Part shown: one piece after another, positions 1 to 64,000 of the stretch
How the letters are laid out: each line of letters opens with the position of its first letter
Position numbering within the stretch: position 1 is the first letter of the stretch
From: Haliotis rufescens
Lineage: Eukaryota
NCBI RefSeq assembly: GCF_023055435.1
Contig: NW_025963779.1
Coordinates: 84,444,001-84,508,000 of the forward strand
Reading direction: 5' to 3'
Length of the DNA stretch: 64,000 nt
Notes under the pieces: model-generated
Seen by the model: the letters and a program-made list of their open reading frames with translations, nothing else
Told to the model about the DNA's origin: nothing
Databases searched by the model: none
Translations under genes and position numbers: made by a program

Positions 1-555
1 GAGCGTAATTGTCAAGACATACATCACATAGACATATATAAGGTCTATAAATGAAACTAAAAACATGATGAGCAAACAAAAACATCGTAATGAATAGCAC
101 AATTATATTCATTTCACAAATTGAAATATACATTTTTCAAAATGAAATGTGCACAATACGTCCAGTTTCCAGACGACATAACAACCAAACAAAGTGGGAG
201 ACGGAATCAACCTATTTAAGCGTTGATATGGTGCCATCTTCATTTTTGGCTTGCTAGTCGCTCGTCCAGTTGACGGTATTATCTCAGAGATCTCAACCCG
301 GTCAGCTGAAGGATCGTTATCTCAGTGAAGCTCTGCTCTGATTTGATGAAGTTTATGAATTTGAATACTGATGACTGGCAGTTATTTGTGCCATTTTGGA
401 GTGCAAACACTCAACATGGTTAGTTGACCTTGACCCAACTTTGGTAAAATGGTTCCACAATACTGCTTCACCACCAAGGACCCCCTGATCAGTTGGGTCG
501 TCAGCAAGCTTGCGCACACATAACCCTGGAATTATGCCCATTGTACATCAAACAC

Positions 556-823
556 GACCCGTGAAGATTCCGCGGTAGAATAGGTCTTCAGCAACCCATG
601 CTTGCCGTACAAGGTGACTATGCTTGTCGTAAAAGCCGACTAACGGGATCGGGTGGTCAGGCTCGCTGACTTGGTTGATGCATGTCATCGATCCCAATTG
701 CGTGGATCGATGCTTATGATATTTATCACTGGATTGTCTGGTCCAGACTCCATTATTTACAGACCGCCGTCATATAGCTGGAATATTGCTGAGTGCGGCG
801 TAAAACAACCAACCAACCAACTA
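556..823 (+). mobile_element. Short retroposon with structured non-tRNA head (copies 9056-9312, 19557-19773, 30987-31207)
   Basis: Head GACCCGTGAAGATTCCGGGGTAGAATAGGTCTTC...GGCGACTAACGGG; tail GCTGGAATATTGCTGAGTGCGGCGTAAAAC(AACC)n. The independent copy at 30987 is flanked by a 12-bp TSD CCTTCTCTTTGG. Confidence 0.8.
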
Positions 824-1257
824 ACACCAAACTCTGTCCACCACGAGAATTAGGAAATTCAATATATCTAACGTTGATCTGTGTAACTGCCATTTTGCAA
901 TTAGACTTAAAGGGTAGGACATTAATTACTTAAGATTGGTTTACCGTCTTCACTTTATGTGTTTATTTAGTAAAACACATAGTTTACTGACATATGATCA
1001 TTTCCTGATAAAATAGTTGAAAGGTGAATCTCAGGTGAAACAGACTATAGCTTTTAATTCACCGTAATGTTTTTTAAATCTCCCTCTTGTCTTCCTCTTG
1101 ATTTTTCGTTCACTTGAAATTCAGCAACTCTTCTCTTTCCCTTCTCTCCAGTAAAACACGCTCAGCAACCATGGTGTCAGCGGTTCTTGGCTTGCTGTCA
1201 GGAGTTATGGTAAAGTGGGTTGTACTTCGCTTCCAAAAGATTATTGCACTCATTGCA

Positions 1258-1357
1258 TGTGTGTGCGTGCGTGCGTGCGTGCGTGCGTGTGAGCGTGTGT
1301 GCGTGCGTGCGAGCGTGCGTGCGTGCGTGCGTGCGAGCGTGTGTGTGTGTGTGTGTG
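1258..1357. repeat. (GTGC)n/(GT)n microsatellite in A intron 1 (also (GT)n 20355-20433, 23663-23709)
   Basis: Direct reading. Confidence 0.95.
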
Positions 1358-1999
1358 TTGTGTGCGTGGACTGACTCCGAGCCGACCAATCCTTGTTTTA
1401 TACCTTTACTGCCGAGCGTTAGACAGGGTCACACTAAGTACCATTTTTGTGTATGCCCGACTGTCCACCGACCATCCGCTCTAAGGCAAAAACCTCTGTC
1501 CACTCAACATTTTGGCATAAGCGGTTGTTGTGTTGGAAGGGAAGATTTGTCGAAGGTGGACCTATCACGGCAACATTCACTACTCAGAGCGCTGGGTATA
1601 CACAGTGGGGTACTTGTGAGTCAGTGTGCTTCTGTTCAGCACGAAGAGCACTATCATCTGTTTCGACACAGTTTGTAAGAAAATACGTGAGTATATTTGG
1701 ACAATAAGGGCAGTCGCAGCGCTAACACCACGAGGTGAAACAAGGCCCACAATGCATCCGCAGCTAGAGATAAGCGAGGGCACATTCGCTTAGGTGTATA
1801 CTTCTTGTGTCGAACCCGCTTGTGTCGTGCACCATGGGAATTCCGGGTAAGAATTAGATCCATATCAACCTATGCTTTTCGGACAAGGCGACTAAATGAG
1901 TAGGGCGGTCGGACTCTGTGCATGGGTTGATAGTGAGTTGACGGCGCGGATCGTTGTTCGATCAAGGGTTTAACATCCAAGGCCTCAGTAGGACATTAT

Positions 2000-2265
2000 C
2001 AAATTTGACGCATCCGTGACAAAAATGATGTCACATACATTCCCTCTTTTGACTTGTACCATATGTTTCCGTTTTCCAGGTGAACAATTGACTTACCTTT
2101 GCATGTGTTTGTGACGGGTGCCACCGGTGGGGCAGGATACGCTCATCTTTTCGTAAACATCTGGCATCATGACTATTTGGTAGTGATTCATAATCACTTG
2201 CTTATGATATAGTCGGAATCGTACAATCGACTCTGGTAGATTTGTTATGAATATGGAAAGGGATG
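2000..2265 (+). mobile_element. Solo 3'/terminal-repeat fragment of the Penelope-like family (also 10759-11025, 20954-21220, 50952-51210)
   Basis: GACGGGTGCCACCGGTGGGGCAGGATACGCTCATC...ACATCTGGCATCAT matches the repeats flanking 28683-36040. Confidence 0.65.
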
Positions 2266-2699
2266 TGTTCCTTATATTATCATGACATCAGTCACTGGTT
2301 TGCCTGGCCTAGATTCGATTATTTACAGACCCCGTCATATTGTCAGAATATTACTAAGTTTGGCATATGCGTCCTGACTGTAATTGGTTCGTGTCGCAAT
2401 GAAGGAAACGCTTTCATTGTACATGGGTTGGCATTGTCGGACTTAATATACGGGAATGTCTTGAGAATTCCCATTGCAGCAGAATGTATCAGAACAGCAG
2501 GAGCCGTGTTGCTTGAACCAGACTCGACCTCGATAGTCCCACATGTTGACATCTCCTTCATGTAGCCTACCTGCCATGATCTCGCCATTGACGTATGAAA
2601 TAATACCGAAAATGGAGGTTGTCATTATTGACAGTGTAGGCCCCATTTCGATGTCTGTACATTTATACCGACCTGACTGTGGCGGCACCGACGTTTCCG

Positions 2700-3205
2700 A
2701 CTCTATGTGTGTACTAGATAATATAACTGTTTCACTGTCTTTCCGACTCTATGGGTGTACTAGATAATATGACTGTTTCACTGTCTTTCAGACTCTATGT
2801 GTGTACTAGATAATATGACTGTTTCACTGTCTTTCAGACTCTATGTGTGTACTAGATAATATGACTGTTTCACTGTCTTTCAGACTCTATGTGTGTACTA
2901 GATAATATGACTGTTTCACTGTCTTTCAGACTATATGTGTGTACTAGATAATATGACTGTTTCACTGTCTTTCAGACTATATGTGTGTACTAGATAATAT
3001 GACTGTTTCACTGTCTTTCCGACTCTATGGGTGTACTAGATAATATGACTGTTTAACTGTCTTTCAGACTCTATGTGTGTACTAGATAATATGACTGTTT
3101 CACTGTCTTTCAGACTCTATATGTGTACTAGATAGTATGACTGTTTAACTGTCTTTCCGACTCTATGTGTGTACTAGATAATATGACTGTTTCACTGTCT
3201 TTCAG
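2700..3205 (+). repeat. 46-bp splice-acceptor minisatellite, 11 units (A1 intron 1)
   Basis: Unit ACTCTATGTGTGTACTAGATAATATGACTGTTTCACTGTCTTTCAG; the last unit supplies the exon 2 acceptor. Confidence 0.97.
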
Positions 3206-3908
3206 ACGCGGTCCTATGTCAGAATAACTTCAACGATGAGTGGAAGTACGCGGCCCCTGGCTCGGGATGCAAGAGGTTCATCAATTGCTATGGTCAGGAT
3301 TACCATGGAATGCTTCAGTGTCCCGAGACGACTCTCTTCAATGAAAACACCCAGAGGTGTGAATACCTACTAGATTTCAACTGTCAGGTAGCCCTCAACC
3401 AAACCCCAGGTAACGAAACATACATGATGCATATGATATTAATTATTTCGTAGCAATAGTGAAATATCGTTGTCATCTCAGACGAGAACATTAATATAAT
3501 CTGATTGATTGTTTTGTGTATTCAACTAAGCATTGCCTAGCAACTGGTTATCATTTACAGTTCAGATTGACAATGTACACCCGTTTTGTGAACAGAAAGA
3601 ATTCTGAGACGTAACTTTCTTTATTCCCCGAATGCACAAGATGCTTCACGGGACCGTGACTGTCTTTTCAAATGGCTTGCTACGTTGGCAGGTTGAATAA
3701 TCTTTTAAGTCATATAGTCTATATCAGCTATTTCAGTAACTAGTATTTATAAACTTAGTAGAACCCAGTTTCCGCTAATAACCGTTGAATGCTTGAAGAT
3801 GATCAACAGCGGACACGGGGTACGTTCCCGAAGCAAGAGAGTAAACTGACTTCGAAGATCCAATTTTCTTCTTGCCGAACTAGGCTGGAATTATGGAGTT
3901 ATATCTTG

Positions 3909-4074
3909 AGTGAGTGAGTGAGTATGGTTTTACGCCGCTTTTAGCAATATCCCAGCAATATCACGGCGGTGGGCACCAGAAATGGGCTTCACACATTGTA
4001 CCCATGTCGGGAATGGAACCCGGTTCTTCGGCGTGACGAGCAAACGCTTTAACCACAAGGCTACCCGACCGCCC
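3909..4074 (-). mobile_element. tRNA-derived SINE (~170 bp, (CACT)n tail) nested in the MITE; duplicated at 13411-13576 and 22533-22695
   Basis: Pol III A/B boxes on the minus strand; 13-bp TSD GAGTTATATCTTG; empty site in A4. Confidence 0.88.
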
Positions 4075-5989
4075 GAGTTATATCTTGGCTGGCCAAACGA
4101 GTCTATTCACAGTCCAATCAAAATCGCGTGAGGAATTTGACATCCGGTTCGTTAACTGCCTGGCAGATTTCGGTCGATTGCAGGGTTTGTAAAGCGTGTG
4201 TGCCGTCAAATCGGCGTCAACGGATATTTTGCAAATCCTTTCATGTTTCTAATCAAGGTGTTTATGTGATCTTATGCACTTCGTGAAGTATGACCCATTT
4301 TTTTACAATATAGATCTTGATTATCGATTGTCTTGACTTCGCGCAGCAACTTTGTTTGCAGCAAGTGCAAGTGATATGAGAAGTGGAATCTGATTGGTCA
4401 AAAGGAGGAACATAGAAGGGAAATAACTCATAATAGCCACTGGTGGCGCAACGATTGAGCCCAGAAATTCCAGCATAGTTTGGCAATGGTGGAAACTGGG
4501 CTTTTACAGTCAACTGACTCTTGCCTCGGGAAGATGGTCACTGGTTTGCCATGAATCCGAAACCCGACCGGAAATACTGTGGCTTTTCCACGGTCCATAA
4601 CAATACACTAAAGGAGGAACCCTCACTCCAACCCTCACTTACCCTAAAGGATAAATGTCAACAGGAAGGGACGATCGTGAATCGAGAATGGAATCGATAT
4701 CTTGCTATTTTCTTTTTGATATTATCAATCAAGAAATAGCTCTTGAGCATATAGTATATATTGTTAAAGATGCCAGTCTAGTGGTGATGTTGACAGGATT
4801 TCCTTCAGGCGGTTTGTTACTACGTGACTTGAGCAAAATTTCACAAATACGATATAAACTTAAGATTTTGGAATGTTATGCCTCCCGTTAAGCCTGATTA
4901 CTAATGTCAGTAGCCTTTAACTTATCAATAATAATATCAAAATATGACATTTTATTATATTTTCTTTCTCTATTTAATGAAATTACATAAGTAAGATTGA
5001 TATTATTTCTATTAATCTCGACTACTGTGAGAAAAAGAACTAACTGATATTGCTTTAGGGACATAGGCGTGTGATTCGAAGATGGTTACAGTTCTAAGGT
5101 GATTTCTGTTGAACGCTGTATTGTACGTATGTGTTTGCTTCCAGACTGTGTGACCGGCGTGGATTCCTACAATTGCTCAGCCTTCACATACTGCTATCTT
5201 AACACCCAGTACAACTTCAGCTGCAACCAAGACCTCTACTACTCTCAGAGCAAACTCACCTGTGTGTACGCTGAAGATCTGACAGAGGATGACAAACTCA
5301 GATGCAACTTCCGCAACGGACAATAGGATTCAGCATAAACTATGTATTCTCTGAACTTCAAATAAAGCCAGTCAGACAATTATAACTTTGTGATGCATAT
5401 ATTTTCAAACGACGAGCGAGACAATAGTTCATCTGCTGTCAAGTGAGTGGGGGTCGGCATGGCGTGTTAATGCTGCATCTGCCTGCTGCATCACGGCGGC
5501 CTAAATAACGACTTTAGTTCTGAGAAGGTCGTTAAGTGTGGTGGTCCCAGCCACCTCGGAGGAATGACACACCTAATAAGTGAGACCTCTGGCGGGGAAC
5601 GACTTCAAAATTCAAAAACACTTCCTTTTTATGCAAATTGTGTGANNNNNNNNNNNNNNNNNNNNNNNNNNNNNNNNNNNNNNNNNNNNNNNNNNNNNNN
5701 NNNNNNNNNNNNNNNNNNNNNNNNNNNNNNNNNNNNNNNNNNNNNNNNNNNNNNNNNNNNNNNNNNNNNNNNNNNNNNNNNNNNNNNNNNNNNNNNACAA
5801 CTGGTGTCATCTCTGATTTTCAGTGGTTCATTCATATAATGCTCACCACTATTTTTCCTTTTCCTTTTAATGCAGACTGGTTATTCTCTGGCGTTGAGTA
5901 TTCCCGTCCTCGTGCTATGCCCTCCCAATCCTATCTCCATAGAATAGCCTTTGTCGGGCCTACGGTACCGTTACTATCTATATTCTTCC

Positions 5990-6660
5990 CTCCTCGTTAT
6001 GAATGCTGTTGATAACGGTTGTCGGGTATAAGGCCATGTACGTTCCTCGTTATGAATGCTGTTGATGAAGGTTGTCGGGTATAAGACCATGTACGTTCCT
6101 AGCTGTGAATGTTGTTGATAAGAGTTGCCGGGTATAAGACCATGTACGTTCCTCGTTAAGAATGTTGTTGATAAGGGTTGTTGTGTACAAGACCATGTAC
6201 TTTCCTCGTTATGAATGCTGTTGATGAAGGTTGTCGGGTATAAGACCATGTACGTTCCTCGTAATGAATGCTATTGATGAAGGTTGTTGGGTATAAGACC
6301 ATGTACGTTCATCATTGTGAATGCTGTGATGAAGGTTGTCGGGTATAAGACCATATACGTTCCTCGTTATGGATGTTGTTGATGAAGGTTGTCGGGTATA
6401 AGATCATAAACGTTCCTCGTTATGAATGCTATTGATGAAGGCTGTCGGGTATAAGACCATGTACGTTCCTCGTTATGAATGCTATTGATGAAGGTTGTTG
6501 GGTATAAGACCATGTACGTTCATCATTGTGAATGCTATTGATGAAGATTGTCGGCTATAAGACAATGCACGTTCCTCGTTGTGAATGCTGTTGATACAGA
6601 TTGTCGAGCATGACACCGAGACCATGATCGTTTCTCGTTATCATTGCTGTTGACAAGGGT
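5990..6660. repeat. 53-bp minisatellite (~12 units) downstream of A1
   Basis: Unit GTTCCTCGTTATGAATGCTGTTGATGAAGGTTGTCGGGTATAAGACCATGTAC. Confidence 0.95.
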
Positions 6661-7344
6661 TAACTAATACGCCATCCTCCCCCTATATAATCTTGTAATC
6701 CTTATCCGATAATAGCTCTTCACGGCCAATCTCTTGTTGACTCCATACGAAAAATATCCACACATAAATACCAAGTTCCGTACTGCAGACACCCAGATGC
6801 TCTTGCCTTTGTCATGAAGTTGCTGTAATATGTCATACTATTGAGTCAGGTATCTATGTCCATCCATCCTGAAGAACTTCAATGTTTGACACCTCGTATA
6901 TGACTAGAAATATACCAGAGTATAAGGGCAAGTTTCACAAGGCATGGCCTTATTTGAAGCGCATTTATCAACTCCTAAATGTCGCATAAAGTACAAAGTG
7001 AGAACTTGCTTCAGTGGATTCCTAATACCTGAGTCCCCAACGTTTCGATCCAAATAATAAAATATGTGCGCTTTTACAGTCACATCGTGGCCGTAGTACA
7101 TGATTTATAATTGTTCTTGAATAATTTGTAAATTGGCCAAATTGTTTCAGATGGTTGTAGAGCTAGTTATTTGCTAGCCATAGACCACATTAACCTTGAA
7201 GAGGCACTCCTAAATACTTATAATATGTAACAACCTTTAAGGTAGTATTACTGTATGTCCTTGTTTCATGTTTAGTTATCATGTCCCCATTCTGAATACA
7301 TCGATACAGTATCATCACTATTTGACAGCGATTCATTGACACAT

Positions 7345-7514
7345 GGACCGCCTCCGTGGTCTAGTGGTAGAGCGTCCGCCCGGAAAGCGGAAGGTCCGGG
7401 GTTCGATCTCGGGCCGCCTCATACCAAAAGACGTTAAAAGATGGTACAAGCAGACACATACACACACGTGCATGCACGTCGCTATATGAGTGCAATAATA
7501 AACCCAATTTCACC
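7345..7514 (+). mobile_element. Internally deleted copy of the same SINE (duplicate at 16979-17164)
   Basis: Head and tail joined; TCATTGACA on both flanks. Confidence 0.8.
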
Positions 7515-7699
7515 TCATTGACAAAAGCTTAGGCGGAATACTTGGAATTGTACAATAGACACAGCTTTTTTAGTAGATATTTGTGATGATGATGGCAAAA
7601 AAATTTTGCCGCTTTTATTTGATCCGGATTTACTTCTGAATCATCCTTACCTATCCCAGTATGACATGATTACGTTTTTTTTCTACCACATAGCATACT

Positions 7700-7898
7700 T
7701 ATTACGGGAGAGTCAGAGGGGAAACCACCGAAGCACATGACATACTCATTACAGGAGAGTCAGAGGGGAAACCAGCGCAGCACATGACATACTCATTACG
7801 GGAGAGTCAGAGGGGAAACCAGCGCAGCACATGACATGCTCATTACGGGAGAGTCAGAGGGGAAACCAGCGCAGCACAAAACATGCTCATTACGGGAA
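7700..7898. repeat. 47-bp tandem repeat, ~4 units (also 17278-17475; 2 units at 36196-36270)
   Basis: Unit CATTACGGGAGAGTCAGAGGGGAAACCAGCGCAGCACATGACATACT. Confidence 0.9.
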
Positions 7899-8375
7899 AG
7901 TAAATCGTCCATGTCTCGCCCTTTGGTACGTCATGTAAAGAAAAAGAAGGATTGTAGGCATATACGTTTTAACATCCGTGGATTTGCAAAGGCCTTCACG
8001 TGACAAACATAACATTTAAAGAAAATGCCTCTTCATTTCTACCATTGATACAGTTAATTACAATAAGCATCCCGATTTGTTTTTATCTGGCTGTGCAAAC
8101 TGTGCGCTGTAATTACTTTAAAACCATCCGGTAGACTAAACCGTCTTCATAAAGAGGAGAATCAACACTGACTAGACACTTGGGTAATCAGACCGCCCTT
8201 TATTATGTTTTCGCCAATGGATGCGAGCGTAACGGGGGCCGTTACACAGGAATTTGAAAAATAGCAACAAAAAACTTGCAAATGGTATGTGTTGCCGCCA
8301 AATGGGGAACTAAGTTAGTGTATTGCTTGAGCCCGATTTGAACAATGCCAAGAATTAAGGCAGGGAGCTGACACA

Positions 8376-9603
8376 GGGTGCTCTCACTTTGCTGGCAAGT
8401 ATTCTTCGTAACTATATCCAACGAGACAAATACAAAAATTGAGGGGGATTGAGACTATAGTTTGTTCCAGACTTGACAGACCCCAGCCTTCCGGCAAAGT
8501 GAGCGTAATTGTCAAGACATACATCACATAGACATATATAAGGTCTATAAATGCAACTAAAAACATGATGAGCAAACAAAAAAATCGTAATGAATAGCAC
8601 AATAATATTCATTTCACAAATTGAAATATACATTTTTCAAAATGAAATGTGCACAATACGTCCAGTTTCCAGACGACATAACAACCAAACAAAGTGGGAA
8701 ACGGAATCAACCTATTTAAGCGTTGATATGGTGCCATCTTCATTTTTGGCTTGCTAGTCGCTCGTCCAGTTGACGGTACTATCTCAGAGATCTCCGTCCG
8801 GTCAGCTGAAGAATCGTTATCTCAGTGAAGCTCTGCTCTGATTTGATGAAGTTTATGAATTTGAATACTGATGACTGGCAGTGATTTGTGCCATTTTGGA
8901 GTGCAAACACTCAACATGGTTAGTTGACCTTGGCCCAACTTTGGTAAAATGGTTCCACAATACTGCTTCACCACCAAGGACCCCCTGATCAGTTGGGTCG
9001 TCAGCAAGCTTGCGCACACATAACCCTGGAATTATGCCCATTGTACATCAAACTCGACCCGGGGTAGAATAGGTCTTCAGCAACCCATGCTTGCCGTAAA
9101 AGGTGACTATGCTTGTCGTAAAAGGCGACTAACGGGATCGTGTGGTCAGGCTCGCTGACTTGGTTGATGCATGTCATCGATCCCAATTGCGTAGATCGAT
9201 GCTTATGATATTGATCACTGGATTGTCTGGTCCAGACTCCATTATTTACAGACCGCCGTCATATAGCTGGAATATTGCTGAGTGCGGCGTAAAACAACCA
9301 ACCAACCAACTAACACCAAACTCTGTCCACCACGAGAATTAGGAAATTCAATATATCTAACGTTGATCTGTGTAACTGCCATTTTGCAATCAGACTTAAA
9401 GGGGAGGACATTAATTACTTAAGATTGGTTTATCGTCTTCACTTTATGTGTTTATTTAGTAAAACACATAGTTTACTGACATATGATCATTTCCTGATAA
9501 AATAGTTGAAAGGTGAATCTCAGGTGAAACAGACTATAGCTTTTAATTCACCGTAATGTTTTTTAAATCCCCCTCTTGTCTGCCGGCAAAGTGGGAACAA
9601 TCC
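8376..9603 (-). mobile_element. Internally deleted Mutator-like (MULE) DNA transposon relic upstream of A2 (also 18877-20057 and <1-1091)
   Basis: Imperfect TIRs GG(G/A)TGCTCTCACTTTGCTGGCA ... TGCCGGCAAAGTGGGAACAATCC and degenerate 9-bp TSD (GCTGACACA / GATAACACA in the A3 copy). Minus-strand peptide LWNHFTKVGPRSTNHVECLHSK resembles the MULE transposase RTNNxxEGWHxK motif. Empty site upstream of A5 (~36810). Confidence 0.7.
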
Positions 9604-9669
9604 TATGACACGTGTAGAAACGTGCCTAATTATGGGTGCAGTCCCTCCCCATCAGGGAAGAGCGACACA

Positions 9670-9730
9670 CTTCATTTAAATGAAGGATTTGCATAAGGCG
9701 TGTTTACCAGTAAGTTGGTGGTATATTAAA
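9670..9730 (+). promoter_or_regulatory. A2 core promoter: 16-bp palindrome CTTCATTTAAATGAAG, ATTTGCATAAGG, TGTTTAC, TATATTAAA
   Basis: Same motifs with the same spacing in A3 (20124-20184) and A5 (36877-36937), 82-90 nt upstream of the ATG. Confidence 0.6.
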
Positions 9731-9811
9731 TCGATGGGTCGATTTTTCGTTCACTCGAAATTCAGCAACTCTTACCTTTCCCTTCTTTCCAGTAAAACAC
9801 GCTCAGCAACC

Positions 9812-12800
9812 ATGGCGTCAGCGGTTCTTGGCTTGCTGTTGGGATGCCTGGCAATGTCCAGTGCACAAGTGCCAGAAGAACAGTGTAAGTAGAATTGTAT
9901 TGAACTTGTCAGGAGTTATGGTAAAGTGGGTTGTACTTCGCTTCCAAAAGATTATTGCACTCATTGCATGTGTGTGTGTGCGTGCGTGCTTGCTTGCTTN
10001 NNNNNNNNNNNNNNNNNNNNNNNNNNNNNNNNNNNNNNNNNNNNNNNNNNNNNNNNNNNNNNNNNNNNNNNNNNNNNNNNNNNNNNNNNNNNNNNNNNNN
10101 NNNNNNNNNNNNNNNNNNNNNNNNNNNNNNNNNNNNNNNNNNACGACCAATCCTTGTTTTATACCTTTACTGCCGAGCGTTAGACAGGGTCACACTAAGT
10201 ACCATTTTTTGTATGCCCGACTGTCCACCGACCACCCGCTCTAAGGCAAAAACCTCTGTCCACTCAACATTTTGGCATAAGCGGTTGTTGTGTTGGAAGG
10301 GAAGATTTGTCGAAGGTGGACCTATCACGGCAACATTCACTACTCAGAGCGCTGGGTATACACAGTGGGGTACTTGTGAGTCAGTGTGCTTCTGTTCAGC
10401 ACGAAGAGCACTATCATCTGTTTCGACACAGTTTGTAAGAAAATACGTGAGTATATTTGGACAATAAAGGCAGTCGCAGCGCTAACACCACGAGGTGAAA
10501 CAAGGCCCACAATACATCCGCAGCTAGAGATAAGCGAGGGCACATTCGCTTAGGTGTATACTCCTTGTGTCGAACCCGCTTGTGTCGTGCACCGTGGGAA
10601 TTCCGGGTAAGAATAGGTCCATATCAACCTATGCTTTTCGGACAAGGCGACTAAATGAATAGGGTGGTCGGACTCTGTGCATGGGTTGTTAGTGAGTTGA
10701 CGGCGCGGATCGTTGTTTGATCAAGGGTTTAACATCCAAGGCCTCAGTAGGACATTATCAAATTTGACGCATCCGTGACAAAAATGATGTCACATACATT
10801 CCTTCTTTTGATTTGTACCATATGTTTCCGTTTTCCAGGTGAACAATTGACTTACCTTTGCATGTGTTTGTGACGGGTGCCACCGGTGGGGCAGGATACG
10901 CTCATCTTTTCGTGAACATCTGGCATCATGACTATTTGGTAGTGATTCATAATCACTTGCTCATGATATAGTCGGAATCGTACAATCGACTCTGGTAGAT
11001 TTGTTATGAATATGGAAAGGGATTTGTTGCTTATATTATCATGACATCAATTACTGGTTTGTCTGGCCTAGATTCGATTATTTACAGGCCCCGTCATATT
11101 GTCAGAATTTTGCTAAGTTTGGCATATGCGTCCTGACTGTAATTGGTTCGTGTCGCAATGAAGGAAACGCTTTCATTGTACATGGGTTGGCATTGTCGGA
11201 CTTAATATACGGGAATGTCTTGAGAATTCCCATTGCAGCAGAAGATATCAGAACAGCAGGAGCCGTGTTGCTGGAACCAGACTCGACCTCGATAGTCCCA
11301 CATGTTGACATCTCCTTCATGTAGCCTACGTACCATGATCTCGCCATTGACGTATCAAATAATACCGAAAATGGAGCTTGTCATTATTGACAGTGTAGGA
11401 CCCATTTCGATGTCTGTACATTTATACCGACCTGACTGTGGCGGCACCGACGTTTCCGACTCTATGTGTGTACTAGATAATATGACTGTTTCACTGTCTT
11501 TCCGACTCTATGTGTGTACTAGATAATATAACTGTTTCACTGTCTTTCCGACTCTATGTGTGTACTAGATAATATGACTGTTTCACTGTCTTTCCGACTC
11601 TATGTGTGTACTAGATAATATGACTGTTTCACTGTCTTTCAGACTCTATGTGTGTACTAGATAATATGACTGTTTCACTGTCTTTCAGACTCTATGTGTG
11701 TACTAGATAATATGACTGTTTCACTGTCTTTCAGACTCTATGTGTGTACTAGATAATATAACTGTTTCACTGTCTTTCCGACTCTATGTGAGTACTAGAT
11801 AATATGACTGTTGCACTGTCTTTCAGACTATATGTGTGTACTAGATAATATGACTGTTTCACTGTCTTTCAGACTCTATGTGTGTACTAGATAATATGAC
11901 TGTTTAACTGTCTTTCAGACTCTATGTGTGTACTAGATAATATGACTGTTTAACTGTCTTTCAGACTCTATGTGTGTACTAGATAATATGACTGTTTAAC
12001 TGTCTTTCAGACTCTATGTGTGTACTAAATAATATGACTGTTTCACTGTCTTTCAGACTCTATGTGTGTACTAGATAATATAACTGTTTCACTGTCTTTC
12101 AGACTCTATGTGTGTACTAGATAATATGACTGTTTAACTGTCTTTCAGACTCTATGTGTGTACTAGATAATATGACTGTTTAACTGTCTTTCCGACTCTA
12201 TGTGTGTACTAGATAATATGACTGTTTCACTGTCTTTCAGACTCTATGTGTGTACTAGATAATATAACTGTTTCACTGTCTTTCAGACTCTATGTGTGTA
12301 CTAGATAATATGACTGTTTCACTGTCTTTCAGACTCTATGTGTGTACTAGATAATATGACTGTTTCACTGTCTTTCAGACTCTATGTGTGTACTAGATAA
12401 TATAACTGTTTCACTGTCTTTCAGACTCTATGTGTGTACTAGATAATATGACTGTTTAACTGTCTTTCAGACTCTATGTGTGTACTAGATAATATAACTG
12501 TTTCACTGTCTTTCAGACTCTATGTGTGTACTAGATAATATGAATGTTTCACTGTCTTTCAGACTCTATGTGTGTACTAGATAATATGAATGTTTCACTG
12601 TCTTTCCGACTCTATGTGTGTACTAGATAATATGACTGTTTCACTGTCTTTCCGACTCTATGTGTGTACTAGATAATATAAATGTTTCACTGTCTTTCAG
12701 ACGCGGTCCTATGTCAGAATAACTTCAACGATGAGTGGAAGTACGCGGCCCCTGGCTCGGGATGCAAGAGGATCATCAATTGTTATGGTCAGGATTACCA

Positions 12801-14833
12801 TGGAATGCTTCAGTGTCCCGAGACGACTCTCTTCAATGAAAACACCCAGAGGTGTGAATACCCATTAGATTTCAACTGTCAGGTAGCCCTCAACGAAAAC
12901 CCAGGTAACGAAACATAAATGATGCATATGATATTATTTATTTCGTAGCAATAGTGAAATAGCGTTGTCATCTCAGACGAGAACATTAATATAATCTGAT
13001 TGATTTTTTTATGTTTTCAACTAAGCATTGCCTAGCAACTGGTTATCATTTACAGTTCAGATTGACAATGTACACCCGTTTTGTGAACAGAAAGAATTCT
13101 GAGACGTAACTTTCTTTATTCCCGGAATGCACAAGATGCTTCACGGGACCGTGACTGTCTTTTCAAATGGCTTGCTACGTGCAACGTTGGCAGGTTGAAT
13201 AATCTTTTAAGTCATATAGTCTATATCAGTTATTTCAGTAACTAGTATTTATAAACTTAGTAGAACCCAGTTGCCGCTAATAACCGTTGAATGCTTTAAG
13301 ATGATCAACAGCGGACACGGGGTACGTTCCCGAAGCAAGAGAGTCAACTGACTTTGAAAGTCCAATTTTCCTCTTGCCGAACTAGGCTGGAATTATGGAG
13401 TTATATCTTGAGTGAGTGAGTGAGTATGGTTTAACGCCGCTTTTAGCAATATCCCAGTAATATCACGGCGGGGGGCACCAGAAATGGGCTTCACACATTG
13501 TACCCATGTCGGCAATCGAACCCGGGTCTTCGGCGTGACGAGCAAACGCTTTAACCACAAGGCTACCCGACCGCCCGAGTTATATCTTGGCTGGCCAAAC
13601 GAGTCTATTCACAGTCCAATCAAAATCGTGTGAGGAATTTGACATCCGGTTCGTTAACTGCCTGGCAGATTTCGGTCGATTGCAGGGTTTGTAAAGCATG
13701 TGTGTCGTCAAATCGGCGTCAACGGATATTTTGCAAATCCTTTCATGTTTCTAATCAAGGTGTTCATGTGATCTGATGCACTTCGAGAAGTAAGACCCAT
13801 TTTTTTACAATATAGATCTTGATTATCGATTGTCTTGACTTCGCGCAGCAACTTTGTTTGAAGCAAGTGCAAGTGATATGAGAAGTGGAATCTGATTGGT
13901 CAAAAGGAGGAACATAGAAGGGAAATAACTCATAATAGCCACTGGTGGCGCAACGATTGAGCCCAGAAATTCCAGCATAGTTTGACAAGGGTGGAAACTG
14001 GGCTTTTACAGTCAACTGACTCTTGCCTCGGGAAGATGGTCACTGGTTGGCCATGAATCCGAAACCCGACCGGAAATACTGTGGCTTTTCCACGGTCCAT
14101 AACAATACACTAAAGGAGGAACCCTCACTCCAACCCTCACTCAACCTAAATAATAAATGTCAACAGGAAGGGACGATCGTGAATCGAGAAAGGAATCGAT
14201 ATCTTGCTATTTTCTTTTTGATATTATCAATCAAGAAATAGCTCTTGAGCATAAAGTATATATTGTTAAGATGCCAGTCTAGTGGTGATGTTGCCAGGAT
14301 TTCCTTCAGGCGGTTTGTTACTAGGTGACTTAAGCAAAATTTCACAAATACGAAATAAACTTAAGGTTTTCGAATGTTATGCCTCCCGTTAAGCCTGATA
14401 ACTAATGTCAGTAGCCTTTAACTTATCAATAATAATATCAAAATATGACATTTTATTATATTTTCTTTCTCTATTTAATGAAATCACATAAGTAGGATTG
14501 ATATTATTTCTATTAATCTCGACTACTGTGAGAAAAAGAACTAACTGATCTTGCTTCAGGGACATAGGCGTGTGATTCGAAGATGGTTACAGTTCTTATG
14601 TGCACGTGATTTCTGTTAAACGCTGTATTGTACGTATGTGTTTGCTTCCAGACTGTGTGACCGGCGTGGCTCCCAACAATTGCTCAGCCTTCACATACTG
14701 CTATCTTAACACCCAGTACAACTTCAGCTGCAACCAAGACCTCTACTACTCTCAGAGCAAACTCACCTGTGTGTACGCCGAGGATCTGACAGAGGATGAC
14801 AAACTCAGATGCAACTTCCGCAACGGACAATAG
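9812..14833 (+). CDS. Secreted chitin-binding type-2 (peritrophin-A/CBM14) double-domain protein, copy A2; join(9812..9884,12701..12904,14652..14833), 152 aa
   Basis: Signal peptide MASAVLGLLLGCLAMSSA. GT-AG phase-1 introns give a continuous frame. Domain 1 is C-X16-C-X5-C-X10-C-X12-C-X7-C and domain 2 is C-X8-C-X5-C-X9-C-X12-C-X13-C, with aromatics in the X5 and X12 loops. TATA-like box at 9722; AATAAA ~35 nt after the stop. Confidence 0.88.
11459..12700 (+). repeat. 46-bp splice-acceptor minisatellite, 27 units (A2 intron 1)
   Basis: 1242 bp = 27 x 46. Confidence 0.97.
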
Positions 14834-15164
14834 GATTCAGCATAAACAATGTATTCTCTGAACTTCAAATAAAACCAGTCAAATTATTTTAATTTTGTGA
14901 TGCATATATTTTCAAACGACGAGCGAGACAATAGTTCATCTGCTGTCAAGTGAGTGGGGGTCGGCATGGCGTGTTAATGCTGCATCTGCCTGCTGCATCA
15001 CGGCGGCCTAAATGACGACTTTAGTTCTGAGAAGGTCGTTAAGTGTATGGTCCCAGTCACCTCGGAGGAATGACACACCTAATACGTGAGACCTCTGGCG
15101 GGGAACGACTTCAAAATTCAAAAACACTTCCTTTTTATGCAAATTGTGTGAGTGCTAGCAGCTA

Positions 15165-15257
15165 CGGGCGAGGTAGGGCAGGGCAGGGCAGGGCAGGGCA
15201 GCTACGGGCGAGGCAGGGCAGGGCAGGGCAGGGCAGGGCAGGGCAGGGCAGGGCAGG
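15165..15257 (+). repeat. (GGGCA)n pentanucleotide repeat
   Basis: Direct reading; equivalent positions after A1 and A4 are N gaps. Confidence 0.9.
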
Positions 15258-15466
15258 CTTAACCTTTCGCGAACAACTGGTGTCATCTCTGATTTTCAGT
15301 GGTTCATTCATATAATGCTCACCACTATGTTTCCTTTTCCTTTTAATGCAGACTGGTTATTCTCTGGCGTTGAATATTCCCGTTCTTGTGCTATGCCCTC
15401 TCCATCCTATCTCCGTATAATAGCCTTTGTCGGGCCTACGGTACCGTTACAATCTATATTCTTCCC

Positions 15467-16295
15467 TCCTCGTTATCAATGCTGTTGATAACGGTTGTCG
15501 GGTATAAGACCATGTACGTTCCTCGTTATGAATGCTGTTGATCAAGGTTGTCGGGTATAAGGCCATGTACGTTCCTAGCTGTGAATGCTGTTGATAAGGG
15601 TTGTTGTGTACAAGACCATGTACGTTCCTCGTTAAGAATGTTGTTGATAAGGGTTGTTGTGTACAAGACCATGTACTTTCCTCGTTATGAATGCTGTTGA
15701 TGAAGGTTTTCGGGTATAAGACCATGTACGTTCCTCGTTATGACTGCTGTTGATGAAGGTTGTTGGGTACAAGACCATGTACGTTCCTCGTGATGAATGC
15801 TATTGATGAAGGTTGTCGGGTATAAGACCATGTACGTTCCTCGTTAAGAATGTTGTTGATAAGGGTTGTTGTGTACAAGACCATGTACGTTCCTCGTTAT
15901 GAATGCTGTTGATGAAGGTTGTCGGGTATAAGACCATGTACGTTCCTCGTTATGAATGCTGTTGATGAAGGTTGTTGGGTATAAGACCATGTACGTTCCT
16001 CGTTATGAATGCTATTGATGAAGGTTGTCGGGTATAAGACCATGTACGTTCATCATTGTGAATGCTGTGATGAAGGTTGTCGGGTATAAGACCATATACG
16101 TTCCTCGTTATGGATGTTGTTGATGAAGGTTGTCGGGTATAAGATCATAAACGTTCCTCGTTATGAATGCTATTCATGAAGGTTGTCGGGTATAAGACCA
16201 TGTTCGTTGCTCGTTGTGAATGCTGTTGATACAGATTGTCGAGCATGACACCGAGACCATAGTCGTTTCTCGTTATCATTGCTGTTGACAAGGGT
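15467..16295. repeat. 53-bp minisatellite (~15 units) downstream of A2
   Basis: Same unit. Confidence 0.95.
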
Positions 16296-17475
16296 TAACT
16301 AATACGCCATCCTCCCCCTATATAATCTTGTAATCCTTATCCGATAATAGCTCTTCACAGCCAATCTCTTGTTGACTCCATACGAAAAATATCCACACAT
16401 AAATACCAAGTTCCGTACTGCAGACACCCAGATGCTCTTGCCTGTGTCATGAAGTTGCTGTAATATGTCATACTAGTGAGTCAGGTATCTATGTCCATCC
16501 ATGCTGAAGAACTTCAATGTTTGACACCTCGTATCTGACTAGAAATATACTAGAGTATAAGGGCAAAGTTCACAAGGCATGGCCTTATTTGAAGCGCATT
16601 TACAAGTCCTAAATGTCGCATAAAGAACAAAGTGAGAACTTGCTTCAGTGGATTCCTAATACCTGAGTCCCCATCCTTTCGATCCAAATAATAAAATATG
16701 TGCGCTTTTACAGTCACATCGTGGCCGTAGTACATGATTTATAATTGTTCTTGAATAATTTGTAAATTGGCCAAATTGTTTCAGATGGTTGTAGAGCTAG
16801 TTATTTGCTAGCCATAGACCACATTAACCTTGAAGAGGCACTCCTAAATACTTATAATATGTAACAACCTTTAAGGCAGTATTACTGTATGTCCATGTTT
16901 CATGTTTAGTTATCATGTCCCCATTCTGAATACATCGATACAGTATCATCACTATTTGACAGCGATTCATTGACACATGGACCGCCTCCGTGGTCTAGTG
17001 GTAGAGCGTCCGCCCGGAAAGCGGAAGGTCCGGGGTTCGATCTCGGGCCGCGTCATACCAAAAGACGTTAAAATATGGTACAAGCAGACACATACACACA
17101 CGTGCATGCACGTCGCTATATGAGTGCAATAATCTTGGACGCGACGTTAAACCCAATTTCACCTCATTGACAAAAGCTTTTTTGCCGCTTTTATTTGATC
17201 CGGATTTACTTCTGAATCATCCTTACCTATCCCAGTATGACATGATAACGGTTGTTTTCTACCACATAGCAAATAATCATTACAGGAGAGTCAGAGGGGA
17301 AACCAGCAAAGCACATGACATACTCATTACAGGAGAGTCAGAGGGAAACCAGCGCAGCACATAACATGCTCATTACGGGAGAGTCAGAGGGGGAACCAGC
17401 GAAGCACATGACATACTCATTACAGGAGAGTCAGAGGGAAACCAGCGCAGCACATAATATTCTCATTACGGGAAA

Positions 17476-18400
17476 ATAATTAAATTTTCGTTGTGTTCAT
17501 GGAAATTCCTGCATTCTGATTAGCTGAATTGGTCACGTGTTATTGCTTTCATTTCCCAATGAATGAAAAAAATTAGCCACGCCCACCGCGGCGCACTACT
17601 TTTATTACTGCGGAATGTCAGGGAATCCCAATTTTTCCGTCGAGGGAATTCCCTTTCTGCTCACGTGTATCGTCATGCACAGGACATTTAGCGACTTTCA
17701 TGCAAATTCGTTGTCCAAACTACCCTTTGAAAATTGAAACCGAAGGCCGAGAATGAATGAAACAGCAAACGTGCAGGCTCGCTCGCCTGTTTTTTCCGCT
17801 CGCCCCAGTTAAACTTTCATGTCTTCGGGTTTCATTTATAACTAGCATTTCTCCAACTGTGTTTTACCGTAATCAGGGAAGTAATGTTGAATAACGCAGT
17901 AAATGACCATGTTATTTGAAACAGCCGCCTTCTCTCGGACATATTTCTTCCGGTTCGTTACAGTCAGACTGTTGTAGTTCTTGTTTCCCTTTGCCGTAAT
18001 TGACAGGTCCAATGAAAATTGTTTTAATCCCACTCTCCGTTGATTGGCTACTGACTGTGTAGGCGTGTCAAGTTATGTACATAAATTAAACGATCACCTG
18101 ATTCATGTCACGTCACTGTATGTATTCCTACACCTGGATTGTTTATCAATGTCGTCATTTTTGTCTGTTTTGATATATGCAACTGTTTTGGGTTAAACTA
18201 TTGTAGATAAAACATGTTTTACGTTGTCGAATTTAGTTATAAGCATTGACAGTATATTTTTTTCGGTTCATTGAGGTATGAATCGAAAAACCGATGTGCA
18301 AACTTTTGTAAAAATCCGCTACGCCGATCCATACAGTTTGCACATCGGTTTTTCGATTCATACCTGAATGAACCGAAAAAAATATACAGTCAATCCTTAA
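17476..18400. mobile_element. 925-bp insertion specific to the second tandem unit; Crypton-like non-autonomous element
   Basis: Empty site at ~7898; no clear TSD; ~65-bp subterminal inverted repeat 18241-18305/18332-18398; CCGAAGGCCGAG motif; TTAA at or near both ends. Confidence 0.6.
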
Positions 18401-18876
18401 GTAAATCGTCCATGTCTCGCCCTTTGATACGTCATGTAAAGAAAAAGGAGTATTGTAGGCATATACGTTCTAACAACGGTGGATTTGCAAAGGCCTTCAC
18501 GTGACAAACATAACATTTAAAGAAAATGCCTCTTCATTTCTACCATTGATACAGTTAATTACAATAACCATCCCGATTTGTTTTTATCTGGCTGTGCAAA
18601 CTGTGCGCTGTAATTACTTTAAAACCATCCGGTAGACTAAACTGTCTTCATAAAGAGGAGAATCAACACTGACTAAACCCTTGGGTAATCAGACCGCCCT
18701 TTATTATGTTTTCGCCAATGGATGCGAGCGTAACGGGGGCCGTTACACAGGAATTTGAAAAATAGCAACAAAAAACTTGCAAATGGTATGTGTTGCCGCC
18801 AAATGGGGAACTAAGTTAGTGTATTACGTGAGCCTGATTTGAACAATGCCAAGAATTAAGGCAGGGAGCTGACACA

Positions 18877-20057
18877 GGATGCTCTCACTTTGCTGGCAAG
18901 TATTCTTCGTAACTATATCCAACGAGACAAATACAAAAATTGTGGAGGATGAAGACTATAGTTTGTTCCAGACTTGACAGACCCCAGCCTTCCGGCAAAG
19001 TGAGCGTAATTGTCAAGACATACATCACATAGACATATATAAGGTCTATAAATGAAACTAAAAACATGATGAGCAAACAAAAAAACCGTAATGAATAGCA
19101 CAATTATATTCATTTCACAAATTGAAATATACATTTCACAAAATGAAATGTGCACAATACGTCCAGTTTCCAGACGACATAACAACCAAACAAGGTGGGA
19201 AACGGAATCAACCTATTTAAGCGTTGATATGGTGCCATCTTCATTTTTGGCTGGCTAGTCGCTCGTCCAGTTGACGGTATTATCTCAGAGATCTCCACCC
19301 GGTCAGCTGGAGGATCGTTATCTCAGTGAAGATCTGCTCTGATTTGATGAAGTTTATGAATTTGAATACTGATGACTGGCAGTGATTTGTGCCATTTTGG
19401 AGTGCAAACACTCAACATGGTTAGTTGACCTTGACCCAACTTTGGTAAAATGGTTCCACAATACTGCTTCACCACCAAGGACCCCCTGATCAGTTGGGTC
19501 GTCAGCAAGCTTGCGCACACATAACCCTGGAATTATGCCCATTGTACATCAAACTCGACCCGTGAAGATTCCGGGGTAGAATAGGTCTTCAGCAACCCAT
19601 GCTTGCCGTACAAGGTGACTATGCTTGTCGTAAAAGGCGACTAACGGGATCGTGTGGTCAGGCTCGCTGACTTGGTTGATGCATGTCATCAATCCCAATT
19701 GCGTGGATCGATGCTCTCGATTATTTACATACCGCCGTCTGAGTGCGGCGTAAAACAAACAACTAACCAACCAACACCAAACTCTGTCCACCACGATAAT
19801 TAGGAATATATCTAACGTTGATCCGTGTAACTGCCATTTTGCAATAAGACTTAAAGGGGAGCACATTAATTACTTAAGATTGGTTTACCGTCTTCACTTT
19901 ATGTGTTTATTTAGTAAAACCCATAGTTTACTGACATATGATCATTTCCTGATAAAATAGTTGAAAGGTGAATCTCAGGTGAAACAGACTATAGCTTTTA
20001 ATTCACCGTATCGTTTTTTAAACCCCCTCTTGTCTGCCGGCAAAGTGGGAACAATCC
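18877..20057 (-). mobile_element. MULE relic upstream of A3
   Basis: Duplicate of 8376-9603. Confidence 0.7.
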
Positions 20058-20123
20058 GATAACACATGTAGTAACGTGCCTAATTATGGGTGCAGTCCCT
20101 CCCTTTTAGGGAAGAGCGATACA

Positions 20124-20184
20124 CTTCATTTAAATGAAGAATTTGCATAAGGTGTGTTTACCAGTAAGTTGGTAGTATATTAAA
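20124..20184 (+). promoter_or_regulatory. A3 core promoter
   Basis: Palindrome 20124-20139, ATTTGCATAAGG at 20141, TATATTAAA at 20176. Confidence 0.55.
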
Positions 20185-20265
20185 TCGATGGGTCGATTTT
20201 TCGTTCACTCGAAATTCAGCAACTCTTCCCCTTTCCGTCTCTCCAGTAATACACGCTCAGCAACC

Positions 20266-20353
20266 ATGTTGTCAGCGGTTCTTGGCTTGCTGTTGGGATG
20301 CCTGGCAATGTCCAGTGCACAAGTGCCAAAAGAAGAGTGTAAGTAGAAGTAGA

Positions 20354-20436
<83 letters not shown>

Positions 20437-22030
20437 CCTCTGTCCACTCAACATTTTAGCATAAGCGGTTGTTGTGATGTAAGGGAAGATTTGTCGAAGG
20501 TGGACCTATCACGGCAACATTCACTCAGAGGGCTGGGTATACACACAGGGGTTCACCTATGATCTTCCTGTGGGTCAGTGTGCTTCTGTTCAGCACGAAG
20601 AGCACTATCATCTGTTTCGACACAGTTTGTAAGAAAATACGTGAGTATATTTGGACAATAAGGGCAGTCGGAGCGCTAACACCACGAGGTGAAATAAGGC
20701 CCACAATACATCCGCAGCTAGAGATAAGCGAGGGCACATTCGCTTAGGTGTATACCCCTTTTGTCGAACCCGCTTGTGTCGAACCCGCTTGGGAATTCCG
20801 GGTAAGAATAGGTCCATATCAACCTATGCTTTTCGGACAAGGCGACTAAATGAGTAGGGTGGTCGGACTCTGTGCATGGCTTGATAGTGAGTTGACGGCG
20901 CGGATCGTTGTTCGATCAAGGGTTTAACATCCAAGGCCTCAGTAGGACATTATCAAATTTGACGCATCCGTGACAAAAATGATGTCACATACATTCCCTC
21001 TTTTGACTTGTACCATATGTTCCTGTTTTCCAGGTGAACAATTGACTTACCTTTGCATGTGTTTGTGACGGGTGCCACCGGTGGGGCAGGATACGCTCAT
21101 CTTTTCGTGAACATCTGGCATCATGACTATTTGGTAGTGATTCATAATCACTTGCTCATGATACATTCGGAATCGTACAATCGACTCTGGTAGATTTGTT
21201 ATGAATATGGAAAGGGATTTGTTGCTTATATTATCATGACATCAGTTACTGGTTTGTCTGGCCTAGATTCGATTATTTACAGGCCCCGTCATATTGTCAG
21301 AATATTACTAAGTTTGGCATATGCGTCCTGACTGTAATTGGTTCGTGTCGCAATGAAGGAAACGCTTTCATTGTACATGGGTTGGCATTGTCGGACTAAA
21401 TATACGGGAATATCTTGAGAATTCCCATTGCAGCAGAAGGTATCAGAACAGCAGGAGCCGTGTTGCTGGAACCAGACTCGACCTCGATAGTCCCACATGT
21501 TGACATCTCCTTCATGTAGCCTACCTGCCATGATCTCGCCATTGACGTATGAAATGATAGAGGTTGTCATTATTGACAATGCAGGGCCCATTTCGATGTC
21601 TGTATATTTATACCGACCTGACTGTGGCGGCACCGACGTTTCAGACTCTATGTGTGTACTAGATAATATAACTGTTTCACTGTCTTTCAGACTCTATGTG
21701 TGTACTAGATAATATAACTGTTTCACTGTCTTTCAGACTCTATGTGTGTACCAGATAATATAACTGTTTCACTGTCTTTCAGACTCTGTGTGTACTAGAT
21801 AATATGAATGTTTCACTGTCTTTCAGACGCGGTCCTATGTCTGAATAACTTCAACGATGAGTGGAAGTACGTGGCCCCTGGCTCGGGATGCAAGAGGTTC
21901 ATCAATTGCTATGGTCAGGATTACCATGGAATGCTTCAGTGTCCCGAGACGACTCTCTTCAATGAAAACACCCAGGCGTGTGAATACCTACTAGATTTCA
22001 ACTGTCAGGTAGCCCTCAACGAAAACCCAG
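20266..22030 (+). CDS. CBM14 gene copy A3, exons 1-2 only: join(20266..20338,21827..22030); own exon 3 deleted, may splice into A4 exons
   Basis: Intact promoter, signal peptide MLSAVLGLLLGCLAMSSAQVPKEE and open exon 2 with six Cys. Intron 2 is cut at ~23570, where it joins the 5' UTR of A4. Confidence 0.75.
21645..21826 (+). repeat. 46-bp splice-acceptor minisatellite, 4 units (A3)
   Basis: Same unit; the last has a 2-bp deletion. Confidence 0.95.
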
Positions 22031-23618
22031 GTAACGAAACATAAATGATGCATATGATATTAATTATTTCGTAGCAATAGTGAAATAGCGTTGTCATCTC
22101 AGACGAGAACATTAATATAATCTGATTGATTGTTTTGTGTATTCAACTAAGCATTGCCTAGCAACTGGTTATCATTTACAGTTCAGATTGACAATGTACT
22201 TCCGTTTTGTGAACAGAAAGAATTCTGAGACATGACTTTCTTTATTCCCCGAATGCACAAGATGCTTCACGGGACCGTGACTGTCTTTTCAAATGGCTGA
22301 TTATGTGCAACGTTGGCTGGTTGAATAATCTTTTAAGTCATATAGTCTATATCAGTTATTTCAGTTACTAGTATTTATTAACTTAGTTTAACCCAGTTGC
22401 CGCTGATAACCGTTGAATGCTTGAAGATGATCAACAGCGGACACGGGGTACGTTCCCGAAGCAAGAGAGTCAACTGACTTTGAAAGTCCAATTTTCTTCT
22501 TGCCGAGCTAGGCTGGAATTATGGAGTTATATGAGTGAGTGAGTATGGTTTTACGCCGCTTTTAGCAATATCCCAGTAATATCACGGCGGGGGGCACCAG
22601 AAATAGGCTTCACACATTGTACCCATGTCGGGAATCGAACCCGGTTCTTCGGCGTGACGAGCAAACGCTTTAACCACAAGGCTACCCGACCGCCCGAGTT
22701 ATATCTTGGCTGGCCAAACGAGTCTATTCACAGTCCAATCAAAATCGCGTGAGGAATTTGACATCCGGTTCGTTAACTGCCGGGCAGATTTCGGTCGATT
22801 GCAGGATTTGTAAAGCATGTGTGCCGTCAAATCGGCGTCAACAGATATTTTGCAAATCCTTTCATATTTCTAATCAAGGTGTTTATGTGATCTGATGTAC
22901 TTCGCGAAGTAAGACCCATTTTTTTACAATATAGATCTTGATTATCGATCGGATTGTCTTGACTTGGCGCAGCAACTTTGTTTGAAGCAAGTGCAAGTGA
23001 TATGAGAAGTGGAATCTGATTGGTCAAAAGGAGGAACGTAGAAGGGAAATAACTCATAATAGCCACTGGTGGCGCAACGATTGAGCCCAGAAATTCCAGC
23101 ATAGTTCGACAAGAGTGAAAACTGGGCTTTTACAGTCAGTTGACTCTCTTGCCTCGGGAAGATGGTCACTGGTTGGCCATGAATCCGAAACCCGACCGGA
23201 AATACTGTGTCTTTTCCACGTTCCATAACAATATACTAAAGGAGGAACCCTCACTCACCCAGTAGCTCATCCACCCCTCACTCACCCTGAAGGGTAAATG
23301 TCAACATTTTATATATTATCCATCAAGAAATACCTATGGAGCATATAGAATATATTGTTAAGATGCCAGTCAAGTGGTGATGTTGACAGGATTTCCTTCA
23401 GGCGGTTTGTTACTGCGTGACTTAAGCAAAATTTCACAAATACGATATAAACTTAAGATTTTCGAATGTTATGCCTCCCGTTAAGCCTGATAACTAATGT
23501 CAGTAGCCTTTAACTTATCAATAATAATATCAAAATATGACATTTTATTATATTTTCTTTCTCTATTTACATAGACTCTTCCCCTTCCCTTCTCTCCAGT
23601 AATTCACGCTCAGCAACC

Positions 23619-23661
23619 ATGGTGTCTAGTGCACAAGTGCAAGATGAAAATTGTAAGTAGA

Positions 23662-23711
<50 letters not shown>

Positions 23712-26126
23712 ACGACTGACTCAGAGCTCTGATAGAGGTTGTCATTATTGACAGTGTAGGACCCATTTCGATGTCTGTACATTTATACCGACCTGACTGT
23801 GGCGGCACCGACGTTTCAGACTCTATGTGTGTACTAGATACTATGACTGTTTCACTGTCTTTCAGACTCTATGTGTGTACTAGATAATATGACTGTTTAA
23901 CTGTCTTTCAGACTCTATGTGTGTACTAGATAATATGACTGTTTCACTGTCTTTCAGGCTCTATGTGTGTACTAGATAATATAACTGTTTCACTGTCTTT
24001 CAGACTCTATGTGTGTACTAGATAATATAACTGTTTCACTGTCTTTCAGACTCTATGTGTGTACTAGATAATATGAATGTTTCACTGTCTTTCAGACTCT
24101 ATGTGTGTACTAGATAATATAACTGTTTCACTGTCTTTCAGACGCGGTCCTATGTCTGAATAACTTCAACGATGAGTGGAAGTACGCGGCCCCTGGCTCG
24201 GGATGCAAGAGGTTCATCAATTGTTATGGTCAGGATTACCATGGAATGCTTCCGTGTCCCGAGACGACTCTCTTCAATGAAAACACCCAGAGGTGTGAAT
24301 ACCCAATATATTTCAACTGTCAGGAACCCTTCAACGAAAACCCAGGTAACGAAACATAAATGATGCATATGATATTAATTATTTCGTAGCAATAAGGAAA
24401 TAGCGTTGTCATCTCAAACGAGAACATTAATATAATCTAATTGGTTGTTTTATGTATTCAACTAAGCATTGCCTAGCAACTGGTTATCATTTACAGTTCA
24501 GATTGACAATTGTTTTGTGAACAGAAAGAATTCTGAGACGCGACTTTTTTTATTCACCGAATGCACAAGATGCTTCACGGGACCGTGACTGTCTTTTTAA
24601 ATGGCTGGTTATGTGCAACGTTGGCAGGTTGAATAATCTTTTAAGTCATATAGTCTATATCAGTTATTTCAGTTACTAGTATTTATCAACTTAGTTGAAC
24701 CCAGTTTCCGCTAATAACCGTTGAATGCTTGAAGATGATCAACAGCGGACATGGGGTATGTTCAGCGCATTACTGTTCATCTTCCCGAGGCAAGGGAGTC
24801 AACTAACTTTGAAAGTCCAATTTCCACTCTTGCCGAACTAGGCTGGAATTATGGAGTTATATCTTGGCTGGCCAAACGAGTCTATTCACAGTCCAATCAA
24901 AATCGCGTGAGGAATTTGACATCCGGTTCGTTAACTGCCGGGCAGATTTCGGTCGATTGCAGGATTTGTAAAGCATGTGTGCCGTCAAATCGGCGTCAAC
25001 AGATATTTTGCAAATCCTTCCATATTTCTAATGAAGGTGTTCATGTGATCTGATGTACTTCGCGAAGCAAGACCCGTCTTTACAATATAGATCTTGATTA
25101 TCGATCGGATTGTCTTGACTTGGCGCAGCAACTTTGTTTGAAGCAAGTGCTAGTGATATGAGAAGTGGAATCTGATTGGTCAAAAGGAGGAACGTAGAAG
25201 GGAAATAACTCATAATAGCCACTGGTGGCGCAACGATTGAGCCCAGAAATTCCAGCATAGTTCGACAAGAGTGGAAACTGGGCTTTTACAGTCAGCTGAC
25301 TCTTGCCTCGGGAAGATGGTCACTGGTTGGCCATGAATCCGAAACCCGACCGGAAATACTGTGGCTTCTCAACGGTCCATAACAATACACTAAATAGCTC
25401 ATCCAACCCTCACTCACTCAGTAGCTCATCCACCCCTCACTCACCCTAAAGGATAAATGTCAACAGGAAGGGACGATCGTGAATCGAGAATGGAATCGAT
25501 ATGTTGCTATTTTCCTTTTTATATTATCCATTAAGAAATACTTATAGAGCATATAGTATATATTGTTAAGATGCCAGTTTGGTGGTGATGTTGCCAGGAT
25601 TTCCTTCAGGCGGTTTGTTACTAGGTGACTTGAGCAAAATTTCACAAATACGGAATAAACTTAAGATTTTCGAATGTTATGCCTCCCGTTAAGCCTGATA
25701 ACTAATGTCAGTAGCCTTTAACTTATCAATAATAATATCAAAATATGACATTTTATTATATTTTCTTTCTCTATTTAATGAAATCACATAAGGAAGATTG
25801 ATATTATTTCTATTAATCTCGACCACTGTGAGAAAAAGACAAATTGATATTACTTCAGGGACATAGGCGTGTGATTCGAAGATGGTTACGGTTCTAAGGT
25901 GATTTCTGTTGAACGCTGTATTGTACGTATGTGTTTGCTTCCAGACTGTGTGACCGGCGTGGATTCCTACAATTGCTCAGCCTTCACATACTGCCATCTT
26001 AACACCCAGTACAACTTCTGCTGCAACCAAGACCTCTACTACTCTCAGAGCAAACTCACCTGTGTGTACGCCGAGGATTTGACAGAATATGACAAACTCA
26101 GATGCAACTTCCGCAACGGACAATAG
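23619..26126 (+). CDS. CBM14 gene copy A4: join(23619..23652,24142..24345,25945..26126); signal peptide core deleted, no own promoter (pseudogene or 3' half of an A3-A4 fusion)
   Basis: Exon 1 reads MVSSAQVQDEN, a 39-nt in-frame deletion versus A2/A3/A5. Exons 2 and 3 are open with canonical splice sites. AATAAA at 26161. Confidence 0.7.
23820..24141 (+). repeat. 46-bp splice-acceptor minisatellite, 7 units (A4)
   Basis: 322 bp = 7 x 46. Confidence 0.95.
24778..25318. mobile_element. MITE with ~70-bp TIRs (CATCTTCCCGAGGCAAG...CTTGCCTCGGGAAGATG) in A4 intron 2; homologs at ~3826-4536, ~13328-14038, ~22453-23164
   Basis: Long inverted termini; absent from A5 intron 2; an independent copy lies in B2 intron 1. 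Confidence 0.85.
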
Positions 26127-26776
26127 GATTCAGCACAAGCAATGTATTCTCTGAACTTCAAATAAAGCCATTCAGACAATTATAACTGTGATGCATATAT
26201 TTTCAAACGACGAGCGAGACAATAGTTCGTCTGCTGTCAAGTGAGTGGGGGTCAGCATGGCGTGTTAATGCTGCATCTGCCTGCTGCATCACGGCGGCCT
26301 AAATAACGACTTAAGTTCTGAGAAGGTCGTTAAGTGTGGTGGTCCCAGCCCACCTCGGAGGAATGACACACCTAATAAGTGAGACCTCTGGCGGGGAACG
26401 ACTTCAAAATTCAAAAACACTTCCTTTTTATGCAAATTGTGTGAGTGCTNNNNNNNNNNNNNNNNNNNNNNNNNNNNNNNNNNNNNNNNNNNNNNNNNNN
26501 NNNNNNNNNNNNNNNNNNNNNNNNNNNNNNNNNNNNNNNNNNNNNNNNNNNNNNNNNNNNNNNNNNNNNNNNNNNNNNNNNNNNNNNNNNNNNNNACAAC
26601 TGGTGTCATCTCTCATTTTCAGTGGTTCATTCAAATAATGTTCACCACTATTTTTCCTTTTCCTTTTAATCCAGACTGGTTATTCTCTGGCGTTGAATAT
26701 TCCGTCCTCGTGCTATGCCATCTCATAGAATAGCCTTTGTCGGGCCTACGGTACCGTTACTATCTATATTCTTCCC

Positions 26777-27922
26777 TCCTCGTTATGGATGCTGTTGATA
26801 AGGGTCGTTGGGTACAAGACCATGTACGTTCCTCGTTTTGAATGCTGTTGATTAGGGTTGTCGGGTAAAAGACCATGTACGTTCCTCGTTGTGAATGCTG
26901 TTGATAAGGGTTGTCGGGTATAAGACCATGTACGTTCATCGTTATGAATGCTGTTGATGAAGGTTGTCGGGTATAAGACCATGTACGTTCCTCGTTATGA
27001 TTGCCGTTGATAAGGGTTGTCGGGTATAAGACCATGTACGTTCCTCGTTATGATTGCTGTTGATAAGGGTTGTCGGGTATAAGTCCATGTACGTTCCTCG
27101 TTATGAATGCTTTTGATGAAGATTGTCGGCTATAGGACTATGTTCGTTGCTCGTTGTGAATGCCGTTGATAAGGGTTGTCGGGTATAAGACCATGTACGT
27201 TTCTCGTTATGAATGCTATTGATGAAGGTTGTTGGATATAAGACCAAGTACGCTCCTCGTTATGAATGCTGTTGATGAAGGTTGTCGGGTATAAGACCAT
27301 GTACGTTCCTTGTTATGAATGCTACTGATGAAGGTTGTTGGGTATAACACCATGTACGTTCCTCGTTATGGATGCTGTTGATAAGGGTTGTTGGGTATAA
27401 GACCATGTACGTTCCTCGTGATGAATGCTATTGATAAGGGTTGTTGGGTATAAGACCATGTACGTTCCTCGTTTTGAATGCTATTGATGAAGGTTGTTGG
27501 GTATAACACCATGTACGTTCCTCGTGATGAATGCTATTGATGAAGGTTGTTGGGTATAAGACCATGTACGTTCCTCGTTATGAATGCTGTTGATGAAGGT
27601 TGTCGGGTATAAGACCATGTACGTTCCTCGTTATGAATGCTGTTGATGAAGGTTGTTGGGTATAAGACCATGTACGTTCCTCGTTATGAATGCTATTGAT
27701 GAAGGTTGTCGGGTATAAGACCATGTACGTTCATCATTGTGAATGCTGTGATGAAGGTTGTCGGGTATAAGACCATATACGTTCCTCGTTATGGATGTTG
27801 TTGATGAAGATTGTCGGCTATAAGACCATGTTCGTTGCTCGTTGTGAATGCTGTTGATACAGATTGTCGAGCATGACACCGAGACCATGATCGTTTCTCG
27901 TTATCATTGGTGTTGACAAGGG
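26777..27922. repeat. 53-bp minisatellite (~21 units) downstream of A4
   Basis: Same unit. Confidence 0.95.
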
Positions 27923-29573
27923 TTAACTAATACGCCATCCTACCCCTATATAATGTGAACTTGTAATCCTATTTTATTTGTCACCCCACACCTATTTAGT
28001 GTGTCACCATACCCCTGACTAATACATCACCCTACTTCTATTTAATGCAACCCCGTAATCCATGTCATTATGTTTCTTAACAGGCGAATACGAAAACAGT
28101 TCTTCACAGCCAGTCTCTTGTTAACTCCACACGAAAGAACATCCACACATAAATACTAAGTTCCGTAGTGCAGACACCCAGATCCTCTTGCCTGTGTCAT
28201 GAAGTTGCTGTAATATGTCATACTAGTGAGTCAGGTATCTATGTTCATCCATCCTGAAAAACTTCAAACAATGTTTGACACCTCGTATCTGACTAGAAAT
28301 ATACTAGTGTAAAGGGGCAAGTTTCACAAGGAATGGCCTTATTTGAAGCGCATTTATCAACTCCTAAATGTCGCTTAAAGTACAAAGTGAGAACTTGCTT
28401 CAGTGGATTCCTATACTTGAGTCCCCAAAGTTTCGACCTAAATAATATATTATGTGCGCTTTTACAGTCACATCGTGGCCGTAGTACATGATTTATAATT
28501 GTTCTTGAATAATTTGTAAATTGGCCAAATTGTTTTAGATGGTTGTAGAGCTAGTTATTTGCTAGCCGTAGACCACATTAATCTTGAAGAGACCCTCCTT
28601 AATACTTATAATATGTAACAACATTTAAGGTAGTATTAGTTTATGTCCATAATAATGCCCACATTCTAAATACCTCAACACTTGTGCCACCGATGGGGCA
28701 GAATATGCTCACCTTTTGGTGAAAACCTGGTATCATCGCTTAGCCTATATGATAGTGATTCATTAACACATGTTTATGATATAATCGAAATCGTACAAAG
28801 GACACTGCTTTTAGTAGAGGCCAAGCTGTACAACCACAGGTGTATTGTTAACAATAAGAGCCTTCGTCAGTTTATTGAAATATGGACCACAATATCGGGA
28901 GCAGCCTCCTACCAATTGGGATTGCAACTTTAAATTCATGATGGATGCTGTCGAAGCATAATACCCGCGAAATACAGAAGAGAAACACACTGTCTGTCTT
29001 TCGGGGTTGATTAATTTAGTGAATGATGTGAATTGGTGGAATGCACAAACTTAACAAGCCAGCTGTTATTCAAAGTATGGCTGCCCTACATTGAAACGTT
29101 GTAGTTGTTCCCACTGACAAAGCATTAAATAACATAACCATTACATGTAAGCTTCACTACATTAACTGGTTGATCAAAGAACTTGGCATAAGTGACATAT
29201 CAAATTAAGTCAATTGTGAGGACAGTATGTTAACTGAGGAAGACATTTACCAAAACCTTACATCAGTACTATGAACGTTTGACTTGACCTTAAACCTGAA
29301 GACATGTCCATTCCTCATTTAAAGTGGATTCCAAAGCTTCCTAAAGGTCCGTACAAGGAGACAAAACATGGTGGGTCCAAAAAAGTATTTGAGACAAGTG
29401 GTATTAATACCATGTGGATTCTCCCAGCATTTACTTGAATCACAGAAAAAAACAAAGTTAAATTTTGTCAAAACATTTGACTTTCAACTTCATGCACCAA
29501 TACCCCACGACACACGTAGGAAGGGAAAACTTCATTCCTTGACCAATGGCGCATTTGTTACCAAACGAGGTGA

Positions 29574-30328
29574 CCAGTCCGCCCTGGTCAAGATGCCACC
29601 CTAGTTATAATGTCATGTTTTTCTCAGGTCGAAATTCTACGGTGCAAAATTCCATGGTTATAAAGCCATCATGGTTATAATGACAATGTCAATCTTTGTC
29701 AGATCAAACGTTCCAATTCACTGGTAATAATGACATTTGTTTTAATAGTGACAAAAAATGGCAATGGAGTTAATCTTGTTGAGTTAACTCCCTCTTCTAA
29801 ATCATCCAACTAATTGCATTGATCATGTGTTTTCACAGCTATTCCTACAGAGTCTAATCCTTGAGCATGTTAAGATTCATTTCCCGCCACCTACAGTAGC
29901 TCTTGATGCTATTGCCCAATACCTTAAACTCCAGCTTAATCGTCCCATGGACTACGCCCAATGAAGATGATGTGATGACTCCGCCACCACCGGCAACGTC
30001 TACGTGCAAACACTACACCATGGAAATGATGGGGAGTCTTGAGGCACAAGCAAGGGCTTTGGAACAGCGCTCATACTTGACTGACACACTGACACAACTA
30101 TCAGTTGATTCTAGGCAGACTCATGTCAAAGACTTACATGTTTGTGTGTGCCCACGTTTGACTCCATGGTCGGCAATGTAAAAGGTGTAGTCATGTTTGA
30201 AACAATAGCTTGGTTTGAATGGATGTGCGTTGGTTCTTACTAAATCTTCTGGTCTGGTTTTCTCCTCCCTGGTTATAATGCCATACATTCCGGTTGACGA
30301 AAGGTGGCAATATAACCAGAGATGACGG
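29574..30328. mobile_element. TIR element nested in the Penelope-like RT
   Basis: CTGGTCAAGATGCCACC ... GGTGGCAATATAACCAG imperfect inverted ends; RT homology resumes after it. Confidence 0.55.
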
Positions 30329-30986
30329 TAGTTACATGTCGATCTTCGGAGGTTCAGGACAATCTGTCAATAATGAAAGTAAATGCCATGTGAAGTATGC
30401 CTAGAAAGCAATATCTGAAAAGCTGGACTTCCTCATTGATAATATCAACGTAAAATCTGGGGGTAAGACATTCAGAGAAGAAGAAGCCATCCCCATGGTT
30501 CACCAGTTGTGTTCACCTCCTTGCTGATAGGTTTCATTATGCATATGAATCGGAATTTCTGCTCTGATTGGCGAAGTCAAAACAGGTATTTCGGCCCTCG
30601 CCCATTGTTATAAGGGTACAGGTGTAGTCAGCCGTGGTTACGTGGGTAACAATAGGGGGATTACCTATAGTCTGTTGCATGTCAATATAGAGAAAATACC
30701 TATCTGTCAGATTCATAACATTTCATATACATTTCAAAAGCACATTCACTTTACAGAAGCATATATTTAATAAAATTTCATATATTTCATATTGATAGAT
30801 TACGTATTGCATAAATAGATATACATTTCAAATTCACTTTACAGCAGAAATATACAGTTCAAAATCCAACATACTCAGTCACAGCGCCAGCATATTCAAT
30901 TGATGTTAGTCTGCCAGCCAACAAGTTGTCTATCACCTTCTCTATCATGATGTTGTCGTCAATTTGGAGATATTCCTTCTCTTTGG

Positions 30987-31207
30987 AAGATCCGGGGTAG
31001 AATAGGTCTTCAGCAACCCATGCTTGCCGTAAAAGGTGACTAACGGGATCGGGTGGTCAGGTTCGCTGACTTGGTTGATGCATGTCATGATGCTCATGAT
31101 ATTAATCACTGGATTGTCTGGCCCAGACTCGATTATTTACAGACCGCCGTCATATACCTGAAATACTGCTGAGTGCGGCGTAAAACAACAAACCATCAAT
31201 CCAACAG
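30987..31207 (+). mobile_element. Short retroposon, structured-head family, independent insertion
   Basis: TSD CCTTCTCTTTGG at 30975-30986 and 31208-31219. Confidence 0.8.
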
Positions 31208-31587
31208 CCTTCTCTTTGGTGGCAGTCGTCCTCCGGCATGAATTTGCATCAATAACGCCAATGTGTGTTACTATTTCTTCTGTTCTTCATTCGGAATCTG
31301 TGTCCGTTGAAAACTAAGTTCTATCCACCTTGGTACTGTACCAATAATGTACATGAGAAAACTGTTCACCTATTATCATCAAATAACAGTTAGACACTAA
31401 TTAAACAGAGTTCACCCTCAGAAGAGGGTTCACTTTAATGACTCAGACTATACCAAGTGATTTAGTGATCTGTGTCTCTTAATGCCCTGCAATCCACTGC
31501 AAACAACATTTGGGGTGAGGGCACAGTGAGGTTAAATCATTCGGCCAAGAAGTTTAACATAAGGTTCAGGTACAACGATGATCTGAT

Positions 31588-34500
31588 CGAAAACGTAAAT
31601 CAGCCTTCAATAAAGCAAAACGCGACTACAAATATTTAAACATAGCCCACGAACTAAACCACCAGGTTCAAAAACTAGTCCAAATAGCCAAAAGTAGAGA
31701 CTGGAAAAAATTCTGCGAAGGTATAAATAACCGTACAGATGCCAGAATGGTCTGGCGCAAAATCCACGCCATTAGAGGCTTAAAACGACATAGAAAAAAC
31801 CTAACATTGACAACTCAACAAACCCCGCCCAAAAAGCAAATAATCTCGCCAACCACTTTTCGGCCGTTAGCAGTAACAGCAACTTTAAATCAGAAAACAT
31901 ACCCACAAAAGAACCAAACAATAACAATCTGGAAATAAACCAACCCTACACAATGGAGGAGCTCCTCTACGTAATCCAAAACAGGAAAAAGGGCACAGCC
32001 CCAGGATTAGACCTAACTTCTCACCAAATAATTAAAAAACTCACCCTAAAACTACTCCAGGCACTACTCAAACTATACAATCTCATCTACCTAAACGGGC
32101 AGGTTCCTACTCCCCTGGAAACAGGCCCTAGTCATACCAATCCCTAAACCTAATAAACCAGCTAATCAAGCTAACTCATATAGACCAATATCCCTAACTT
32201 CAAACTTATGTAAAGTAATGGAATCAATGGCTAAAAATAGATTACAACACTACCTAACCCAAAATAACATCATAAACCCAGATCAAAGCGGTTTCACTCC
32301 TGGCCGCTCAACCCTAGATAACCTCGCCCGACTAGAGCAAGATATTAAGACAGGACAACTAAATAAACAATATACCACAGGCATTTTCTTAGACTTCTCT
32401 AAAGCTTTCGACATGGTATGGCACGACGGGCTAATACAAAAACTTTAAAAAATAGGACTCAAAGGTCAGATAATAAACTACATCCAGGACTAAACAATCG
32501 TAAAATAACCGTGGGTATAGACCAAACACTATCGGACCAATGTCCCCTAGAAAATGGCACTCCCCAGGGCAGTATCCTCAGCCCCACCCTCTTCAATATA
32601 ATGATAAACGATCTATTCGAGGGCCTATCCCCTAAAGTAAACACATCAAAATTCGCGGATGATGGAGCCCTCTTGATCCGCACTAAAAGCATCAAAATGG
32701 CCACAAATTTACTCCAAAAATCTCTTAATAAAATACAACAATGGGCTAACAAATGGGGCCTCTCCCTTAACTCAGAAAAAACAACAGGAATAGTATTCAA
32801 ACATAAAAAACATGAAACCCGCCTCCCCAATCCTCCAGCTAAACAACCAAACAATCAAATTTCAAAAACAAACCAAATTTTTAGGACTTATTTTCGATGA
32901 ACATCTCACCCGGGATGCTCACATACAAAACCTAACAACTAAATGCAGTAAAAACCTAAACACCTTAAGATGCCTAACTGGCTCTAACTGGGGAGCCTCC
33001 AAAGATACCCTCCTCTCTCTCTACATATCACTAATTAGATCAAAACTAGACTACGGCTGTGCCATATACAACACCCTAAACAACTCTCTATCTAAAAGAC
33101 TTGACTCAATACAATATCAGGCTCTCAAGCTAATTACACGCACCCAACATGGCACCTCCTACACTTCACTTCAGGCCTTAACAGGAGAAATGCCACTAAG
33201 TCTACGCAGGGAACAGCTAAGCTTAAATTTCTGGGCCGCGTCCCAATCAAACCCTCTCATCCAAAACTTAATAAACCAAAATATCAGCCCCATAAACCAA
33301 GCTCTAGCTCGTAAACACCCCTTACTTACCCCAATATCCCAAAGAATAACAAACTACCTAAATGAACACCAAATTAAAAATCTTCAACAAAACTGCAAAC
33401 AATCAAATATCTTCACCCCTAAACTCAAAATACCCAAAATAGACACGACACTAGCTAGCCAAATAAATAAACAAACCGACCCAAACATAGCTAAAACCAC
33501 CACACTAGCATACATACACGAAAATTGGCCAAATTGGTGTCACATTTACACGGACGGATCCTCAGATCCGACCTCCAAACACACAGGTTTCGGAGTCCAT
33601 ACCACACAACCAACTAAAACCACACAATCCTTCCGACTCCCAAACAACAAATCAATATTCACGGCAGAACTAATGGGCATGGCCTCAGCCCTCCATAATC
33701 AAGAATCCAAAAACCACAAAAAAATCCTAATACTTACCGACTCCCTAAGTTGACTGCAAGCCCTCCAAAACAAAAATACCCAAAACCGACCTAAATTAAT
33801 AAATCAAATACTTAAAAGCTCCAACGACCTAACTAACGCAGGCAAACAAATAACCTTCTTGTGGATACCCGCCCACGTAGGAATATACGGTAATGAAAAC
33901 GCCGATAAGGCAGCCAAACTATCCCTCAAAATCCCAGAAATAAGCTTAAACTTACCCATCTCAAAATCAGAAATTAAAAGCGTAAACAAGCAAAAAATCA
34001 CCAAAAAATGGCATAACCTATATCCAAACTCAAATAGCCAAATCAAAAAAGTACTCAGCAAACCACTAACCAAACCAAAAATTCTCCATCCATCCAAAAA
34101 ATCGACAGAGTAATCACTAAACTCCAAACAGGACACACCAACCTAAATAACCACCTAAAAAAATAAAAAAACACACTACAGGTAACTGCCCACACTGCAA
34201 ACAACTAGAAACCCCAGAACACGCACTCATCCACTGCACACATTACCTAACACATCGAACCACATTACAAACCACCCTCAATCTAAACAAGGCTCTCACT
34301 CTAGAAGCAATACTAAACCCACAAAATAAACTAGAAAACTTCAAGGCCTTAGGCGTATTCTTAATCAAAACGGAACTAATAAAACGCATCTAAAAACACT
34401 ATAATCTACCAAATCAAAATCACATAAACAAACAAACATCCACCATACCCAGCTCCCTTAGTTCTACTCCCCAACCCCATCGGCATCTATTCCAAATCTC

Positions 34501-34665
34501 AAAATTCCCAAATTCTATATAAGCAACCCCTAAAGCCCCCTCTTGGGTTGCACACACCACTTTCGCCCCTTTCGGAAACACATTAAATGGCCTGGCCGGG
34601 CCCGTGTGCCAAATACGCATCAGTCGGAAAGCGCACGTTAAATCTCCAAAGTAAGTAAGTAAGTA
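31588..34665 (+). mobile_element. 5'-truncated I-group (I/Nimb-like) LINE: RT + RNase H + CCHC, frameshifted
   Basis: RT motifs DQSGFTPGRSTLD, FLDFSKAFDMVWH, GTPQGSILSPTLFNI, FADD. RNase H motifs IYTDGS, AELMG, TDSLS, WIPAHVGIYGNENADKAAK. CPHC-X7-H-X4-C knuckle; (AAGT)n tail; perfect 16-bp TSD ACAACGATGATCTGAT (31572-31587, 34666-34681). Confidence 0.95.
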
Positions 34666-34995
34666 ACAACGATGATCTGATATCGTTCAAAAACCACCAA
34701 ATAGCCGATTCCCTTCCACTGACTTACCCACCCCTCTTAGAAACAAAGGAAACCAGTGAGACCGCCTCGTATTTCATGTCTAGATGTATGCCTACACATT
34801 CACACTGACATAAAACTCTCCACAAAACCGAATGACAAGAGGGATGACTTCAACTTTCCAACAGTCAACTTCCTCTTCATGTCGAGCGATATTCCTGCAG
34901 CGCCAGCCTTCGGTGTCTACATTCACAACTTTTGAGGTACAGTCGAGCATGCTCTCTCTACCAAGGATTGAAAGAGCGTCACATCCACAACTTAA

Positions 34996-35647
34996 AGGGC
35001 AAGTTCACACGGAAATTAACCTTTTTTTCTTGTACTTTTTCCACATTAAAAGTGTTAACCTAGAAGTGTCATAGACATAAATATAAAAATATCACAATTA
35101 ATTAACATATTTTTCGCATTAAAACGATTTATATTTTTCACATTTACCAAGTGTTCTATTTCCACAACAAAAACACCATGGCTTATGCCCCTTGCAATAT
35201 GACGTCATTGGTGCCAATTGATAAACATTATGACGTCATCATGCTATGTTAGAGCCGCTTCACGTGGTGTAGGTACAGCTGTGTGATTCTAGCGTCTCAG
35301 ATGCCAGCCAGCATAGTGTTATGCTGAGTCACCACTGCGCCGGAGTGTGTCGAAGGCCATGTTGTTTTACCGCAAACTGGTACTTGATATCTTTTGCGTT
35401 GAGAATAGACAGGGATCCAGTTGAATTGGCACCAATTACGTCATAATCTAAGGGGGATAACTCAGGCCTGTTTAGCTCGAAAAACGAAGGCCTCATAACG
35501 GCATATCATTTTCACACTATTGTGAGCTTCCTACTTTCACTGTGAAAAAAATGAGTGTATATTTTCAAACACAGATACTAATTAATTCTAAAATTGCGTT
35601 TTGTTTAGAAAAAGAAAGAAAGTGATTTTTGCCTGTACACTTCCCCT
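34996..35647. mobile_element. Kolobok-like non-autonomous DNA transposon
   Basis: TTAA on both sides; imperfect TIR AGGGCAAGTTCACACGGAAA / AGGGGAAGTGTACAGGCAAA; internal inverted repeat ~35183-35222/35423-35462. Confidence 0.7.
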
Positions 35648-36876
35648 TTAAGGACTCAGCAAAGATTTCAAAGCTTGTCATGGTAGACCATAGGAAGTGG
35701 AGGCCATTTCCAAACTTAACATGATGTCCGATGCAATTCCCTATTTTTGCTTATTCAATATGTTCCCGTGTCTTTTTTTCAGGTGAACAATAAGCTTTTG
35801 TATGTATTATTGACGGATGCCACCGGTGGGACACCTCTTCGCGAACACCTGGTATCATCATTTGTTTGTTTGTTGTTTAACGCCGCACTCAGCAATATTC
35901 CAGCTATATGACGGCAGGTATCATCATTATTTTTTTTAATAGTAATTCATAAACACATGCTTATGGTTTAGTCGGAATCTAAAATGGACTCAAATTCTAG
36001 CAGAGAGATTACTTATTAATATGGAAAGGTTTTTATCGCATATGCCTATGTAAAATGTTTTGTGTTGCTTTTGTTTTATCACGAATTTTGTGTGTATCAT
36101 CCTAACTGAGAGTCTAGCGTAGTGCGACATGTATACGGGTGTCATATACACAGATCTCAATACGCATTTATTAAAAATAACACCATTTGACAAGCTCATT
36201 ACGGGAGAGTCAGAGGGTAAACCAGCACATCACGGGACATGATCATTACGGGAGTCAGAGGGTAAACCAGTCATGTCTCGCCCTGTGGCCTGCCCACGTC
36301 AGTATTGTTGGCATATATGCTCTTAACATCAGACAGACAGACATCCGTTGATTTGCAAACACCCTCACACGACAAACATAGCATTTAAAGGAAATGCCTC
36401 TTCATTTCTACCATTGATACAGTTAATTACAATAACCATCCCGATTTGTTTTTATCTGGCTGTGCAAACTGTGAGCCGTAATGACTTTAAACCACACGGA
36501 AGACGAAACTGTCTTCATGAAGAAGGGAAGCGGACTTACTAGACATGGCATAATTAGACCACCCTTATCATGTTTTCGTCATGGGATGCGAACGTAACGG
36601 AGGCGTTACACAAGAATCTGAGAAATAGCAACGAATAAACTTCAGTGCACAGTTGAATCGGGTTTGTGTACAAGATGCAATTCTCAGCGACGTGCTAAAC
36701 GTGCTACGCAAAGGGTATGTGTTTCCGCCAAATAGGGAACTGAGTTAGTGTCTTACGTGATTCTGGTACTAATTAAACTAATTGTACAAGCCCAGGGCTT
36801 AAGGAAGCGAACTGACACACGTGTAAGGATGCAGTAAGATGGGTGTAGCCCCGCCCCGTCCGAGAATAGCGACACA

Positions 36877-36937
36877 CTTCATTTAAATGAAGAATTTACA
36901 TAAGGCGTGTTTACTAGTGGGTCAGTAGTATATTAAA
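36877..36937 (+). promoter_or_regulatory. A5 core promoter
   Basis: Palindrome, ATTTACATAAGG at 36894, TATATTAAA at 36929. Confidence 0.55.
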
Positions 36938-37015
36938 TCGATCGGTCGATTATCGTCCATTCTAAGTACAGCAACTCTTCCTTCCCTTCTCTCCAGTAAT
37001 ACACGCTCTGCAACC

Positions 37016-40000
37016 ATGGTGTCAGCGGTTCTTGGCTTGCTGTTGGGATGTCTGGCAATGTCCAGTGCACAAGTGCCAGAAGAAGATTGTAAGTAGAATT
37101 GTATTGAACTTGTCAGGAGGTAAAGTGGGTTGTACTTCGCTTCNNNNNNNNNNNNNNNNNNNNNNNNNNNNNNNNNNNNNNNNNNNNNNNNNNNNNNNNN
37201 NNNNNNNNNNNNNNNNNNNNNNNNNNNNNNNNNNNNNNNNNNNNNNNNNNNNNNNNNNNNNNNNNNNNNNNNNNNNNNNNNNNNNNNNNNNNNNNNCCTT
37301 TTAACGTATTTTGGTTTGCTCGACCGTGGATCGAACCACCGACCACCCGTTCTCAGGGAGACGCTCTGTCCACTAAGCGTTTCAGTATGAGCGGTTGTTG
37401 TGATGGAAGATTTGTCGAAAGGTGGAACTGTCACGTCAATATTCACTTATGGCACTAAAAATACACAGTGGGTTATAGGGGGCACTGGTGGCCCAGGCGT
37501 CTAAGGCGCCGCAATTCGCTGTGAAGAGTTACGTCCCTTGGGCACGCCAGAAACCTATGATTGTGGGTTCGAATGTTTCTAGGTTTGTCAGCACCATACC
37601 CGTGCTCGTGGGTTTCACCGAAGTGGTAAACGTCTGAGACCTGCATCACTTCGGGCTTTCCTCCCACATTAAGCTGACATGCCGCGATATGACTGGAATT
37701 CTCAATTCTGGAATTGACTCAAACAATTTCTGAGCAAGGGTCTTATTAGACTCTTTGAAATCTTGGTGGGAAGAGCATGCTCGACTGTGCCTCAAACGTT
37801 TTGAAATGTAGACACAAAAGGCTTGAGCTGCTGGAATATTTCCCGACATAAACTATATCTTTAGCTCAAACGTCTTGGGACAAGTACCCCATGGATCAAG
37901 GAATACAGTTTGTCATGTGGCAAAGCGGTGTTTTCAAATGTTTTGACAGAATTAAACTTTTCTGAATAAAATGTCATTATTTGAGGTTTGAGAATCCAAT
38001 TCCACTACCCAGATATCTTCTGTGAGTATTAACCTAGTCCTTCCTTGATTGTATTAAGGATTATGGTTAATCTTGGAAACATGGCTTCCAGCAGTTGACC
38101 CTAACTCGATCCCTACAGTAGCAGACTTCAGATGTAGTACTGCTCTTCTCCACTTAGACACCTGGTAATTAACAATGGTGAAGACGAAGAACTGCAGACA
38201 ATGGGCCTCTTTAGTTTATGTACTCGTTTTGAGATAATTTTACTTATACGGGTAATACTGTTGAAAAAAACCAGCAAAACTCATCATCTGTTACCCTACA
38301 GTAGTGTAAGAAAATACGTGAGTATATTTTGACAATAACGCCACGCGGTGGAACAAGACACAATTCAACGGCAGAGAACACACCTTGTGTTCCTCCCTTA
38401 TGTGAGAGCACAGTCGTAGAGCTACACATCGTTCACGCCGTGGGGATTCCGGGTAAGAATAGGTCCACAGCCACCCATGTTCTTCCTACAAGGCGACTAA
38501 ATGAATAAGGTGACTTGGTGCCATGGTTGATAGTGAGTTGACGGCACGGAGGGTTGTTCATAATATCAATCACTTGTTTGCCTGGCCCGGATTCCATTAT
38601 TTACAGTTCCCCGTCATATGGTTGGAATATGCTAATATCGCAAGGAAGCATAGGTATTACATGGGTTGACTTTACCCGACGTATGTACGCGAATGTCTTG
38701 AGAATTCCCTTTACAACAGAAGGTATCAGAACAGCAGGGACCGTGTTGTTTGAACCAGAGTCGACCTCGGTAGTCCCACATGTTGACATCTCCTTCATGT
38801 AGCCTACCTGCCATGATCTCGCCATTGACGTATGAAATAATACCGAAAATGGAGGTTGTCATTATTGACAGTGTAGGACCCATTTCGATGTCTGTACATT
38901 TATACCGACCTGACTGTGGCGGCACCGACGTTTCCGACTCTATGTGTGTACTAGATAGTATGACTGTTTCACTGTCTTTCAGACTCTATGTGTGTACTAG
39001 ATAATATGACTGTTTCACTGTCTTTCAGACTCTATGTGTGTACTAGATAATATAACTGTTTCACTGTCTTTCAGACTCTATGTGTGTACTAGATAATATA
39101 ACTGTTTCACTGTCTTTCAGACTCTATGTGTGTACTAGATAATATGACTGTTTCACTGTCTTTCAGACTCTATGTGTGTACTAGATAATATAACTGTTTC
39201 ACTGTCTTTCAGACTCTATGTGTGTACTAGATAATATAACTGTTTCACTGTCTTTCCGACTCTATGTGTGTACTAGATAATATGACTGTTTCACTGTCTT
39301 TCAGACTCTATGTGTGTACTAGATAATATGACTGTTTCACTGTCTTTCAGACTCTATGTGTGTACTAGATAATATGACTGTTTAACTGTCTTTCAGACTC
39401 TATGTGTGTACTAGATAATATGACTGTTTCACTGTCTTTCAGACTCTATGTGTGTACTAGATAATATAACTGTTTCACTGTCTTTCAGACTCTATGTGTG
39501 TACTAGATAATATGACTGTTTAACTGTCTTTCAGACTCTATGTGTGTACTAGATAATATGACTGTTTCACTGTCTTTCAGACTCTATGTGTGTACTAGAT
39601 AATATGACTGTTTAACTGTCTTTCAGACTCTATGTGTGTACTAGATAATATGACTGTTTCACTGTCTTTCAGACGCGGTCCTATGTCAGGATAACTACAA
39701 CGGTGACTGGAAGTACGTGGCCCCTGGCTCGGGATGCAAGAGGTTCATCAATTGTGGTGGCCAGGATTACCACGGAACGCTCCAGTGCCCCGAGACGACT
39801 CTCTTCAATGAAAACACCCAGGATTGTGTATACGCAGCGGATTCCAACTGTCAGGAACCCTTCAACGAAAACCCAGGTAACGAAACATAAGTTTGCGTAT
39901 TATATTAATTATCTTGTAGCACATGCTAAATAGAGTTGTCATTAATAGAATCTGATTAATTGTTTTATGTATTCAATTAGTGAGTGAGTGAGTGAGTATG

Positions 40001-41030
40001 GTTTTACGCCGCTTTTAGCAGTATTCCAGCAATTTCACGGCGGGGGACACCAGAAATGGGCTTCACACATTGTATACATGTCTGGAATCGAACCCGGGCG
40101 AACGCTTTAACCACTGAGCTACCCGACCGCGTCTGTATTCAATTAACCATTGCCTAGCAACTGGTTATTATTTACAATTCAGATTGGCAATGTACATCCG
40201 TTTTGTGAAAAAAGGAATTCGGAGATGTGACTTAATTCCCCGAATGGACAGGAAGTGTTAAGGGACCATGACTGTCTTTTCAAATGGCTGGTTATGTAAA
40301 AAGTTGGCGGATGAATAGACTTTTACTTCATGTATTCTATTCAGTTATTTCAGTCATTAATAAACTAGTATGAACATATAATATTTTCGCTAATGACCGT
40401 TGAATGAACTACAGCGGACACGGAATACGTTTACAAAACGAAGTAGCTCATCCACCCCTCACTCAACCGAAAGGATAAATTTTAACAGGTTGGGACGATC
40501 GTGAATCGAGAATGGAATCAATATGTTGCCATTTTTTAATGATATTTTACATGAATAAAGACATATCCGTTGAGAAACAGTGACGGTAGAAGATATTGTT
40601 AGGATGCCAATATGACTTCCTTCAGTTTTAATGTTACTTAGTGTAAGGACTAATTTCAGTAACCTTTAACTTAACAAAACCACATTTTATAATATGTGTT
40701 TTCTATTTAACGAAATAACCTGCTAAATTGATAGTATTAGAAGGATTCTGACTACGGTGAAAAGGTCTTATGTTTATAGATAAAGGGACCTACAGTCGAT
40801 ATGGTTACAATTCTGTGATTTCTGTTGAACGCTGTATTGTACGTATGTGTTTGCTTCCAGACTGTGTGACCGGCGTGGATCCCTACAATTGCTCAGCTTT
40901 CACCTACTGCCATCTTAACACCCAGTACAACTTCAGCTGCAACCAAGACCTCTACTACTCTCAGAGCAAACTCATCTGTGTGTACGCTGAAGATCTGACG
41001 GAGGACGACAAATACCTGTGCGGCTTCTAG
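37016..41030 (+). CDS. Secreted CBM14 double-domain protein, copy A5; join(37016..37088,39673..39876,40861..41030), 148 aa
   Basis: MVSAVLGLLLGCLAMSSAQVPEED / AVLCQDNYNGDWKYVAPGSGCKRFINCGGQDYHGTLQCPETTLFNENTQDCVYAADSNCQEPFNENP / DCVTGVDPYNC...DDKYLCGF*. Canonical splice sites, 12 Cys retained, TATA-like box at 36929, AATAAA ~41090. Confidence 0.88.
37478..37700 (+). mobile_element. tRNA-derived SINE with V-SINE-like core (GGGCTTTCCTCCCACA); other copies ~49900-50102 and ~57000-57213
   Basis: Three dispersed copies share the core and the GATAT..CTGGAA...GCGGCGTTAAA tail. Confidence 0.65.
38937..39672 (+). repeat. 46-bp splice-acceptor minisatellite, 16 units (A5)
   Basis: 736 bp = 16 x 46. 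Confidence 0.97.
39980..40133 (-). mobile_element. tRNA-derived SINE in A5 intron 2
   Basis: Same family; TSD TGTATTCAATTA; empty site in A1-A4. Confidence 0.85.
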
Positions 41031-41175
41031 ACCCCCCGGGGTCAAAGACCCCCATGATTCAATATAAACAATGTATTCTCTGAATTCCAAATAAAGCTCA
41101 TCAGACAATAAGTTTGTGTCTATACTTTCAAACGTAGAGCTTGTCAAAACTTTATATACTGGTTAATATTGTCTT

Positions 41176-41320
41176 GAGTGAGTGAGTGGGTTTATGAGCG
41201 AGTGAGTGAGTGAATGGGTGAGTTTTGGGTGGGTGGGTGAGTGAGTGAGTGAGTGGGTGGGTGGGTGAGTGGGTGAGTGAGTGAGTGAGTGAGTGAGTGA
41301 GTGAGTGAGTGAGTGAGTGA
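41176..41320. repeat. (GAGT)n/(GGGT)n microsatellite after A5
   Basis: Direct reading. Confidence 0.9.
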
Positions 41321-43214
41321 CCCTCGGCAGGATGTGAACCTGCAACCCCTTGGTGTGTAGTCCTTCACGATATCACCTGTCCAGGTGCCATATGTGTTGT
41401 GTAAGTGCCTGTGAATCTGATATCAATATATATTATACATCTTATCAATATTTGACTTATTACCTTACGATATGCACTTCATTTAAGCAAGTGTAAATTC
41501 TAAACGTTAAACTTTAAACGAATTAAACATTTTAACGAAATTCATTGTCATAATCCACGAGTTTAGGTATAAAACGTTTGTGTGCATATAACTATTCAAT
41601 CATTCTGAGCTGCACGAGCCGAATCTGGTATCCGTGCAACGTTATGTGTATCAAGAGAGTCTGAGTGGTGAGCATCGTCTTTATTCCTATTGAATGTACA
41701 ATGACTTCGTATGGAATGTATAGAGTGAGAGAGTTATTATGGTTTCAAGCTGAATTTTGTCCCTTTCCAGCAACATGATCACGACGGTGGACACCAAAAG
41801 TGGTCTTCACACATTTTGACCGAATTGGGAATCGAACCGGGATTTATGGCATGTAGTCCCTTCTATTCATATAACTAGACAAACTTTAAACATACAAAAT
41901 TCAACATTAAACATACAAAGTTCAACATTAAACATACAAAGTTCAACATTAAACATACAAAGAGTGGTTCGGTTATTGGTGAATTAATGAAACCAGGTTT
42001 TAATATTGGGCATTAATATCACATGATGAAAATATTAATCTGTTTGCAGACATGACTATTTTGCTAGAAATAGTTCATAGTGTTGCCTTATTTAATAACA
42101 AGTGTTACTGCTTTTCAAACATGTTGAAATCTGTTTTCTGATACCGATAGAGGTCACATACATTGTAATGAAAACAGGTGCAGTCGTTACAACTCGTCCC
42201 TTTCCGTAACCTGCAAGTCGGCTTGTCCCGGACTAACACGAGTTGGTCACGAATGGAACAGGTGGTCTTCAAATGCATGGTTGTGTCGCCACGTGTTCAG
42301 TCGAGCGATGCATACCATCACACACCCAACCAGTGTTAGACTTGCGATGTCGCGAGGCGGTAAGCCTCTACTGGTACCAGGCCGTCGGTTCAGGTCTTTT
42401 TACTGCGGGCTGTTAACCTCAACATGAGACAGGAAAGTACTGAATTGCTCGGTGTTTTGGACACAGTCGGAATGTGTGAATACATGTCAATGTTTTTCTA
42501 CATATTACGGAACGGGATAGGTTCATGAAGGTCATTTTTAAGATGTGTTGTTTTTTTCTCATCTCTGTCATGACGATTTGAGGCGACCGTGAATCCCTCA
42601 GGTTTATCACGTTATGAACAGCTATCCTGGTTCCTGTTGCGTCTACCGTTGTTTCAAACCTATGGCATCTGAAAATGTCTGCTATTAGCTTCGTTTGGAC
42701 CTTCGACATTTGAAAATGTCTTTTACGTACCTATGTTTGGAAAAAGCATCCTGCTGTTGAAAATCTATAATACCTCCTTTCTAAATACCATTTAATGATA
42801 AACTTTACCTTATTTTATATACATTGTGGATGTATCATCAACATTCATATCCACAGAATCATTCAGGTTCATACATTCAGGTTCAGATACCCGGGGTGGC
42901 CTCTTCCTGTACCTTCTCCTCCTGTCCGTATCGGCTTTTCTATCCCCACCCCACCCCACATTCTCATCCTCTCTGTCTCTGTGTCCCCCCCCCCCCCCCC
43001 CCCCCCCCCGCCACTTCCACTTTCATCTTTCCCTCTCTCACTATAATGTCCAACCATATACGTTCCGTTTATCCCATAAGCTCGACAAATAAGCTTCGCT
43101 ACATGACGTTCACGCAGAGCGTGAACAAACAACTTAAAACACTTGTATATGTTTTTTCAAGATGCAGCATACTTTAGACAAAGACATTTCGAAGTCACAT
43201 TCTCATAAGTAGTC

Positions 43215-43260
43215 ATTTACAAAAGGGGAGTGCACCTGTTCCACGTGCCCCTATAATAAA
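43215..43260 (+). promoter_or_regulatory. B1 core promoter (ATTTACAAAAGG, CACGTG E-box, TATAATAAA)
   Basis: Conserved in B2 (54520-54565) and B3 (63463-63507; E-box altered to CATGTG) with identical 37-nt motif-to-TATA spacing. Confidence 0.55.
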
Positions 43261-43357
43261 GAGGTCTCACAGCATTTCGGCAGTTCTGCTTTTGGAGTTT
43301 TCACATCTACACGTCAAACCGATTCCTCGCCTTTTTAAACAACAGGTTTTATACAAG

Positions 43358-46300
43358 ATGTTGACGTTCTCTAGTATCGGTATTGCTCTTCTGGGACTTG
43401 TCTTCACTGTAGACGGACAAACAGGTAAGTGATTCTTCACCTGGACTTCTGTAAACTGCCAGCGTAACATCAGCCTGTTGACGTTGCCTTAACGCCACAC
43501 CGACGTCAGTGTTAAATGGTTGTAGATAGAGATGCGCTAGTTTGTTGAACAGACTCGTTGTCTTAATGTGTTGAACCAAGGCATCAAAACAGACTTCCTT
43601 TGTTCGGTGTCGCGTAAAAGGTAACAGTCAATGTGAACGTTAGCATGATTGAGAGATCCTGGTTAACACTAAACTTCGACGTGGGTAAAACTTGACGATC
43701 AATTATTGATACTTAACTTAACTTTATATTATCACTAATTGATAATGAATCTACAACGACACGCCATATTAGCAGTTATTGATACTGCATCTATAATTAG
43801 ATATCATATTAGTAGTTATCGATACTGCATCTATAATTATATATCATATTAGTAGTTATCGATACTGCATCTATAATTAGATATCATATTAGTAGTTATC
43901 GATACTGCATCTATAATTAGATATCATATTAGTAGTTATTGATACTGCATCTATAATTAGATATCATATTAGTAGTTATCGATACTGCATCTATAATTAG
44001 ATATCATATTAGTAGTTATTGATACTGCATCTACAGTTCAGAAACATATTAGCAGTTATCGATACTGCATCTATAATTATATATCATATTAGTAGTTATT
44101 GATACTGCATCTTTAATTATATATCATGTAAGCAGTAATTGATACTGCATCTGCAATTAAGTACCATATTATCAATAGTTGACACTCCATCTTTGAATTA
44201 AACACAATATTATCGGTTGTTGATACTGAAATAGTGACGTTATAATGTTTTGTTCTTATGCAATGTTGTTCAGTCACATAGTTTCTTCAGAGACCATCAT
44301 ACAAAAATGTTCAGTCACAATAGTTTCTTCAGAGGCCGCCATAATAAATTGTTCAGTCACAATAGTTTCTTCAGAAACCATCATACAAAACTGTTCAGTC
44401 ACAATAGTTTCTTCAGAGACCATTAAACAATCTTGTTCAGCCACAATAGTTTCTTAAGAGACCATCATACATAATCGTTCATTCAAAATAGTTTCTTCAG
44501 AGACCATCATGCTAAATGGCTTAGTCACAATATAGTTTCTTCAGAGTTCGTCATACTAAATTTTCAATCACAATAGTTCCTTTAGAGACCGTAATACTAA
44601 ATTGTTCAATCACAAAAGTTTCTTCAGAGACCGTAATACTAAATTGTTCAGTCACAATAGTTTCTTCAGAGACCGTCATACTAAATTTTCAGTCACAATA
44701 GTTCCTTTAGAGACCGTAATACTAAATTGTTCACTCACAATAGTTTCTTCAGAGACCATCATACAAAATTGTTCAGTCAAAAAAAGTTCTTCAGAGACCG
44801 TAATACTAAATTGTTCAGTCACAATAGTTTCTTCAGAGACCGTCATACTAAATTTTCAGTCACAATAGTTCCTTTAGAGACCGTAATACTAAATTGTTCA
44901 CTCACAATAGTTTCTTCAGAGACCATCATACAAAATTGTTCAGTCAAAAAAAGTTCTTCAGAGACCGTAATACTAAATTTCTAGTCACAATAGTTCCTTT
45001 AGAGACCGTCATACTAAATTGTCACTCACAATAGTTTCTTTAGAGACCATAATACTAAATTGTTCACTCACAATAGTTTCTTCAGAGACCGTAATACTAA
45101 ATTGTTCAGTCACAATAGTTTCTTCAGAGACCGTCATACTAAATTTTCAGTCACAATAGTTCCTTTAGAGACCGTAATACTAAATTGTTCACTCACAATA
45201 GTTTCTTCAGAGACCGTAATACTAAATTGTTCAGTCACAATAGTTTCTTCAGAGACCGTCATACTAAATTTTCAGTCACAATAGTTCCTTTAGAGACCGT
45301 AATACTAAATTGTTCAGTCACAATAGTTTCTTCAGAGACCGTAATACTAAATTTTCAGTCACAATATTTTCTTCAGAGACCGTCATACTAAATGGTTCAG
45401 TCACAATATTTTCTTCAGAGGCCGTCATACTAAATAATAGTTAATTTAGGTTGAGCCGTAATACTTTCTTAAGTATTGGTTAGATAGCGGGGCGCCGTGG
45501 ACTCTAGATTATACCCAATGGACCAAATGTTCTAACCTGTTTAAATCATGGCCAACATTCAAAGTACCTTGGCACTAGTCAGCCCTAATGGTTGTGTGGA
45601 GTAAGCCCTAATGGTTGTGTAGAGTCAGGCAGAATGATTCCGTAGAGTCAGTCCTAATGGTTGTGTGGAGTCAGCCCTAATGGTGTGTAGAGTCAGGCAG
45701 AATGATTCTGTAGAGTCAGTCCTAATGGTTGTGTAGAGTCAGCCAGAGTGATTCTGTAGAGTCAGTCCTAATGGTTGTGTAGAGTCAGGCAGAATGATTC
45801 TGTAGAGTCAGTCTTAATGGTTGTGTAGAGTCAGCCAGAGTGATTCTGTAGAGTCAGTCCCCATGGTTATGTAGAGTCAGTTAGAATGATTCTGTAGATT
45901 CAATCCACATGGTTGTGTAGAGTCAGTTAGAATGATTCTGTAGAGTCAGTCATATGGTTGTGTAGAGTCAGTTAAAATGATTCTGTAGATTCAATCCTAA
46001 TGGTTGTGTAGAATCAGTCAGAATAGTTCTGTCGGGTCAGTCAGAATGTTTCTTTAAAGTCACTCGTAGATGAGGGTAAGTCATCAGTGACTTCTTCACT
46101 TGTAAGCAACAGCTGCTACATCTCATCGTGTTTGTTGCAGTGGCACCGGATCCCCGGTGTGATGCGTTCCGGGATGGCATAGGAAACATCATGGTCGAAG
46201 GCATGGATTGCAGATACTACCTCTCGTGCTGGAACTTCATCATCGCTTACGAACCCATGCACTGTGCTGGCGGGACGATCTTCAACCCAGACACTGGCAT

Positions 46301-47103
46301 GTGTGATGCGGAGGAATGCAACGAAGGAAACACTCGATCTCAATACGGTAAGTGATCAATTACTGATACCTCTTGGTCACAACTACCACTGTAACTACAC
46401 ATATCACAACTATTATCAACAGCATCATAACGACATCTAGTTACACTGGAACAACATAACTGCTACTGCAACAGCTACACAACTTATACCAGGAGTACTC
46501 TGACAGCCGTACTGACCACCCGGCAATAATGACATCGATACGACCTCATACGGGTACCCATACTGCTGTTTTTACCACTGACTGACTACCGCCTGTAGTA
46601 CAGTAACGTTATTTAATTAATTAAATACAACATAAATGATGTCAACATATGGTTAGGTCAGATAGATATCCCTTGGGGGACCCGGGTTAGAAAAGGTATC
46701 CTTAACGATTGATTATCGTTCTCCGATGGTGTTCATTATATCAATCACTGGTTTGTAGGCCAAAACTCGATTATTTTCATGCTGCTGGAATGAGTCGGAA
46801 TATTACTGACAGAGCATAAAAGAGTACTCGCTGCCGACATATATATGATGAAGCCGTTTTTATACAAATGTACTGTAAATACTACACGGAAAAGTCAAAA
46901 GGTTTCATTCTATATTTTGAACAGCGTGTCAAGAGGGTGCTCTACCGGGTGACTGTTCCCGCTACAACTTGTGTTTCAACACTCCCAATGTCACCTTCCA
47001 ATGTGGCGAGCAAACCTACTACCACAACGAAATGCTCGTGTGCGTAAATCCCAGCGAATACCCGGACTTGCCAGAAGAACAGGGATGTGCCTACAACCCC
47101 TAG
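43358..47103 (+). CDS. Secreted CBM14 double-domain protein, subfamily B copy B1; join(43358..43424,46141..46347,46925..47103), 150 aa
   Basis: Signal peptide MLTFSSIGIALLGLVFTVDG. Domain 1 is C-X16-C-X5-C-X11-C-X12-C-X4-C (CRYYLSC, CAGGTIFNPDTGMC); domain 2 is C-X8-C-X5-C-X9-C-X12-C-X14-C. Phase-1 GT-AG introns; TATAATAAA at 43252; AATAAA at 47306. Confidence 0.87.
43765..44160. repeat. 40-bp minisatellite (~10 units), B1 intron 1
   Basis: Unit GATACTGCATCTATAATTAGATATCATATTAGTAGTTATC. Confidence 0.93.
44266..45435. repeat. 41/42-bp minisatellite (~28 units) with higher-order structure, B1 intron 1
   Basis: Unit TCAGTCACAATAGTTTCTTCAGAGACCGTAATACTAAATTGT and variants. Confidence 0.93.
45578..46060. 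repeat. ~23-bp minisatellite before exon 2 of B1 (also 56140-56597 in B2)
   Basis: Unit GTCAGTCCTAATGGTTGTGTAGA alternating with GTCAGGCAGAATGATTCTGTAGA. Confidence 0.9.
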
Positions 47104-48832
47104 TCACAGCATCCACAACAACTGCAGCATCTACATCTACCACAACTGCAGCATCTACATCTTCAACAACTGCAGCACTTTTTGCTTATGACAAATGTTT
47201 CTGAGGACAGTCCTTTAAGATGGGGTGGACAAAGAATTGTAATTTGTTTTTAGACAAAGAGCAATACAGTTTTCATAACACCATAACATTATCTTACATT
47301 TGAACAATAAAATTAAAAGAAATATTTAATTATTTCCTATTTTGTCTAACTTTACACCAAAAATAGTCTTTTAATTTCTTACCGTGTCTGGCATCCGAAC
47401 TGCATACCGCATTCAGTGATAGATTCGGATGGTATCTTCCAGCATGTGGCGATTCACCAGTCTCAAATACTGGAGCAAATACAACACTATGAAAGAGTAA
47501 ATAAAAGCGACGAAACCCTTTCCATAATCCTAAGACATCTCCGTCCATTGTACTGATTCCTTCTATATTATGCGACTAGCGCCTCATACAAAGCATTGAG
47601 AAACACCAACCTTACAAACAAATTGTATTCAAAATACAATAAAAAAAACGACAAAACCATTTCGATAATCATTTAAAATCTCTGCTAAAGGCAGATTCCA
47701 GTATACATTTCCGAGTATATCATAAGCATGTGTTTCTGAATCACTAAGCAAATAGCGATGAATAGCAAATATTGTTAACGAAAAAGGTGTCAAATTTGGA
47801 AATGTTCTCAACGTGTCTACACTTCTTTTTAATGAAATATGTGTGAGTGGTGGGCGATGCCGGTAGAGCAGGACATTTCTACACTTCTGACTCTGAATTA
47901 TCATGCAAAGATTTAAATATGAAACAGATGAGTTAGGTACCGTGCCCCACCAGTGCCACCCGTTACAAACACATGCAAAGGCAAGACAAGTTTTTACGTG
48001 AACATATGGCACTAGTCCAATTAGGGCAAGGACAGCATATAAATAGCACAGCACAACGTCATTGCCAGAATCCTAACGTGACAAACAGTTCTTGCCATCA
48101 TTCATCCATGTCACGAGAGACGGTGGCAAAACTAAACTATAAGGAGTTGAGTACCCCCCATCCTATCCCATCCCATCGGTGCTCCTATTGTCCTGGCTAT
48201 TCATCTGACTAATGAAATGAGAATAACGTATTTAGCGAAGCTGGAGTTAACGGTACAAAGAGACTCGAATGCCTGTTAACCCATCCAATAGCAGCGTTGG
48301 TTATTCGTGTTTTTGTCACAGGGCCGTATCATCCGACTTTCTATGACCTTAAAACTTCAGACGTAAATCAACGATGTTCATAAACATAGCTAATGTGACC
48401 TTTCTTTGACCTCAAGTTGCCCTTTTCTCTATTATCAGGATAAAAAGATTGTTATTTTGCCTACAATGTGTACGGGGGAGTTCGGGTGTGAGGAGAGGGG
48501 TGTGTGATATTTGTCTCGGTGGCAAGTGGCCTTTAGTTCTTTAGGACCAACACAGAGGGGGAAAGACTGGACACACATCAACTGGGGGATGAACATCCAT
48601 ATTATGTATTTGGAAACTGTGTGGTACAAAGTGCAGTCAGAACGTTTTTCTGTGAAACTGTGAAAAGGAATGATTCAAAAATCTAAATGGAGGGATTAAA
48701 AGGAGACATTTACAAAACATTCCGAGTAAGCAGGACATGCTAATTCTTTTCGCGAACACCTGGTGTCATAACTAATTTTCAGTCATCTTTCATATGTTTC
48801 CCCCACTATTTTGCATTTTACTTCTGTTTCGG

Positions 48833-49180
48833 TGAGGTAAGGAGAGGTGAAATTGGGTTTAACGTCGCGTCCAAGATTATTGCATTTATATGGCGACGTG
48901 CATGTATGTGTGTGGCTGCTTGTAGTCCGGACTGATGCCGATTTATAGTGCCAGCTCACTGAGATACCATGCCGCAGTTTAACATGAATACCCCACTCAG
49001 ACACAGTATACTGACTCCGAGCCGACCAGTCCTTGTCTTAGCCCCTTAATGCAGAGCGCCAGACAGGGTAACAACAAGTACCATCTTTTAACGTCTTTTG
49101 GTATGACGCGGCCGGGGATCGAGCCCCGGACCTTCCGCTCTCCGGGCGGACGCTCTACCACTAGACCACGGAGGCGGTCC
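48833..49180 (-). mobile_element. tRNA-derived SINE, ~350 bp, Meta/MESC-like core (family name tentative)
   Basis: tRNA head then GTCATACCAAAAGACGTTAAAAGATGGTAC core; TSD TCTGTTTCGG. Confidence 0.85.
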
Positions 49181-50540
49181 TCTGTTTCGGCCGATAACTT
49201 TGACTGATTATTCTCAAGCGTTGATACTGTATATTTAATGAAAGCGACAAAGCCCTTTTCATATTAATAAGACATATCTGAGTCGATTGCACGATCATCG
49301 CTAAACAAAATCATCGGTTGTAAGATCATCGAAAAAAAAATAGAATAGAATTTTTTATTGTCATCCCGATAAAAACGCATTGTTTGGTAACAGTTTGGCT
49401 ATGAAATTAGAACGTTATGACGTAGTGCAATTGTGGAATGCTGATGACGTGACGTGACAGTGACACCAGACGTACCTGTGGGAATGTGCGTCTATTGCAT
49501 CCCGACTTGACCTTTGATCCTGGGCAGGCAAAGTGGGAACCAGATGCAGCACAACGACACCCCGTTAATTATTATTAGGGACGGTGACGTTCCCATTGAA
49601 CTCGTCCACATAGACACATTTCCGAATTAAGGAATTTTGGGTGCTCGGCCCCGTTTCGCAAAGCGATCCTAGTCTGTGTTAAACTGTGGGAGTTAAGATC
49701 ATCTTAGCACTACTATCACATTGTTGAACGGGGCCCAGAGCTCTTGTACACATGTGACCATCAGTAGACATCCAGAACACGGGGCCATACTAGTTCCCTG
49801 GATACCACTGTGCTTGCTGTACACACCAGAAACACAAACATATAGCCAAACACAAATCGTATTCCGGAAAAGGGGGCACAGTCGTATCAACCTAAAAATT
49901 GAGCCGGGTTCGAATCCAAGATCGCCGTGATTATGACACCTGTTTGCCAGCACCATAGCCCTGCTCATGGGTTTCACGATGTCTGTAACGTCTGTAAACG
50001 TCTGTAAACGTCTATTACCTGCATGACTTCGGATTGTCCTCCCACATTACCCTGACAATTCGTTAGATAATCTTCTCAGCAGAGTTCAACTCACTCACTC
50101 ATTTCGGCAAACTATGTCTTTTGTGCCAGGTTCAAATTAGCGTCCATGACCAATATACTCGATATTCTAACCTAACCAGACTCCAAACTAAGTGGACGAC
50201 ATGGAAAGGGCTGCGCTAACACATTAAGCCGACAATCAAGTGACATACGTAAAGCACCTTTTCAAAGCGGCGTTAAACCGAAATCCCCCACTTTGAAAAA
50301 TGGTGACATCAAAATGAGTGGTTAATTTATCTCTGGCCTACCATTTTAACAAAACAATGACCATTGTACTTTGTGTAATACCTGTCCGTAATTGTTTGGG
50401 GTTGGAGACAAATATATGACTTTGTGAAGGAGTGCCCCCTCAGTGGTTCGTTCTAACATCTTCAGTGAGCGAGTTTTGTGTTGGGTTTTATGCCGCTTTC
50501 TAGCAATATTCAAGCCATACCACGGCTTGTACAATACTTA

Positions 50541-50820
50541 CGAGGGGCATTCAATAAGTTTTGCAACTTCAATATAAGACCAAGTCGCAGGATATCTTTA
50601 GCACTTTTATTGTTCAATATAATCTCCATACATCTCAATACACTTATTCCATTATATACCACTTTTATAGAAACGCGCAGATTGGCCACGCCTCTGTGGC
50701 AGCCTGTATGTCCTCGTCATCCTGGAAGTGTCTTCCACGTAGGGCAGATTTCATTTGCTGGAACAGGACATAGTCACTGGGGGCTACGTCTGGGCTGTAG
50801 GATGGGTGATTTAACTGTTC
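50541..50820 (-). mobile_element. mariner transposon 3' fragment inside a SINE (~50465-50897)
   Basis: TA|CGAGGGGCATTCAATAAGT TIR; minus-strand HPSYSPDVAPSDYVLFQQMKSALRGRHF, the mariner YSPDLAP motif. Confidence 0.85.
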
Positions 50821-53386
50821 GAACGTGTGGGGAATCGAACCTGGGTCTTCGGCGAAACGAGCGAACGCTTAAACCACTAGGCTACCCGACCGCCCCTGCA
50901 CAACTATGGAAATATCCTGTGCCGACCAAGCACCACTATAACTGTAGCCGCCAAGTTTGACGCATTAGTGACAAAGCTGATATCCGATGCGGTCCATATT
51001 TTGACTTATGTTCCTGTGTTTGTTTAGGTTAGAATTGACTTGCCTTTGCATGTGTTTGTGACGGGGAGCATACCCTCACCTTATCGTGAAAACCTGGTGT
51101 CATCACGATTTTATAATGATTCATAAACACTTGCTCATGATATAGTCGCAATTGTACAATAGACTCTGTGTTTGGCAGATATTTCTTATGAATATGGAAA
51201 GGATTTTGTCTCATTCATTTAGGAGTATATAATGCTAACAAGCTAAAATATTCTTAAGACAATTATCGTACGATAACAAGTGCATTTCTTAATTTGGATA
51301 GTAAAATATACCCGGCGTTGCCCAAACACAACCGCGTCTTCTGTAAATCATTAAACTTATTTAAAATGTCACATACGCTATAACATCTAGTGGTGGAGGT
51401 GAAATGGGACTAAACATTACTTCGTCGACAATGTGACTCGCTTGCAGGGTTGTGTGTGGCTGCAAATATGAGTGCGACTTATCCGGTTTTATAGTGCTAG
51501 CCCACTGAGAAATTAGTTTTATACCCTTAATACCGAGTACCAGGCAGGGTAACAACAAGTCCAAACTTTTAACGTCTTTTGGCAATAAACGGCCGTGGAT
51601 GAACACAACATTTATTAAAAAGGTTACGCGATTTCGGTAATATGCGGGCGATGAATAAAACATCTTGGATGTTGAAAGTTAAAACATGTTTTTCCTCGAA
51701 AAGTTTGATGGCATATCATCAGCCATGAAGTGGGGCTACTCGACATCTGAATTTAAGCTTGGACTTTTCTATACATTATAACGGAATGGCCAAAGACTGG
51801 CCGATAATTACTCGTGGATAAACTACTAATATAAATGGACGCTGCACCAGCCACAATATGTGACACAATAAATACCAGAGCTTGGAGACGACGTTTAGCG
51901 AAAATATATCACAAGGATCTACAAAGTTATGAATGTCGAAACAGAATGATCACACAACAAGAAGGTAAAGTTCAATAACTTGTTTATTAATTAATAACTG
52001 AACTGAAAAATCTTGTACATTAGCTCGAGGTCTCGAGACACTGTACCGACTGTCAACTGAACTGGAAACATCAGTCGCTCGGCATTGTCTGTGACATAGT
52101 GACTCTGTATCCCACGATTGATATATCTGAACAATTAAAGTGTACAATAAACTTTGAAACTTGAAATTGTACGAACTTTGCTGCAACCGGAACTGGATCC
52201 ATCTAATGTAAACAATACATTCCGGAAGTCACGTGACCCAGAATGAATGACAATGAGGCCACACCTCCAAGGGCTGTCAAAATGCGATGTAGGTCAAATC
52301 CCAGTTAAAGCTTGGAATTAAATATAATATAATTATTTAATTTCTATATTATAGGATCGATTCTAAACATCGGTAGCTGAAACCCCATGACTGTCACGGC
52401 ATCACCGCGCATCTTGATAACGTAAACAATCCCGTCGGAATGACCTCGGAGCCCCCGGTCGCGATGGCATTCGACGACAGTCAAAACATCTATTTATAGA
52501 CTGTAAACTGTAATATTTTATACGGATGACACATCACTTGCGACTTGTGATGACAACAACTCTAACTTGTATGCTTGAATAATTACGATCTTGGAATATT
52601 CCGTCGGAATGAATCCGGAATGGCTGTCGGAATCTCGAAACGTCCGGACGTCAACAAGACGTCATAAGGTAAATAGTCACCAATCCACGATCAAATTCAG
52701 ACCAAGTATCAATATTAGGCATATAAATTAAAAGTGATACAATAAAAATCTCTTGAAATGCGATAAATAGAACTTAGCGGTGACGAAACCCTGGAACCCT
52801 ACCTTGCTTGTCAAAGACAGAACTGCCGCCGCCGAAGTTAACCTTGAAGGTCTATTTATTGGTGGCCTAAACCCACATGATACGCAAACGTGACGTCAGA
52901 AAATCCAAGATAGCGACTGTAAGCATGACTAACGCGACTCAAGTTGGAATTTACCGTTATACTTGACTCTGTAACTTGGTAAAACACTGCATAAAGGTAT
53001 GTCATCCTAATAACATACAGCATGATGCTGGTACCATGATTGAAATTAGTGTGATGGCTGGGAGTTGCCCCACCGTCATAAAAGGCTGTAAGTGCGAACA
53101 TTGAAGTACCTATTACCTTGATATAACAGGAGTTTTGTTACAATATGTAATCTATAACGCATCAATAGACGCATCTTCAATCGACAACTACAAATGCATC
53201 ATAGTCCATCTTCGTAACAATAATCCAACAGAAATGATCTCAGTATAACTCAGTTTCAATATATCCAGCAACCCTTTCAGTTCGTGAGTGATCATCATTT
53301 AAACAGGCATCGAATAAACGCATGGGCCACCTTAGCACGTTTGGGTTATTTTGTCAATTTTGATACGGAAGTTTTCAATCCTCTTC

Positions 53387-53554
53387 GGGGCGGTGGGGTA
53401 GCCTAGTGGTAAAAGCGTTGCTCGTCAAGCCGAAGACACAGGTTTGTTTTCCCTAATGGGTACAATGTGTGAAGACAATTTCTGATGCCACCCGCCGTGA
53501 TATTGCTGGAATATTGCTTAAAAACGGCGTAAAACCATACTCACTCACTCACTC
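53387..53554 (+). mobile_element. tRNA-derived SINE
   Basis: GGGGCGGTGGGGTAGCCTAGTGGT head, shared tail, (CACT)n. Confidence 0.85.
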
Positions 53555-54662
53555 AACGTCTTCCGAACACAAGTAGTTGATAATTACACAACCCCTTGCC
53601 AAGACATAAGGATTCAAAATATGCATCTTCGACACAGGTTCCAGGAAGCAACTCTCACAGCTCGTACCATCCCCAATTGGGCGTATCTGCGAGGACAATC
53701 CAACGACATCTACGCATCAACGGTTTCCGTCCGAGGCGCCCAGCCAGTTGAACTAACCTGTCCGCAGAACAGCAGCCCCGACGTCTTCAGTACCTCGGTG
53801 GAGAAAGGTCACTGATGAGTCAGGTTGTCTTATAAATGTCAATATGTTACACTGACATGCAAGATCCCCTGACCTGTCTCAAGCTGAACATGNNNNNNNN
53901 NNNNNNNNNNNNNNNNNNNNNNNNNNNNNNNNNNNNNNNNNNNNNNNNNNNNNNNNNNNNNNNNNNNNNNNNNNNNNNNNNNNNNNNNNNNNNNNNNNNN
54001 NNNNNNNNNNNNNNNNNNNNNNNNNNNNNNNNNNNNNNNNNNNNNNNNNNNNNNNNNNNNNNNNNNNNNNNNNNNNNNNNNNNNNNNNNNNNNNCCTCTG
54101 CCCCCTCCATCCCTGTCCCCCCGTTCTATCTCCACCGTGCATGTCTTATTATCAAACAACATCCAGGGTATACCCAAACCCTTCCATGTGACCTATACAC
54201 GTCTCCATAAATACACTGCACCCAGTATCCTTCTTTCACTTTGATATTTATCTCGTTGTAATCCTCTACAAAACTATTTTTTATTCGGTTCAACATTTGC
54301 TTCGATTGTCTTGCCATTTCTGATGACGTTGCAGAAGAATGTCACCGTGTGTGAAATGGTTCCACAATCTACATTCCGATCATCCCATAAACTCGACAAA
54401 TATGCATTGCTACAAGTCGTCGACAAACAACATGATCAAACAACTTAAAAGACTTGTATATTTTTCTACAAGATGCAGCATACTTCAGACAAAAGACATT
54501 TCGAAGTCACATTTTCACAATTTACATAAGGGGAGTGCACCTGTTCCACGTGCTCCTATAATAAAGAGGTCTCACAGCATTTCGGCAGTTCTGCTTTTGG
54601 AGTTTTCACATCTACACGTCAAACCGATTCGTCGCCTTTTTAAACAACAGAGTTTATACAAG

Positions 54663-57563
54663 ATGTTGAAATTCTCTGGTATCGGTATTGCTCTTCTGGG
54701 ACTTGTCCTCGCTATTGACGGACACAAAGGTAAGTGATTCTTCACCTGGAGTTATGTAAACTGTCAACGTAACATCAGCCTGTTGACGTTGCCTTAACGC
54801 TCAACGACGCCATTGTTAAACGGTTGTAGACAGAGATGCGTTACCTTGTTAAACAGACGAGTTGTCGTTATGCGTTGAACCTATGCATCAAGGCACACTT
54901 CCTTTGTTCAGTGTTGCGTAAAAGGTAACACGTTAGCATGATTGAGGAATCAAGGTGGGTAAAACTTGACTATCAATAACTGATACTGCGGTTGTGAAAC
55001 ATTTCTAAATTAACATCACATTATCAAGTACTGATACTGCAGTAGTGAGGCGTCCATGAATTAAACACCATATTTTCAGTTACTGATTCTTCAGAGACCA
55101 CCATGTAAACTAAATTATAGATTGAATCATAATAGTTTTTTTAATTTTCAGTCGTGAGTAAAGGTTAGAGGGAGGAGGGCTGATGATGCCAATGCAGGGT
55201 ACGCATGCTCTCACCTGTTTAAACAATGGCGAACATTCAAAGAACCTTAGCACCTAAAATGTTCAAACAGAATTGTCATGTTAACCTTATTTTAAAAGAT
55301 ATCGTCACTGTGTGATGCACGTGAAATATGTTCCCTGTGCCTGTGGCATCTTCCCGAGGCAAGGGAGTTAACTGACTTTTAAAGTCCAGTTTCCACCCTT
55401 GCCGAACTAGGCTGGAATTACTGGGCTCGATCGCTGCACCACCAGTGGCTATTACCAATTATGTCCCTTTTAAGCCTCTCCTATGGACCAATCAGATTCC
55501 ACCTCTCGTATCACTTGCGTTTGCTTCACACAAAATGGTGGCGCCCAGTCAGGACGATCTGATCGATAATCAAGATCTATATTGTGATAAAACGGGTCTT
55601 ACATCGCGAAATGCATCAAATCAAGTGAGCACCTTGATTAAAAACATGAAAGGATTTGGAAAATATCTGCTGACAACGAATTTGCGATGCACATGCTTTG
55701 CAAACCCTGCAATCGATCGAAATCTGCACGACAGTTTACGAACCGGATTTTGATTTCGGTGCGCGATTTTGTTTGGACTATGCATAGACTCGTTAGTCAA
55801 GACAAAACGTAACTCCATAATACCAGCCTAGTTCGGCAAGGGTGGAAACTGGACTTGTATAGTCAGTTAACTCCGTTGCCTCGGGAAGATGTGCCTGTCG
55901 CAGCTCGAGTGATGAAATGCACGTCCCAGGGCAAATATGCAATTTATACATGCGATTAGGCTCCAACTCCTGTTGTTCCTACCTATACTTAGGACCCTAC
56001 TTAGTGAGCCCATACCGGGTAAATAGAGCCAGTCATTATGTTCAATAGAGTCCGTTCATATGGTTCATAAGGGCCCCTCGGTGTGGTTCTGTAGATGCAT
56101 CCCTAATTGGTTTTTTTTGACGACAGTCCTGGTGTTTCTGAGTCAGTCCTAATGGTTATGTAGAGTCAGTCCTAATGGTTGTGTGGAGTCAATCCTTATG
56201 GTTGTGTAGAATCAGTCATATGGTTGTGTAGAGTCAGTCCTAATAGTTGTGTAGAGTCAGTCCTTATGGTTGTGTAGAATCAGTCATATGGTTGTGTATA
56301 GTCAGTACTAATGGTTGTGTGGAGTCAGTCCTAATGGTTGTGTAGATTCGGCCCTAATGGTTGTGTAGAGTCAGTCCTAATGATTGTGTAGAGTCAGTCC
56401 TAATGGTTGTGTAGAGTCAGTCCTAATGGTTGTCTAGAGTCAGTCAGAATAGTTCTGTGCATAGAATGTGTTTTTGAAGTCACTCGCAATAGTTGTGTAG
56501 AGTCAGTCTTAATGGTTGTCTAGAGTCAGTCAGAATAGTTCTGTGCATAGAATGTGTTTTTTAAGTCACTCGCAATGGTTGTGTAGAGGCAGTCATAGAT
56601 GAGGGTAAGTCATCAGTGAAGTCTACATCTGATCCTGTTTGTTGCAGTGGCACCGGATCGCCGGTGTGATGTGTTCCGGGATGGCACAGGGAACATCATG
56701 GTCGAAGGCATGGGGTGTAGATACTACCTCTCGTGCTGGAACTTCATCATCGCTTACGAACCAATGCCCTGTGCTGGGGGCTCCATCTTCAATCCAGACA
56801 CTGGCAGGTGTGATGCGGTGGAATGCATCGATATAACCATTCCGTCTCAATATGGTTAGTGCTCAACTATTGTTACCTCTTGGTCACAACTACCACTGTT
56901 ACTACACATATCACAACTATTATCAACAGCATTATAACGACATCCAGTTACACTGGAACAACAGAACCACTGCTACAGCAACAACTAAACTACTTGTACT
57001 AGTCGTCTAGTCGTCTAAGGAGCCGCGATTTGCCGCGCACAGTTGCAGAGTTGTGTTTCTAGGTTTGTCAGCACCATACCCGTGCTATGTTTCACCGGAG
57101 TGGTAAACGTCCGAGACCTGCATTCGGGCTTTCCTCCCACATTAAGCTGACACGCTGCGATATAACTGGAAGACTGTTAAAAGCGGCGTTAAACCCAACT
57201 CACTCACTCACTCATTGTCTTGTTTGGCAACTACGTTCATGACACAGATTTAAGGTGAAATATTTATTGAGCATTAACAACATCGGTCACATATGTGCAG
57301 GCCGACATTATAACATTCTAATTTACTGTAAAAGCTACGCGAAGACGTTCAGGTCACATCATACTCTTTTTTTAACAGACTGTCAACCGGGTTCTCTGGC
57401 GGAAGATTGTAGCCGCTACAACATCTGTTTCAACACGTTCCATATCTCATACACTTTCCAATGTGGCGAGGAAACCTACTACCACAACGAACTACTCGTG
57501 TGCGTCAATCCCAAAGAGTACCCTGCTGTGCCACGGAGCCAGGGATGCGTCTACAACCCCTAG
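54663..57563 (+). CDS. Secreted CBM14 double-domain protein, copy B2; join(54663..54729,56648..56854,57379..57563), 152 aa
   Basis: MLKFSGIGIALLGLVLAIDGHK / VAPDRRCDVFRDGTGNIMVEGMGCRYYLSCW... / DCQPGSLAEDCSRYNICF...GCVYNP*. Paralog of B1 with the same exon borders (exon 2 donor GTTAGT). TATA at 54557, AATAAA at 58015. Confidence 0.87.
55347..55891. mobile_element. Same MITE family in B2 intron 1, opposite orientation, 9-bp TSD (MULE-like)
   Basis: TGCCTGTGG|CATCTTCCCGAGG...GGAAGATG|TGCCTGTCG; absent from B1 intron 1. Confidence 0.85.
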
Positions 57564-57875
57564 TAACCGCAGCCACGACAACTGCAGCACCTACATCTAC
57601 AACTCCTAGTAGCCACAGCCACGACAACTGCAGCACCTACATCTACAACTCCTAGTAACCGCAGCCACGACAACTGCAGCACCTACATCTACAACTCCTA
57701 GTAACCACAGCCACGACAACTGCAGCACCTACATCTACAACCCCTAGTAACCACAGCCACGACAACTGCAGCACCTATATCTACAACTCCTAGTAACCAC
57801 AGCCAAAACTGCAGCAACTACATCTACAACAACAGCAGCACCTATATCTACAACAACTGCAGCACCTACATCTAC
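57551..57875 (+). repeat. 46-bp tandem repeat that includes the B2 stop codon
   Basis: TAG at 57561, 57607, 57653, 57699, 57745, 57791; unit TAGTAACCGCAGCCACGACAACTGCAGCACCTACATCTACAACTCC. Confidence 0.92.
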
Positions 57876-58133
57876 TGTGCTAGTAACTATCTTGTTGCTC
57901 ATGACCAGTGTTTATGAGGACGATCATTCAAGGTTGGGGTAGATATAGTACTGCATGTATTACTTATTGAAACATAACAATAACGCTTCATAAACGCATT
58001 AAAATGATGCTACAAATAAACAATAAGATTAAAAGAAATATATATTTATTTACTATTTTGTCTGTCTTTTCATCCAAAATAGTTTTTCAATTTCCAACCA
58101 TGCCTTCTGTTGTCTTGAATGTTGTAACCTTTA

Positions 58134-58309
58134 CGGGGGCGGTCGGGTAGCCTAGTGGTTAAAGTGTTCGCTCGTCACGCCGAAGACCCGGGTTCGATTC
58201 CCGACATGGGTACAATGTGTGAAGCCCATTTCTGGTGTCCCCCGCCGTGATATTGCTGGAATATTGCTTAAAGCGGCGTAAAACCTTACTCACTCACTCA
58301 CTCACTCAC
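58134..58309 (+). mobile_element. tRNA-derived SINE, near-consensus copy
   Basis: A box TAGCCTAGTGG, B box GGTTCGATTCC, (CACT)n tail, TSD TGTAACCTTTA. Confidence 0.9.
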
Positions 58310-58949
58310 TGTAACCTTTATGATACAACTTTTGAGCCGTAAGACGCTCTTTGTAATCTTGGTAGAAAGAGCATGGTCTATTGTAACTCAAAAGTTGGAA
58401 AATGTAGACATCAAAGGCTGGAGTTGCTGGAATATTGCTCGACATAATGGAAAGATGACGCCACCTCTCTTGTCATATAGTGTTGTGGATAATAATTGTA
58501 GATCTAAATATGAATCAGATGAGTCAGTTTCACTTGTCTCATATTTCTAGCTCAGGTGGGTCAATGAGTGGAAGGGAATTGTATATTTGATAATTATTGA
58601 GCACATCAGTTTAAGGTCTACCTGAAGCTGAAGTTAACTACTTGACCACATTCCCTTGTTTCCATTTTGCTAATCTGTCAAAAGGTTCTGACTCGTATGC
58701 ACAATCAAAAAGCGACAAAAACATTTCCATACTAGTCAGGGTACGAACATCTGTATTGTGTGTCACAAAATCTAAATTGTGTATTAACATCCACCAACAG
58801 CCTTCACAATCGAACTCATAAGAATCTTCTAACAAACGATATTTCCATCAGTAAACATTGAAAACTGAACTTTTATATCCATATTGACATTTAAATGTAC
58901 TAAAAACAACAACTACTGTCAAAATGCTGAATTCATTCTGAATATATAG

Positions 58950-60220
58950 TGTGAGTGAATATTGTTTTACGCTGTTTTTAGCCATTCCCCAGCAATGACA
59001 CGACGGAAGACATAGAAAAGGTCTTCACTCAATTTGCACTAGTTTGGAATCGAACCCGGATGTGGAGCAGACGCATTGTCTATCACACCGCATTTAATAT
59101 AACTTGACAAACATTAAACATAAAAAGAGAGTGCTTCCGTTATCAGTTAATTCAATTTGTAGGCATTAGCATCACAGCATAGAAATATGTATCTTTTAAA
59201 AGTATGGATATTTTGCTGGAAACGGTAGGTGGTGTTTTGTTATTAATGAACTAGTATTACTGTTCTTCACCCGCGTTGAAACCTGTTTCCTGATACCGAT
59301 AGAGGTCACATACGTTGTAATGAGAACAGGTGGTCTTCTAATGCATGGTTGTGTCGCCACGTGTCCAGTCCAGCGATACTGTCACACAAAGCCACACGTA
59401 AGACTTGCAATGTCGCGAGGCGGCAAGTCTCTGCTAGTCCTGCACCATGACTGTGGAATATATTTATTTTATGGAAAATAATAATCTAGAAACGCATACA
59501 AAAGCAAGTCTAGCCAGCTCTAGCTAGCAAATCAGCATAGGGAGATTTTTTAAGAGTCGAGAAGGATATTGTGTAATATAAGATTTCATTGACTAAATGT
59601 TAGTCTAAGTCTCCGCTTGTTCCAGAGGTTCAGGGCCCCGTTCATCAAAGCGATCTTAGTGCTACGTTGATCGTAGCCTATGATAAAGTATGGGAGTTAC
59701 GACCAACGATCTTAGCACTAAGATCGCTTTGTGGACCGGGTTCCAGGTCTTTGTTCCAGGCGCTGTTAACCTCAACAGGAAACAGGAAAGTACTGATCAT
59801 GGGTTGTTGGGTGTTGTGGACACATTCGGAATTCGTGGATACATGTCCGTGTGTTTTCCCTCACAAGATACGGGAGCAAGTACGGAACGGGATCAGTTTG
59901 TGGAGGTCAGTTTAACTTATTTCACTGCCATGGCGATTTGAGGCGACCGTGAATCTCTGAGGTTCATCACGTTGTGAACAGCCATACTGGTTCCTGTTTC
60001 GCCTTCTGTTTCTTCCAACCTCTGACATTAGAAAATGTCTGCCATTAGCTTCTTTTTGACATCTGAAAATGTCTTTTATGTAATTGTTTTGAAACAGCAT
60101 GCTGCCGTTGAGAAAAGTCCACACTAGTTCCTTCCTGAATACCATTCTACGTAGAAACCTTAGTTTATATACTTTGTGGAATTATCATCATCACCCATAT
60201 CCATGGAAGCATTCAGGTTA
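58950..60220 (+). repeat. Older duplication: upstream region of B3 homologous to 41730-42870 upstream of B1
   Basis: Shared blocks, e.g. CTGATACCGATAGAGGTCACATAC and GATTTGAGGCGACCGTGAATC. Confidence 0.85.
59634..59743. mobile_element. 110-bp palindromic PIF/Harbinger-like MITE (related copy 49648-49736)
   Basis: GGCCCCGTTCATCAAAGCGATCTTAGTGCTA ... TAGCACTAAGATCGCTTTGTGGACCGGGTTC; CAG TSD; empty site at ~42391. Confidence 0.75.
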
Positions 60221-60253
60221 ATACAAACTGTATTCGATTCCCAAATTGAAACC

Positions 60254-60590
60254 ACCGCCTCCTTTGTCTAGTGGTAGAGCGTGCGCCCGGAGAGCGGAAG
60301 GTCAGGGGTTCGATCCCCGGCCGCATCATACCAAAAGACGTTAAAATATGGTACTTGTTGTTACGCTGTCTGGCCCTCGGCATTTCGGGGCTGAAACAAG
60401 GACTGGTCGGCTCGGAGTCAGTATACTGTGTCTGAGTAGGGTATTCGTGTTAAACTGTGGCATGGTATCTCAGTGAGCTGGCACTATAAATCGGCATCAG
60501 TCCGGACTAGTACAAGAAGCCACACAAACACACGTGCATGCACGTCGCTATATATGTCCAATAATCTTGGACGCGACGTTAAACCGAATT
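60254..60590 (+). mobile_element. tRNA-derived SINE, same family as 48833-49180
   Basis: Full-length + strand copy. Confidence 0.85.
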
Positions 60591-61357
60591 TAAACAATAT
60601 GCTAATCCACAAATCTGTACGTAAAAGTACTTAGTGTGAAACCAACAAACAACCAACAAGTGGTATACAATCAACAAATGTATTGCAAAATTATTTAAGT
60701 CAACAAATCAATACAAATTAATTCACAACAATTACAATGGCAGTAAACAACAGAGTGGTTGTACAATATAAATAAAATAAAATAAAAATATAGTGGTGAT
60801 GGCAAAAGTCAGTGATAATAATATATATTCACCCAGCGGCGACAGTGGTCAAGCTTCCGAGATGGGCTAGGCAAGGAATCAGAGGTTATGAGCGATCCTC
60901 ACAAAGAAACTGGTACCAAAGCGATGAATATGCATGGGACGAACTGTGTGAAAGAATGTGTGAGAGTTGAGGCAGGCACTACCTACCTACCTTCCGGAAC
61001 TTTCCAGGCAATGCATGTGCATTTCATGTCCATAACATAACATAAAACAGACGTTTGTACACTACACCAGTTAACGAACATGTGACTGACATCGTTCAAT
61101 CCAAAATATTTAATTTGTATTGAATGTTTCATCAATAAACAAAATCAACATTCTCATTATCTCCTGTGCGTTTCAGTTTTTGAAGAGTGAATATTGCGCA
61201 TATTTCCACACAACATAAGGGCGTGCTCAAAGCCCTATTATTACCCCGTTCAATGGTTTAGTGTGCACTCAATAACCATTCTCAGCTCCCTGAGGAGTAT
61301 ACAATCCACGCTGCCTGAGAGGGGCTAGAAGGTTAACAACCACAAGTCCCAAGAAAG

Positions 61358-62035
61358 GGATACCGCCACAGGCCCAGCAAGATCTACCAAGGAATACCGC
61401 CACACGCCCAGCAAGATCTAACAACGGATACAAAGGGATACCGCCACAAGCCCAGCAAGACCTACCAAGGAATACCGCCACACGCCCAGCAAGATCTACT
61501 CAAGACTTCCTTCACACGCCAACCAAGTCCTGCGAAGGGATACCAAGGGATACCGCCACACGCCCAGTTAGACCAACCAAGGGATACCAAGGGATATCGC
61601 CACACGCCCAGTTAGACCAACCAAGGGATACCAAGGGATATCACCACACGCCCAGTAAGACCAACCAAGGGATACCAAGGGATATCACCTCACGCCCAGT
61701 TAGACCAACCAAGGGATACCAAGGGATATCGCCACACGCCCAGTTAGACCAACCAAGGGATACCAAGGGATATCGCCACACGCCCAGTTAGACCAACCAA
61801 GGGATACCAAGGGATATCGCCACACGCCCAGTAAGACCAACCAAGGGATACCAAGGGATATCACCTCACGCCCAGTTAGACCAACCAAGGGATACCAAGG
61901 GATATCGCCACACGCCCAGTTAGACCAACCAAGGGATACCAAGGGATATCGCCACACGCCAAGTAAGACCAACCAAGGGATACCAAGGGATATCACCACA
62001 CGCCCAGTTAGACCAACCAAGGGATACCAAGGGAT
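61358..62035. repeat. 44-bp minisatellite (~11 homogeneous units from 61538 plus degenerate 5' units)
   Basis: Unit GGGATACCAAGGGATATCGCCACACGCCCAGTTAGACCAACCAA. Confidence 0.93.
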
Positions 62036-62524
62036 CGTGTACTTGGTGTACCCCTCTGAAAAGTGTAAACTGGCACGACTCCCATGGCCGAAAGCTATCA
62101 TGAATACCCAACGCCTTTTTAGAAAGTGGTAAATGTTATATTCGAGGGGCCATTTTCTTAGTAAAAAATACAAATTCTAGTACTTTTTGGGTGTTGAATC
62201 CCCTCCTAGATTTGAACCCCAGCTCTCAGAGTGAAGCACCTAGTCGCCAGCACATAAAGTCAGCGATCATTCCCACTGATACCGAGGCTTCCATGGAAAT
62301 AGAAGTCCGGACTGGGAATCAACCCCCAAAAGTTCTAGAACTTGTACTTCACTCACCTTCCTCCGAGTTATCTCCCCTCCTTATACTTTCCTTTGTGTTT
62401 CCATTTGGCGTGCCCTTATTCTCCCGTTCTCTCTGTGAATATGATCGCTGTATGACAGTAAATGAGTTTGTACGAAATAGTTCAATTATTTACCAGCCAC
62501 TCCTCTCCGTATGGCTATCTCACT

Positions 62525-62905
62525 CGCCCCCTCTCCTCTCTCTCTCCTTCTCCCTCTGTGTAGCTCTCTCTATATCTCCTCTCTCTCTCTTTTTAGCTCT
62601 CTCTCACTCTGTCTGTAGCTCTCTCTCTATCTCACCTTCGCTCTCTCTCTCCTATCTCTTTCACTCTCTGTAGCTCTCTATCTCTCCTCTCTCTCTCCTT
62701 CGCTCTCTCTCGCTCTCGCCCTCTCTGTAGCTATCTTTCACCTCTCTTTCACCTATCTTTCACTCTCTCTGTAGCTCTATATTTCTCCTCTCTCTCTCTC
62801 CTTCTCACTCTGTGTAGCTCTCGCTACCTCTCCTCTTTCTCCCACTCTCTATAGCTCGGTCTCTCTTCTCTCTCTCCTTCTCTCCCTCTCCTCTCTCCAC
62901 ACTCG
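62525..62905. repeat. CT-rich low-complexity tract
   Basis: Direct reading. Confidence 0.9.
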
Positions 62906-63605
62906 ATATTTTACCTCGATTTGCCTATTTAGTTCTTTCGATATTGTTATCTATTCTCTCTCACCTCGCATTGCCCCCTTTCTTCCAAAATGTCTCCCCC
63001 GCGAATCTCTTACAGTCAACCAGCATCCCGGGTCTACCTAAACAGCCTGGCATATACACACAGGGCGAGGTTACATCTGTAGTTTACACTTCCCATCCAT
63101 TAAACTCTCCACGCTGACCTATTCACGTCTCCACCAATACACTGCACCCAGTGTCATTAATGTACTTTGATATTTGTCTCGTTGTAATCCGCTATACAAA
63201 ACTAGTTTTAATTCAGTTCAACATTTACTTCGATTTTCTTGCCATTCCCATGACGTTGCAGGAGAATGTTACTGTTTCACCATATACGTTCCTATCATCC
63301 CTTCAGCTTCCCAAGTATGCCTCGCTACATGCCGTACACACAGAGCGTGACCAAACAACGCATAACCTCGGGTCTGTTTCATTACAACCGAAATACTTTG
63401 GACAAATTACAATCCGGGGAATATTCATGCAGTGGCTTTTAGTCACATTCTCATAAGTAGGCATTTACATAAGGGGAGGGCACCTGTTCCATGTGCCTCT
63501 ATAATAGACGGGTCTCGCAGCATTTCGGCAGTTCTGCTTTTGGAGTTTTCACATACACACGTTAACCGGATTCCTCGTCTCTATACACAACAGAATTTAT
63601 ACAAG

Positions 63606-63672
63606 ATGTTGAAGTTCTCTGGTATCGGTATTGCTCTTCTGGGACTTGTCCTCGCTATTGACGGACAGATGG
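63606..63672 (+). CDS. Exon 1 (signal peptide) of copy B3; gene continues beyond window
   Basis: MLKFSGIGIALLGLVLAIDGQM + G|GTAAGT. Promoter and intron start are homologous to B1/B2. Confidence 0.8.
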
Positions 63673-64000
63673 GTAAGTAGTTCTCCCCTTGGTGTCAGTT
63701 ATGTAAACTGTCAACGTTACATAAGCCTGTTGACGTTGCCTTAACGCTCAACGACGTCATTGTTAGTCGGTGGTAGATAGAGATGCGTTACCTCGTTGAA
63801 CAGACGTCGACCGAGTCATTATTATTATTATTATTATTAATTTTATTATTATTATTATTATTAACAATATGTATGTACGTGGTTTGCATCGGTAATGCGA
63901 TAGTTAAGAAGGAAATAACGTTTGCCCGCTGTGTATGCGTTGTATGTGATATGCATTCAAATTCCCTGGTCACTCTTGATATTTCATGGATATTTCTCCA

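What the first reader, a model, noticed from the sequence alone, without database searches (positions are those of the whole stretch)
11459..12700. A minisatellite built from the splice acceptor itself: 4-27 tandem 3' splice sites before exon 2 of every A gene
Seen: the 46-bp unit ends in TGTTTCACTGTCTTTCAG|AC, essentially identical to the true acceptor including the first two exonic bases, and carries branch-point-like TGAC/TAAC words. Unit counts are 11 (A1), 27 (A2), 4 (A3), 7 (A4) and 16 (A5). Some units have the AG changed to CG (TTTCCG). Because 46 = 3n+1, using the acceptor one unit upstream frameshifts exon 2 (…TTC AGA CGC GGT CCT ATG TCA GAA TAA), and any farther one hits TAA in the repeat. 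Only the last AG therefore makes protein. Inference: array length and AG/CG content could tune the productive versus NMD-bound mRNA ratio per paralog. Alternatively, exon definition alone picks the last site, or splicing proceeds stepwise.
Basis: partly seen in the sequence, partly recalled or inferred. Interest (0 to 1): 0.85.

Follow-up and report, generated by a model that had tools for sequence, protein, structure and literature searches.

The report
Splice-acceptor "mirage" minisatellite in abalone genes
In six neighbouring red abalone genes for small secreted chitin-binding proteins, the end of the first intron, splice acceptor included, is repeated head to tail 1 to 27 times; this is a known kind of repeat ("mirage" minisatellite), and nothing yet shows that the spare acceptors are used.

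Summary
Five 46-bp arrays (11, 27, 4, 7 and 16 units) each end exactly at TTTCAG|AC, the acceptor of a CBM14 exon. Every upstream AG gives a stop within 5-21 codons, and only the last AG keeps the frame.

The window is Haliotis rufescens. All exon translations are exact substrings of RefSeq proteins, and every model uses the last AG.

Three corrections:
- A sixth paralog, 5 kb upstream of the window, has a single unit flanked by the 8-bp direct repeat TTTC(C/A)GAC.
- CG is the left-edge variant rather than clearly a mutated AG.
- In A2 the two units next to the true acceptor are CG, so its nearest spare AG lies 138 nt upstream.

The structure fits the "mirage" minisatellites of amphioxus (repeats spanning an intron-exon boundary). 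It mirrors the human F7 IVS7 donor VNTR, where only the exon-adjacent site is used. This scan had already noted four more such arrays in the same genome, and I checked one.

Stepwise splicing is unlikely, since no 5' splice site is regenerated. My verdict is a new member of a known kind, most likely a tolerated by-product. The 1-27 copy series across paralogs is a useful natural test bed.

The parts
2694..3207 (+). A1 array: 11 units of 46 bp plus the 8-nt partial unit TTTCAGAC. There are 7 spare AG sites and 4 CG units.
3206..3409 (+). A1 exon 2 (CBM14 domain). The gene's normal exon 1 (about 1171-1198) lacks its donor after a deletion of about 70 bp. RefSeq LOC124136962 uses another first exon near 1834.
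9812..9884 (+). A2 exon 1 coding part: signal peptide, ending in phase 1 (...CAGT|gtaagt).
   Evidence: exact match to residues 1-24 of P0094
9885..12700 (+). A2 intron 1. It contains a masked N run at 10000-10142, which I left unfilled.
11453..12702 (+). A2 array, the finding itself: 27 units plus a partial unit. There are 19 spare AG sites and 8 CG units (units 1-4, 8, 17, 26, 27).
12701..12904 (+). A2 exon 2, phase 1-1, first CBM14 (peritrophin-A) domain.
   Evidence: PF01607, 26 bits against a cut-off of 22.1
14652..14833 (+). A2 exon 3 coding part (second CBM14 domain, stop TAG at 14831-14833). AATAAA lies at 14868-14873.
20266..20338 (+). A3 exon 1 coding part. This is the first exon of the fused A3+A4 gene, RefSeq LOC125372154, 246 aa.
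21639..21828 (+). A3 array: 4 units (unit 4 lacks 1 base), all AG.
21827..22030 (+). A3 exon 2 (CBM14).
23575..23652 (+). Internal exon of the fused gene, made from the remnant of A4's 5' UTR and exon 1.
   Evidence: residues SSPSLL...QDEN of P0095
23814..24143 (+). A4 array: 7 units, all AG.
24142..24345 (+). A4 exon 2 (CBM14), the second copy in the fused gene.
25945..26126 (+). A4 exon 3 coding part.
37016..37088 (+). A5 exon 1 coding part. Its intron 1 holds a masked N run at 37144-37296, left unfilled.
38931..39674 (+). A5 array: 16 units, 14 spare AG sites and 2 CG units.
39673..39876 (+). A5 exon 2 (CBM14), 88% identical to A2 exon 2.
40861..41030 (+). A5 exon 3 coding part (shorter C-terminus, ...YLCGF*).

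Best explanation
What it is. These are 'mirage'-type minisatellites, meaning tandem amplifications of a segment that straddles an intron-exon boundary. The host genes are six tandemly duplicated red abalone (Haliotis rufescens) genes. Each encodes a secreted protein of about 150 aa with two CBM14 chitin-binding domains.

How it arose (inferred). The amplified segment is the last 44 nt of intron 1 plus the first 2 nt of exon 2. In its one-unit state (paralog A0) it is bracketed by an 8-bp direct repeat, TTTCCGAC ... TTTCAGAC. Slippage or unequal exchange in that register makes and resizes the array. Runs of identical variant units inside the arrays are the trace of this process.

Why it is tolerated (inferred). 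Only 2 exon bases are copied, so every expansion adds material that stays intronic as long as the exon-adjacent AG is used. Copy number can therefore drift, here from 1 to 27 among paralogs.

Which site is used. Productive mRNA uses the last AG. The annotated proteins show this, but no reads were examined here. By local sequence the upstream copies are competent acceptors, and using one gives a premature stop. I infer that they are mostly ignored, because only the last copy is followed by the real exon and by its donor 204 nt away (exon definition). On this view the arrays are a tolerated by-product of a minisatellite-rich genome rather than a regulatory device.
For: - Arrays and register.
- Gene model and CBM14 domains.
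- Species and splice junctions: exon translations are exact substrings of H. rufescens RefSeq proteins P0094, P0095, P0096, P0098 and P0099. The junction residue is Y (T|AC) or D (G|AC) at all seven array-preceded acceptors.
- The same Y junction is seen in proteins of H. asinina, H. rubra and H. cracherodii.
- A0 has one unit between the 8-bp direct repeats.
- The unit was found nowhere else in the 1.33-Gb assembly. This is a lower-bound search.
- 15% of the window is minisatellite, in 17 arrays of 150 bp or more.
- A second acceptor-spanning array lies on the same chromosome, 59 bp x 16, abutting the exon it copies. The scan notes list three more.
- All paralogs keep open frames and their cysteines. 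dN/dS is about 0.4-0.7 whatever the array length.
- Precedents: amphioxus mirages leave regular splicing intact (PMC3087553). The repeated identical donors of F7 IVS7 are silent (PMC1557585).
Against: - No RNA reads could be examined, so use of the last AG rests on annotation. The annotation pipeline may have chosen that junction only because it keeps the frame.
- From -44 to +2 the spare sites are identical to the true one, so no local feature favours the last.
- The spare sites are transcribed first, which could favour them kinetically.
- Early experiments with duplicated acceptors gave conflicting outcomes, as summarised in PMC1557585.
- The paralogs are young (dS 0.03-0.2), so intact frames say little about present expression.
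Confidence: 0.68

Rival explanations
1. Decoy-acceptor rheostat. A real fraction of transcripts splice exon 1 to one of the spare AGs and are destroyed by NMD. Unit number and AG/CG content would then set a different productive output for each paralog.
For: - Spare sites equal the true site from -44 to +2 and have their own branch-point word.
- All of them give early stops.
- There are 19 such sites in A2.
- In A0, A1 and A2 the copy or copies next to the true acceptor are CG.
Against: - There are no RNA data.
- RefSeq lists one protein per gene, with no isoform labels.
- Amphioxus mirages and the F7 VNTR do not disturb splicing.
- CG is the old left-edge variant and is absent from A3 and A4.
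- A CG unit still keeps its tract and branch point and a UAG 18 nt further on, so it need not disarm the module.
- Similar arrays occur in unrelated genes of this genome, which points to a mutational process.
Confidence: 0.14
2. Positive landing pad. The many pyrimidine tracts and branch points, and the UGUGUGU and UCUU words in each unit, gather splicing factors (U2AF, PTB-like or CELF/TDP-43-like proteins). These would change the efficiency of intron 1 removal or of exon 2 inclusion without the spare AGs being used.
For: Each unit carries the words CTGTCTTTC, ACTCTA and TGTGTGT. Repeat-length effects on splicing are documented in general, for example in the human spl-TR catalogue PMC10078293 (listed, not read).
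Against: This rests purely on motifs, with no binding or expression data. The array RNA is not structured (z +2.3). The 27-fold length range among near-identical paralogs argues against a tuned element.
Confidence: 0.08
3. Transcription-level or chromatin effect. The intronic VNTR would act as an enhancer, a silencer or a polymerase pause site, independent of splicing.
For: None specific. The only support is the general precedent of intronic VNTRs associated with expression (PMC8096271, listed, not read).
Against: No evidence was found here, and the unit boundary coincides with the splice site rather than with any known binding motif.
Confidence: 0.05
4. Assembly artefact. The array lengths would be mis-assembled, or collapsed and expanded copies of one another.
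For: Repeats are error-prone in assemblies. An amphioxus mirage was mis-assembled in a draft genome (PMC3087553).
Against: - Each array has its own order of variant units and unique flanks.
- The arrays sit in paralogs that differ by 3-12%.
- The assembly is chromosome-scale, with a 94-Mb contig.
Confidence: 0.03

Closest known systems
Amphioxus 'mirage' minisatellites (Adh3, Cañestro et al. 2002, as cited in PMC3087553; globin genes BflGb6 and BflGb9, PMC3087553)
   Same: - Both are head-to-tail repeats whose unit spans an intron-exon boundary, so the splice signal is repeated many times.
- Unit sizes are comparable (10-160 bp there, 46 bp here).
- Copy number is unstable.
- Edge units differ from inner ones.
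- Regular splicing is reported there and annotated here.
   Different: - The phylum differs (mollusc).
- The unit takes only 2 exon bases, so the array is wholly intronic and codes for nothing.
- The same array sits in six paralogs with 1 to 27 units.
- The one-unit state with its 8-bp direct repeat is still present.
Human F7 intron 7 37-bp VNTR (PMC1557585)
   Same: It is a minisatellite whose edge unit spans the exon-intron junction, giving 5-9 identical splice sites in a row. Only the exon-adjacent one is used, and the others are functional but silent.
   Different: The F7 sites are donors, whereas these are acceptors. The proposed 5'-to-3' scanning would not by itself favour the last acceptor. 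F7 was tested with 50 constructs, and nothing has been tested here.
Human IFI6 (6-16) 12-nt minisatellite with multiple splice donor sites (Turri et al. 1995; known to me from memory, title phrase seen in reference lists)
   Same: It is a minisatellite at an exon boundary that repeats a splice site.
   Different: Again the sites are donors. The 12-nt unit keeps the frame, and more than one site is used, giving in-frame protein variants. Here 46 = 3n+1 and every spare site ends in a stop.
Decoy 3' acceptor sites and AS-NMD (for example the caspase-2 In100 element; U2AF2 decoy sites, bioRxiv 10.1101/175901, listed; my own knowledge)
   Same: This is what the rheostat reading would work like: intronic acceptor-like sites that engage U2AF/U2 unproductively or give transcripts with early stops.
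   Different: Those are single evolved elements with shown function. Here there is a variable repeat with no functional data.
NAGNAG tandem acceptors (my own knowledge)
   Same: They are tandem duplication of the acceptor AG.
   Different: They sit 3 nt apart, share one branch point and tract, keep the frame, and both AGs are often used. Here each copy is a full module 46 nt apart and out of frame.

Membership tests
Mirage minisatellite (tandem repeat spanning an exon-intron boundary) | Head-to-tail array of a minisatellite-sized unit | tested here: met
   46-bp unit, 4-27 copies, 95-97% matches.
Mirage minisatellite (tandem repeat spanning an exon-intron boundary) | The unit includes the boundary, so the splice signal is repeated | tested here: met
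   Each unit ends in ...CTGTCTTTCAG|AC, and the array ends 2 nt inside exon 2. The exon share is minimal (2 nt), against tens of nt in amphioxus.
Mirage minisatellite (tandem repeat spanning an exon-intron boundary) | Copy-number instability | tested here: inconclusive
   Paralogs carry 1, 11, 27, 4, 7 and 16 units. Allelic or somatic variation could not be tested without reads.
Mirage minisatellite (tandem repeat spanning an exon-intron boundary) | Regular splicing retained | tested here: inconclusive
   RefSeq protein models of all six genes use the last AG, but no RNA reads were seen.
CBM14 / peritrophin-A chitin-binding proteins (the host genes) | Pfam PF01607 match above the gathering score, with the six-cysteine pattern | tested here: met
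   Exon 2 scores 26 bits and exon 3 scores 30.4 bits, against a cut-off of 22.1. The cysteines are kept in all paralogs.
AS-NMD (unproductive splicing used for regulation) | The alternative site introduces a premature stop upstream of a later exon junction | tested here: met
   All 51 spare AGs in the window give a stop within 5-21 codons, upstream of the exon 2/3 junction.
AS-NMD (unproductive splicing used for regulation) | The alternative site is actually used and the product is NMD-sensitive | not testable with these tools
Recursive (stepwise) splice site | The acceptor is directly followed by a donor (AG|GU), so a 5' splice site is regenerated | tested here: not met
   Units read CAG|ACTCTA. 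The junction with exon 1 (...CAGT) gives no usable GU.

The most novel reading that the evidence does not exclude
The arrays are copy-number-dependent decoy acceptors. The more AG-bearing units a paralog (or allele) carries, the more of its transcripts are spliced to a spare site and lost to NMD. On this reading a fast-mutating VNTR sets the output of each member of a young gene family, and the CG units next to the true acceptor in A0, A1 and A2 would be selected buffers.
Probability: 0.12. Interest if true: 0.7.

Novelty: new member of a known kind. Interest (0 to 1): 0.33.

Why it matters
How the spliceosome chooses among identical 3' splice sites is still unsettled, and early duplication experiments disagreed (PMC1557585 discussion). 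This locus offers a natural series in one genome: near-identical genes with 1, 4, 7, 11, 16 and 27 copies of the same full acceptor module, every spare copy being out of frame.

One RNA data set, with and without NMD block, could show which rule picks the site: position, exon definition or order of transcription. It could also show whether intronic VNTR length changes gene output.

The finding also extends mirage minisatellites from cephalochordates to a mollusc, where they seem to recur. As it stands, it is a tolerated repeat of a described kind.

Tried and rejected
- Related DNA. The look-up of encoding contigs for the H. asinina homologue was closed, so no orthologous intron from another abalone could be read.
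- Joined model. Exons were compared one by one with database proteins, and frames after each AG were read without joining.
- Masked stretches. The N runs were left unfilled.
- RNA structure as a mask for spare sites. Three units plus the exon start fold worse than shuffles (z +2.27), so I rejected this.
- Older decayed unit in the left flank. The local alignment score of 24 was reached by 229 of 2000 shuffles, which is not significant, so I dropped it.
- CG units as buffers. I first thought that CG units funnel upstream branch points to the true AG. I withdrew this because each unit has another AG (CTAG) that a scan from the branch point would meet first.
- Transposon origin. The unit is found only in this gene cluster (a lower bound).
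- Selection test. The dN/dS comparison rests on too few changes to separate functional from recently silenced copies.

Full report
**What is there**

Tandem Repeats Finder reports five arrays of one 46-bp unit:

| Array | Window position | Copies |
|---|---|---|
| A1 | 2694-3207 | 11.2 |
| A2 | 11453-12702 | 27.2 |
| A3 | 21639-21828 | 4.2 |
| A4 | 23814-24143 | 7.2 |
| A5 | 38931-39674 | 16.2 |

All have 95-97% matches. Printed in register, every array starts after the same unique flank (...GGCACCGACG). Each ends with the 8-nt partial unit TTTCAGAC, after which the same exon begins. So the unit is the last 44 nt of the intron plus the first 2 nt of the exon.

**The genes**

Gene A2 has three exons:
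- Exon 1 is at 9812-9884. It encodes a signal peptide and ends in phase 1 at CAGT|gtaagt.
- Exon 2 is at 12701-12904.
- Exon 3 is at 14652-14833. It ends with the stop TAG, and AATAAA follows at 14868.

Exons 2 and 3 each match Pfam CBM_14 (peritrophin-A) above the gathering score.

A full HMMER scan with exon 2 found a 155-aa Haliotis asinina protein. Searching with that protein found Haliotis rufescens RefSeq proteins. Exon by exon, my translations are exact substrings of those proteins:

| Paralog | Protein | RefSeq locus |
|---|---|---|
| A2 | P0094 | LOC124136982 |
| A5 | P0099 | not recorded |
| A3+A4 (fused) | P0095, 246 aa | LOC125372154 |
| A1 | P0098 | LOC124136962 |
| A0 | P0096 | LOC124136979 |

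The window is therefore red abalone, on a 94.2-Mb chromosome. At all seven array-preceded acceptors the residue across the junction is Y (T|AC) or D (G|AC), so the annotation uses the last AG. The same Y junction appears in proteins of H. asinina, H. rubra and H. cracherodii.

**The frame argument**

I read from each AG in the frame imposed by a phase-1 exon 1. All 51 spare AGs in the window meet a stop after 5-21 codons, and only the last AG is open to the exon's end.

One correction is needed. In A2, units 26 and 27 are CG, so its nearest spare AG is 138 nt upstream.

**A sixth copy and the likely origin**

Searching the whole assembly with three units and with exon 2 found matches only in this cluster. 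It also found one more paralog, A0, 5 kb upstream of the window. A0 has exactly one unit, TTTCCGAC - 38 nt - TTTCAGAC, followed by exon 2.

The array period is thus the distance between two copies of an 8-bp direct repeat, one of which happens to contain the acceptor. Slippage or unequal exchange in that register would create and resize the array. This step is inferred.

The left copy reads CG in A0 and in the first unit of A1, A2 and A5. CG therefore looks like the old edge variant that spread inward, not a decayed AG. Runs of identical variants inside arrays are typical minisatellite turnover. In A2, for example, units 1-4 share C5, units 10-12 share A40, and units 24-25 share A34. A0 could instead be a collapsed array, and I cannot tell which is the case.

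**Context**

Seventeen minisatellites of 150 bp or more cover 15% of the window. The scan's earlier notes list four other acceptor- or donor-spanning arrays in this genome.

I fetched two of those places:
- One holds a 59-bp x 16 array whose unit carries ...GTGTTTCAG|AATGAGCTGAC. It ends on the exon it copies.
- The other holds a 34-bp x 118 array, which I did not dissect.

The phenomenon is therefore recurrent here, which favours a mutational origin over a gene-specific device.

**What is known**

Repeats spanning intron-exon boundaries were named 'mirages' in amphioxus. They occur in Adh3 and in the globin genes, including one that repeats the 3' end of an intron plus the exon start. RT-PCR there showed regular splicing although many units carry AG/GT (PMC3087553).

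The mirror case is the human F7 intron 7 VNTR. Its identical repeated donors are functional but silent, and only the exon-adjacent one is used (PMC1557585). The same paper recalls that early tests with duplicated acceptors gave opposite results. The outcome for acceptors therefore cannot be assumed.

**Function**

The indirect evidence is as follows:
- All paralogs keep open frames and all cysteines. dN/dS is about 0.4-0.7 regardless of array length. The copies are young and the counts small, so this is weak.
- The array RNA is not structured.
- Stepwise splicing is unlikely, because no GU follows the AG.

My best reading (0.68) is a tolerated mirage VNTR with the last AG chosen through exon definition. 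The decoy/NMD rheostat remains possible (about 0.12-0.14).

**Verdict**

This is a new member of a known kind. Its main value is as a natural 1-27 copy series for testing 3' splice site choice.

Noticed in passing
window 1120-1200 (A1 exon 1), against 9761-9910 (A2): A1 has lost about 70 bp covering the end of exon 1 and its donor. RefSeq LOC124136962 (P0098, 132 aa) starts instead at a 4-codon exon near 1834 and has no signal peptide. A1 may be a dying copy.
   Followed up: partly
window 20266-26126: A deletion joined A3 (exons 1-2) to A4. RefSeq annotates one 246-aa protein (P0095) with three CBM14 exons and an internal exon at 23575-23652 made from A4's old 5' UTR and exon 1. This transcript would have to cross two acceptor arrays (4 and 7 units).
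   Followed up: partly
window 38681-39876 against 11203-12904: A5 and A2 are 93% identical in the 250 bp before the array but only 88% in exon 2, and about 64% in the 250 bp after exon 2. This suggests gene conversion around the array or fast change of the domain. dN/dS for the pair is 0.49.
   Followed up: partly
window 5991-6606, 15467-16241, 26777-27869; also 7687-7901, 17273-17473: Each gene unit carries two more minisatellites downstream of exon 3, with periods of 53 bp and about 47 bp. Their copy numbers also differ (11.6, 14.6 and 20.6; 4.6 and 4.3). A0 has only about 3 units of the 53-bp repeat.
   Followed up: no
L040 435-1383 (G000:C1:22506934-22507882): Another acceptor-spanning array lies here: 59 bp x 16, each unit holding about 20 nt of intron end plus about 39 nt of exon start, ending on the real exon (...NELSYVSKAHRLLELL...). 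Many units read CAA instead of CAG.
   Followed up: partly
window 41000-64000: The second half of the window holds long arrays with periods of 40, 42, 23/46, 24/46 and 44 bp (for example 44266-45435, 56140-56594, 61354-62035). These may be coding repeats of mucin-like genes. I did not examine them.
   Followed up: no
window 10000-10142, 37144-37296, 5646-5796, 26450-26595, 53893-54094: These are masked N runs. In A1 the place matching A2's N run is a (GTGC)n microsatellite (1259-1368). The N runs were left unfilled.
   Followed up: no

Follow-up and report, generated by a model that had tools for sequence, protein, structure and literature searches.

Has the joining of two neighboring paralogs in a tandem array made a gene for a new protein with three CBM14 (peritrophin-A) domains and, if so, through what exon structure and by what kind of event? 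A first-pass annotation of the 64-kb window, the whole stretch of DNA analyzed, had raised this possibility for gene copies A3 and A4. The array, whose copies are 92–97% identical, comprises six copies, the sixth of which, A0, is located immediately upstream of the window and had been missed. We give a probability of about one in two to the reading that a rearrangement of the array joined the front of A3 to A4 and that five exons are likely spliced together to encode a 246-aa protein, predicted to be secreted, that has three CBM14 domains. Except where stated, features lie on the forward strand.

The junction between A3 and A4

Intron 2 of A3 (22031–23569) is cut off at its right end: up to 23569 it is 100% homologous to intron 2 of A1, A2, and A4, a 5-nt filler occupies 23570–23574, and homology to the A4 5′ UTR begins at 23575. 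The junction letters cited in the first-pass annotation were located at 23563–23584. The A3–A4 junction is real and its breakpoint is resolved to the base; the fusion described earlier at about 23570 is there, but it is not direct, as the filler intervenes. Genome-wide, exon 2 has six close matches, besides a single 35% match elsewhere, and exon 3 has five, and thus A3 exon 3 is missing, as had been claimed. The interval equivalent to the lost segment measures 4.3–5.7 kb between intact neighbor copies. The 5′ end of A4 carries three deletions, and the proposed loss of its promoter is borne out: no TATA-like site was found in the 130 nt 5′ of the A4 ATG, whereas four of the five other copies have one. 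Retained, in agreement with the annotation, are the A3 promoter and signal peptide, in the form of a TATA-like box (20176–20182) that is the likely promoter of the fused gene and has the same place in A0, A2, and A5, together with an exon 1 coding part (20266–20338) with a hydrophobic N-terminus, predicted to be a signal peptide, and a phase-1 donor. Also kept is the A4 polyadenylation signal (AATAAA, 26161–26166). A4 exons 2 and 3 are both present, but A4 exon 1, which had been overlooked, survives as well, at 23575–23652.

Because the junction sits in an array of such similar copies, it could have been created in the assembly or be confined to a single animal, and beyond 23569 the longest listed contig of run X1 at the breakpoint does run on into different sequence, as expected of an unfused copy. 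We consider this explanation extremely improbable. The filler, a 39-nt deletion in A4 exon 1, and a short A4 intron 1 are private to the fused locus, and misassembly is unlikely because mis-joined reads cannot yield features that are absent from all other copies. Moreover, one 145-nt contig of run X5 matches 23540–23661 with one difference and no gap and covers the filler, the UTR, and the 39-nt deletion, with 30 letters of intron 2 to the left of the filler (35 to the left of the UTR). X5, which has another organism label, is not the source of the window, because 14 differences separate its exon-2 contig from A3; the junction is common to both at about 99% identity. Among the 24 listed runs, 20 contained part of the stretch and none at least half of its words, and no RNA run was among those listed as containing it.

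Predicted exons of the fused gene

The four exons proposed initially (20266–20338, 21827–22030, 24142–24345, and 25945–26126) do form an open frame, with GT/AG ends, phase 1 throughout, and a length of 663 nt, corresponding to 220 aa and a stop. Skipping either exon 2 also gives two-domain isoforms as predicted, both of them open frames of 152 aa. Exon 2a of A3 (21827–22030; CBM14 domain 1) follows a 46-nt tandem repeat (21639–21826), each of whose four units closes with a copy of the exon-2 acceptor. Exon 2b (24142–24345; domain 2) and exon 3 (25945–26126; domain 3 and the stop) derive from A4. The claim of a new three-domain protein thus stands insofar as the fused locus can encode three CBM14 domains, but the 220-aa product ignores the remnant of A4 exon 1.

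This remnant (23575–23652) consists of 44 nt of former A4 5′ UTR and 34 nt of A4 exon 1, from which an in-frame deletion has removed 39 nt, the signal-peptide core. Its GTAAGT donor is intact and the same as all intact exon-1 donors, and the last two bases of the filler make a new AG acceptor. The predicted 78-nt internal exon, which the X5 contig spans, is in frame and encodes a Ser-rich linker of 26 aa, giving the 246-aa protein; the five exons contain neither stops nor frameshifts. Their translation, derived before the comparison, is identical letter for letter to RefSeq XP_048237269.1 (LOC125372154), an uncharacterized protein listed under the name Haliotis rufescens whose record gives no origin or function. 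The A4 intron 1 that follows (23653–24141) is shortened to 489 nt, compared to 1232–2816 nt in A0, A2, and A3, and contains a GT repeat and seven units of the 46-nt repeat. Upstream acceptors within these units were considered for exon 2b and rejected, as the two in-frame options (three and six units) contain stops.

The fused intron contains 118 AG dinucleotides. Ranked by pyrimidines in the upstream 20 nt, a rival AG within the old UTR (23598–23599) comes first, with 20 of 20, and the filler-made AG ending at 23574, 25 nt upstream, comes second, with 16 of 20. A 66-nt, AG-free, pyrimidine-rich tract precedes 23574, and branch-point-like sites, judged by the consensus, lie 27 nt upstream of 23574 and 30 nt upstream of 23599. 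Use of 23599 would give a frameshifting 53-nt exon and a premature stop that lies 186 nt upstream of the last junction. The sequence signals and the RefSeq model point to the five-exon, 246-aa form, and a direct 22030→24142 splice is possible. We infer the 22030→23575 splice from those signals and that computed model, since no transcript across the junction was seen. The ‘lucky’ frame of the linker is weak evidence of selection, because the UTR frame it uses is already open in five of six copies, and a UTR breakpoint could fall at any of 61 positions, 20 of which would be in frame and open.

Predicted protein

Taken singly, the domain exons score 28.2, 29.3, and 25.5 bits against Pfam CBM_14 (cut-off 22.1), and the three-domain protein, P0004, scores 59.7 bits against PF01607 in three stretches; the joined gene likely encodes a secreted three-domain protein. 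Domains 1 and 2 show the six-cysteine pattern, with gaps of 16-5-10-12-7. In domain 3 there are seven cysteines, a private Ser-to-Cys change in A4 exon 3 having added an odd cysteine and abolished one N-glycosylation sequon. Private changes in the A4 exons number five amino-acid and two silent, and include this cysteine and a Gln-to-Pro change beside a cysteine. Intact copies show a similar excess of amino-acid over silent changes. An AlphaFold2 model from 34 sequences has three confident domains, pLDDT below 50 over residues 87–91 and 93–114, no confident inter-domain packing, and a pTM of 0.36; a single-sequence fold gave a pLDDT of 35.7. The CBM14 fold matches of the AlphaFold2 model were EHEP, Avr4, Der p 23, and the CBM14 domain of chitotriosidase. 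A protein search with the linker region returned no candidate.

Origin of the fused locus

The rearranged junction is compatible with the deletion between A3 and A4 that was first suggested, but equally with partial tandem duplication and subsequent gene conversion, and the data fit both. Among 49 informative sites, 12 are common to A3 and A4, 10 to A0 and A4, 8 to A1 and A2, and 6 to A1 and A3. A SINE-like insertion with a target-site duplication in A3 intron 2 (22532–22695, strand not given) is common to A1 and A2, is lacking in A4 and A0, and places A3 with A1 and A2; the exon-1 end of the remnant is closer to P0006 and A0 than to A3. These comparisons lean toward a chimera of two donor genes, blurred by conversion, rather than one donor. 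In A1, similar microhomology deletions have destroyed exon 1 and the TATA box, and therefore such deletions arise here without benefit.

Two domains are found both in sibling copies and in close relatives from three other species of Haliotis, under the names H. cracherodii, H. rubra, and H. asinina, and three is therefore the derived state. P0003 of H. rubra (219 aa) was rejected as a parallel three-domain form, having two CBM_14 stretches plus a tail. The two-domain Haliotis proteins A0, A2, A5, P0002, P0003, P0006, and P0009 resemble the fused protein in their signal-like N-terminus, cysteine spacing, and acidic pI (4.1–4.5); the fused protein differs in its extra copy of domain 1 and the linker. 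Exons 2a and 2b and the 78-nt exon are all of phase 1-1, the symmetry associated with exon shuffling. Nevertheless, every part maps to a paralog in the same array, and the proposed ‘exon shuffling’ is too strong because no exon from an unrelated gene was recruited; we read the event as a within-family duplication of a domain exon of phase 1-1.

The fused gene is young and belongs to a known kind, that of chimeric or partial duplicates. Passages of Katju, 2012 (PMC3449122) describe partial and chimeric duplicates, such as Sdic, with novel exons from exonic, intronic, or intergenic sequence, and there too rearranged adjacent copies bring gene fragments together. Unlike the duplicates in those passages, both donors here are paralogs of one family, and the new exon combines a paralog's 5′ UTR and first exon, has a breakpoint-made acceptor, and is stripped of its signal core. 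Fusion of adjacent copies is a neat but familiar route to a new gene; this example is an unusually legible domain addition, in that the parent copies adjoin, the breakpoint is known to the base, and the repair steps can all be followed: gain of an acceptor, use of the UTR as coding sequence, and loss of the signal core. Literature searches found no paper on the fused locus, nor did a full-text search for its locus identifier.

Proposed course of events and alternatives

We propose that the A3 promoter would drive a single transcript through the fused locus and that the filler-made AG would pair with the surviving A4 exon-1 donor, turning the old 5′ UTR and exon 1 into an internal exon. The 39-nt deletion would have taken out a would-be second, internal signal core and left a flexible polar linker. 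In function the protein would resemble its two-domain parents: secreted and disulfide-bonded, it would bind chitin or another polymer, with one binding domain more than they have. Frameshifted and skipped isoforms would probably be made alongside.

The locus could instead be a decaying by-product of array turnover that yields no useful protein, being weakly transcribed or, for the most part, frameshifted at 23599 and subject to nonsense-mediated decay. The damage to the 5′ ends of A4 and A1, the strength of acceptor 23599 with its early stop, and the odd cysteine in domain 3 would all be expected of such a locus, and we regard this outcome as possible but doubtful, given five exons free of stops and frameshifts, an intact A3 promoter region, and a junction common to a run of another organism label. 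It is unlikely that the remnant is skipped, with exon 2a joined directly to exon 2b in the 220-aa protein or with two-domain forms as products. All of these frames are open, competition between the two acceptors could leave the remnant poorly defined as an exon, and passages of PMC4987284 on human cancer rearrangements state that transcripts entering a downstream gene mostly join its exon 2, because exon 1 lacks an acceptor; here, however, the remnant offers two candidate acceptors as well as a donor that fits the consensus, and it forms part of the RefSeq model. If the five-exon reading is correct, a first exon, which is usually left out of gene-fusion transcripts because it has no acceptor, could turn into an internal linker.

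We compared 21790–23661 to two RNA-labelled contig sets, in which SINE matches dominated the matches listed. RNA contigs join exon 1 to exon 2 in the gene family; among the matches listed, these two sets contained neither a 22030→23575 nor an exon 2→exon 2 joint, and the two RNA-labelled runs had no A4/A5-type letters at 22010–22015. At 21842, the A3/A4 letter was confined, in the RNA-labelled runs, to a minor fraction of X19 (11 of 1676 depth units). These absences are silent on expression, because contigs drop rare variants and the animals may lack the allele. RNA depth over 23554–23661 is explicable by ordinary exon-1 contigs.

Comparison with EHEP

EHEP from Aplysia kurodai (PDB 8IN3) was the top match in both fold searches. 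As described in passages of PMC10619976 and PMC5271319, it too is a secreted gastropod protein, of about 25 kDa, with three peritrophin-A domains and linkers, a layout found here behind a predicted signal peptide; EHEP has 19 Cys and 19 Tyr compared to 20 and 18 in the fused protein. An EHEP-like phlorotannin binder would be secreted into digestive fluid and have its domains packed in a triangle around a central, positively charged pocket. The EHEP pocket is described as positive below pH 6, whereas P0004 is acidic, with a negative overall charge (net −11 at pH 5.5). EHEP has a chitin-binding motif yet did not bind chitin (PMC5271319), and thus a CBM14 motif does not settle chitin binding.

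Superposition on EHEP succeeded for single domains only (Z 6.4, rmsd 3.0, 62 residues), on a par with the scores of Avr4 (6.3) and Der p 23 (6.2), and the whole-chain comparison gave a TM of 0.21 and an rmsd of about 21. P0004 alone had no sequence match at E ≤ 10; a profile match at E 2e-24 was obtained with an alignment that had been filled out with generic multi-domain proteins, and a family-only profile gave E 0.14. Because the match covers single domains and other CBM14 proteins score equally, EHEP was rejected for now as an ortholog; it recalls the fused protein as an analog in layout, at the level of generic domains.

It is a long shot that this abalone, a kelp grazer, recently built from two two-domain genes a three-domain protein converging on the tannin-trapping EHEP, with selection keeping the breakpoint-made acceptor and the signal-core deletion that turned a first exon into a linker. 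Binding of algal polyphenols, if true, would mean that a defense so far described only in sea hares had arisen independently a second time, and serves as a lead only. Members of the gene family of the array might be found in abalone shell-proteome tables, part of PMC6003135.

The A3–A4 junction

The fused locus belongs to a tandem array of a three-exon gene, with copies A1–A5 inside the window and a sixth, intact copy, A0, immediately upstream (L011:3869-7141 on G000:C1, the contig carrying the window; translation identical to database protein P0005). In an intact copy, a signal-like exon 1 is followed by two phase-1 exons, each encoding one CBM14 (peritrophin-A) domain, for a product of 148–152 aa. 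The A0, A2, and A5 translations are 100% identical to database proteins whose source names Haliotis rufescens.

The first-pass annotation had A3 intron 2 joined directly to the A4 5' UTR. The fusion stands, but the contact is not direct: the intron-2 paralogue match ends at 23569, five filler bases intervene, and the UTR begins at 23575. In intact neighbours, the same two points lie 4.3–5.7 kb apart. Loss of A3 exon 3, also proposed, is borne out by six close exon-2 matches and five exon-3 matches genome-wide; neither AATAAA nor ATTAAA occurs between exon 2a (A3; 21827-22030) and exon 2b (A4; 24142-24345), or in A3 intron 1.

To check the junction, contigs from four sequencing runs were aligned to 21790-23661. 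Run X5, which carries another organism label and covers all 30 bins, gave a 145-nt contig over 23540-23661 with one difference and no gap; among the matches listed, the other three runs gave no junction-spanning piece. To the left, the X5 contig takes in 30 letters of intron 2 before the filler, or 35 letters before the UTR when the filler is counted; an arm of 30 letters is what would be expected at a fork of a 31-letter graph. Because this contig spans the junction, and because the filler, a 39-nt exon-1 deletion, and a short 489-nt intron 1 are private to A4 (found in 0 other copies), misassembly is unlikely, and we regard DNA fusion of A3 and A4 as confirmed with very little doubt. Exon 2 in X5 is a single 435-nt contig (21799-22231), about 2.5 times as deep as the junction contig, in which letters of A2 type and A4 type occur together; the X5 organism may have fewer or homogenised copies, depth being a poor measure of copy number.

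Product of the fused locus

A4 exon 1 persists, with the GTAAGT donor of every intact exon 1. It lacks 39 nt, an in-frame deletion bounded by two 4-nt microhomologies that takes out the hydrophobic core, and mean hydropathy falls from 0.99 in A3 exon 1 to −0.64 in the remnant. The final AG of the filler follows a 66-nt pyrimidine-rich, AG-free tract, and its use as acceptor yields a stop-free, 78-nt phase 1-1 exon (23575-23652) and a 246-aa protein. This form was worked out from sequence before database comparison and is identical to RefSeq model XP_048237269.1, an uncharacterized gene model under which the fused gene is already in the database. The match is agreement rather than proof, because the model is a prediction computed on the same DNA. 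A literature search found no published account of the locus' origin.

We consider a five-exon, 246-aa protein ending in exon 3 (25945-26126) the most likely product (probability roughly 0.5). The acceptor formed at the breakpoint would pair with the surviving A4 exon-1 donor, so that former 5' UTR and exon-1 remnant would be read as an internal exon. It is rather improbable that the locus instead decays, although a rival AG at 23599 has the better pyrimidine tract (20/20 versus 16/20 for the filler AG) and its own branch-point-like site; its use would give a 53-nt exon and a 115-aa product whose premature stop lies 186 nt short of the final junction. Of 95 AGs upstream of the remnant donor, 4 yield in-frame, stop-free exons (78, 39, 15, and 9 nt). 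The four-exon, three-domain protein originally proposed does have an open frame of 220 aa, but that proposal missed A4 exon 1, and omission of the remnant exon is the most doubtful of these outcomes.

Evidence for selection on an in-frame junction is thin. A deletion is in frame by chance about one time in three. Five of the 6 copies have an open UTR frame, and a break at 20 of 61 possible positions would be in frame and open. In unfused introns an AG lies 14 nt beyond the equivalent position, and an acceptor-like site is therefore cheap here. Private codon changes (amino-acid changing/silent) do not single out A4 (5/2), because intact A0 (6/2) and A2 (3/1) show a like excess. Damage at A1 (1060-1210) resembles that of A4: the TATA box is gone, and a microhomology deletion removed the second half of exon 1 and its donor, leaving exons 2 and 3 intact. 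These two exons match P0007, a database model of 132 aa that lacks a signal peptide.

Origin of the fusion

A two-copy deletion and a one-copy partial tandem duplication (3353 nt) predict identical layouts. At 49 informative sites, A3+A4 were grouped by 12, A0+A4 by 10, A1+A2 by 8, and A1+A3 by 6; a SINE-like element at a shared intron-2 site places A3 (22532-22695) with A1 (3907-4074) and A2 (13409-13576); and the remnant exon-1 end is one residue off the corresponding end in the intact two-domain H. cracherodii protein P0006 and three off that in A3. The array is thus a mosaic, and two donors seem somewhat more likely than one. Under either origin the locus is a chimeric or partial duplicate, a class reviewed in PMC3449122. 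Fusions are described as usually splicing to exon 2 of the downstream gene, exon 1 being without an acceptor (PMC4987284); the A3–A4 locus, where the breakpoint provided an acceptor, would depart from that pattern.

Predicted protein

AlphaFold2 modeling of the 246-aa protein (P0004; 34-row alignment) gave three folded domains and a low-confidence linker (mean pLDDT 75.6), with domain packing predicted without confidence (pTM 0.36). A search among proteins of 135–431 aa gave five close clusters, whose representatives cover 54–56% of P0004; P0004 itself is the sole 246-aa member seen. Sea hare EHEP, described as having three peritrophin-A domains, binding phlorotannin at the centre of the domain triangle, and not binding chitin (PMC10619976, PMC5271319), ranked top in both fold searches with the P0004 model. 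The modeled likeness lies at single domains, for which other CBM14 structures tie with EHEP; P0004 differs in being acidic, and on its own it found no sequence match to EHEP. We treat the likeness as a lead, as any three-domain CBM14 protein might rank EHEP first.

Transcription and other features of the array

In two runs presumed to be RNA, contigs cover exon 2 and join exon 1 to it, and thus the gene family appears to be transcribed. No RNA contig crosses the A3–A4 junction among the matches listed; a low-depth contig from run X19, differing from A3 exon 2 at just 2 of 115 letters, is a weak hint. Intron 1 ends in a 46-nt tandem repeat (2694-3205, 11453-12700, 21639-21826, 23814-24141, and 38931-39672 in the window), with 1, 11, 27, 4, 7, and 16 units in A0–A5, respectively. 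Most units end in AG, and the repeat forms a series of duplicated splice acceptors; the RNA contigs listed join at the last unit, despite up to 19 similar AGs upstream. A related SINE-like element occupies a different site in A5 intron 2 (39981-40130), and the SINE-like insertions are handy markers for duplication order. A distant CBM14 exon match (35%; G000:C1:84563786-84563956) some 56 kb past the downstream end of the window and further two-domain proteins of about 150 aa (P0022, P0069, and P0070), encoded on a contig equal in length to this one, suggest a larger, older cluster.
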